From Candidatus Iainarchaeum sp. (lineage in GTDB: Archaea > Iainarchaeota > Iainarchaeia > JAGGVJ01), in the NCBI GenBank assembly GCA_021158055.1, contig JAGGVJ010000010.1, forward strand, positions 1 through 33,989: DNA of 33,989 nt, written 5' to 3'. Positions 1 to 33,989 of this stretch are shown piece after piece. The position numbers and the translations under genes are program-made. How positions within the stretch are numbered: position 1 is the first letter of the stretch; each line of letters opens with the position of its first letter. The notes under the pieces were generated by a model. It saw only the letters and a program-made list of their open reading frames with translations, ran no database searches and was not told where the DNA came from.

Positions 1-89
1 AGCAACCAGTTTAAACCAGCAATCAGTGTTAAATCAACAGTCAACGTCAAACTCAGTCAACGTCAAACTTAAAAAATCACGGTCAGCGT

Positions 90-953
90 ATGGATTCCCT
101 TTCAAAAGAACTGCAAAAACTCATGATCGAATACTTTTTCTCGCCGAAAAAAAAGCTTGACCAAAACTACTTAATCAGTAAAAAAGCAATCCGGAAACTC
201 GTTGACACAGCTGACATCAACAAAAACGACACGATCCTTGAAATAGGGCCCGGTTGCGGTTTTTTGACCACTGAAATCGTTTCCCGTGCAAAAAAAACCA
301 TAGCCGTAGAAAAAGATCCTTTGATGGTGAAAATTCTAAAAGACAAATTTAAAAACGAAAAAAACCTGGAAATCATAGAAGGAGACATATTAAAAACAAA
401 ACTTCCAAAATTCAACAAAGTGGTTTCAAGCCCGCCTTTTTCAATCTCATCCAAAATAGTTGAACTCACGCTTGAACACCCTGTTGAACAAGCGGTTTTT
501 TTGTTCCAGAAAGAATTTGTCAACAAGCTCGACGCATTTTCGTCCCTAAAAGACTACACATTTATCTCAGCGCTTGCGCAGAGTTTAAGCAAAGTAAAAA
601 TAATCCAAAAAGTGCCAAAAAGCGCTTTCTTCCCCCCACCGCCAATAGACTGCGCCATCGTAAGCTTTGACTGCACAAAACAGCTCACCAAAGAAAAAGC
701 ATTTCACAAAAAATTCTTGAAAGCAGCCTTTCGCCACAAAAACAAAAAAATAAAAAAAGCATTGCTGCATTCTGCTTCTGACAGGTCTGCCCAAAAAGGA
801 AGCTTTTTATCAAAAGCGCAGCTTAAAAAAGTTTTTGAAAACAAAACCGGTGACAAAAACATAAAAACCCTGCTTGAAAAAAAAGCAGTCCACTGCGAAC
901 CGGAAGAACTTGCCAAATTAAGCGATTTTTTGTTTAAGCAAATCAAAAAATAA
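90..953 (+). CDS. rsmA: 16S rRNA m6,2A dimethyltransferase (KsgA/Dim1 family)
   Basis: KKKLDQNYL N-terminal motif, SAM-binding LEIGPG, VEKD, GDIL and F.PPP motifs; motif IV reads SPPF rather than NLPY. Confidence 0.9.
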   Translation: MDSLSKELQKLMIEYFFSPKKKLDQNYLISKKAIRKLVDTADINKNDTILEIGPGCGFLTTEIVSRAKKTIAVEKDPLMVKILKDKFKNEKNLEIIEGDILKTKLPKFNKVVSSPPFSISSKIVELTLEHPVEQAVFLFQKEFVNKLDAFSSLKDYTFISALAQSLSKVKIIQKVPKSAFFPPPPIDCAIVSFDCTKQLTKEKAFHKKFLKAAFRHKNKKIKKALLHSASDRSAQKGSFLSKAQLKKVFENKTGDKNIKTLLEKKAVHCEPEELAKLSDFLFKQIKK

Positions 954-1030
954 GCGCAACACATATCAATGCAAATATAACGCACATCTCAATGCAGACA
1001 TATCAGGAATAACTCCTTATTTTGCATCCG

Positions 1031-1369
1031 TTACTTTCTCAAGGCAGATTTGGTTTCAGCATGTGTTTGCTTGGTTTTGGCGCCTGTGTTTTCAGGACTG
1101 AAAGACAACGCTGAAAACCTGCACACCCTCACACAGTTTGCGCACATTACACACCTGTCAAAGTCAAAAACCGCTTTTTTTGTTTTTCTGTCAAGTCTGC
1201 AGGCGCCGGCAGGGCACACCTTCACACAGCTTCCGCAACCAACGCATTTTTCAGGGTCAAAAACCAGCGAGCCCCTGAAAGAATCCCCGTGCCTGTGGGG
1301 TTTTCTCTGCGTTGCAGGTCCCCTTAAAAACGATTTCAGCACTTCGGTTATCACCTCAAAAACCATCAA
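1031..1369 (-). CDS. 2x[4Fe-4S] ferredoxin-like subunit of membrane-bound hydrogenase (NuoI/EchF-like)
   Basis: Two CxxCxxCxxxC motifs (CVGCGSCVKVCP, CVMCANCVRVC) preceded by FRG; last gene of the hydrogenase cluster. Confidence 0.88.
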   Translation of the reverse strand: MMVFEVITEVLKSFLRGPATQRKPHRHGDSFRGSLVFDPEKCVGCGSCVKVCPAGACRLDRKTKKAVFDFDRCVMCANCVRVCRFSALSFSPENTGAKTKQTHAETKSALRK

Positions 1370-2292
1370 AACACCGCCGTCAACAAACCAATCAATGACA
1401 GGGCAAGCAGAACCGTCCAGCTGACCCTGAAAAACTGGTCAATCCTGAGCCTTGCAAAGGAAAGGTCCAAAAGGCAAACCAAAGCAACCACCGCGAACAT
1501 CGAAGCCAGCAAAAAAACATCCGACAACGCCCCTGCAAAAACGACCAGAAAAAGCCCTGCCATAAAAAAAGTCATGAGCCAGTCAGCCATTTCAAAAAAC
1601 GCAAGAAGTATTCCGCTGTATTCTGTTTTTGCCCCTGCGATTATCTCCTGGTGGGCTTCGCCTACATCAAACGGGGACTTCCTGAGCTTTGCAATCAAAA
1701 CCAGGAAAAACACCAGTGCACTAAAGGGAAGAAACATTGCAAGAGGTCCGTTTGAAGCCTGCCACGCGCTGATTGCCCCCAGGTCAAAGGAGCCGACTTT
1801 TACAACCACTGAAAAGATGCTGACAATAAAGGGAACCTCATAGGCAATGAAAGCAGTCAGTTCCCTTGACGCGCCAATTGCCCCAAATATGGATTTTCCC
1901 GCAAACCCTGCGACAGCGTCAAACATCACGACCATTAAAAGAAGAAACACAATCACCAGCAAATCAAGGTCGCTTGAAACCGCATCCCCAGCAAAAACAG
2001 GCAAAACAATAACCAATACAAGCGCTGACGCAAACACCGCGACTGGACTTAACACAAAAAAAACCAGGTTGGCTGATTTCGGAAAAAGCGTCTGCTTTGA
2101 AAAAAGTTTGAAAACATCAAGCGCCGGCTGAAAAACCGGCGGACCCCTCCTGCTCTGCCCCCACGCAACCATCTTCCTGCCAAAACCCACTAAAAGCATG
2201 CCAAACAAAAACGCAAGAAATACCTTTAATACCAGCATGGGCAAAAACACCGCTTCCTGCACAGCAACAGACAAAAACATCGCTTCATTCAC
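1366..2292 (-). CDS. NuoH/EchB/HyfC-like membrane subunit
   Basis: RKMVAWGQSRRGPP, QPALDVFKLFSK, PFDVGEAHQEIIAG.KTEYSG motifs; start moved to GTG at 2292 behind a GGTGAT SD (ORF-track start 2397 overlaps the upstream gene). Confidence 0.88.
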   Translation of the reverse strand: MNEAMFLSVAVQEAVFLPMLVLKVFLAFLFGMLLVGFGRKMVAWGQSRRGPPVFQPALDVFKLFSKQTLFPKSANLVFFVLSPVAVFASALVLVIVLPVFAGDAVSSDLDLLVIVFLLLMVVMFDAVAGFAGKSIFGAIGASRELTAFIAYEVPFIVSIFSVVVKVGSFDLGAISAWQASNGPLAMFLPFSALVFFLVLIAKLRKSPFDVGEAHQEIIAGAKTEYSGILLAFFEMADWLMTFFMAGLFLVVFAGALSDVFLLASMFAVVALVCLLDLSFARLRIDQFFRVSWTVLLALSLIGLLTAVF

Positions 2293-2305
2293 AGCATCAC
2301 CAAAA

Positions 2306-2722
2306 TCATTTGTTTTCAGCTCCTTTTCTCCCGACTGCCTCAAGTATGCCTGCCAGTATAGCATCCGGATTGGGCGGGCAGCCCGGCACAAACACATCCA
2401 CTTTGATTTCCGACATCACTCCCTTGCTAAGCGAAGGCGAATCAAAAAACACTCCCTTGCTTTTTGCACACGTGCCGACGGCAACTATCTTTTTGGGCTC
2501 CGGCACCTGCGAAAGAACCCTTTTCACCCTTGGAAGCATTTGTTTTGTAAGCGCCCCGGTTATCAGCACCACATCCGCGTGCTTTGGCGAGCTTACAAGC
2601 TTGCACCCGAACCTTTCCATGTCATACCGGGGAGTAACGCACGCAAACGCCTCTATGCTGCAGCCGTTGCATGAACCTGCTTCAATATGGTAAACCCACG
2701 GTGAATATTTCAGCCAGTTCAG
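2306..2722 (-). CDS. [NiFe]-hydrogenase group 4 small subunit (NuoB/EchC-like), probable CTG start
   Basis: In-frame upstream of the ORF-track ATG reads NWLKYSPWVYHIEAGSCNGCSIE; also SPKHADV, AVGTCA, VPGCPP; the best-placed candidate start is CTG at 2722, behind GAGGTGA and overlapping the upstream stop (CTGA). Confidence 0.88.
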   Translation of the reverse strand: MNWLKYSPWVYHIEAGSCNGCSIEAFACVTPRYDMERFGCKLVSSPKHADVVLITGALTKQMLPRVKRVLSQVPEPKKIVAVGTCAKSKGVFFDSPSLSKGVMSEIKVDVFVPGCPPNPDAILAGILEAVGRKGAENK

Positions 2723-4014
2723 CTGATCACCTCAAGCACCTGCGGGTAAAACAGCCCAAGCAGGATTATAAGAGCCGAAAGCAAAAGCATTGAAATAAAA
2801 CTTGCGCGGCACCCTGTCACTTTGGTTCTTCTCCCGCTGAAAACATAATTGTCTATCTCCCTTATCGCCGCCACAAAAACCAAAAACAGCAAAAGCATCA
2901 CGGGAACAGACCACGGGTAAATGGTCGTCAGTATAAGAAATTTCCCTGCAAACCCGCCTGTAGGAGGGACCCCGACAAGCGAAAACACGGCGACAATGAA
3001 CGCAAAGGCAGCCACGGGAACCACTTTCACTGCGTTTTTGTTTTCCACAAACGCCCCGGCAAGAAACGCCAGGCTTTTCGCCAGAGTCTGCGCAAAAATA
3101 AGATAAAGCGCACCGGCTGTCGACATAAACGCAATCCCAAGAAGTATAAACCCGTTGTCAAAAATCGAAATATAGGATATAACCTTGCGCCATCCTTTTT
3201 CCTTCATCACCACGACACCTACATAAACCATGGTCGCAAGCCCCAAAAACACCACCATGAACGGAATAAGGGAATGGTTTGTCATAAACGCGGAGTGAAC
3301 CTTGTAAAAAGCAAAAACAGACACCAGTGACTGGGCTGAAAGAATTGACGCCACGGGTATGGTGGACTTGGTGTAGGAAGGCACCACCCACATGTGAAAC
3401 GGAAACACACCCATTTTTATTGCAAACCCTATGAACAGCAAAACCAGCGCGTAAACTGAAGAAGGCCCTTCAGGCACTGAATCAAAAGACGTCGAACCCG
3501 TAACTGAAATAAAAAACATCAGACCGCCCATGAAAAAAAGCGAACCGATAATGTTAGAAAACACAAAAGTAAATGCGGCGGAAAGGGCATTGTCCCCGAA
3601 ACGGATCAAATACCCTGCGCTGAAAATTGACAGGTCAAGAAACAGCAGTACAGAAAGCAGGTTTCCGGAGTAGATCGTGCACTGTATGCTTGCAAGCGCC
3701 AGCATGAAAAACACATCGTAGTTTATGTGCTCAGCGTACTTGTGGCTGACAGAATAAAAAGCAACTGAAAAAGCAACTATTGAAGTCAAAAAACCGTAAA
3801 AGGAATTAACTTTGTTCAACTCGAAATCAAGGGACAAAAACGACAGGTCAACTGTATTTCCGTTGATTGTCTCAAGAAGAACCGCAAACGACAAAACAAG
3901 AACCAGAAAAAGGAAAAGCAAATATATCATGTCCCTGTGTTTTTTATCCCTGCTAAGCAAAAAAAACGGTATTGAAACAAAGGGAAGTACCAGCAAAAGC
4001 ACAAACTCAAACAT
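2719..4014 (-). CDS. Proton-pumping antiporter-like subunit (MnhD/NuoN/HyfB family)
   Basis: Highly hydrophobic; GFAIKMGVFPFHMWV and SLVGVPPTGGFAGKF motifs. Confidence 0.85.
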   Translation of the reverse strand: MFEFVLLLVLPFVSIPFFLLSRDKKHRDMIYLLFLFLVLVLSFAVLLETINGNTVDLSFLSLDFELNKVNSFYGFLTSIVAFSVAFYSVSHKYAEHINYDVFFMLALASIQCTIYSGNLLSVLLFLDLSIFSAGYLIRFGDNALSAAFTFVFSNIIGSLFFMGGLMFFISVTGSTSFDSVPEGPSSVYALVLLFIGFAIKMGVFPFHMWVVPSYTKSTIPVASILSAQSLVSVFAFYKVHSAFMTNHSLIPFMVVFLGLATMVYVGVVVMKEKGWRKVISYISIFDNGFILLGIAFMSTAGALYLIFAQTLAKSLAFLAGAFVENKNAVKVVPVAAFAFIVAVFSLVGVPPTGGFAGKFLILTTIYPWSVPVMLLLFLVFVAAIREIDNYVFSGRRTKVTGCRASFISMLLLSALIILLGLFYPQVLEVIS

Positions 4015-4597
4015 TGTCAGCCACCTTTAACGAGCCTGTTTTTTTATACATCTTTATTGACAGCGAAGCAAGGACAAAAAGAGGAAGGATCAGCCCGACA
4101 GAAAGCCAGATCTCTATAAATGTGTTGCTGGCAAGCAAATCAAAAAACTTCGGGACAAGGATTATAAACGCGTTTTCAATCGCGATAAGCGCAAGAAAAA
4201 TTTTCACGAAATTCTTTTCAATGACAAGAAGCAAAAGAGACAAACACACAAACAAAAACGACAAAGTCTGTTCAACTGAAAAACCCGCATACTGAAGAAC
4301 AGCACACATAAGCGCAACTAACACAAAAAGGAGCACCGCAAGATTTTTCTTTGTGTAAACAAGTTCTGATTCTTTTTCTGTGGATGAAATAAGCCAGTAA
4401 CCCATGGCAGGCATCAACACCACTGTTGAGATAAAATGCACGGCAATCGACATCGTGCTCGCAAAATTCAGGAAAAGAAATACCGTGGACACCACTGAAA
4501 TCACCATCAGGGTAAAAAGGGCCCTGACAAAGTTTTTTTCAAGGTATATGAGGGAAATAAGTGCGACTTCAATCAAAAGCAAAAGCTCATTCAACAT
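4007..4597 (-). CDS. Integral membrane subunit of hydrogenase complex (HyfE-like)
   Basis: About 6 hydrophobic segments, 'ALIAIENA' resembles the HyfE ENG segment; overlaps both neighbours in the operon. Confidence 0.6.
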   Translation of the reverse strand: MLNELLLLIEVALISLIYLEKNFVRALFTLMVISVVSTVFLFLNFASTMSIAVHFISTVVLMPAMGYWLISSTEKESELVYTKKNLAVLLFVLVALMCAVLQYAGFSVEQTLSFLFVCLSLLLLVIEKNFVKIFLALIAIENAFIILVPKFFDLLASNTFIEIWLSVGLILPLFVLASLSIKMYKKTGSLKVADNV

Positions 4598-5832
4598 AAT
4601 CTGACCCCTCCCTTGTTTGTCTTTTCGTGCTTCTCCGGTTTATCCGGTTTGCCTGATTCGCATGATTCGCATGATTCGCATGATTCGCATGATTTTTTGT
4701 CAAAACTCATTCTTTCTCTTTTCCCTGTCTTTCTGTCAATAACCATCACCCTGTCAAGACACGCAAAACACGGGTCGATTGAATTCACTATCACTGGAAC
4801 ATCGGCAATGGTATGGTCAACAATTATTTCTTTCAGTGAATAAATATTTGAATAAGTCGGGGGTTTTATCCTGACACTCTTGGGGCCTGTTTGACCCATT
4901 CTTACAAAATGCAGGTTTTCCCCCCTTGGAGCCTCCACAAGAAACGTAACTTCGGATTCCGGAAACTGCGCGTTTGTCTTTTCGCAAAGCGTTCCTTCAG
5001 GCATCCAGTCAAGGCACTGTTCTATTATTGATATTGACTGGTCTATCTCAAGAACGCGCGCAACAGCCCGTGCCAAAGCATCCCCTTCAGTCAGGATCAC
5101 TTTTTCAAAATCAAGCTTGCTGTAGGCGGCGTAAGGAAAATCAGATCTGACATCGTACTTTATCCCTGAAGCCCTTGCAACCGGGCCGACCACCCCGTTT
5201 TTTTTCGCTTTCCTGCGGGAAAGAACAGCAATGCCTTCAAGCCTTGCTTTTATAAAAACATCTGATTTAAAGGCAGAAACAAGCACTTTGTTGAACCTGC
5301 TTACCTTACCAAGATTTTTCCTGATGTTTTCTGCAAGGGCTTCTGAAATATCACAGTTTACTCCCCCAATTGAATTAAACGAGTAATGCACTCTGTTTCC
5401 GCTTATTTTTTCAAAAAGATCCATCACTTTTTCCCTTTCCCGCCAGATGTGCATGAAAAGCGATTCCAGCCCTATTGAATCGCACATCACGCCTGCCCAA
5501 AGCATATGCGAATGAATTCTTTCAAGTTCTGCGAGAATCGTTCTCAAAAACTTTGCCCGCTCACTGATTTCTATCTGCGACGCGGACTCGATTGCACTGA
5601 CAAAACACATTGTGTGGCAATGCGAACAAATCCCGCAGATCCTTTCAATCAAAGGGATTGCCTGTGCATAACTGCGGTTTTCAACCAGCTTCTCCACCCC
5701 GCGAAAATTATAGCCCATATTTATATTCACGTCAAGTATTTTTTCCCTGCTGACCGTGAATTCAAAAAACTCCGGTTCTTTCAAAGACGGGTGCACTGGC
5801 CCAAGCGGAAATTTCAGGTTATCCAAAGACAA
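4591..5832 (-). CDS. [NiFe]-hydrogenase group 4 large subunit (EchE/MbhL-like)
   Basis: GPVHPSLKEP, RGVEK, L1 motif ERICGICSHCH, ELERIHSH, EAPRGE, L2 motif DPCFACLDR, then a C-terminal extension. Confidence 0.93.
   Translation of the reverse strand: MSLDNLKFPLGPVHPSLKEPEFFEFTVSREKILDVNINMGYNFRGVEKLVENRSYAQAIPLIERICGICSHCHTMCFVSAIESASQIEISERAKFLRTILAELERIHSHMLWAGVMCDSIGLESLFMHIWREREKVMDLFEKISGNRVHYSFNSIGGVNCDISEALAENIRKNLGKVSRFNKVLVSAFKSDVFIKARLEGIAVLSRRKAKKNGVVGPVARASGIKYDVRSDFPYAAYSKLDFEKVILTEGDALARAVARVLEIDQSISIIEQCLDWMPEGTLCEKTNAQFPESEVTFLVEAPRGENLHFVRMGQTGPKSVRIKPPTYSNIYSLKEIIVDHTIADVPVIVNSIDPCFACLDRVMVIDRKTGKRERMSFDKKSCESCESCESCESGKPDKPEKHEKTNKGGVRLC
4654..4694 (+). repeat. 9-nt tandem repeat (TGATTCGCA x4.5) encoding (CES)4 in hydrogenase C-terminal tail
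   Basis: Four perfect copies plus a partial copy read directly. Confidence 0.95.
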
Positions 5833-7606
5833 TCACCGCCAAAACTATTGCAATAGAAGAAATTACCGTGACTGAAACAAAATGCTTCAGGACATGTTCT
5901 TCAACGCGGTCGAAAAAAAGGCTGATTTTCGCACCGGCATAACCTATTTTTTCGTAAATTCTATTCACGTCAATTAACTGCGACTTTTGCAGGCAACCTG
6001 CTCCAAAATAAAAATTCCCGGCGTCAAAATCAAGCTCCCCAAGAGGAATCTGCTCGCCGCCGGTAAAAGAGGAAACGCGTTTTGAAGACCTGTTTCTTGT
6101 AAAAAACAAATATATCAAAAATCCCGCGATAAACGAGCCCAGCAAAAGCATGTCAAGAAACAGGATATCCCACCTTCCGATGGTTGTTATTATGCTCCAC
6201 CCGACCACCTGCGGGACCATCTTTGAGGAAATGTCAAGCACGGCAGGGTTAACTATGTTATTGAGTACAAAAGGAGACAAAACACCAAGCGCAACGGTTG
6301 CAAGGGCAAGGGACACAAGCGGAAAAGTAATTTCAAACGGCACCTTGAACTTCTTTACCTTCAAAGGGTAGTTTGATAAAAAAACCGAGTTGAACATCTT
6401 CAGGTAAACCCCGAAAGCAAGCGTTATGCTTACAAAAACAAGCAGCACGTAACTCATGTTCTGGTTCAGGAGCGACTCAAGGATCATCCACTTGCTTACC
6501 GAGCCGCTGAACGGGGGAACCCCTGCAACCGCAAGCAACGCAACAATCATCGCCCCTGACACCAGAGGCAAAAATCTGGCTGCCCCACCCATTTTTGTTA
6601 TGTCCCTTGTAACAAACTTGTGGATCAAGATTCCTGCGCCGAGAAAAAGAAGGGACTTGAAAAACGCGTGGTTTAAGGTATGGAAAAGGGCAGCCGACAT
6701 TGAAAGCGGGTTAAGGGAAAATATGCTCACAAAAATTATTGAAACATTTGCTATTGTTGAATACGCCAGGATTCTTTTTATGTCTTTTTCAAAAAACGCA
6801 TAGCACATTACAATTATCGCAGAAAACGCAGCCAGGTAACCGAAAGCAAGACACATTTGCGGGAAAAATGAGATCATTGGGAAAAACCTCATCAAAAGAA
6901 ACACCCCTGCCTTGACCATTACAGCCGAGTGAAGAAGAGCCGACGCCGGTGCTGGAGCTTCCATTGCGTCAGGAAGCCAGATGTGAAACGGAAAAATCGC
7001 GGACTTTGCAAACGCGGCAACCGACAGCATGAAAACCACAAAAAAAAGTGCGTCAACAGGTATTTCAGAAACCATGTTCAGTGAATTGCGTATGCTTTGG
7101 TCAGGGACAAAAAACAACAGCACGATAAAAGCAGTCATCAAAAAAATGGAGCCAAAATGAGTTATTATAAAACACTTTTTCGCCGCAGCCACCGCGTGCG
7201 TGTCTGTGTAGTGGTACAATATCAGAAGGTAAGAGCAAATAGTTATGATCTCCCAGAACATGATAAACATAAAAAAGCTGTCTGCCATCACCATTGCGTT
7301 CATTGAACCCACAAAAGTCATGATCACCATGTAAAAACGCGCCGGGGTTTCTTTCACATACCTTGAAGAATAGACAATTACAAAAAAAGCAATCACTGAA
7401 GCTATTAACGTGAAAAATGACGAAAGGTGGTCGCGAAACAGCAGACCCGGAATCCACGCGGTTTCATTGAATGCAAGCAGGGAAACCACTGCTGTTGCAA
7501 GCGAAAAAAGTATCGCTGAAACTTTAATGTATTGTTCCGCAACTCTTTTCAGGACAGGAAAAAAAACAACTGCTGCAAACGGCAGGTAAATCAACAGTTC
7601 AAACAT
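5819..7606 (-). CDS. NuoL/MnhA/EchA-like antiporter subunit
   Basis: FWEIITICSYLLI, AKSAIFPFHIWLPDAMEAPAPASALLHSAVMVKAG, KRILAYST, HAFFKSLLFLGAG motifs. Confidence 0.92.
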   Translation of the reverse strand: MFELLIYLPFAAVVFFPVLKRVAEQYIKVSAILFSLATAVVSLLAFNETAWIPGLLFRDHLSSFFTLIASVIAFFVIVYSSRYVKETPARFYMVIMTFVGSMNAMVMADSFFMFIMFWEIITICSYLLILYHYTDTHAVAAAKKCFIITHFGSIFLMTAFIVLLFFVPDQSIRNSLNMVSEIPVDALFFVVFMLSVAAFAKSAIFPFHIWLPDAMEAPAPASALLHSAVMVKAGVFLLMRFFPMISFFPQMCLAFGYLAAFSAIIVMCYAFFEKDIKRILAYSTIANVSIIFVSIFSLNPLSMSAALFHTLNHAFFKSLLFLGAGILIHKFVTRDITKMGGAARFLPLVSGAMIVALLAVAGVPPFSGSVSKWMILESLLNQNMSYVLLVFVSITLAFGVYLKMFNSVFLSNYPLKVKKFKVPFEITFPLVSLALATVALGVLSPFVLNNIVNPAVLDISSKMVPQVVGWSIITTIGRWDILFLDMLLLGSFIAGFLIYLFFTRNRSSKRVSSFTGGEQIPLGELDFDAGNFYFGAGCLQKSQLIDVNRIYEKIGYAGAKISLFFDRVEEHVLKHFVSVTVISSIAIVLAVIVFG

Positions 7607-7694
7607 GAAAAAAAGAAGTGGAATGGATTAATTATATGTTCCTTTTAAACATAAAAACGTCATTTGAGCAGTACAAACCCATTGTTCCTGAAAC

Positions 7695-8987
7695 CTAAAG
7701 CAGGTGCTTTTTTGTTTCCTGTTGCTTTGTCCAGTTTCCTGCCCAGCCGATTTCAACAGTGTGGGCAATCTTTTCAGCCCGCCTCTTTGCTTCTTCAACC
7801 GTGTCAGCCAAAACGATTGCAACACCCATTCTCCTGTTCACGTGTGCTTCGGGTTTGCCGAAAAACCTCACGTTTGACTCGGGAAACGCGTTCATTGCAC
7901 TGTGAACATTGTTAAAATTCACATCCCAGCCACTCACAGGCGAAAGTATAGCGTGGGACGCTCCCGGCTTAAGCATCGGCACCTGGCTTACTCCGTTTTC
8001 CTCTACCGTCGGGATCGAAAGACCTGTAACTGCCCGCACATGAAGACCCATTTCAGAATAACCTGCTGCATGAGTCATCATAGTGACCATTCCTGTGTCA
8101 TGCGGTCTCGGGCTTATTTCGTTTGCGTACACTTCACCGTCTTTGCCGACAAAAAGCTCGCAGCCGAAAAGCCCGACTCCGCCAAGGCAATCAGTTATTT
8201 TCTTTGTAACCTGATAGATTTCTCTCTCAACGCTTTCGCTGACTTCCGCCATCTGCCAGCTTGAATGATAATCCCCGTCTATCTGGTAATGACCGACCGG
8301 TTTTGGAAAGCTGGTTTTCACACTGCCGTTTTCGTCCAGATGGCGAACCGCAAGCTCTGTTATCTCTATGTCAAAATCAATATGCTCTTCAACGATTATT
8401 TGGTCAGCGCTTCCCCTCGCGTTTTCAACTGCAACCCTAAATGCTTTTTCAACGTCCTGCGGTCCCTCCACAAAAAACGACCCTTGCCCGGAAGACGACT
8501 GAATCGCTTTTGTCCAGCACGGGTAGCCTATCTTCTCGCACGCGTCTTTGAGCTCGTCAAGGTTTGCTGCGTAAGCATATTTTGAGGTTTTAACTCCCGC
8601 TTCCTTCACAAACATCTCTCTTGTCCGCTCGCGGTGCATTGCAATGTGGGTTGCGCGCGCGTTGGGGATCACATTGAGCCCTTCTTTTTCAAGCTCAAAC
8701 AACACGTCAAGGTTTATCGCCTCGATTTCAGGTATTATCGCATCCGGCTTTTCCCTTGCAATTATCGATTTCAGGGCACCGCCGTCTTTCATGTTCACCG
8801 TGTATGACCTGTGCGCCACCTGCTGCCCAGGCGCGTTCTCATACCTGTCCACCGCAACGGTCTCTATTCCGAGGCGCTGGGCTTCAATGATTATTTCTTT
8901 TCCGATTTCCCCTGCTCCAAGAAGCAATATCTTGCACGCCTTGCTTGAAAGCGGTGTCGCCAACACCTCTCTTTTCAGAACAACCAT
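7695..8987 (-). CDS. purT: Formate-dependent phosphoribosylglycinamide formyltransferase
   Basis: LLLGAGEIGKE, AVDRYENAP, PEIEAI, SSSGQG, EISPRPHDTGMVT, FGKP..RRMGVA motifs. Confidence 0.95.
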   Translation of the reverse strand: MVVLKREVLATPLSSKACKILLLGAGEIGKEIIIEAQRLGIETVAVDRYENAPGQQVAHRSYTVNMKDGGALKSIIAREKPDAIIPEIEAINLDVLFELEKEGLNVIPNARATHIAMHRERTREMFVKEAGVKTSKYAYAANLDELKDACEKIGYPCWTKAIQSSSGQGSFFVEGPQDVEKAFRVAVENARGSADQIIVEEHIDFDIEITELAVRHLDENGSVKTSFPKPVGHYQIDGDYHSSWQMAEVSESVEREIYQVTKKITDCLGGVGLFGCELFVGKDGEVYANEISPRPHDTGMVTMMTHAAGYSEMGLHVRAVTGLSIPTVEENGVSQVPMLKPGASHAILSPVSGWDVNFNNVHSAMNAFPESNVRFFGKPEAHVNRRMGVAIVLADTVEEAKRRAEKIAHTVEIGWAGNWTKQQETKKHLL

Positions 8988-9086
8988 TTCTTTCCCCCCT
9001 AAACCAAATCCAATTTCCCTGTAAAAATTAGCTCAATGAATTCTTTTAATTATTTTGATTAGGCAAAAAAACTGCAAATAATAAAA

Positions 9087-10082
9087 TCAGCTTCGCCACG
9101 GGACTTCAACGGCATCTGTTCTCCAATTAGAAATAGGTTGGGATTCTTTAATGGGTGTCTGAAACCCGCTTTTCAGGGCGAGGATTCCGGTCCATGCAAT
9201 CATCGCACCGTTGTCGCCCAAAGTAAAATCAGGGGGAACCGCAAACCTGCAGCCCCGCTCTTTCGCCATCACGGAAAGCTTTTCCCGCAGTCTTTTCGAG
9301 CGCCCGACCCCTCCCGTAAGCAAAAGCTCTGTTTTGCCTGTGTGGGAAAGCGCTCTTTCCGCGGCTTCGGCAAGCATGCAAAACGCGGTTTCCTCAAGTG
9401 AAAAACACACGTCTTCAAGAGTGTTTTCTTTTTTTGCTGCTTGTTTCAGCGCTTCAGTTGCGAGTCCGCTGAACACAAAATCCATCCCTTTGACAGTGTA
9501 AGGCAATTCAATGAACCTTTTTCCTTTTTCCGCAAGCGCTGACACTTTCGGAAAACCCGGGTGTCCGAAACCAAGGTCTCTTGCAAAAGAATCAACAGCG
9601 TTTCCAAGGCCGACATCAAGGGTTTCGCCAAGCACTCTGTATTTTTTGTCTTCAAAAGATATTATCTGCGTGTTTCCGCCTGAAACATACACGACCACAG
9701 AATCAGACATTCCGCAAAGAAGGTTTGCTATTTCTATGTGCGCAACGCAATGGTTCACTCCTATCAAAGGAACATCAAGCAAAACGGAAATTGCTCTTGA
9801 AGCAACCGCTGTTGTTTCAAGGCACGGCCCCAATCCGGGCCCCTGGGAAAAAGCAACTGCATCAATACGGTTTCTTGATGCTTTTGACCCTTCAAAAAGC
9901 GAATTTAAAAGGTCTCCGAACGACGCGCTGATCATTTGCGCTGCTTCGCGCGGGTGGATTCCGCCGGTTTTTGTCGTGTACGTCTTTTTTTTCTCGCACA
10001 ATATGTTTCCTTTGTCGTCCACAAGGGAAAGCCCAAGGGTGTGCGCTGTTCCTTCAATTCCAAGGCAGATCATTTCAACCAA
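9087..10082 (-). CDS. kae1: tRNA t6A threonylcarbamoyltransferase Kae1 (stand-alone, no Bud32 fusion)
   Basis: LGIEGTAHT, GGIHPREAA, GPGLGPCL, NHCVAHIE, YVSGGNTQ, GETLD, DNGAMIAW; start may be the ATG at 10073. Confidence 0.95.
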   Translation of the reverse strand: MVEMICLGIEGTAHTLGLSLVDDKGNILCEKKKTYTTKTGGIHPREAAQMISASFGDLLNSLFEGSKASRNRIDAVAFSQGPGLGPCLETTAVASRAISVLLDVPLIGVNHCVAHIEIANLLCGMSDSVVVYVSGGNTQIISFEDKKYRVLGETLDVGLGNAVDSFARDLGFGHPGFPKVSALAEKGKRFIELPYTVKGMDFVFSGLATEALKQAAKKENTLEDVCFSLEETAFCMLAEAAERALSHTGKTELLLTGGVGRSKRLREKLSVMAKERGCRFAVPPDFTLGDNGAMIAWTGILALKSGFQTPIKESQPISNWRTDAVEVPWRS

Positions 10083-10112
10083 ACACGCTCAAAATTTAAT
10101 TAATCCATTGAA

Positions 10113-10688
10113 TTATAAAAGAATCACAGTTATCACAATTGCGTTGTATAGCATGTGGGCGACTATCGAAACAACCAAACTGTTTCTTTTCAGGTAGACG
10201 TAACCCAAAACAAACCCAAGCGCCATTGCACCCATCACTTCAAAGAAAGAGCCGTAAGTAATGTGGGCAAATGCAAATATAATTGATGCAAAAAGCAATC
10301 CGAGCCACTTTATTCCCGTCTTTTTGAACGTGGCTTCTTCAAGCTTTTTTGCCAGGAATCCCCTGAAAAAAATTTCTTCTGTGACAACGCGCACAAAAAG
10401 CACGTAAATCAAAAAGAGCGGTGAAAGTGATTTTATGGTTTCTGCCACGAGTTCCAGGTCATTTGAAACAAAAGAAGACAGCATAAGGGCAAGGATGATC
10501 TGCACAGCAAACATTGCCGGAACAGTCAAAATGCCGAAAAAAATGTTTTTAAAAAATGAGTTAAAATGAAGCCCAAGGTACTTAATGCTCTTTGAAAACG
10601 TTTTTTTGTTCACGTACATTAAGTAAGTCAGCGGAGTGAGAAAAAGAAGCAGATCCAAACTCAGGTTTGCAAAGATTTCAAAATACAT
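10113..10688 (-). CDS. CPBP (CAAX protease/Abi) family intramembrane metalloprotease
   Basis: EEIFFRG, FAFAH and H.LYN motifs in a hydrophobic protein. Confidence 0.9.
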   Translation of the reverse strand: MYFEIFANLSLDLLLFLTPLTYLMYVNKKTFSKSIKYLGLHFNSFFKNIFFGILTVPAMFAVQIILALMLSSFVSNDLELVAETIKSLSPLFLIYVLFVRVVTEEIFFRGFLAKKLEEATFKKTGIKWLGLLFASIIFAFAHITYGSFFEVMGAMALGFVLGYVYLKRNSLVVSIVAHMLYNAIVITVILL

Positions 10689-10703
10689 TGCAATTACTTC
10701 TTT

Positions 10704-10850
10704 TTACTTCTTTTCCATGTACCCACATTTTCCGCAGGAGCGCCTGTCTTTGTGTTCAGCCAAAAACACGCCTTCCCCGCATTTCGGGCACGGCTTGTTT
10801 TTTCTTGTCAACTGATTGTTTTCTATTGTATAACTGTCTTTTTTTGCCAC
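10704..10850 (-). CDS. rps27ae: 30S ribosomal protein S27ae (not in ORF track)
   Basis: Manual translation MAKKDSYTIENNQLTRKNKPCPKCGEGVFLAEHKDRRSCGKCGYMEKK; GTG start after AGGTGA; follows S24e. Confidence 0.93.
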   Translation of the reverse strand: MAKKDSYTIENNQLTRKNKPCPKCGEGVFLAEHKDRRSCGKCGYMEKK

Positions 10851-10867
10851 AAAATCACCTTTGATTC

Positions 10868-11260
10868 TTACTCTGATTTTTCTTTTGCTTCTTCCTTGGA
10901 TTCTTTTTCAGTTTCCTTTGCAGGGGCTTTTTTTGCTTCTTCTTTCGGAAGTTCTTTTGCCTGTTCTTTTGAGTCCTCTTTTGCTTCAAAAGTGTTTCTT
11001 TTTATTTTGTACTCGGGTTCTATTTCTTTCATGGATTCTTCCGAGTCATACACTTTTGCGTATCCGCTTGATTCTTTTTTTCCGCTTTCCTGTTTCACGT
11101 TGTCAACAATGACTCTTGAAGGGTCAGCGTTCTTCAAAGCAATTATTTTCTTTTTGACATCCAGCCTTTTCGGCGTTGCCGGGGAATCAACTACTGTAAA
11201 GTACACGTCTGTCCTGTGAAGAAGCGGGTTTTTCACTTCTCTTGTAATTTCAACGTTCAT
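10868..11260 (-). CDS. rps24e: 30S ribosomal protein S24e with charged tail
   Basis: NPLLHRT, ATPKR, GYAKVY motifs; GAGGTGA SD. Confidence 0.93.
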   Translation of the reverse strand: MNVEITREVKNPLLHRTDVYFTVVDSPATPKRLDVKKKIIALKNADPSRVIVDNVKQESGKKESSGYAKVYDSEESMKEIEPEYKIKRNTFEAKEDSKEQAKELPKEEAKKAPAKETEKESKEEAKEKSE

Positions 11261-11273
11261 TTTTTCACCTCAA

Positions 11274-11345
11274 TTTACTTCAACTTACCTGCTCAACAGT
11301 TTACTTCAACTTACCTGCTCAACAGTTTACTTCAACTTACCTGCT
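11274..11345 (+). repeat. 26-nt tandem repeat x2.8 filling the spt4-S24e spacer
   Basis: TTTACTTCAACTTACCTGCTCAACAG at 11274 and 11300, partial at 11326 including the spt4 stop codon. Confidence 0.93.
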
Positions 11346-11531
11346 GAGCCTGATGGCATATTTGCCTGGTATTTCAATGTTTAATTCTTTGGATATCTCT
11401 GATTTTTCAGGATCAATGATTGAAACAAACCCTCTCCAGTATTCTGTGAGGTTCGTGCTTTTGCAAACAGGGCACACATTGCTATCTGCAACAAGCCTGT
11501 GGCAGTCCTTGCAGGCCTTTATCTTGCTCAT
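11337..11531 (-). CDS. spt4: Transcription elongation factor Spt4 (RpoE2/E'')
   Basis: KACKDC..CPVC..W.G...IIDPEKSEI..PGKYA. Confidence 0.93.
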   Translation of the reverse strand: MSKIKACKDCHRLVADSNVCPVCKSTNLTEYWRGFVSIIDPEKSEISKELNIEIPGKYAIRLSR

Positions 11532-12586
11532 TTCTTTTCACCGCCTTTTGTTTTCTGTTCTTCATCTTTCTCTTCAGCAACATTTTGGATTTCAGCGGGT
11601 TCCTTTTCCTGCAGTTCAACAGGTCCCTTCACTCCCACATCAACAGATTCCACCACTTTTACTTCAGCAGATTCCTTCACTCCCACATCAGTAGACTCCT
11701 TCACTTTTACTTCAGCGGGTTCCTTCACTCCCACATCAACAGATTCCACCACTTTTACTTCAGCAGGTTCCTTCACTTCCACATCAGTAGACTCCTTCAC
11801 TTTTACTTCAGCAGATTCCTTCACTTCCACATCAGTAGACTCCTTCACTTTTACTTCAGCAGATTCCTTTTCCTGCAATTCAACAGGTTCCTTCACTTCC
11901 GCCTCGGTTGAATCCTTGGGTTTTTCCTCTGCTGTTTTTTCAGCAACTGTTTCTTCAGCAGCAGGTTCTTCAGATTCACCTTCTTTCTGCTCTTTTATTT
12001 CTGCTCTCAAGTTTACCCTGAGTTCGGAAGGAACAGATGCTGTCTTCAAAGCTGTTTTACCTGACCATTCGCTTTTGCCAAGGCACGGTTGCCTCATGGT
12101 CAAACCGATTTTGCTTTCCGAAAGCATTTTCTTTAACGAAATCGAAACTATTCTTGACTTCACAATGTCCCCCACAGCAAGCATCTTGTTTGAATCTTTT
12201 GCCACAAGCATTGTTTTTTGCGGGTCATAGCTTATGAACTCGTCCATGAGCTGTGAAACGTGAACAAGCCCTTCAATTGGACCTATCCTCACAAATGCCC
12301 CGAATTCAAGTATTTCTGAAACGCGGCCGTCAACAACTTCCTGCAGTTCAGGAAGGTAAGTAAGCGCTTCAAAAACAATGTGATAATAAGCGCTTCCGTC
12401 TCCCGGAACCACAACTCCTTCACCGATTTCCTTAACAGCATTTATGCTTAAGATAATACCGTGGTCTTCATCAAAAATCCCTTCATACCTGTTTCTCAAC
12501 AATTCAAGAGACACTTCTTTTATGTCATCGCCAAACTTTCTTGGAGGAATTCCAATCGTGTCCATCACTGAAATCAATTTATACAT
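11528..12586 (-). CDS. rpoE1: RNA polymerase subunit E' (Rpo7) with long repetitive acidic C-terminal extension
   Basis: IPPRKFG, GDGSAY, FGAFVRIGPIEGLVHVSQ, KIGLTMRQP.LGK.EW; start set at ATG 12586 behind a GAGGT SD. Confidence 0.93.
   Translation of the reverse strand: MYKLISVMDTIGIPPRKFGDDIKEVSLELLRNRYEGIFDEDHGIILSINAVKEIGEGVVVPGDGSAYYHIVFEALTYLPELQEVVDGRVSEILEFGAFVRIGPIEGLVHVSQLMDEFISYDPQKTMLVAKDSNKMLAVGDIVKSRIVSISLKKMLSESKIGLTMRQPCLGKSEWSGKTALKTASVPSELRVNLRAEIKEQKEGESEEPAAEETVAEKTAEEKPKDSTEAEVKEPVELQEKESAEVKVKESTDVEVKESAEVKVKESTDVEVKEPAEVKVVESVDVGVKEPAEVKVKESTDVGVKESAEVKVVESVDVGVKGPVELQEKEPAEIQNVAEEKDEEQKTKGGEKK
11585..11900 (+). repeat. Degenerate 24/48-nt tandem repeats encoding VKESTDVEVKESAEVK-like units in RpoE1 tail
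   Basis: Repeated TCCTTCACT..ACATCA.. / TTTACTTCAGC units; boundaries approximate. Confidence 0.85.
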
Positions 12587-12690
12587 TTGCTCGACCTCAA
12601 TTGTTTGTTTCAATTGCCTGTTAATTCAACTAATATCAAACGTTTTTTTACTGCATTTAAATTTTAGAACATTTAAACCTTTATCTTTTG

Positions 12691-13110
12691 TTATTCTATC
12701 TCAATAAACTTTTTCGAACGCAAAAAAGCACATCTTATTCCTTTTTTCCTTAATTTTGCGCGAAGCTCTTTATCATTTGTCGCTACAATCCCGTGCATTT
12801 CCAAAGCATATTGAATGATTGCGTCATCTGTGGGTCCAAAAAACATTTTCGGCCCGTCTAAGGCAACAACGTCTTCTTTTTTCATTATTTTTCTTGTAAG
12901 CTCAACTATTTTTTTGTATTTCGGAGACTTAGCTGAAATCTTTTCAAGTTCTTCCTCTACTGCACCTATTGTCACAAACCTTGTTTTTGAGGACAGTTTT
13001 TGTTTTATCTGCGTGAAAACATCAATCCCAAATTGAGCCGGCACAAGAAGCATGTTTGTGTCAAAAATCACAACCAAAGCGCCGGGTTCAGCCGACGACA
13101 CCATAACCAA
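12691..13110 (-). CDS. PIN-domain protein (archaeal Fcf1/Utp24-like)
   Basis: VIFDTN, TDDAII, VATNDKELR motifs; conserved position downstream of aIF2-gamma. Confidence 0.88.
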   Translation of the reverse strand: MVMVSSAEPGALVVIFDTNMLLVPAQFGIDVFTQIKQKLSSKTRFVTIGAVEEELEKISAKSPKYKKIVELTRKIMKKEDVVALDGPKMFFGPTDDAIIQYALEMHGIVATNDKELRAKLRKKGIRCAFLRSKKFIEIE

Positions 13111-14383
13111 TAAGCCTCCACCGGTTGTTTACTCTCTTGCTTAAGGCAACCTTGCTACCTTCTTCAACACACACAGATCTCTTTAATGCGATTTCTGCTT
13201 CATCGCCCCTGATTGACAGAATTGTTCCCACTGAAACAGCAGTTCCAACTGATACCACAAGCGGTTCGTTCACGAAAAGTTTTAGTGCGGAATCTGCCGA
13301 AACACCGACCACTCTTTTCAGCATAGTTATCTTCAGGGAAAGCTTGTCTTTGTTTTCAGGCAAAGTGCCTGGGTGCCCGAGCAAGCTGCCTATAAGATTG
13401 TCTGCTTTTGAAATGAACGGGTCAAGGGTTGTGCCTATTGCAATCAGACCTCCGGGAGACACTGATTCAAGCTGGCCTTCTCTTATCCCTAAAGTGACAA
13501 TTTTTGTGGTTATAGGTTCCCACACTTCTTTATTGCTCACGGTTTTTTTGAATCCCGGTTTTATTTCTACTTCGTCGCCTACTTTCAGTGTTCCTGAAAT
13601 AAGCGATCCGCCAATCACACTCCCAATGAGATCAATGGCTTTTTTGCCCGGCTTATTGATGTCAAACGAGCGCGCCACATACATTCTGGCGCTTTTGGAA
13701 GAATCCCTTTTCGGGTTTGGAATGTATTTTTCAACTGCTTCAATCAAGGCATCAATATTTGTTCCAAAATGAGCTGCCATCGGAATTATCGGAACGTCTT
13801 TGTAACCGAATTTGTTGAGAAATTCCCTTATTTGCTCGTGGCTTTTTTTTGCTTCTTCAACTGACACGAGATCTATCTTGTTTTGCACCACGACGATGTT
13901 TTCGACACCTGTCACGCTTAAAGCCATTAAATGTTCTTCTGTTTGCGGCTGCGGGCAGGTTTCGTTTGCAGCAACTACAAGCACTGCCCCGTCCATTAAT
14001 GCTGCTCCGGAAAGCATGGTTGCCATGAGTGTTTCGTGACCCGGAGAGTCAACAAATGACACTTTTCGAAGCATTTCTGTCTGCGTTCCGCACACAGGGC
14101 ATTTTTTTTCAATTGTGAATGCCTGGGTTCCGCTGCACTTGGGGCATTTTCTGAAAACCGAGTCAGCGTACCCGAGTTTTATTGATATTCCTCTTTTGAG
14201 TTCTTCTGAATGCTGGTCAGTCCATACTCCAGTAAGTGCTTTTGTAAGGGTTGTTTTTCCGTGGTCAACATGGCCGATCATTCCAATGTTTATCCCAGCC
14301 TGCCTCGGCTTAACATCTTCTTTTTCCGGCTTTTTCGTTTTCTTGGCAGAAACTGCCTCTTGTTTTTTTGTTTTTTCAGGCAT
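13088..14383 (-). CDS. eif2g: Translation initiation factor aIF2 gamma subunit
   Basis: GHVDHGKTT, HSEELKRGISIKLGYA, Zn knuckle, DSPGHE, QNKID, RWRLIGYG; start uncertain (14383 or 14413). Confidence 0.96.
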   Translation of the reverse strand: MPEKTKKQEAVSAKKTKKPEKEDVKPRQAGINIGMIGHVDHGKTTLTKALTGVWTDQHSEELKRGISIKLGYADSVFRKCPKCSGTQAFTIEKKCPVCGTQTEMLRKVSFVDSPGHETLMATMLSGAALMDGAVLVVAANETCPQPQTEEHLMALSVTGVENIVVVQNKIDLVSVEEAKKSHEQIREFLNKFGYKDVPIIPMAAHFGTNIDALIEAVEKYIPNPKRDSSKSARMYVARSFDINKPGKKAIDLIGSVIGGSLISGTLKVGDEVEIKPGFKKTVSNKEVWEPITTKIVTLGIREGQLESVSPGGLIAIGTTLDPFISKADNLIGSLLGHPGTLPENKDKLSLKITMLKRVVGVSADSALKLFVNEPLVVSVGTAVSVGTILSIRGDEAEIALKRSVCVEEGSKVALSKRVNNRWRLIGYGVVG

Positions 14384-14396
14384 TTTTCTCAAATCT

Positions 14397-15116
14397 TTAT
14401 TTTTTATCATCACTTATTTCTTTCTTTTCCTCTGCAGGCGCTTCATTCTTTTCCTCTGCAGGCGCTTCATTCTTTTCCTCTGCAGGCGCTTCATTCTTTT
14501 CCTCTGCAGGAACTTCTTTTGACTCCTCTTCAGCCCCTTCCTTCTTCTCTTCTACATGCACATCTTCTGCTTTCTCTTTCACTTCTTCCTTCGGAACTTC
14601 CTTTTTTTCTTCTGAAGGAACTTCTTCTTTTGGAACTTCTTTAACTTCTTCTTTTGGAACTTCTTTAACTTCTTCTTTCACTTCTTCCTTCACATCTTCT
14701 TTTGGAACTTCCTTTGCTTCCTCTTTCGGAGCCTCTTCTGTTCCTGTTATTCCGAGAAGTGACGCGATTGTTTTCTTGCCTTCTTCAACAACTTTTGTGT
14801 TGAGCTGTTCCGTATCAATTGAAACAACTTCCCCTCTCAGGCTTTTCCTGCGCCTCAAACCGTGTCTTTTCGGGTTGAAACCGACTCCGCCTGAAATAAG
14901 CACTTTTTTTCTTGCCGCACCGTGAAGGTTTTTCCTCATCGGAAATCCCTGTTTGTCCGAACCACCGGTTATCTGCAGGCTGTAACCCGGAAGCCCCACG
15001 GGGGTAGCGTCAACTTTGTCACCTATTTTCCTGTTCACAAAAGCAACTGACTTTTCACTGTCAATCTCTGTCTGGTAAGTTTTACCTTCTTTCGGGTTTC
15101 CGATAATCAATTTCAC
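14397..15116 (-). CDS. rps6e: 30S ribosomal protein S6e with long acidic repeat tail
   Basis: LQITGGSDKQGFPM and GLRRRKSLRG motifs; EEVKEVPK and EEKNEAPA repeats. Confidence 0.95.
   Translation of the reverse strand: MKLIIGNPKEGKTYQTEIDSEKSVAFVNRKIGDKVDATPVGLPGYSLQITGGSDKQGFPMRKNLHGAARKKVLISGGVGFNPKRHGLRRRKSLRGEVVSIDTEQLNTKVVEEGKKTIASLLGITGTEEAPKEEAKEVPKEDVKEEVKEEVKEVPKEEVKEVPKEEVPSEEKKEVPKEEVKEKAEDVHVEEKKEGAEEESKEVPAEEKNEAPAEEKNEAPAEEKNEAPAEEKKEISDDKK
14422..14510 (+). repeat. Perfect 24-nt tandem repeat x3.7 in S6e tail
   Basis: TTCTTTTCCTCTGCAGGCGCTTCA at 14422, 14446, 14470, partial at 14494. Confidence 0.95.
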
Positions 15117-16876
15117 TGTAAATCACCTTTTCTTTTTTTCTTTGCCTCTTCCAATAACTCAATGTCTTCAGGACTTATCAAATCCTTGAATTCAAAAAAC
15201 ATTGATTTTTCCTGCTCTGCAGGAATATAATTGTAAAGCTCGTCTCCCTCGTGTATCTGCCTGCCGACAGTCACACCGTCAATACTGACAGCAACCTGAG
15301 CGCCGACACCCGCTTCATCAACTGTTTCTTGCCTTATCTGAATGAGTTTTATTTTCCCGACCATTTTACCGTCGGGTTTAGCCAGAAAATAATTCGGTTT
15401 TATTCTTCCGGCAAGCACTTCAACGCCGACTATGGCAGGTTTGCTTGCGCGAAAAACTGTTCCCGGAATCAGCTTTATTTTGCCTGGAAGAGTAAGTTTT
15501 GAAAGCTGTTCTTCCCTTTCTTTTGCCTTTTCCTCTTTCAGCCAAACTTCATATGACTCCACTAAATTATAGACCACATCTTCTTTAAATAACTTTACAC
15601 CGCGCGCTTCTGCTTCTTTTATCACTGAATCGTCAACCGGAACATTGAATGCAAAAATAATTCCCTTATACCTATCCGACTCCATAATTGTTTCCGCTTC
15701 AAACACCTCTTTTTTAGTCACACGCCCGATATCTGCCCTTCTCAGCGACAGGCCGATATCTTTGAAAAGCACCGCGATCGCTTCAAGGCTTCCGAGAGTA
15801 TCGGCTTTGAGTATGGGACCGATTGACTGGTTGTCAACCCTGACCTCACCAACTTCTGCCTCTACTTTTTTCATGGTCTCTTTCAGGTTTTCACTGTCTG
15901 CCACGTAAACAGGCGCTCCTGCAACGGCTTCCTCAAGCCCGGGAGCTGCAATCTTCACACCCGACGCCGCGTGGACGCTTTGCATATTAAGGAATTTTTC
16001 CTTTGAATCACGTATTTCTTCAAGAGGCTTTGGCTTCAAAAGCGCTTTTACTTTCGCGGTTCCGCAACCGCTCATTGCACCAAAGACGATTGTGTCCCCT
16101 CTTTCAATCTTCCCGTTGTAAAGAATCACATCAATTGTTTTTCCAAGGCCCTTCTCTTCCTTGACCTCAAGAATCGTGCCTTCCCCTGCATCTGTTTCGT
16201 GGGCTTCAAGTTTTTCCTGCATGAATTTTTGGGAAAGCCCTGCAAGAAACATCAGCAACTCTGAAATCCCTTCCCCTGTTTTTGCGCTCACAGGGACCAC
16301 AAGAACCTCTTTTGTGAAATCGTTTACATCACAGTAAATATTTGAATTTATGCCGTGCTCGCTCAGCTTCCCGACAAGCTCATACAGCTTTGTCTCAAGA
16401 AACGCCTGCGTATCCTGTCTTTGAGCCGCTTTTGACTCTGAAAAACACGTGGTGTCCTGGGATTTCCACCCTGTCAGGACATCAACCTTGTTTGCGGCGA
16501 CTATGAAAGGCGTCTTGTGGTGCCGGAGTATTTCAAGGGCTTCAATTGTCTGCGGCTGCAGTCCCTGGTTTATGTCAACCACAAGCACCGCGATGTCTGC
16601 AACGCTTCCCCCGCGTCTCCGAAGGTTTGAAAAAGCCGCGTGACCCGGAGTGTCAATGAATAATAACCCGGGAATTTCAAGGCCGATTCCGAACGAATCC
16701 ATCAGCTTGCCGCAAATGTCTTTTATTTTCTGCAGCGGCACTTCCGTGGCGCCGACGTGCTGAGTTATCCTCCCTGCTTCCTTTTCCGCAAGCCTGCTGC
16801 TCCTGATAAAATCAAGAAGCGTTGTCTTGCCGTGGTCGACGTGACCCATTACCGTGACTATTGGCTGCCGAATCAT
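15113..16876 (-). CDS. infB: Translation initiation factor aIF5B (IF-2)
   Basis: MIRQPIVTVMGHVDHGKTT, ITQHVGA, DTPGH, NKVD, DTLGSLEA; start set to ATG 16876. Confidence 0.96.
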   Translation of the reverse strand: MIRQPIVTVMGHVDHGKTTLLDFIRSSRLAEKEAGRITQHVGATEVPLQKIKDICGKLMDSFGIGLEIPGLLFIDTPGHAAFSNLRRRGGSVADIAVLVVDINQGLQPQTIEALEILRHHKTPFIVAANKVDVLTGWKSQDTTCFSESKAAQRQDTQAFLETKLYELVGKLSEHGINSNIYCDVNDFTKEVLVVPVSAKTGEGISELLMFLAGLSQKFMQEKLEAHETDAGEGTILEVKEEKGLGKTIDVILYNGKIERGDTIVFGAMSGCGTAKVKALLKPKPLEEIRDSKEKFLNMQSVHAASGVKIAAPGLEEAVAGAPVYVADSENLKETMKKVEAEVGEVRVDNQSIGPILKADTLGSLEAIAVLFKDIGLSLRRADIGRVTKKEVFEAETIMESDRYKGIIFAFNVPVDDSVIKEAEARGVKLFKEDVVYNLVESYEVWLKEEKAKEREEQLSKLTLPGKIKLIPGTVFRASKPAIVGVEVLAGRIKPNYFLAKPDGKMVGKIKLIQIRQETVDEAGVGAQVAVSIDGVTVGRQIHEGDELYNYIPAEQEKSMFFEFKDLISPEDIELLEEAKKKRKGDLQ

Positions 16877-16884
16877 TTTTTCCC

Positions 16885-17406
16885 TCAGTCGGTGTTTTCT
16901 CCCTTGTATACACCGTTGTAAAGGTCTTTCACATTCTCTGAAAGCCTGACAAAAGCCCATTTAATTATCCTTGCGTTTTTCTTCAGCCTCAAACCATTCC
17001 CGTTATGCACATTTAAAAGAGAAGTCATTCTCCCGCAGTAACCGGGATCAACAAACCCAAGACCCATCGTGCACCCGTTTCTTACCATTGAACTCCTGGG
17101 CATTCCAAGCATCATCAGGTCAGCTGAAAGATTCACATGCTCGTTGTAGACAACACAATAAGCGCCTTTCGGCAGAAAAACCCAACCTTCACTGTCAAAC
17201 TCAAGCGGAGTGGATTTGCAGTTCACCCGCTCCTCATTTGAAAAATCAATGCTTCCCGCGCCCTCAAGCCTTTCAATCCTGTTTACCGTAAAATCTATTC
17301 CGACTTGCTGTACCTGAATATCCGCGTCAATCAAGCCGCTGACTATCGGCGGGTTTTTTTCAAGCATTTCCTTTAGCTCGACGTCTGACAAAAACAACAC
17401 AAGCAC
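16885..17406 (-). CDS. dUTPase / dCTP deaminase family protein
   Basis: GIDFTV, PRSS, VDPGYCG, YNGVY motifs; start position uncertain. Confidence 0.85.
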   Translation of the reverse strand: MLVLFLSDVELKEMLEKNPPIVSGLIDADIQVQQVGIDFTVNRIERLEGAGSIDFSNEERVNCKSTPLEFDSEGWVFLPKGAYCVVYNEHVNLSADLMMLGMPRSSMVRNGCTMGLGFVDPGYCGRMTSLLNVHNGNGLRLKKNARIIKWAFVRLSENVKDLYNGVYKGENTD

Positions 17407-17429
17407 CCTTGCAGATCAACCGTGAAAAA

Positions 17430-17996
17430 TCACTCTTTTATCACGTGTTTTTCGTCCGCGCGCTTGTAGTTGAACAATTCGTCGACGCTGAACCAAAGCG
17501 CAATTTCCTTTTCCGCTTCTTCCTTGTTACCTGAAGCATGAATAAGATTCCTGCCGCCCATTCCTTCAATTGTGCAGTGGCCCATGCTCAAGTGGGCGTA
17601 GTCCCCGCGGATCGTGCCAGCCGGTGCAACGTGAGGTGAAGTCGGGCCAACCATCTTCCTTATTGCCTTGACTGCGTGAACCCCTTCAAAAACCATTGCA
17701 ACAACAGGGCTCTCTGTCGTAAACTTGAGGAGGTCTTCCCGCGCGGATTCTCCAAGCTCTTCCCTTGTCTTGTCTGTTTCTATGCCGAATTCCTTGAAAT
17801 TGTCAAGGGACTTTCCCCCGAGAATCGGAATCATATTTGCAGGATAATGCTTTTCTGCGAAGTCACGGCTCACCCAAAGCATTTTCATGCCAACTATCTT
17901 CAACCCTCTTTTTTCAAATCTTGAAATAAGCTCTCCGATAATCCCTCTTTGAACTCCGTCCGGTTTTATTACAACAAGGCTTCTTTCAATAGTCAT
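17430..17996 (-). CDS. ndk: Nucleoside diphosphate kinase
   Basis: IKPDGVQR, GTIRGDY, NLIHAS motifs. Confidence 0.96.
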   Translation of the reverse strand: MTIERSLVVIKPDGVQRGIIGELISRFEKRGLKIVGMKMLWVSRDFAEKHYPANMIPILGGKSLDNFKEFGIETDKTREELGESAREDLLKFTTESPVVAMVFEGVHAVKAIRKMVGPTSPHVAPAGTIRGDYAHLSMGHCTIEGMGGRNLIHASGNKEEAEKEIALWFSVDELFNYKRADEKHVIKE

Positions 17997-18111
17997 TTCC
18001 TCACCTGCTTCCTTTTTGTTTTTTGTTTTTAAAATATTGCTTTAGCTGTTAAAAGTTAATAAATCCAGCTGAAAACAACTAACTAATCCTGTTTTAAACA
18101 CAGTCTGTCAG

Positions 18112-18798
18112 TTAAATGTAATTCAGTGCGCTCAGGAACAGCCTCGGGGTTTCTCCTGCATCATATGAAAAATACACTACTTTTCCAAGCCCGTTTTCCC
18201 CTTCAATAACTGCGTTGTATCCTCTTGCGGTGTCAACGGTGTTTCTTTCAATCAATGCAATTTCTTTTCCCTTTGAAATCACTTCAAATAAAATGTACTT
18301 CTTTGCGCTGCGCTCAAATCCGGCAAGCATCGGGTGGTTCAATTCCATCGCTTTTATTTTTCCTTCAACTTCCACCTTCTTCGAGTTTTTTCCGCTTAAA
18401 GGTTCCACAAAACGCGCCGGCACATAACCCATGCAATATGCCCAGCCGACTGTCAAGTTGGCGTCCCTTGTTGCCGCGTCCCCCACAACTATAAGCCCTG
18501 CCCCTTCCTGCACACGTTCTCCGATTTTATCCCTGAACCTGCGCGGCAGGTTCGGGTCTCCCTGCAGGACTATTCTTCCTGCAGCGCCGATGTCTGCAAT
18601 GTCAAGTTCACTGACTGACTTTACAGTGCAATTGAAATCATTTAAAAAATCAGTGGAATTGAAAAGTTCTTCGACCCCCTCGCTTGGCATCCCTATCAAA
18701 AGAACACCTGTGCCCTTGTCTATGGGTTCGGCTGCTTCTTCAACGCATCCGAAAAGCAGCAAACTCAAAAACAATACAAAAACTAGACCAGGTTTCAG
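18112..18798 (-). CDS. Putative lipoprotein, class I glutamine amidotransferase-like fold possible; probable CTG start
   Basis: Extending the frame gives (M)KPGLVFVLFLSLLLFGC, a complete signal peptide with lipobox; GAGLIVVG and GKVVYFSY segments; ORF track starts at TTG 18774. Confidence 0.6.
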   Translation of the reverse strand: MKPGLVFVLFLSLLLFGCVEEAAEPIDKGTGVLLIGMPSEGVEELFNSTDFLNDFNCTVKSVSELDIADIGAAGRIVLQGDPNLPRRFRDKIGERVQEGAGLIVVGDAATRDANLTVGWAYCMGYVPARFVEPLSGKNSKKVEVEGKIKAMELNHPMLAGFERSAKKYILFEVISKGKEIALIERNTVDTARGYNAVIEGENGLGKVVYFSYDAGETPRLFLSALNYI

Positions 18799-18799
18799 G

Positions 18800-18988
18800 T
18801 TATTCCCCCTTGCCCTGTCCTTTTGCAGTCCACTTTACCTTGTGCGGCCTTCGCTTTAGTTTAAACATGTTCTTTTCACATTTCATCGAGCAGATATTAA
18901 CAAAAGAGCCGTCTTTTTTGACAATTATTTTTCCCTTGCCTTTCTCGATTTCTTTTCCGCAGAACGTACACTCAACCAATTTTTTCAC
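18800..18988 (-). CDS. rpl24e: 50S ribosomal protein L24e
   Basis: [26 protein letters not shown]. Confidence 0.95.
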
Positions 18989-19194
18989 CTTGCCCTGATT
19001 TCTTTTGCTTCCCGTTCTGTTTCCATCAGGATTACCTTGTCACCCACTTTAATCGGACCCTTGATATTTCTTCGAATAATCTGGCCCCTGTCGCGGCCTT
19101 CAAGAATCTTACACATTACCTGAATGACTTCTCCGTAAATGCCGGTTCGCCCTATTACCTTGACGACTTCAGCCAAATAGCCTTCATCTGACAT
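18985..19194 (-). CDS. rps28e: 30S ribosomal protein S28e
   Basis: IGRTG..GE..QV, RNIKGP..GD, ETEREA. Confidence 0.96.
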
Positions 19195-19201
19195 TTACAA
19201 A

Positions 19202-19570
19202 TCACCCTTTGAGTTCAGCTAATTTTTTAACAAGTCCCTTGAGCTGTTCCGGAGAACCGCCTTCTGCAACAACCGCAATGCTTGCTGCCGGAACACCCAT
19301 TCCTGCTGCTACGCCAAGTTCTTTTTTTGACGGGACATAAATGAACGGGATGTCTTTTTCCTCGCACAGGATCGGCAGGTGCATCACCACTTCTTCAGGC
19401 TCGACATCTGAAGCGATTGCAACAAGCTTTGCTTCAGCGCGCTCTATTGCCTTTGTGGCTTCATTTGTTCCTTTCCTGATCTTTCCGTTGTCTCTTGCAG
19501 ATTCAATAATCTGGTACGCGGAATCAGCAACTTCTTTCGGTACTTCGAATTTAACATATGATTTTGCCAT
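19202..19570 (-). CDS. rpl7ae: 50S ribosomal protein L7Ae
   Basis: [38 protein letters not shown]; GGAGG SD. Confidence 0.97.
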
Positions 19571-19619
19571 TTAGTCAACCTCCAACAATATCATCAGCAA
19601 AACTAGCAATATACAGCAG

Positions 19620-19627
19620 TTTAAAAA
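19620..19627 (-). promoter_or_regulatory. Candidate TATA box for the L7Ae operon
   Basis: TTTTTAAA on the minus strand about 50 nt upstream of the L7Ae start. Confidence 0.4.
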
Positions 19628-19963
19628 CCAGCATGTTTGCGTATTCATGCATAAATTATACTTTTTATATATTTACATTTCATGTCTTATATAAATCATG
19701 CACCAATTACACGCAAACTTCACATCTGCACATCATGCGTCATTTGCAAAAATTTAATAGATTTTGATTGCATCATCAAACTTTTTACTTCATTTATCAA
19801 ACTTCTTTATTTTATATTGCAATCATACATGAATGTAATCAAAATTATATAAATAACCCTACTATCACTCCACTGCCACTCACCCCACCACCCACTCCAC
19901 TACCACTTGCTCAACATCAAAACATTTTTATCAATGCAAAAACCACTTCTTTAAGGTGCAATC

Positions 19964-20737
19964 TTGAAAACTGCTTTTTCCATATTGATTATCTGCGTTT
20001 TTCTCGCCGGACTGGCAATCGTTGTCCTGAACAACCCGAAACTTGGCGGTTCAACCGGTCAGTTAAGTGAAAACCAGCCCGACTCAAATCATGAAACAGA
20101 AAACAACCCTGTCAAACAAGATACACTTGCCGGCTCTGGCGGCAATCCAACCAGGATAAATCAAACAGATGAACCATCTGAAAAAGAATCCGCGGAAAAC
20201 ACTGTTTCCGAAACAAAAGCAACAGAAAACACAGGAACAGACCTGCCAGAACAACCCGACTCAAAAGATTATACAAACGACAAGTACGGGTTTTCACTGG
20301 ATCTTGCCGACGGGTGGGAAGAATTTGAACTGCCTGAAAACGCTCAAAGCGAAATAATAGTTGCGTCGTTTAGATTGCTGCTGTGGGAAAAAGAAATCCC
20401 CACCAGCTTAAATGTTGCTGTTCAGCCTACTGAACTTCCGCCTGATTTTGAATCGCTGGAAATCAAAGATGTTTCTCCTTTAATAGAGGTGCAGATTTCA
20501 GAACTGGTTCCGGAATATCAAAAAGAAACCTCAAAAAGCATAACTTTGAACGGAAAAGACGCTTTTGAACTGACTTATTCTTTCTACAACACCGCGATGA
20601 AAACCCGCATAAAGCAAAAGTTGATTACTGTAATTTCAGGCGACTTTTTTATCTCGTTCAGTTTTACCTCAAGCGAAGCCGACTTTGAGTCAAACAAAAG
20701 CGACTTTGAATTCATTGCCAGTTCAATAACAATGTAA
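19964..20737 (+). CDS. Membrane-anchored protein with PsbP/DcrB-like C-terminal domain
   Basis: N-terminal TM, low-complexity linker, Y.NDKYGFSL.L..GW and ITLNGKDAFELTY segments typical of the PsbP-like fold. Confidence 0.6.
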   Translation: MKTAFSILIICVFLAGLAIVVLNNPKLGGSTGQLSENQPDSNHETENNPVKQDTLAGSGGNPTRINQTDEPSEKESAENTVSETKATENTGTDLPEQPDSKDYTNDKYGFSLDLADGWEEFELPENAQSEIIVASFRLLLWEKEIPTSLNVAVQPTELPPDFESLEIKDVSPLIEVQISELVPEYQKETSKSITLNGKDAFELTYSFYNTAMKTRIKQKLITVISGDFFISFSFTSSEADFESNKSDFEFIASSITM

Positions 20738-20869
20738 AAACCGTGCTGCACAAAACGCCATGAAAACACAAATCACCGCGAAAACACAAACCGCCAGGCA
20801 ACAATCAAAAAAGCACCGCGTCACCAAAACACTTTTAAACAATATTTCTCTTTCTTGTTTCTGATTCAC

Positions 20870-22117
20870 ATGCTCAGCGATGAAAACACGTCCGCGATAA
20901 TTGCCATGCTTAAAAGACTGCGCGAAGCCGGAAAAACAGAAACTGAAATAAAGGAAATCTTAAAACACGCAGGTTTCATTGAAAGCGAAATAGAAAGCAT
21001 AATAAACTTAAACTCGATAATCGAGCCCCAAAGCACCGAACCAAAGCAGGAAACCCAAACAATTCCGCTGACTGAACCACAAACCCCACAGCCCGTGCTT
21101 GAAAAAACAAGCACTGTAAACGGATTTTCTGACAGCCGAACCGGCAGTGAATTTGACCAAAGCAACTCAAGCGAACCGGTCAACACTGCAGAAGAAAAAG
21201 ATAATCCCCCTGAACAAACCAACGATTCTCCGGAACAAAACAACAATCCCCCTGAACAAAAAAAAGAAGATAAACCACCCTTGGAAAACAAAATTTCTGA
21301 ACCGCAAGGCATGGCATTTTCCCCGCCTCCGCTTGACAAAAAAGTGTTTGGAAACGAATCAGAAAAAGACATTCCAAAAGACAACTTCTTGAAAGATATT
21401 CACCGGGAACAAAGGAAAAACGAAAACCCAACCCCAGGATTCATCCTGGATTCTTCTTCAACACACACCGAACCCGGCGCAGAAAGCCAGCCAGGCAAAT
21501 ATACCGTGGAAAAAACGGAAAAACCAAACACGCTTGAAAAATCACCAAACCCTGTTCTCCAGCAAAACACAAATTCAAAAGCACCAGAAGACCCCTTTGA
21601 CAGCTACAAAAAACGGGAAATGGCATTCAAAGATAAAAACAAATCACTCAACAAAAATAATTTTGTGAAAATCGGCTTAATTGCGGTTGTTGCAGTAGTT
21701 ATTCTCGGTGCAATTGCAATAAGCGGTCTTTTGACCGCGGGCGCAGACACCGAAAACCCTGCCCTTGCAAAAAACGCTGAAACCACAGAAGACAGCCAAG
21801 CAAAACTAACACTTGAAATCGAGTCAAACATCTCACTCGCTGATTTTTTCAATGACTACAAACCAAAAATGGCTGTCCGAAACAACAGCGAAAACATTAT
21901 TGAAAGCGACATCTACTCACTCTACATTGACGAAAACCACTGCTCTGACACGCTGTCAACAGTAAAGGAAATCAAAAAAGACGAAAACCTCACTCTTTAC
22001 TTCAACAACATTTCGCAAGCATGCCAGTTTGCAGACAATCCCGACTTTGACATGAGCGCAAACCACGAAATAAAAATAACCAGTCCAAACGGCGTGGAAA
22101 TAATCCAGAGCATCTGA
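20870..22117 (+). CDS. Hypothetical single-pass membrane protein with long disordered cytoplasmic region
   Basis: Small helical N-terminal domain (GKTETEIKEILKHAGF), P/E/N-rich linker, one TM, beta-rich C-terminus; TTTTAAAC about 30 nt upstream suggests a leaderless ATG at 20870. Confidence 0.7.
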   Translation: MLSDENTSAIIAMLKRLREAGKTETEIKEILKHAGFIESEIESIINLNSIIEPQSTEPKQETQTIPLTEPQTPQPVLEKTSTVNGFSDSRTGSEFDQSNSSEPVNTAEEKDNPPEQTNDSPEQNNNPPEQKKEDKPPLENKISEPQGMAFSPPPLDKKVFGNESEKDIPKDNFLKDIHREQRKNENPTPGFILDSSSTHTEPGAESQPGKYTVEKTEKPNTLEKSPNPVLQQNTNSKAPEDPFDSYKKREMAFKDKNKSLNKNNFVKIGLIAVVAVVILGAIAISGLLTAGADTENPALAKNAETTEDSQAKLTLEIESNISLADFFNDYKPKMAVRNNSENIIESDIYSLYIDENHCSDTLSTVKEIKKDENLTLYFNNISQACQFADNPDFDMSANHEIKITSPNGVEIIQSI

Positions 22118-22253
22118 TGCACGCCAATTCCTGGAAACAAAAAACTGTTATTTGTCATTCTTACACGCAAAACAGCAAAAACAACAGCATAACCCACAAA
22201 TACGTCATCTGACTAACTAAAGATATATAAATGACGTAATACATCGTTTTTTT

Positions 22254-23294
22254 ATGGCACACTCCATACAAAACAACACACCAGTAACAGCAAGCAATTC
22301 AAAACCCTTAGACATCCTTATAATCGGAGCAGGGCCTGCCGGCATTTCGTGCGCATCAAGGGCAAAAGAACTGAACCTAACTGCGACTGTAGTAGACGCA
22401 AACACCATTCTGCACACAATCAAACAATACCCCAAACACAAAATTTTGTTTGGTGTTCCCGGTTACTATGGAAAAACATGGGAAAAATTTGTTGCCGGAA
22501 TGGAAAAAAACGTTTTGGACTTCGGGCTGAAAGTGTTTGAAAACACAGACATAAAATCAATTAAAAAAAACAGCGAATTATTTGTTTCAACAACAAGGAA
22601 CGGTAAAAAGTTTCATTCAAAAAAAGTTGTGGTTGCAACCGGCATAAACGACAACCCGAAAAAGCTGGCGGTTCCCATTAAAGACGACAAGCTTGTAAAA
22701 TACCAGCTAAAAGACGCGTCCAAATACAAAAACAAAAAAATAACTATTATCGGCGGAGGCGACTGCGCAATTGAAGCCGCGCTGCAGCTCGACGAATGCA
22801 ATGCACAAGTAACGCTTTGCCATCGAAAATTAAAATTCACCGGAAACGCAAACCCCTCAAACATTCAAAAACTTCTTGACTCAGACATAAAAATTATTTT
22901 CAACTGCAACACTACCCAGATAACTAAAAAATGTGTTCACCTTGCAGACAAAAAAACCGGTAAAACAACAAAGTTACCTGCCGAGCGCGTATTTGTATTC
23001 ATCGGAAAAAGGGCAAACTCTGATTTTTTAAACTCCATCGGGCTTGAACTGCAGGAAAACAGCAAACCTAAATGCAACGAAAAACTTGAATCAAACGTCC
23101 CGGGAATTTACGTAGCAGGCGACCTGACCAACGAGCCGCTGATTCTGCCTGCCGTTTACCAGGGGTTCAAAATCGCCGGCACAATAAAAAAAGAAATCAA
23201 CAAAGAAGCCATGCAAGAATCACAAGACACAGTTTCATCCCCTTCCAAAATAAACGCAGTTTCAAAAAATGCAAGTGCGGCTACGGGGATTTGA
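22254..23294 (+). CDS. Thioredoxin-reductase-like NAD(P)/FAD oxidoreductase lacking CxxC
   Basis: IIGAGPAG, VVATG, IIGGGDCA, SNVPGIYVAGD motifs. Confidence 0.85.
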   Translation: MAHSIQNNTPVTASNSKPLDILIIGAGPAGISCASRAKELNLTATVVDANTILHTIKQYPKHKILFGVPGYYGKTWEKFVAGMEKNVLDFGLKVFENTDIKSIKKNSELFVSTTRNGKKFHSKKVVVATGINDNPKKLAVPIKDDKLVKYQLKDASKYKNKKITIIGGGDCAIEAALQLDECNAQVTLCHRKLKFTGNANPSNIQKLLDSDIKIIFNCNTTQITKKCVHLADKKTGKTTKLPAERVFVFIGKRANSDFLNSIGLELQENSKPKCNEKLESNVPGIYVAGDLTNEPLILPAVYQGFKIAGTIKKEINKEAMQESQDTVSSPSKINAVSKNASAATGI

Positions 23295-23346
23295 ACCCCG
23301 GCAACAAGCTTGGGAAGCTTGCGTCATGCCACTAGACCATAGCCGC
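23276..23346 (-). tRNA. tRNA-Gly(CCC), no intron, CCA not encoded
   Basis: GCGGCTA-TG-GTCTAGTGGCATGAC-G-CAAGC-TTCCCAA-GCTTG-TTGC-CGGGG-TTCAAAT-CCCCG-TAGCCGC-A folds as a full cloverleaf. Confidence 0.96.
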
Positions 23347-23383
23347 TTCAAAACAAGAGGTAAGCCAACAGACTATTACTTCA

Positions 23384-25105
23384 TCACTTATGCGTGCAGA
23401 TTAATTTAAGTTTTTCACCTGGTTGTTCAACGCGCGCAAAAAACAACCGCTCGAGCTGGATAATCTGACCCTGTCTGATATTTTTTGCTTCTGCCTCGGT
23501 TTTCCCGAGAAGAAGTGTTGAATCAGGAAGCAGTATTTCACAAGGCATTGACCGGCCCTGCAAAACCCACTGGATCTTTTTTGTTTTTGGCTGAAGTTCA
23601 AAATCAACAAACTCCGCTTCAACTTCAAAACCATCTTGAGTTGAAACAGAAACAACCCTGAAATTAAACGCATCCTTGAGCCGGATCACCTGCCCGGCCT
23701 CAAACAAGTCAGCATCGGTTTTTGAAACAAAAAACTCTGCGTTTCCTTGTTCAAGACTGTAAGTTCTTTTACCCCTTTCAGGAAAATCAGGGTGTACTTT
23801 AAGCGAAAGTTCACACTTGGGCGTGTTTTTCACAACCAGCTTCACCGGGTCGGCTGCAAAAAAGAACCTGTCCGCATCTTTTTCAATGAACCCCTTGTTG
23901 ACTGCTTCAAGTGTCTCAAGCGACGCTGAAATGTCTTTCTCGCTCAAACCGATTTGCGTCCAAAACTCAATTATTGCCTGCGGCTGAAAACCCCTTCTTC
24001 TCAAAGCGCAAAGCGTTGGCAGGCGCGGGTCATCCCACCCGGAAAACTCACCTTCTTTTATCCCTGCTGAAATACCGCTCGTGCTCAACTTACCAAACCC
24101 GTGAACCGCTACCCGCCCCCAGTATTTAACACTTGGATATGTCCAGCCAAAATAATCATAAACAAACTGCTGTTTAAAAGTACTGTCGCGCAAATCCTTT
24201 CCCCTTATTATGTGCGTGACACCGCGGACATGGTCCTCTATTGCACTCTCAAAATCAAGAAGCGGCCACACAACGTATTTTGAACCCGCAAGGGGGTGGT
24301 CTTCCCGGATTATGCGAAAGGCAATCCAGTCACGAAGCGCCGGGTTCCTGTGATCAACCCGCGTTTTAACCTTCAACACTGCCTGCCCTTCTTCAAACCC
24401 GCCTTCAATCATTTTTTCAAACAATGCCTTGTTTTCTCCAACTGACTGGTTCCTGTGCGGGCAAGGTTTTCCTGCGCTTCGAAACCCCCTGTTTTCCTCA
24501 ACTCCGCACTTGCACACGTATGCGCCGTTAAGTTCAATGAGTTTTTTTGCGTGCTCATAGTAATTTTCAATATTTCCTGACGCAATGACTACCTCGTCTG
24601 CCTTGAACCCGAGCCATTCAAGGTCTTCAAGATACCACTTGTAGGCTTCAACCATTGGCCGTTTTGTCCTCGGGTCAGTGTCATCAAACCTGACAATCAG
24701 TTTTCCACCATACTCTTTTGCAAGAACCGCATTGGTAACCATTCCGCGGGAGCTTCCAAGAGTAGACGGGCCGTTCGGGTTCGGGGCAAACCTGAAAACC
24801 GGTTTTTGCCCTTCTTTCACGCTTATTCCTGAAAAACCTTTCTTTTCATCTTTCCTTTTTTCATGTTTTTCAGGAAACATGCCCTGAAAGTCGCGTTCAA
24901 ACTCTGCTTTTGCTTCTCCTGCAGGCATTGAGTTGACTTCCACGCAAACCTTCGCTATTTGTTCTGCTGTCTCGCCGGGATTTGAGCGAAGCTTTGGAAA
25001 CTTTCCAAAAACCCTGCCCATTATCGCTTTCGGGTCTGCAGAACCGAAATCAACGGCATTTTTAAGTGCTGCTGCCCTGACAAACTTATTTGCTTCTTCA
25101 TTCAT
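23384..25105 (-). CDS. gltX: Glutamyl-tRNA synthetase (archaeal type)
   Basis: RFAPNPNG, RFDDTDP, VTHIIRGKD, KLSTS, GWDDPRLPT, QLERLFF; start set to ATG 25105. Confidence 0.95.
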   Translation of the reverse strand: MNEEANKFVRAAALKNAVDFGSADPKAIMGRVFGKFPKLRSNPGETAEQIAKVCVEVNSMPAGEAKAEFERDFQGMFPEKHEKRKDEKKGFSGISVKEGQKPVFRFAPNPNGPSTLGSSRGMVTNAVLAKEYGGKLIVRFDDTDPRTKRPMVEAYKWYLEDLEWLGFKADEVVIASGNIENYYEHAKKLIELNGAYVCKCGVEENRGFRSAGKPCPHRNQSVGENKALFEKMIEGGFEEGQAVLKVKTRVDHRNPALRDWIAFRIIREDHPLAGSKYVVWPLLDFESAIEDHVRGVTHIIRGKDLRDSTFKQQFVYDYFGWTYPSVKYWGRVAVHGFGKLSTSGISAGIKEGEFSGWDDPRLPTLCALRRRGFQPQAIIEFWTQIGLSEKDISASLETLEAVNKGFIEKDADRFFFAADPVKLVVKNTPKCELSLKVHPDFPERGKRTYSLEQGNAEFFVSKTDADLFEAGQVIRLKDAFNFRVVSVSTQDGFEVEAEFVDFELQPKTKKIQWVLQGRSMPCEILLPDSTLLLGKTEAEAKNIRQGQIIQLERLFFARVEQPGEKLKLICTHK

Positions 25106-25214
25106 CAAATCACTGTCCCGTAACACTGTTTCCGTAAAATAACACAATCAACATAATTAATCAATGTAATTGTACAGTCACTGGTATGAATGGAGGCAGG
25201 CTAAAAAACCTCAA

Positions 25215-26489
25215 TTAATCCTTGTTTCTAAGGTCCTCCAATATCTCCTTTGCGCGCTCCATTCTCACGTCTTTTTCCTCAACCATCTTCGCGGACACAG
25301 CACCCACCTCGCCCCCTGTGGCTCCCGCAGTTATCGCAATATTCCTTGAGTGAAGGGCCATGTGCCCCCTCTGGATCCCTTCGGTTGAAAGCGCCCGCAA
25401 TGCAGCAAAGTTTTGCGCAAGGCCGACTGAAGCAATCACCTGCGAGAGTTCTGAAGCCGTCTTCACACCCAGTATTTTGACTGCCGCTTTTGCAACCGGA
25501 TGCACTCTTGTAGCGCCACCTACAAGACCGACTGCCATAGGAAGCTCGACTGATGCCTCAAGATCCCCGTTTTCGTTCTTCCAGTATTTTGCAAGGGGCT
25601 TATAACTGCCGTTTGTAGCCGCGTATGAATGCGCCCCTGCTTCAACTGCCCTTGTGTCGTTCCCGGTTGCAAGAACCACTGCCGTTATGCCGTTCATTAT
25701 TCCCTTATTGTGTGTTGAGGCGCGGTATTTGTCGTTTGCCGCCAGTTCATACGATTCTATTATAGCGTCAACTACTTCTTCTCCGCCAAGCGATTCTTTC
25801 AAAAACACTGCCTTTGCCCTGGCAAGGCGCAAATCCGCAAGGTTTGAAATGATTTTCAGCCGCGCGTGACCCCCCGTAATTTCAACTATTGCAGGTGCTA
25901 CTGCTTCTGCCATCGTGTTCACTGCATTTGCGCCCATTGCGTCCCTGCAGTCCACAAGCAGGTGTATGGAAAGCATCCTGCCGACAACTTGCGACTCAAT
26001 CACATGGACTTCAAGGTCTTTTGCCCCTCCACCGTACTTCACAAGCATTGGGTCTTTCTGGTTTGCCATTTCAAGAATTTCGCCTTTTTTGTCAAGAAGC
26101 TTTTGTTTCGCTGATTCCGCATCAGGCGAACCGACAACCTGTATCTGCCCGCGCATGACACAGCCGGTGGTCTCTGCACTGAACCCGCCTGACCCGCGCG
26201 CAAGTTTGGCTGCGTTGCTTGCGGCCGCAATAACTGACGGCTCTTCAGTTGCCATGGGTACAAGGTAATCTTTTCCGTTTACCTTGAAATTAACTGCGAT
26301 CCCAAGCGGAATTTCCATTGAACCGATTACATTTTCAACCATTTTATCAGCCTGTTCCAATCCAAGCGCCCCGTGCGCGCTCAACGCACCACACTCTTCC
26401 TCTGAAAGACCTGTAAGCTCAGCCACTTTCAAAAGCCTTTCAGCAGACGACAACTTGTAAAAACCGGAAATTCCTGAACTACCATCCAT
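25215..26489 (-). CDS. mvaA: Class II hydroxymethylglutaryl-CoA reductase
   Basis: [60 protein letters not shown]; start set to ATG 26489. Confidence 0.94.
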
Positions 26490-26759
26490 AACAATCAACT
26501 CCAAATTCAAAATGCTAAATCAAAACTACCATAATAACTGTCAAACAAAACAAAATCACTTGACAAACAAAAACATTTCTTTAAAGGAAAATGCGCAAAA
26601 GAACAAAACGACAAAACAACACACAAAATGCAACTGTTGTTTACAAACATTTGTATGTGTGTTGTTTTTTGTTTATTTATTGTTAACTTAAAAACACCGC
26701 CAATTTAAAATACACAACAATAAATATTGTTGTCTTTTGTTTTTGTTTATTTAAAACGC

Positions 26760-27542
26760 TCAACCAATAATTATATCCTGTGCCCTGATTGACTTTTCCT
26801 CTTGTTGCTTGGAATCGTTGCCTGAATCATCAGCTGAATCATCACGATCTTTACCTGAGCCATCAGTTGAATCACCGTGATCCCCATCCGGCCCGCCGCC
26901 TCCTGAACCGCCTTGGTCACTGCCCGAGTGGCCTGATTTGCCGACAAAGCTTTTATTGAGCTTGTATCTTCCTTTTTCAACACGCACAATAAACCCTTCC
27001 CTGGAAAACTTGGGCACGACAAACCTCATCCTTCTTTTCAGCTCCTTAAAGGGGACTTCGCCAAACACATTTTTCTTGTCTATCAGATCTGTCAGCTCGC
27101 GGACATTGAAATCTTTTTCTGAAAAATTTTCTTTCATGAAATCCATGAGTTTTTTTGTGTCAATTATCTTTGACCTGAAAAACTTTTCCTCAAAAGAACT
27201 GTAATCCCGTTCTTTTCCTGCAGAACCAAAAACCTTGCTTTCAAGCTCAAAAACCCTTTTTTCAAGCAGCGCAACAGCATCTGACTGCATGCCTTCAGGC
27301 ACACTGTTTCCACCGGCTGTTTTTGAGGACACGGCAGCGAGTTTTTCCCGAAACCGGTTGTTTTCAAGTTCAAGAGCCTGCTTTTGAGCCGAAAACTCCT
27401 CTTTTTCTTTTTTCAGTGCAGCATTCTCTTCTGCAAGGAATCCTTTTTCTTTCACGACCTTATCATTCAACTCCTTGAGCTTCAGACACACCTGGTAATA
27501 CTGCTTTGCCTTTTCAGTCATTTCATCTGACATTTCACACAC
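26760..27542 (-). CDS. Hypothetical protein: coiled coil, winged-helix-like domain and acidic tail
   Basis: K/E-rich coiled-coil-like N-terminus; FNVRELTD..REGFIVRVEKGRYKL resembles a wHTH wing; GAGGTG SD. Confidence 0.6.
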   Translation of the reverse strand: MCEMSDEMTEKAKQYYQVCLKLKELNDKVVKEKGFLAEENAALKKEKEEFSAQKQALELENNRFREKLAAVSSKTAGGNSVPEGMQSDAVALLEKRVFELESKVFGSAGKERDYSSFEEKFFRSKIIDTKKLMDFMKENFSEKDFNVRELTDLIDKKNVFGEVPFKELKRRMRFVVPKFSREGFIVRVEKGRYKLNKSFVGKSGHSGSDQGGSGGGGPDGDHGDSTDGSGKDRDDSADDSGNDSKQQEEKSIRAQDIIIG

Positions 27543-27785
27543 CTCACTTTCACTTAAAAAAATTCAGGTTCTGCCTGTTTAACTTCTGTCTGCTAATCTT
27601 ACACTTATTTAACTTTTAGAGATAAATAAGTATTTTTGTTTATTTTTATTTAAAGTTTTTGTTTTATATCTGCAGGTTTAAATGTTTAAATGCAGTTAAA
27701 TAGTTTTGGCAATGGTTAAATTGCGTTTCAACTATGGTAATATTATGTTTCAACTGCAGTTAAATAGTGTTATGCGCAATTAAAA

Positions 27786-28217
27786 ATGAGCTATAAATTT
27801 ATAAAGACCCGCTGCCAACTACAAAATATGAACATAAAGTTGCATCATTTTGCATATAACACCACACCAAATAATCTGGAATTAGTTTTAGAACTTCTGG
27901 AAAAATTGGGCTGCACACTTGCTTACAGAAAAGAAAATGCACGATGGTGCATGATAGAGCAAAAGCCGATTCCCATTGACATTCAAATAATTGAAACTAC
28001 AGATCAGCCAATCTCCATTGAGAAAAAAACTAACACCCACATTGCTTTTTTATCAGACACCCCTAAAGAAGACATTGAAGAGATTAAACAATTTCTGAAA
28101 GATAAAAGTGTGAAATTCAGACAAGGCAGCTGGTCTGACAAAGAACTGTGGTTTGATTTACCTGATATATCTGTCAACTTTGCAATTGAGATAATACATA
28201 CTTCAATGGTTGAATAG
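27786..28217 (+). CDS. Glyoxalase/VOC-like hypothetical protein
   Basis: KLHHFAY, THIAFLSD and terminal AIEI segments resembling a VOC fold; AT-rich relative to flanks; alternative start 27828. Confidence 0.65.
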   Translation: MSYKFIKTRCQLQNMNIKLHHFAYNTTPNNLELVLELLEKLGCTLAYRKENARWCMIEQKPIPIDIQIIETTDQPISIEKKTNTHIAFLSDTPKEDIEEIKQFLKDKSVKFRQGSWSDKELWFDLPDISVNFAIEIIHTSMVE

Positions 28218-28224
28218 TTCATTC

Positions 28225-28259
28225 GTGAACTACCCCACCCTTACGGATGGGGCTTCCTG
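28225..28259. mobile_element. Orphan IS200/IS605-family-like terminal hairpin
   Basis: GTGAACTACCCCACCCTTACGGATGGGGCTTCCTG; CCCCA/TGGGG hairpin resembling tnpB/iscB element ends; no transposase nearby. Confidence 0.6.
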
Positions 28260-28349
28260 ATTAAATTACAACTGAATCACAACCGAAAAACACCAAAACA
28301 CACCAATCCGACAATAATGTTAAATAACCGTGCGTGCTTTCCTTTAATT

Positions 28350-29648
28350 GTGAAATTAATTGTCTTGCAGGTCGGGCTTGGAAGCTTTGGAAAAAAAGCG
28401 CTTGAAAAATGGTGCGAGCTGGACGGCCAGGTAATAGAAAACACAAAAATAGAGTTTTTAGGGGCGTGCGACAAAAACGAATACTCAAGAGAAAAAGCGC
28501 TCAACATATGCAATGATAAAAACGTGTTTCCCGCGCTGTTTTCAACAAGAAAAGCAATGTTTGAGCACATTGCAAAAACCAGAAAAAAATATGACCTTGT
28601 TCTGGTCTACGACGCAAGTTCCTCAAGCGACCACGCAAGGCACATTCAAGAATGCATAAAACTCGGGTTTTTCTGCCTTGTCGAATCACCCCCCTATACA
28701 AGTTTCAGTGAAGAAAAACAGGTAATGGATCTAATTCACTTTGTTCACGTGTCAAACGAAAACAATTTTTACAACAAGTGGCTTTGCTGCCAGACAGAAT
28801 CGGAAAACCCCGTCGTTCTAACGGTCTTGGATCTTTTGAAAAAGGAAAACCAAAAAATAAAAAGCATAGAAACCTGCCGGTTTTCTTCAATCGGGCTTGA
28901 AAAATCAGCTGCACCATTGTTTCGCGAGGGAGTGACCGGCGGAGACCTGCTTGACCTTTTGCCTGAAGAATCATACATCCTGAGGTTTTTTACCGACAAC
29001 CCTGCAAAACTGGACATCTTTCTTGAAAACGCCAAATCAGACTATTTAATGGTCTCAAACACGCAAGACCAACCCAGCCTGATGAACTGTTCAGGACAGG
29101 AAATCACAAGGGCAAACATGAAAGAAAACCCACCCGCAAGCGCGCAGACAAAAGTAATGCTGAAAATCAACAACACACCCGTAACGCTTAACTCCGGGTG
29201 GCTTGGACTGCCAAAAGAAATAAAGGAAAAAACAGAGTCAATCGGCAGGCAGGCAAAACACAACTTTATTTCCTCAGGCAAGACGGCAATGTACCTTGAA
29301 GAACCCGTGCTTAAAGGAATCCGCCTGCTCCACATAAAACTTGAAAAAAGCGAACTCATCGGCGACTTGACCCACAACGCTCTTTTTTCAAGGCACGGTA
29401 AAAGCTGGACAAAGAAAAAACTGGTGAAAACTGAAGGCGACGGGCTTTCAAGAGTATTTTCAAAAACCGTCTCGCACATCCTCGGCAAAGGAAAACCAAG
29501 CACAAGCAGGATTGAAACCGAGCACTTCATGCACCAGATCCTCCTGGCAAAAAAAATGATTTTCTTGAAAAAAATGTACTCAGACCCGAAATATGAAGCA
29601 AACAAAACAATTGAAAAAATAAAGCGGGAAATCAACCCAGGCAACTGA
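28350..29648 (+). CDS. Divergent Gfo/Idh/MocA-like oxidoreductase
   Basis: N-terminal Rossmann QVGLGSFG; LVYDAS..H..LVESP (EKP-like motif); GGDLLD; start set to GTG 28350. Confidence 0.6.
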   Translation: MKLIVLQVGLGSFGKKALEKWCELDGQVIENTKIEFLGACDKNEYSREKALNICNDKNVFPALFSTRKAMFEHIAKTRKKYDLVLVYDASSSSDHARHIQECIKLGFFCLVESPPYTSFSEEKQVMDLIHFVHVSNENNFYNKWLCCQTESENPVVLTVLDLLKKENQKIKSIETCRFSSIGLEKSAAPLFREGVTGGDLLDLLPEESYILRFFTDNPAKLDIFLENAKSDYLMVSNTQDQPSLMNCSGQEITRANMKENPPASAQTKVMLKINNTPVTLNSGWLGLPKEIKEKTESIGRQAKHNFISSGKTAMYLEEPVLKGIRLLHIKLEKSELIGDLTHNALFSRHGKSWTKKKLVKTEGDGLSRVFSKTVSHILGKGKPSTSRIETEHFMHQILLAKKMIFLKKMYSDPKYEANKTIEKIKREINPGN

Positions 29649-30110
29649 TTGCAAAAACAGATCCTATTCCTGGTTAAACACCACACGCAATTTAATTACA
29701 TTGCCCACAGTGCTTCTTTTATATTATAAAAAAACTTATAGTACTTCCAAAAATTTTTTAATAATCATTTAAATAAATTCCAGCAGTAAATAATGCATCA
29801 TTCTCTATTCTCAAATTCTTCAACGCCCTTGTCTGCTTCAAAGACACAACCCCGAGCCGGCACTCTAAAAGCCACCAAAGAGACCTTACTCTTCAAAAGA
29901 AAAAACACTACAATAACTCAAAAAACTCAATTCCCACCCCTAACCCCTATCAAACAAATTTTATCACCCCCATTGCATTCACCTGGATTTACCCGCATGA
30001 ACTGCAAACCAATAACAACAATAACACATAAAAAATCATAAAAAAATAAACAAAGACTGTAAAAAGTAAACAAACAGTCAAAACTATTTCACGCACACTT
30101 TAACAACGCA

Positions 30111-30180
30111 GCAGTGTGTCAAAGGCACCTTATTGGGTTCGAGTCCCAAAACTGCAATCAGCTTTGCAGACCGGCAAAGC
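30111..30180 (+). ncRNA. tRNA-like element copy 1 plus downstream hairpin
   Basis: GCAGT/ACTGC stem, GTGTC-AAA-GGCAC arm, TTGGG-TTCGAGT-CCCAA T arm, then GCTTTGC-AGACCG-GCAAAGC. Confidence 0.7.
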
Positions 30181-30286
30181 ACGTACTGACCCCTAAACTC
30201 GGATGAGCATAAGGGAAACACCACATTGGGGCTGCTTAATAACCAAGCAGAGGTAAATCCAACAAAAATAATGGAAGGCAATAAGA

Positions 30287-30484
30287 ATGAGCGAAGAAAT
30301 TCCAGAAAAAGAAGATGAACAATTTACATTGACAGACATAGACACGGGCGAAAGCGTAGTTTGTACTGTGCCGATGCTGTTAGGGATAGGCCCCGAAAAA
30401 AATAAGTTCGGAGCACCTAAGAAACCATTGACAAAAAAACAAAAATTAGTTTCTCTGCTGAGGAAATTAATCAAAAAAATATAA
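30287..30484 (+). CDS. Small hypothetical protein (cassette 1)
   Basis: 65 aa with GGAAGG upstream; acidic N-terminus and basic amphipathic C-terminus; lies between tRNA-like copies 1 and 2. Confidence 0.55.
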   Translation: MSEEIPEKEDEQFTLTDIDTGESVVCTVPMLLGIGPEKNKFGAPKKPLTKKQKLVSLLRKLIKKI

Positions 30485-30590
30485 ATATAGTGGATTTTCT
30501 GCTTAATGCACCTTGATTTTTGGGGCGAATAGCAGAAAATTTCATATTTTTTAGCCACCAATCAGAGAAATGTCAAAAACCAACAAAAAA

Positions 30591-30662
30591 GCAGTTGCAC
30601 AAACTGGTGCTTTTCTCAGGTTCAAACCCTGAAACTGCGATCGCTTTGCAAACCGGCAAAGC
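30591..30662 (+). ncRNA. tRNA-like element copy 2 plus downstream hairpin
   Basis: GCAGTT/AACTGC, GCAC-AAACTG-GTGC, TCAGG-TTCAAAC-CCTGA, then GCTTTGC-AAACCG-GCAAAGC. Confidence 0.75.
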
Positions 30663-30890
30663 AACTAGTCAGAATAACAGAACAGAATACAACATTATGG
30701 AAAATAACATGATTAAATTGTATTGTTTTGTTTATTTTCATTTATCAAACTGTTTACTACTATTTATTGTTTGCTTATTGTTTATTTACTAACTGTTTAT
30801 TATTTGTTTATTTTTGTTTACTAAATATTTATTACCTGCTTAATTACTTACTGCCCTGAATACACAAACCGAAAAAATGAATCTTTTTTG

Positions 30891-30905
30891 CGAAAGGTTT
30901 ATATA
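30891..30905 (+). promoter_or_regulatory. Consensus-like archaeal BRE + TATA promoter
   Basis: CGAAAGG followed by TTTATATA. Confidence 0.6.
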
Positions 30906-31334
30906 GTTTGTTTGCAATAAATATTGTATCTTTTCTATTCTCTCATTCTTCAAACATTTGTCCATGTTCACGGACACACCAACAGACATAGCAGTCTTAA
31001 AATGCTAAAAACGAGATTCAACTCGCCAAAACACTTACTCATTATCCTCACTACTCACTTACCCTACTCATTATCCTCACTACTTACTATTACACTAGTA
31101 TCACACCATTACACTTTCAATTTTTGATTTTTAAATCTTAAAAAATCACATCTGAACTAATTCTTCTTCAGATTAAAGCAGTTTTCCCTGCACACCCCTT
31201 TTTCTTAAACAATTCCTTAATGTTCACTGCAAAGAACAAAGAACTAAACGCAGTAAACATTCCATTGGTTGATCCGAAAAAACAACCATAATTCAATCAC
31301 TTCTACTTATATGATACATAACAATAAACTTCTT

Positions 31335-31523
31335 CTAAAATGAAAGGACCCCCATCATACGGAACCCACTTTTTAACTCAATTGGGTCCTTTCGCTTCCC
31401 GTCACGTTTACCCCTGGACAGGATAAAAACAAACTCTTTTTTAAAAACAATTACAGAGCACTCATCAGGCGCATTGGATAAAACGCCCAAAACTCTTTTT
31501 AGGTAAACCCGCTCTTCCTCCAT
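31335..31523 (-). CDS. Possible small hypothetical protein
   Basis: 62 aa ORF with GTGAT SD-like motif just upstream; no recognised family. Confidence 0.35.
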   Translation of the reverse strand: MEEERVYLKRVLGVLSNAPDECSVIVFKKEFVFILSRGKRDGKRKDPIELKSGFRMMGVLSF

Positions 31524-31726
31524 CCATCACGTCAGCAAATCACAAAAACGCTGATAAAAACACATACTATGTAAAAAATTATGTAGTAAAAAATTCCGGT
31601 TAACCACAATTGGAAACAAAACTAATCGGTTACAAATACCAACATAGCTGTTTAGGCGTTCCCTAACATCTTCTGAGTACCCGCTCAAACCACCAAAATT
31701 ATTTGGTGCTACATCAAATCAAACAA

Positions 31727-31818
31727 GCAACTCTGCATACACAGGGTATACTAAGCGAAAGCTTAACAGGGTTCAAATCCCGCAGTTGCAATCGCTTTAC
31801 CAAAGCAACCGGCAAAGC
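31727..31818 (+). ncRNA. tRNA-like element copy 3 plus downstream hairpin
   Basis: GCAACT/AGTTGC, ATAC-ACAGG-GTAT, TAAGC-GAAA-GCTTA, GGG-TTCAAAT-CCC, then GCTTTACC..GGCAAAGC. Confidence 0.75.
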
Positions 31819-31843
31819 AACAAAAACATGGGAGTGGAACAAC

Positions 31844-32161
31844 ATGCACAACAACACAACACCAGAAAACAAAGAACTTCAAAAGGCGGAAAAAACGCCA
31901 AGAGAGACATATAAGGCATGGCAAAAATGGCAAAAGTACTTTAAGGAAAAACTGTACAGGCAACCCGCATCGTCACACGAAGACTATTACAATCTGGCGA
32001 TACTTACTGCAAGGTCACCGCAACAGGCGATTGCAATGATCAGGAAAGCGCAGAGGATTGATCCAAGTAGTATGGGAATCGACCTCGCAGAGGATTTCAG
32101 GTTGCTGTACAATAGGACGGAACACGACTATGAAAGGCAACACATCTCTGCTTTACGGTAG
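31844..32161 (+). CDS. Small hypothetical protein with one TPR-like motif
   Basis: ATG 31844 behind GGAGTG; YYNLAIL..AIAMIRKAQRIDP resembles a TPR repeat. Confidence 0.65.
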   Translation: MHNNTTPENKELQKAEKTPRETYKAWQKWQKYFKEKLYRQPASSHEDYYNLAILTARSPQQAIAMIRKAQRIDPSSMGIDLAEDFRLLYNRTEHDYERQHISALR

Positions 32162-32166
32162 TGAAT

Positions 32167-32186
32167 TGGCTTCTTTTTTTACGCCA
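32167..32186 (+). terminator. Repeated U-loop stem-loop after stop codon (copy A)
   Basis: TGGC-TTCTTTTTTTAC-GCCA, 5 nt after the stop. Confidence 0.6.
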
Positions 32187-32208
32187 CCCGCCCCCGTGAA
32201 ACACAGCA

Positions 32209-32297
32209 GTGGCAAGAAACGCAATTACTGCGTTGTCTTAGCGAGCATCAAAACCGCAGCCGCCAATTACTTTGCCAAAAAAACCAAGGCAAGGTAA
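32209..32297 (+). ncRNA. Degenerate tRNA-like element copy 4 plus downstream hairpin
   Basis: GTGGC/GCCGC stem, AACGCA-ATTAC-TGCGTT arm, ATCAAAACCGC T-arm remnant, then TTACTTTGCC..GGCAAGGTAA. Confidence 0.55.
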
Positions 32298-32337
32298 AAA
32301 AAGCATATTAGAGATAAAAACAAAGGAGTTGAAAACT

Positions 32338-32943
32338 ATGAAATTAATAACATTCGTGGTGCTTGGCATGATCATCATGATAAGTGTAGTCAGCGTAGGA
32401 GCTTACGCGTTTGTAAAATCCGCTGACTTTGGATACATCTCCGGAACCACCGAAGACTACTCTGTGGCTAAAGAGGATTTTCGACTGGAAGTCAATGGTG
32501 AAATCGCCACCATCCAGGACGGCAAACTTGCCTCACCCGGAGATACATTTGTAGTTCCCATCAAGGGAAAGTACAAGACAAGCGGAACGGTCAAAATCAC
32601 CAACACCGAAAATAACAAAGGGATTATCATATATAATCTCGGAGTTGGCACAGGTGATTATGCTAAAGCCAGCACCAAGTGGTCATTTAACAGGAATAGT
32701 GGGTGGTTTTCGTGGAGATCACCTGATTCCCTAATATTTGGGAAGGGAACTGGACTACATGTGTTAAGCGGAAGCCCGGAGATGAACGCAGCTCTTGAGT
32801 CAATCAGGGTCGGAGATGAAATCGTGATAAGCGGCTATGACGGAGAAAAAATAATTCTCTACGAAAACGGGAAAAAGCTCACGCGTGGCCTCAAAGGATG
32901 CCATTACGTAGTGGTCACAGACCTGAAAATAAAGAAAAAATAA
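32338..32943 (+). CDS. Hypothetical secreted/membrane-anchored protein
   Basis: ATG 32338 behind AAGGAG; N-terminal hydrophobic segment; IRVGDEIVISG suggests an OB-like strand. Confidence 0.75.
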   Translation: MKLITFVVLGMIIMISVVSVGAYAFVKSADFGYISGTTEDYSVAKEDFRLEVNGEIATIQDGKLASPGDTFVVPIKGKYKTSGTVKITNTENNKGIIIYNLGVGTGDYAKASTKWSFNRNSGWFSWRSPDSLIFGKGTGLHVLSGSPEMNAALESIRVGDEIVISGYDGEKIILYENGKKLTRGLKGCHYVVVTDLKIKKK

Positions 32944-32949
32944 AATTCA

Positions 32950-32973
32950 GTCGGCTTCTTTTTTTACGCCGAC
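32950..32973 (+). terminator. Repeated U-loop stem-loop after stop codon (copy B)
   Basis: GTCGGC-TTCTTTTTTTAC-GCCGAC. Confidence 0.6.
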
Positions 32974-32992
32974 CTATTTCTTTGCAGGAGTA

Positions 32993-33091
32993 GCATCTGA
33001 GCGCTGGACGGAGCGCAGGCACTGAAAAAAGTGTTCAACCGGCTCAAAACCGGCAGTTGCCATAGCTTTGCCAAAAAAGCAACGGCAAAGT
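32993..33091 (+). ncRNA. tRNA-like element copy 5 (cloverleaf-like) plus downstream hairpin
   Basis: GCATCTG/CAGTTGC (one T-T), GCGCT-GGACGG-AGCGC, GCACT-GAAAAA-AGTGT, CCGG-CTCAAAA-CCGG, then GCTTTGCC..GGCAAAGT. Confidence 0.72.
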
Positions 33092-33113
33092 GAACAACCA
33101 GGAGTGAAACAAC

Positions 33114-33545
33114 ATGCACAACACAACACAAGAAACCGAAGAACTTCAACAAATCGAAATGGAACTCTTTGGAACAACCCAAAGAACCGAACGATTCATA
33201 GAAGAAACCGCAGCATCCAACAGCAAGAGCACAACAGGCACCCTGACAGCGGAAAACATACTTTCCTTCCTCAGAACCAAGGATACCGCAACATTGTTCA
33301 AAACACTAAGATCAGTGTCGTCACCAGGATGTATGTGCGACACCCCTAAGTTAACAGAACAACTATGCAAAGCAATCACTTTGAGATTGTTCAACGGCAA
33401 CCCGAGGATTTCCGAAAGCATGACAAACATGCTCATAATCGGAAAACACAGGTACGCATGGTCATTCACTGAACTTGTGAACGTTTTCAAGTTCAACGAA
33501 GAATGCATCAGCCTGATTGAACGCACTGCACAGCAAACCACCTAA
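33114..33545 (+). CDS. Hypothetical protein
   Basis: ATG behind GGAGTG; N-terminus shared with the 31844 ORF; no recognised family. Confidence 0.65.
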   Translation: MHNTTQETEELQQIEMELFGTTQRTERFIEETAASNSKSTTGTLTAENILSFLRTKDTATLFKTLRSVSSPGCMCDTPKLTEQLCKAITLRLFNGNPRISESMTNMLIIGKHRYAWSFTELVNVFKFNEECISLIERTAQQTT

Positions 33546-33553
33546 AGCATTGA

Positions 33554-33588
33554 CAGTAAATTGGCTTCTTTTTTTACGCCACTTACTG
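33554..33588 (+). terminator. Repeated U-loop stem-loop after stop codon (copy C)
   Basis: CAGTAA..TGGC-TTCTTTTTTTAC-GCCA..TTACTG. Confidence 0.6.
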
Positions 33589-33627
33589 CCGTGATTAACA
33601 AATCACAAATAAGGAATCACTTCCTTA

Positions 33628-33715
33628 GCAGTTGAACACGCACACCGGGTGCAACTAACTCCTCGGGTTCAAATCCCGCAACTGCAATCGCTTTGTCAAA
33701 AGCAACCGGCAAAGT
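33628..33715 (+). ncRNA. tRNA-like element copy 6 plus downstream hairpin
   Basis: GCAGTTG/CAACTGC, GCAC-ACCGG-GTGC, CGGG-TTCAAAT-CCCG, then GCTTTGTC..GGCAAAGT. Confidence 0.78.
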
Positions 33716-33811
33716 AAGAACAAGCAGGACAAGATACTGCTTGTAACACCTCAACTGCTCCAGCGAAAGCGGGAAGCGTTGAGTAGAACAACCTATAAGG
33801 AGAGAAACAAT

Positions 33812-33989
33812 ATGCCAGAAGGCAACACAAATGGAACGTCAGAAAATGACGAACACAGAACCCCTAGAAACTGGAAGAGAATAGGGAAAATAGGCACCGG
33901 ACTAGTAACAATAATTGCAGTCCTTGCCTTAATATCGTGGCTAAGAGATCCAATCCTAAGCTGGATAACAAACCACTGGCTGGTGACAG
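33812..33989 (+). CDS. Hypothetical membrane protein, truncated by window end (not in ORF track)
   Basis: AAGGAG SD, then MPEGNTNGTSENDEHRTPRNWKRIGKIGTGLVTIIAVLALISWLRDPILSWITNHWLVT, open to the end. Confidence 0.6.
   Translation, partial: MPEGNTNGTSENDEHRTPRNWKRIGKIGTGLVTIIAVLALISWLRDPILSWITNHWLVT

What the first reader, a model, noticed from the sequence alone, without database searches (positions are those of the whole stretch)
30111..33989. Gene-cassette array punctuated by anticodon-less tRNA mimics
Seen: six + strand elements (30111, 30591, 31727, 32209, 32993, 33628) recur with the unit [tRNA-like fold]-[conserved hairpin]-[SD]-[unrelated small ORF]-[U-loop stem-loop]. Five of the six are followed by an ORF (30287, 31844, 32338, 33114, 33812). 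No integrase, cas or reverse transcriptase gene is in the window, and the array is still running at the window edge. Established: RNase P and tRNase Z recognise tRNA shape (elbow plus acceptor/T helix), and tRNA or tRNA-like folds act as processing signals in mitochondrial tRNA punctuation and MALAT1 mascRNA. Inference: these elements cut a polycistronic transcript into single-gene mRNAs with protected ends, and/or are the recombination or amplification units of a cassette-capture system (SINE-like or integron-like). I do not recognise this architecture as a described archaeal system.
Basis: partly seen in the sequence, partly recalled or inferred. Interest (0 to 1): 0.92.

Follow-up and report, generated by a model that had tools for sequence, protein, structure and literature searches.

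The report
tRNA-like leaders on island genes
A small vent archaeon carries a gene island in which transcription units start with a tRNA-shaped RNA fold lacking an anticodon plus a conserved hairpin, most likely a cutting signal for the cell's tRNA-trimming enzymes.

Summary
Six + strand elements lie at 30111, 30591, 31727, 32206, 32993 and 33628. Each has an acceptor-like stem, a T arm (loop TTCRAAT), variable inner hairpins, no anticodon loop, then a linker and a conserved hairpin. Five precede ORFs with a GGAG site. My covariance model finds 13 copies in the genome: these six plus seven on contig C23. It finds none in 100 relatives or a 150-genome phylum sample. ARAGORN and Rfam recognise none. 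Pairing is 91.6% against 28-44% in slid controls, with compensatory changes in 6 of 19 pairs.

The elements sit in an island of at least 26 kb, mostly orphan genes, which looks inserted among mevalonate genes. They follow T-run hairpins and head transcription units, one a run of seven genes. So they are 5' leaders, not one-per-gene punctuation.

The genome has RNase P RNA and tRNase Z. It has one tyrosine recombinase, on another contig, and no reverse transcriptase.

Best reading (about 0.5): archaeal t-elements cut out by RNase P and tRNase Z. No RNA data exist, so cleavage is inferred. Cassette capture is unsupported. This is a new variant of a known kind.

The parts
30111..30155 (+). tRNA-like element W1: acceptor stem, short inner hairpin, T arm GGGTTCGAGTCCC. 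Discriminator A at 30156.
   Evidence: fold; 44.1 bits, E 9e-7 genome-wide
30161..30180 (+). Conserved hairpin HP1 after W1 (GCTTTGC..GCAAAGC)
30287..30484 (+). ORF of 65 aa with no family match, 106 nt after HP1
30492..30542 (+). Stem-loop of 11-12 bp with a T-run in its loop, then TTTTTT at 30549-30554. Terminator-like.
   Evidence: -22.4 kcal/mol for the 90 nt folded, z -2.6
30591..30638 (+). tRNA-like element W2: 6-bp acceptor, inner hairpin, 5-bp T stem
   Evidence: 65.7 bits
30643..30662 (+). HP1 after W2. No convincing ORF follows, only a 31-codon ATG frame at 30698 that I read by eye.
31727..31789 (+). tRNA-like element W3: acceptor GCAACT/AGTTGC (compensatory against GCAGTT/AACTGC), two inner hairpins (one with a GAAA loop), T arm
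   Evidence: (52.4 bits)
31794..31818 (+). HP1 after W3
31844..32161 (+). ORF of 105 aa with no family match. Shares about 30 N-terminal residues with the ORF at 33114.
32168..32185 (+). Type A U-loop stem-loop GGCTTCTTTTTTTACGCC, terminator-like
   Evidence: (family D3)
32206..32263 (+). tRNA-like element W4, a degenerate copy: long inner hairpin, no canonical T loop
   Evidence: (18.4 bits, E 0.55)
32269..32294 (+). HP1-like hairpin after W4 (ACTTTGCC..GGCAAGG)
   Evidence: (D8)
32338..32943 (+). ORF of 201 aa with a hydrophobic N-terminus and no family match. One relative of 79% identity among 5.8 billion proteins.
32953..32970 (+). Type A U-loop stem-loop. Its stem is extended to 6 bp with a compensatory change.
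   Evidence: -9.4 kcal/mol, z -3.3
32993..33060 (+). tRNA-like element W5: full cloverleaf shape with three inner arms, middle loop of 6 A-rich bases (no anticodon loop), T arm CCGGCTCAAAACCGG
   Evidence: One search gives 42 bits, with the model placing the 5' strand at 33001.
33065..33090 (+). HP1 after W5
33114..33545 (+). ORF of 143 aa with no family match
33563..33580 (+). Type A U-loop stem-loop
33628..33685 (+). tRNA-like element W6: 7-bp acceptor GCAGTTG/CAACTGC, inner hairpin with loop ACCGG, 4-bp T stem, loop TTCAAAT
   Evidence: (88.7 bits)
33690..33714 (+). HP1 after W6, followed by two further hairpins before the GGAG site
33812..33989 (+). ORF cut by the contig end. Bases 33863-33989 have about 3x depth, so they belong to a multi-copy sequence.

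Best explanation
The six elements belong to a lineage-specific family of tRNA-like RNA leader modules. There are 13 copies in the assembly and at least one more in the source metagenome.

Each module is transcribed on the gene strand, at or near the 5' end of a transcription unit of a mostly orphan-gene island. The tRNA-like part keeps an acceptor stem, a D-arm-like hairpin and a T arm with a canonical loop. It has no anticodon arm.

I propose that the host's RNase P cuts at the 5' end of the acceptor stem and tRNase Z cuts after the discriminator base. This releases a tRNA-shaped RNA of about 45-70 nt. It leaves an mRNA that begins with AUC plus the conserved hairpin HP1, which would shield the new 5' end and sit just ahead of the ribosome-binding site. 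The T-run hairpins behind the ORFs end each unit.

Shown: the family, its structure, its covariation, its position and the presence of both enzymes. Inferred: transcription, the two cuts and the role of HP1.
For: - Family and copies: the covariance model finds 13 copies, all on the + strand, only on C20 (the window) and C23. With filters off, the next best score on C23:1-40000 is 12 bits, against at least 62 bits for the true copies.
- Structure: 91.6% of cells are paired, against 27.9-43.9% for six slid controls. Six of 19 pairs change on both sides (1 of 500 shuffles reaches that). Covariation score is 0.176 against 0.116 (0 of 500).
- T arm: 11 of 13 copies match GGTTCRANYCC, the motif used to find plant mitochondrial t-elements (PMC1920247, passages read).
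- Inner arms vary in number and sequence but stay paired. That fits enzymes that read only the acceptor/T helix and the elbow.
- Elbow mimic: a GG sits at the 3' side of the first inner loop or its closing pair in 10 of 13 copies, and wholly in the loop in 5 (my reading).
- Co-transcription: real tRNA genes of this genome are followed by T-runs, but these elements are not. So transcription should continue into HP1 and the ORF.
- Link to ORFs: 11 of 13 elements are followed within 18-106 nt by an ATG ORF.
- Enzymes: RNase P RNA at C14:49077-49311 (111.8 bits, cut-off 84). tRNase Z at C27:19749-20642 (341 bits, cut-off 293).
[quoted passage not shown] A t-element upstream of cox1 sets the mRNA 5' end in plant mitochondria (PMC1920247, passages read).
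Against: - There are no RNA data. No transcript, 5' end or 3' end has been seen.
- The coaxial acceptor plus T stack is 11 bp in the best copies (7+4, or 6+5 in W2), not the canonical 12. This could shift or weaken cleavage.
- G-U cells (10) and A-C cells (11) are equal in the helices. So the pairing pattern does not show which strand, or whether RNA rather than DNA, is under selection.
- No promoter is evident at a fixed distance upstream.
- Why a unit that already has its own terminator and promoter would need processing is unexplained.
- Copies are paralogues within one genome, so covariation counts are not independent events. The alignment was also fitted to the model's structure.
- One copy (W4) is degenerate and one (W2) leads no ORF.
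Confidence: 0.5

Rival explanations
1. The tRNA-like fold is not cut off. It stays on the mRNA as a structured 5' end that blocks 5'-to-3' exonucleases. Alternatively it is a landing pad for a protein or a specialised ribosome, for example one carrying the island's own divergent uS3. In this reading HP1 is part of the same platform.
For: - The elements head transcription units rather than separating cistrons.
- The 11-bp stack is not canonical for the processing enzymes.
- HP1 and the linker ATC are the most conserved letters of the module.
- The island encodes a uS3 paralogue only 27% identical to the host's own.
Against: - A canonical T loop and a 7-bp acceptor with a free discriminator are just what RNase P and tRNase Z accept, and both enzymes are present.
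- No binding protein has been identified.
- A simple hairpin would do for protection.
Confidence: 0.2
2. The elements are small RNA genes in their own right: tRNA-shaped RNAs that act in trans, for example as decoys or competitors for tRNA-binding factors. They lie upstream of ORFs only because they share promoters with them.
For: - Selection keeps a tRNA shape with elbow-like features.
- In plant mitochondria, released t-element RNAs are stable (PMC1920247, passage read).
- The family belongs to an island that looks foreign.
Against: - No T-run terminator follows the elements, unlike real tRNA genes here.
- The tight link is to HP1, the GGAG site and the start codon.
- The inner arms are too variable for one shared trans target.
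Confidence: 0.13
3. The elements are a selfish or decaying repeat with no present function. They would be pseudo-tRNA copies spread with duplicated intergenic DNA while the island's paralogous genes diverged.
For: - The island holds diverged paralogue pairs.
- One copy is degenerate, one leads no ORF, and one leads a frame with ATA where its relatives have ATG.
- The family is confined to one genome.
Against: - Compensatory changes keep three helices paired while the flanks and inner arms have diverged beyond alignment.
- All 13 copies have the same orientation and the same place relative to ORF starts.
Confidence: 0.1
4. The elements act at the DNA level. They would be recombination sites of a cassette-capture system, or att remnants of serial integrations into a tRNA gene.
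For: - Unrelated ORFs share the same leader and trailer modules.
- The island looks inserted between mevalonate genes.
- tRNA genes are common integration targets (PMC9897764, passages read).
- The gap between C20 and C23 is unassembled and could hold a recombinase.
Against: - The only tyrosine recombinase of the 94.9%-complete assembly is on C21, and no reverse transcriptase was found.
- No resident tRNA shares the acceptor sequence, so there is no full-length partner as att remnants would have.
- Both acceptor strands are present and covary. Att remnants carry one part of a tRNA only.
- The GTTRRRY-like text lies at the 5' side, the wrong order for attC (sequence; the attC consensus is recalled, not from a call).
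- Two samples show the same cassette order, with one base difference.
Confidence: 0.07

Closest known systems
t-elements (tRNA-like processing signals) of Haloferax volcanii and of plant mitochondria
   Same: Both are non-canonical tRNA-like folds with a conserved T arm (GGTTCRANYCC), embedded in longer transcripts next to mRNA ends. They are read by RNase P and tRNase Z (PMC4946936 and PMC1920247, passages read; Hoelzle et al. 2012 is known to me only as a citation in those papers).
   Different: - Here it is one sequence family of at least 13 copies, confined to a single genomic island.
- Each copy is fused to a conserved second hairpin and paired with a family of T-run hairpins.
- The elements sit at the head of transcription units.
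- Cleavage is not shown.
Mitochondrial tRNA punctuation and MALAT1/mascRNA
   Same: A tRNA or tRNA mimic in a long transcript directs RNase P and RNase Z cuts that define the ends of neighbouring RNAs (established knowledge; PMC8457004 seen as a listing and abstract start only).
   Different: - Those systems use real tRNAs between cistrons, or a single 3' mimic.
- Here the mimics lack an anticodon arm, are 5' of ORFs, and come after terminator-like signals.
Partial tRNA genes left by integrating elements (attL/attR)
   Same: These are also tRNA-like text next to foreign-looking DNA in an archaeon (PMC9897764, passages read).
   Different: Those are exact direct repeats of one part of a resident tRNA gene. 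These have both acceptor strands, covary, match no resident tRNA and number 13.
Integron attC cassette arrays
   Same: Both show an array of unrelated small ORFs in one direction, separated by structured repeats.
   Different: - No integrase lies beside the array.
- The repeat is 5' of the ORF.
- It carries a tRNA T loop.
- The core-site order does not fit (attC consensus recalled).
tmRNA tRNA-like domain
   Same: Both have an acceptor stem plus T arm without an anticodon arm.
   Different: In tmRNA the ORF lies between the two acceptor strands, and tmRNA is bacterial. ARAGORN finds no tmRNA here.

Membership tests
Canonical tRNA | Cloverleaf with a 7-nt anticodon loop, recognised by tRNA finders | tested here: not met
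   ARAGORN finds only tRNA-Gly at 23275-23346. The Rfam tRNA model gives no match to any element, even at E up to 10. Inner arms are missing or have loops of 3-6 nt.
Canonical tRNA | T arm with loop TTCRANY and a 12-bp acceptor/T coaxial stack | tested here: inconclusive
   The T-arm motif GGTTCRANYCC is present in 11 of 13 copies. The stack is 11 bp in the best copies.
t-elements (tRNA-like processing signals) | Non-canonical tRNA-like fold with a conserved T arm inside a longer transcript | tested here: met
   Fold and covariation are shown. The motif is present in 11 of 13 copies. No terminator follows the element. Transcription itself has not been seen.
t-elements (tRNA-like processing signals) | Ends of the element coincide with mapped mRNA or small-RNA ends | not testable with these tools
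   No RNA run holds the stretch. Only DNA contigs could be laid.
t-elements (tRNA-like processing signals) | Host has RNase P and tRNase Z, and they cleave the element | tested here: inconclusive
   Both genes are present above the curated cut-offs. Cleavage cannot be tested here.
Integron-type cassette array | Site-specific recombinase next to the array | tested here: not met
   There is one PF00589 match in the genome, on C21, and none on C20 or C23. The unassembled gap between C20 and C23 remains unseen.
Integron-type cassette array | Cassette content differs between strains, with break points in the repeat | tested here: inconclusive
   Two samples of one study carry the same order with one base difference. 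No related strain could be fetched.
att remnants of tRNA-targeted integration | Direct repeat identical to part of a full-length resident tRNA gene | tested here: not met
   None of the 22 ARAGORN tRNAs has the acceptor GCAGTTG/CAACTGC. The other T-arm motif sites are unrelated.
SINE-like retroelement | Reverse transcriptase available for copying | tested here: not met
   No PF00078 match in the 94.9%-complete assembly.

The most novel reading that the evidence does not exclude
A foreign island of a small-genome archaeon brings its own gene-expression grammar. Every transcription unit opens with a tRNA mimic plus hairpin and closes with a U-loop hairpin. Host tRNA enzymes would turn island transcripts into uniform mRNAs. 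The island's own divergent uS3 would help ribosomes take these leaders. The shared modules would also serve as homology patches that shuffle ORFs between units. This would be a tRNA-punctuated, self-contained expression and cassette-shuffling system, not described in archaea or their mobile elements.
Probability: 0.12. Interest if true: 0.85.

Novelty: new variant of a known kind. Interest (0 to 1): 0.66.

Why it matters
tRNA-like processing signals in archaeal mRNAs are known from single cases in one haloarchaeon. Here a whole island of mostly orphan genes uses one conserved tRNA-mimic-plus-hairpin module as a standard leader, paired with a standard trailer.

If the cuts are confirmed, several things follow:
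- tRNA-processing enzymes would be shown to shape mRNA ends on a regular basis in a small-genome archaeon.
- A compact natural part would become available for making defined RNA ends in archaea.
- There would be a handle on how foreign or fast-evolving gene islands are expressed.

The family also offers 13 natural variants that define what an archaeal RNase P and tRNase Z substrate minimally needs.

Tried and rejected
**Searches for relatives that found nothing**
- DNA pattern scans of viral, genome and metagenome contigs gave no match.
- A looser pattern on viral contigs gave two loci. Both score at most 11 bits with the model, and one holds an ordinary tRNA-Lys. They are chance matches.
- The model found none in 100 relatives or in a 150-genome sample of the phylum. 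The two sets overlap.

**RNA evidence**
- No RNA holder is listed for the stretch. The three runs laid are DNA contigs. X3 covers next to nothing.

**Protein searches**
- Pfam and PHROGs gave no family for the five window ORFs or for most island ORFs.
- The 201-aa ORF has one relative of 79% identity, on a 2.9-kb contig that I could not fetch.
- The 325-aa ORF behind the C23 copy at 8375 has none.
- The protein atlas gave only weak, unnamed look-alikes below the recognition level.

**Taxonomy**
- A genome-contig scan with HMG-CoA reductase returned archaea and bacteria of many phyla at 52-67% identity. It did not place the organism. 'Probably DPANN' rests only on genome size and on the sizes of its relatives.

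**Strand test**
- G-U against A-C counts were equal, so this was no help.

**Promoters**
- By eye there are AT-rich boxes 25-55 nt upstream of most copies, but at no fixed distance. I make no claim from them.

**Readings considered and dropped**
- Split or permuted tRNA genes: both acceptor strands lie in one short unit.
- tmRNA.
- A bulge-helix-bulge splicing motif: none seen by eye.

**Tools and papers not available**
So the 155,628-base contig on record for two island proteins could not be read.
- Hoelzle et al. 2012 is not held.
- I read no supplementary files. The supplement of PMC1920247 holds the t-element end maps.

Full report
**What is there.**

The window is a whole contig (C20) of a 1.15-Mb, 45-contig archaeal assembly that is 94.9% complete. 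Bases 1-29650 carry ordinary genes: aIF5B- and aIF2-gamma-type GTPases, GluRS, tRNA-Gly and HMG-CoA reductase. From about 29.7 kb the text changes to orphan ORFs on the + strand.

Each folds on its own into an acceptor-like stem that encloses one or two variable hairpins and a T arm. A separate hairpin (HP1) follows, after a discriminator base and the letters ATC.

A 24-letter pattern over the T arm and 3' acceptor strand occurs 5 times in the window, against 0.04 expected from shuffles.

**The family.**

I built a covariance model from eight copies: 7 acceptor pairs, 4 T-stem pairs and 8 HP1 pairs. It finds 13 copies in the genome and nothing else of note:
- The six window copies score 99 down to 42 bits for five of them. 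W4 scores 18.4 bits (E 0.55), so W4 is a degenerate member.
- Seven copies lie on contig C23, at 4845, 6189/6201, 6520, 7602, 8375, 16009 and 16917. All are on the + strand.
- With filters off, the next best score on C23:1-40000 is 12 bits. In the window the next best are the real tRNA-Gly (16.6 bits) and a 12-bit hit.

ARAGORN and Rfam (gathering thresholds, and E up to 10 over 29600-33989) recognise none of the elements.

**Is the structure selected?**

I counted pairs on the 13-row alignment fitted to the model. Results:
- 91.6% of cells form standard pairs, against 27.9-43.9% when the 3' partners are slid by 1-3 columns.
- 6 of 19 pairs change on both sides; 1 of 500 shuffles reaches that.
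- The covariation score is 0.176 against a shuffle mean of 0.116; 0 of 500 shuffles reach it.

Examples that can be read directly:
- Acceptor: GCAGTTG/CAACTGC, GCAACT/AGTTGC and GCAGC/GCTGC.
- T stem: CGGG/CCCG, TCAGG/CCTGA and CCGG/CCGG.

The first inner hairpin keeps pairing with quite different letters, for example GCGCU/AGCGC, GCAC/GUGC, AUAC/GUAU and ACAUGC/GCGUGU.

Caveats:
- The copies are paralogues in one genome.
- The alignment leans towards the model.
- The model placed W5's 5' strand at 33001 instead of 32993.
- G-U cells (10) and A-C cells (11) are equal. Pairing alone therefore does not tell the strand. The T-loop text and the gene orientation do.

**How tRNA-like?**

- The T-arm motif GGTTCRANYCC is present in 11 of 13 copies. 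Genome-wide it occurs 53 times: 16 in ARAGORN tRNAs, 11 in these elements and 26 elsewhere. About 11 of those 26 look to me like intron-bearing tRNAs that ARAGORN missed.
- A GG sits at the 3' side of the first inner loop or its closing pair in 10 of 13 copies, and wholly inside the loop in 5 (my reading). A D loop meeting the T loop would look like this.
- No copy has a 7-nt anticodon loop.
- The acceptor plus T stack is 11 bp in the best copies, not 12.
- No resident tRNA shares the acceptor sequence.

**Context.**

Eleven of 13 elements are followed within 18-106 nt by an ATG ORF. Most of these have GGAG 7-9 nt before the start. One (C23 at 4845) leads a frame with ATA where its relatives have ATG. 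One (W2) leads no convincing ORF.

Real tRNA genes here are followed by T-runs, but the elements are not.

Behind the ORFs lie hairpins with a T-run in the loop or just after it:
- Type A (GGCTTCTTTTTTTACGCC) has 4 copies.
- Type B has 2 copies.
- Both types occur only in this island, and both show a compensatory change in the stem.

The elements come after these signals and head the next unit. Behind the copy at C23:8375 run seven co-directional genes (8501-15852) with no further element. So the elements are leaders of transcription units. They are not separators of every gene.

**The island.**

C23:1-22153 continues the same kind of text. It holds + strand orphan ORFs and a few recognisable genes:
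- a uS3 paralogue, 27% identical to the host's own;
- a Cdc48-type double AAA ATPase;
- a protein with an AN1 zinc finger;
- a weak metalloprotease motif;
- a HerA/FtsK-type ATPase.

Right after it come IDI2-type, isopentenyl-phosphate-kinase-type, flavoprotein and AcnX genes on the other strand.

In 4 of the 6 relatives I looked at, HMG-CoA reductase lies within 4-15 kb of at least the IDI2-type gene of that cluster. In 2 of them (G008, G026) all four genes are there. Two island proteins, one from each contig, both have a longest contig of 155,628 bases on record.

I infer that C20 and C23 are neighbours and that the island is an insertion among mevalonate genes. It would span at least 26 kb of assembled text (4.3 kb on C20 and 22 kb on C23), plus a gap of at least 5 kb.

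A 17.1-kb contig of run X1 reaches about 5.3 kb beyond the start of C23. By its spacing it carries one more copy, about 0.9 kb before C23's first base. Some loose ends beside laid copies are not in the assembly.

The island has diverged paralogue pairs. The ORFs at 31844 and 33114 share only their first ~30 residues.

**Mechanism.**

The genome has an archaeal RNase P RNA (111.8 bits, cut-off 84) and tRNase Z (341 bits, cut-off 293).

Both enzymes are known to need little more than the acceptor/T helix and the elbow (established knowledge). In Haloferax volcanii, tRNA-like elements placed on either side of an RNA are cut by exactly these enzymes (PMC4946936, passages read). In plant mitochondria, t-elements with the same T-arm motif set mRNA 5' and 3' ends (PMC1920247, passages read).

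The simplest reading is therefore that these are t-elements. RNase P trims whatever lies upstream. tRNase Z cuts after the discriminator. The mRNA then starts with AUC plus HP1.

Rivals:
- The fold stays on the mRNA as a protective or recruiting 5' structure.
- The released RNA is the point.
- The family is a decaying repeat.
- It is a DNA recombination site.

The last rival is the weakest. The assembly has one tyrosine recombinase, on C21, and no reverse transcriptase. There is no full-length tRNA partner. Both acceptor strands covary. Two samples show the same order.

**Spread and novelty.**

- The model finds nothing in 100 relatives or in 150 genomes sampled from the phylum. All are of the same class but of other families, and the sets overlap.
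- DNA patterns find nothing in viral, genome or metagenome contigs. Two looser viral hits are chance.
- Full-text searches gave the known t-element and RNase P literature and nothing like this array. That shows only that it is not in the held library under those words.

I rate it a new variant of a known kind. The principle is known. A multi-copy, island-wide leader module made of a tRNA mimic plus hairpin, matched with a trailer family, is not.

**Limits.**

- No RNA evidence exists for this stretch.
- All copies come from one population.
- The gap between the contigs is unseen.
- The promoter positions are guesses.

Noticed in passing
L001 (C23) 1080-1742 +: The island encodes a second ribosomal protein uS3 (KH_2 plus S3_C domains). 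It is only 27% identical to the canonical uS3 in the ribosomal operon at C23:50851-51939 (-).
   Followed up: partly
window 29770-29900 and 30900-31030: Two paralogous non-coding segments of about 130 nt. Each starts with AT-rich, TATA-like text, then TTCTCTATTCTC..TTCTTCAA and a small hairpin with a compensatory change. They lie about 320 and 800 nt upstream of elements W1 and W3, and could be promoters with long C/A-rich leaders or another small RNA.
   Followed up: partly
window 30700-30835 and 31036-31088: There is a T-rich degenerate tandem text (TGTTTATT-like units) and a 29-nt direct repeat. Both sit in the 1-kb gene-poor stretch between W2 and W3 (families D2 and D10).
   Followed up: no
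window 33863-33989: The last 127 bases have about three times the depth of the rest in both source runs and form a 157-base contig of their own. The ORF at 33812 therefore belongs to a multi-copy gene, which is probably why the contig ends here.
   Followed up: partly
L001 (C23) 6273-6300, 6620-6650, 7686-7715, 16094-16130; window 33715-33800: Five leaders carry a second hairpin after HP1 with a shared CAGC/GCTG stem (read). W6 has a third.
   Followed up: no
whole genome G000: ARAGORN finds only 22 tRNAs, several with introns in the D-loop region. About 11 further T-arm motif sites look like tRNAs with introns that it misses.
   Followed up: no
L002 (C23) 20033-22153 +: A HerA/FtsK-type P-loop ATPase (706 aa) is the last gene of the island, next to the mevalonate genes. 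Such ATPases are common in archaeal plasmids and viruses.
   Followed up: no

Follow-up and report, generated by a model that had tools for sequence, protein, structure and literature searches.

Mini-tRNAs at the head of archaeal island genes: a family of tRNA mimics and possible processing signals

Introduction

Among the closest described counterparts of the elements reported here, which we call mini-tRNAs, are the t-elements of plant mitochondria; with their conserved pseudouridine arm, these place the cuts of RNase Z and RNase P at the ends of mRNAs (Hanic-Joyce 1990, cited in Forner et al. 2007; PMC1920247). Plant t-elements share with mini-tRNAs a non-canonical tRNA-like fold, a GGTTCRANYCC arm and protein-gene neighbors, and RNase Z and RNase P form mRNA ends where these elements end, as they would for mini-tRNAs. 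They are, however, scattered, unrelated single elements of an organelle, while mini-tRNAs form a repeated archaeal family of at least 13 copies, with a fixed linker and hairpin, one element per gene or operon, and an 11-bp stack. An archaeal case, the t-element upstream of the 5S rRNA of Haloferax volcanii, is cut by tRNase Z (PMC4326828), and in vivo both tRNase Z and RNase P process t-elements (Holzle et al. 2008, 2012, cited in PMC4326828 and PMC4946936). This t-element resembles mini-tRNAs in being an archaeal tRNA-like processing signal for the two enzymes, but it is single, lies before rRNA and has been re-used in engineered constructs, whereas mini-tRNAs are multi-copy and lie before protein genes.

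Work on the enzymes themselves bears on which parts of such a signal matter. Mammalian tRNase ZL cleaves substrates without D and anticodon arms no less well than full pre-tRNA; when the number of stacked pairs N is below 12, its cuts fall 12-N and 13-N nt past the discriminator, and it favors trailers beginning with A or G (PMC9141469). Eukaryal-type RNase P measures acceptor plus T length (PMC4797305). For the micro-pre-tRNA or minihelix substrates of tRNase ZL, an acceptor and T-arm stack suffices and its length sets the cut (PMC9141469); they are artificial and made for a mammalian long-form enzyme, whereas mini-tRNAs occur naturally and retain a GG hairpin in addition.

Two further kinds of tRNA-shaped signal are comparable in part. 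The tRNA punctuation of mitochondrial polycistronic transcripts, which reportedly goes back to Ojala in 1981, likewise has tRNA-shaped units between genes setting RNA ends, but those units are working tRNAs, whereas mini-tRNAs cannot decode and their gene units are apparently split by T-run terminator-like hairpins. mascRNA and the related MALAT1/MEN-beta 3'-end signals, together with the tRNA-like domain of tmRNA, are non-decoding mimics recognized by tRNA-processing enzymes; unlike mini-tRNAs, they belong to eukaryotes or bacteria, occur in single copy, and serve at a 3' end or to rescue ribosomes.

A repeated family in one island

A genome-wide covariance-model search of Candidatus Iainarchaeum sp. 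(GCA_021158055.1), a tiny hydrothermal-vent archaeon, found 13 mini-tRNA copies, all on the + strand. Six lie in the window, the 33,989-nt stretch of DNA analyzed here (Table 1), and seven on another contig, C23; all belong to one island, which is split over the two contigs. An earlier note on the window had located these features correctly, and the family extends beyond it. Twelve copies are clear (five in the window, seven on C23), with E-values of 1e-7 to 3e-23; window copy 4 (1e-3) is degenerate and was excluded from this set, its T-arm consensus being gone and its 3' strand one base shorter when aligned to copy 5. ARAGORN called the tRNA-Gly of the window and none of the mini-tRNA copies, and an Rfam search of the mini-tRNAs returned no match at the gathering score and none at E<=5, RF00005 included. 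No relatives were found outside the Candidatus Iainarchaeum genome, and the evidence is that of paralogs of one genome. They are best read as a lineage-specific family of tRNA mimics without an anticodon.

Table 1. Mini-tRNAs and neighboring features of the window. The position after the semicolon is the base following the helix.
Feature	Position	Strand	Details
Copy 1, clear	30111-30155; 30156	+	5' strand from 30111; hairpin 30116-30128; T stem/loop 30133-30149; 11-nt 3' strand 30145-30155; stack of 5-bp T stem and 5/6 acceptor pairs; folds, covariance-model match 41-58 bits
Copy 1 linker and hairpin	30157-30180	+	ATCA; GCTTTGC (30161-30167)/GCAAAGC (30174-30180)
ORF after copy 1	30287-30484	+	65 aa
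Copy 2, clear	30591-30638; 30639	+	T loop 30621-30627; 3' strand 30628-30638; 6-bp acceptor and 5-bp T stem in a continuous 11-bp stack (folds)
Copy 2 linker and hairpin	30640-30662	+	ATC; GCTTTGC/GCAAAGC (30643-30662)
Copy 3, clear	31727-31789; 31790	+	3' strand 31779-31789; compensated acceptor; two internal hairpins, the second with GAAA loop; 3-bp T stem
Copy 3 linker and hairpin	31791-31818	+	ATC; hairpin 31794-31818
ORF after copy 3	31844-32161	+	105 aa; GGAG ribosome-binding site; 23 nt past copy-3 hairpin
Terminator-like hairpin	32167-32186	+	TGGC-[TTCTTTTTTTAC]-GCCA; past stop of the ORF before copy 4
Copy 4, degenerate	32209-32263	+	5-bp acceptor-like helix 32209-32213/32259-32263; long internal hairpin; fold, covariance model 23 bits (E 1e-3), 43 bits with model R2
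Copy 4 downstream hairpin	32267-32297	+	core CTTTGCC/GGCAAGG
ORF after copy 4	32338-32943	+	201 aa; hydrophobic N-terminus; four database homologs, 28-47% identity
Terminator-like hairpin	32952-32971	+	T7 loop; compensated stem CGGC/GCCG; before copy 5
Copy 5, clear	32993-33060; 33061	+	3' strand 33050-33060; acceptor GCATCTG/CAGTTGC with one T.T mismatch; T stem CCGG/CCGG, loop CTCAAAA; internal hairpins, one with GG in loop, one with A6 loop
Copy 5 linker and hairpin	33062-33091	+	ATA; hairpin 33065-33091
ORF after copy 5	33114-33545	+	143 aa; 20 nt past copy-5 hairpin
Terminator-like hairpin	33562-33581	+	T7 loop; before copy 6
Copy 6, clear	33628-33685; 33686	+	7-bp acceptor GCAGTTG/CAACTGC and 4-bp T stem in a continuous 11-bp stack; hairpin loop ACCGG; 3' strand 33675-33685; folds, covariance-model match 93 bits
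Copy 6 linker and hairpin	33687-33715	+	ATC; hairpin 33690-33715; then two further leader hairpins
ORF after copy 6	33812-33989	+	runs off the contig into a repeat of ~3-fold depth

A compensated fold around a free middle

Pairing of the acceptor and T stems is maintained by compensatory change. Across the 12 clear copies 90% of acceptor and T-stem cells are paired; in a slide control 92% of cells paired, against 27-44% once partners were slid. Compensatory double changes occur at 5 of the 11 core pairs, amounting to ~7 separate events; acceptor pair 5, for example, runs through a T-A, T.G, C-G series. Covariation was 0.22 against 0.11±0.02 in shuffles, none of 2000 of which reached the observed value. 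Wobble does not favor the + strand, with 2 G.U against 5 A.C in 120 core cells. The acceptor swap reported earlier, between GCAGTT/AACTGC in copies 2 and 6 and GCAACT/AGTTGC in copy 3, was confirmed, as were T stems of differing sequence that still pair (TTGGG/CCCAA, TCAGG/CCTGA, CCGG/CCGG and CGGG/CCCG, with GGG/CCC only in copy 3).

The T-arm consensus GGTTCRANYCC occurs in 11 of the 12 clear copies, and the positions G53, T54 T55 C56 R57 A58 and C61 are likewise filled as in tRNA in 11 of them, copy 5 having C54; the G53-C61 pair is present in all 12. The claim that each D-like hairpin retains a GG in or at the edge of its loop stands for 11/12 clear copies, except that in the minimum-energy folds of copies 1 and 3 the GG is placed on the 3' side of the stem and not in the loop. 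With the GG and the T-arm consensus each in 11/12, retention of a D/T elbow is plausible from sequence features. In contrast, the anticodon-arm position is free, as had been proposed: there is a bare linker in copies 1, 2 and 6, an AGC-GAAA-GCU hairpin in copy 3 and a hairpin with an A6 loop in copy 5, so that in the folds a linker or an unrelated hairpin occupies the site of a canonical anticodon arm. Window copies share an identity of 0.65-0.74 over the T arm and 3' acceptor strand, against 0.31-0.36 over the middle and ~0.30 over the flanks, and the conservation profile agrees (flanks 0.31, middle 0.38-0.46, T arm and 3' strand 0.79-0.84). Covariation and identity profile together support the earlier view of a maintained acceptor/T-arm fold with a drifting anticodon-arm position. 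Since the middle is free, the acceptor/T-arm fold is kept and compensated, and the mini-tRNA acceptor stem was found in none of the genome's 39 tRNAs, the elements are taken as mimics under selection rather than decayed tRNAs, as the earlier note had held, or attachment-site remnants.

A feature beyond those of the earlier note lies just past the helix, where the following, discriminator-like base is unconstrained (0.41 in the conservation profile), whereas the next ATC (0.94) and the GCTTTGC/GCAAAGC hairpin (0.89 in its 5' arm) are fixed. A "mostly A" discriminator was not borne out: A occurs in 3/5 clear window copies and 7/12 overall, as variable as the flanks. The proposed likeness to tRNA-Gly ends therefore carries little weight.

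An 11-nt strand

Counted from the T loop out to where the helix ends, the 3' strand is 11 nt long in all 12 clear copies (5/5 in the window, 7/7 on C23), in keeping with what had been noted for the window, and so departs from the 7-bp acceptor and 5-bp T stem of a canonical tRNA, whose 3' strand is 12 nt. Among the 39 tRNAs that ARAGORN found in the genome, the same strand is 12 nt in 36, including the tRNA-Gly of the window, and in the other three after a one-base shift of the ARAGORN start; when real tRNAs of other genomes were compared with model R2, most took a one-base insertion in this strand. The constant 11 was also offered as a sign of selection, but constancy alone does not show selection for 11 over 12, since it is expected from descent from an 11-nt founder with pairing maintained; it could be an inherited founder trait.

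Position before genes

Gene neighborhood, which the earlier note did not use, gives the family a further regularity. An ORF with an ATG start begins 16-104 nt past the hairpin in 10/13 copies, the remaining three having no clear ATG there; from hairpin end to ribosome-binding site and start codon the distance is 16-51 nt in 8/13 and 94-104 nt in two more. One C23 copy heads an 8-gene operon (C23 8501-15852), and copy 2 has no ORF within ~300 nt downstream. The N-terminus of the ORF at 31844 is similar to that of the ORF at 33114. The island is accessory and repeat-rich, with co-directional genes of unknown kind, and encodes a second, divergent uS3-like KH protein.

Genes upstream of elements end in T-run hairpins; the one with a T7 loop has four genomic copies, all within the island. 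This suggests that units between such hairpins are separate transcription units, not one punctuated polycistron. No T-run was found after the mini-tRNA elements, which thus lack a terminator of their own and are not stand-alone genes. Taken together, the invariant ATC, the hairpin behind it, and the ribosome-binding site and ORF that follow point to a probable cis-acting role in mRNA leaders.

Possible functions

Matching changes that preserve the fold mark mini-tRNAs as working signals rather than dead tRNA genes, most likely as cut sites for tRNA-trimming enzymes. The leading specific proposal, to which we give a probability of about one half, is that they serve in operon leaders as processing signals of the t-element kind, where cleavage by tRNase Z and RNase P would leave a hairpin-capped mRNA. 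They have the non-canonical fold, GGTTCRANYCC arm and acceptor helix of a t-element, and in 10/13 copies they are gene-adjacent, so that element ends could be mRNA ends; RNase P RNA, tRNase Z and the CCA-adding enzyme are all encoded in the genome. We infer transcription through the element, cleavage and its sites, and a protective role of the hairpin. The mini-tRNA, ATC linker and GCTTTGC/GCAAAGC hairpin would be transcribed as the 5' leader of island genes or operons; tRNase Z, plus RNase P where a 5' leader exists, would recognize the acceptor/T-arm stack and elbow and excise the mini-tRNA. Because the stack is 11 bp, not 12, enzymes measuring from the T loop would cut one position further out, within the conserved ATC, a rule borrowed from mammalian tRNase ZL and not from an archaeal short-form enzyme. 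Only 1-2 nt would then precede the conserved hairpin on the mRNA, whose new 5' end the hairpin would shield. Against this reading, tRNase Z might be impeded by a trailer that is structured 4 nt from the cut, the T-run hairpins suggest separate transcription units, and the wobble counts do not favor the + strand; two copies also sit awkwardly with it, copy 2 having no ORF and copy 4 keeping its place despite its lost T arm.

Structural conservation and position before ORFs would fit equally an uncleaved cis-acting leader, whose tRNA-shaped 5' domain stays on the mRNA, either stabilizing it like a cap or giving a tRNA-binding protein a place to dock (this could be a translation factor, a modification enzyme or the divergent uS3/KH protein, whose presence in the island favors this idea). 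An A/T-rich run ~25-35 nt upstream of copies 4 and 5 means that transcription could start close to, or right at, the 5' end of the element. This alternative has a small chance of being right: it names no binding partner and gives no reason why features of tRNA-end processing (stack, T loop, free discriminator-like base) should be those conserved, and the fixed ATC and adjoining hairpin suit a cut site better.

That the elements act in trans, as released small RNAs that distract or compete for a synthetase, the CCA-adding enzyme, modification enzymes or nucleases that target tRNA, follows the mimic idea of the earlier note, in which an 11-bp helix would keep them off the ribosome. Retained elbow-like features, a helix length unlike every real tRNA and first three pairs (G-C, C-G, A-U) matching tRNA-Gly(UCC) on contig C27 agree with it. 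We consider it unlikely, as the discriminator-like base is unconstrained, the diverse internal sequences leave no common trans surface except the T arm, and a decoy needs neither the downstream hairpin to which every copy is tied nor the gene to which most are; the missing terminator also counts against it.

An action as DNA is improbable. The inverted repeats would then be integron-like recombination sites at cassette boundaries, or a promoter or operator, and the elements do separate gene cassettes in an island that is accessory and rich in repeats, with wobble counts that do not pick out the RNA strand. In integrons, attC core sites stand in the order R''...R'. A T-rich stretch ~23 nt upstream of the ATC in the C23 copies would also suit this reading, but it is missing from the five clear window copies, and scanned island ORFs of this gapped assembly include no integron-type recombinase, the sole PF00589 tyrosine recombinase match in the genome being on another contig, C21. 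Moreover, the repeats enclose the exact T-loop consensus of tRNA, in tRNA sense, which a DNA site would not need; hairpin loops range from 5 to 18 nt, a spread not like that of a site for a dimeric protein, and some units are 8-gene operons.

An integrase attachment-site remnant of a tRNA gene, which would match the 3' part of a resident tRNA and lack a 5' strand, was also considered and rejected, with no stem match among the 39 tRNAs and a 5' strand that is present and co-varying. Functionless relics, that is, decayed tRNA genes or attachment-site fragments from integrations multiplied by segmental duplication, were already disfavored and are very improbable: copy 4 is decayed, and some copies were spread by duplication, since copies 3 and 5 precede paralogous ORFs, but both acceptor-helix strands are present and co-vary, the stem is in no genomic tRNA, the core is conserved between unrelated flanks, and the T arm is at consensus in 11/12 copies.

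Occurrence of the tRNA-like units

The unit described here comprises a mini-tRNA with no anticodon arm, a discriminator-like base N, the linker ATC and a hairpin GCTTTGC/GCAAAGC. Five clear units and a degenerate one (copy 4) are found in the window. This is the entire contig C20 of an archaeal assembly of 1.15 Mb and 95% completeness, and its DNA is present in hydrothermal-vent metagenomes. The strands and stems listed for them in the earlier note matched exactly on re-reading, and the minimum-energy fold of each unit consists of the acceptor helix, one or two internal hairpins and the T arm. Neither ARAGORN nor Rfam (up to E<=5) detected the units in the window. A covariance model built from eight copies found 13 copies genome-wide, six in the window and seven on a second contig of the same genome, C23; the same search of the assembly found none in the rest of the genome. 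Contigs from the source metagenomes (Logan) hold at least two extra mini-tRNA copies that are absent from the assembly. One of the extra copies sits some 930 nt ahead of where C23 begins.

Units and other features of the window and of contig C23
Feature	Contig	Position	Strand	Remark
Six units (copies 1-6)	window	30111-33686	+	five clear, one degenerate
Seven units	C23	4843-17009	+	found by covariance model
ORF behind copy 3	window	31844-32161
ORF behind copy 5	window	33114-33545
Hairpins with T7 loop	window	32167-32186, 32952-32971, 33562-33581		after ORF stop, before mini-tRNA
Hairpin with T7 loop	C23	8287-8306		after ORF stop, before mini-tRNA
Second leader hairpin (ACAGC...GCTGT)	C23	~6283-6300, 6629-6646, 7694-7712, 16105-16123		after first hairpin
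Second leader hairpin (CTGCTT/AAGCAG)	window	30234-30254, 33722-33745
Region with no convincing ORF	window	30666-31726		~1 kb, behind copy 2
Five T-rich direct repeats	window	30717-30833		TGTTTATT-like
24-nt direct repeat	window	31036-31059, 31065-31088
201-aa protein	window	32338-32943
Contig-end repeat	window	33863-33989 and beyond		~3-fold contig depth
uS3-like gene	C23	1080-1742		KH_2 + Ribosomal_S3_C

Some of this multiplicity reflects duplication of genes together with their units. Copies 3 and 5 have an identical 3' acceptor strand, CAGTTGC, and the ORFs behind them have a common 5' region and N-terminus; element and gene were thus co-duplicated at least once. The 3' end of the window is itself a repeat, as judged from its depth in metagenome contigs. 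The last ORF of the window, near this repeat, is preceded by a variant copy of the leader.

Pairing and compensatory change

Compensatory change in the acceptor and T stems, proposed from the window copies, is upheld across the 12 clear copies, in which covariation exceeded all shuffles. In a model-made alignment, 92.1% of 227 cells were paired, as against 27-44% when partners were slid, double changes occurred at six pairs, and the covariation of 0.184 (shuffles, 0.115±0.013) was attained in 0/500 shuffles. A second, anchored table of the 12 clear copies and 11 pairs, which is alignment-free for the T stem and 3' strand, gave 90.2% of cells paired and double changes at five pairs, with a covariation of 0.22 against 0.11±0.02 in shuffles (attained in 0/2000). 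These correspond to about seven change events in total over the 12 clear copies, all of them paralogs within one genome, so the event counts are not independent evolutionary samples. Acceptor pair 4 changed in copy 3; acceptor pair 5 changed in copies 3 and 5 jointly and a second time in C23:6520, the intermediate T.G of this second change being preserved in C23:7602. In copy 1 the changed pairs are acceptor pair 7 and T-stem pair 50-64; T-stem pair 51-63 changed in copy 2 and once more in copy 5. A tally of wobbles in 120 core cells (two G.U versus five A.C) did not single out a strand; what assigns the RNA strand of the units is solely the sense in which the T-loop motif reads and the direction of the genes.

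The 11-nt 3' strand

Counted from where the 7-nt T loop ends to where the helix ends, the 3' strand measures 11 nt in all 12 clear copies. The same strand is 12 nt in 36 of the genome's 39 tRNAs, and the other three give 12 nt once the start assigned by ARAGORN is shifted by one base, so that the constant difference from real tRNAs seen in the window holds for 12/12 copies against 39/39 tRNAs. Likewise, real tRNAs of other genomes, when aligned to R2, a covariance model of the mini-tRNA, mostly showed a one-base insertion in the 3' strand. Indels are frequent outside the ruler: the middle region varies from 15 to 38 nt and the hairpin loop from 5 to 18 nt, and the linker of copy 1 is one base longer than the others. 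The 18-nt block that holds the ruler is indel-free in all copies except the degenerate copy 4. In copies 1 and 2 the fifth base of the 3' strand is paired within the T stem (5+6), whereas in the others its partner is base seven of the 5' strand (4+7); it therefore switches partner, and the split between the stems moves while the total stays constant.

A family that derives from an 11-nt founder and keeps its pairs would also have a fixed length by descent alone, so the constancy does not single out 11 as a selected number. The flanking bases allow an alternative register as well. The base preceding G1, the first base of the helix, is A in 9/12 copies and the base following N is A in 12/12, and, read in this way, the stack would have 12 positions, the outermost unpaired, and the discriminator would be A; pairing at the outermost position is possible in only two of the 12 copies. 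An overly permissive descriptor scan for other elements with the 11-nt ruler returned 62 matches, shifted real tRNAs included, and no new copies.

Conserved and free parts of the unit

Mean pairwise identity is 0.31-0.32 in the flanks, 0.38-0.46 in the middle, 0.79-0.84 in the T arm and 3' strand, 0.41 at base N, 0.94 in ATC and 0.89 in the 5' arm of the downstream hairpin. Base N is thus free between two fixed blocks, a profile by which the downstream hairpin is to be counted as part of the unit. The unconstrained N argues against a conserved synthetase identity set. The T-arm consensus GGTTCRANYCC is present in 11/12 copies. Two claims of the earlier note concerned the remainder of the mini-tRNA. 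Drift at the anticodon-arm position is borne out, with a middle identity of 0.31-0.36 among the window copies alone and the wide range of lengths there. Retention of a GG by the first hairpin loop, inside it or at its 3' edge, extends to 11 of the 12 copies and fails in C23:8375. Several copies carry a second leader hairpin after the first, with one sequence on C23 and another in the window, and copy 6 has an additional long GAAA-loop hairpin ahead of the start codon.

Search for relatives

The evidence for this family comes from one genome, and searches by model, pattern and protein gave no relatives. Model R1 had no matches in 100 genomes of the same class, none of which belongs to the same family or order. 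With R2, weak matches (E<=0.1) were found in 56 of 150 class genomes, and none of the nine best loci was a family member: four overlapped ARAGORN tRNAs, three were by appearance 3' parts of tRNAs with a 12-nt strand (one partly N-masked), and two were apparent coding sequence with no T arm. Exact-pattern scans found nothing in genome_contigs or viral_contigs; in metagenome_contigs they found 17 stretches, none scoring as a member, the best (17 bits) lying in coding sequence. A blastn search with copy 6 against phages and plasmids gave no match. Of the proteins encoded in the island around the units, one of 325 aa is absent from 214 other class genomes and from IMG/VR, one of 304 aa found only itself and one fragment, with none in IMG/VR, and the loci of four homologs of a 201-aa protein were not located in genome_contigs or viral_contigs.

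In related small archaea of the class (loci L040, 707-798, and L042-L044), real tRNAs often have a hairpin GCYUUUU...AAAARGC 2-5 nt past the discriminator. This layout of a tRNA followed by a U-run/A-run hairpin resembles that of the mini-tRNA and its hairpin, and the module may have arisen from a tRNA gene and the hairpin in its trailer.

A candidate processing signal

Archaeal mRNA end formation and stability are poorly known. Most units sit ahead of genes: 8/13 copies have a start codon and its GGAG-type ribosome-binding site 16-51 nt past the end of the hairpin, in two more the hairpin ends 94-104 nt ahead of the start, and in the remaining three no clear ATG start was found in the 16-104 nt range. 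One copy heads an eight-gene operon. No T-run follows the units. Inspection by eye of the sequence upstream of the units showed no TATA-like box recurring at a constant distance, and the genome's real tRNA genes gave no clear promoter model. RNase P RNA, tRNase Z (contig C27, 19749-20642) and the archaeal CCA-adding enzyme are all encoded in the genome.

Several studies describe tRNA-like structures cut by such enzymes. The t-elements of plant mitochondria are reported to be cut by RNase Z and RNase P (PMC1920247), and a t-element of Haloferax is described as a substrate of the same two enzymes (PMC4326828, PMC4946936). According to a review, tRNase ZL cleaves substrates lacking the D and anticodon arms as well as it does pre-tRNA, cuts at 12-N and 13-N nt past the discriminator when fewer than 12 pairs (N) are stacked, and prefers trailers starting with A or G (PMC9141469); eukaryal-type RNase P is likewise reported to measure the stack (PMC4797305). 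The unit resembles t-elements in position and structure. Unlike a tRNA, it has neither the anticodon arm nor the 12-bp stack, both of which were looked for.

The conserved parts of the units are those read by tRNA end-processing enzymes. By the tRNase ZL rule, an 11-bp stack would place the 3' cut behind either the A or the T in the fixed ATC, the resulting mRNA would begin 1-2 nt ahead of the conserved hairpin, and the hairpin would protect the new end. On these grounds we read the unit as a processing signal with an end-protecting hairpin, at a probability of about 0.5. A further-reaching scheme, on balance unlikely, would make the 11-bp stack an adaptive ruler within a code of RNA punctuation that is self-contained and carried by an accessory island, which may be mobile. 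In this scheme the host's tRNase Z and RNase P would cut one position outside the helix, inside ATC, each mRNA would begin 1-2 nt ahead of a protecting hairpin, and the wrong-length helix would bar the excised mini-tRNA from CCA maturation, charging and elongation-factor binding.

Among the alternatives, an uncleaved leader domain ranks first, though improbable, followed by trans-acting decoys, which we regard as rather improbable. Action as DNA, in recombination or as promoter sites, is quite improbable: the T-loop consensus is in the tRNA sense and the hairpin loop is of variable length. Dead relics are very improbable given the covariation of the fold, the unrelated flanks of the copies and the lack of any tRNA in the genome with the same stem, and these points together favor the original view of mimics rather than decayed tRNAs.

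If the processing reading is true, an archaeon, or its mobile element, employs tRNA-processing enzymes as general mRNA-maturation machinery, acting via a compact portable module of mini-tRNA, 3-nt linker and hairpin. The literature searched contained no archaeal system working gene by gene from a dedicated mimic family, and no multi-copy archaeal family that combines an 11-bp stack with a fused hairpin and places one copy at each gene or operon. The natural 11-bp variant offers a ready probe of substrate measurement by archaeal RNase P, tRNase Z and CCA-adding enzyme, and the module could find use in archaeal genetics as an insulator or processing part, as the Haloferax t-element already has. 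If the elements function without being cleaved, or in trans, they would represent a new type of tRNA mimic for archaea.

The surrounding island

Up to about 29.7 kb the genes of the window are ordinary ones, among them those for HMG-CoA reductase and a class I Glu/Gln-type tRNA synthetase, and beyond this point lie small ORFs with no family matches, all on the + strand; C23:1-18.4 kb resembles this block. The sole tyrosine recombinase found in the genome is on a different contig from the units. A divergent second uS3-like gene lies within the island on C23. Also confined to the island is a family of four hairpins with the loop TTCTTTTTT(T/A)AC and co-varying 4-6-bp stems, which may act as terminators; ahead of copies 4 and 5 they stand about 25-35 nt upstream of the element, at the distance of a TATA-like box. 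For the stretch behind copy 2, with its two sets of direct repeats, candidate identities are a non-coding RNA and an origin-like region. The 201-aa protein, which has a hydrophobic N-terminus and no Pfam match, forms a small family with four database homologs, 28-47% identical to it, in which the motifs NGE.A.I and GDYAK are conserved.
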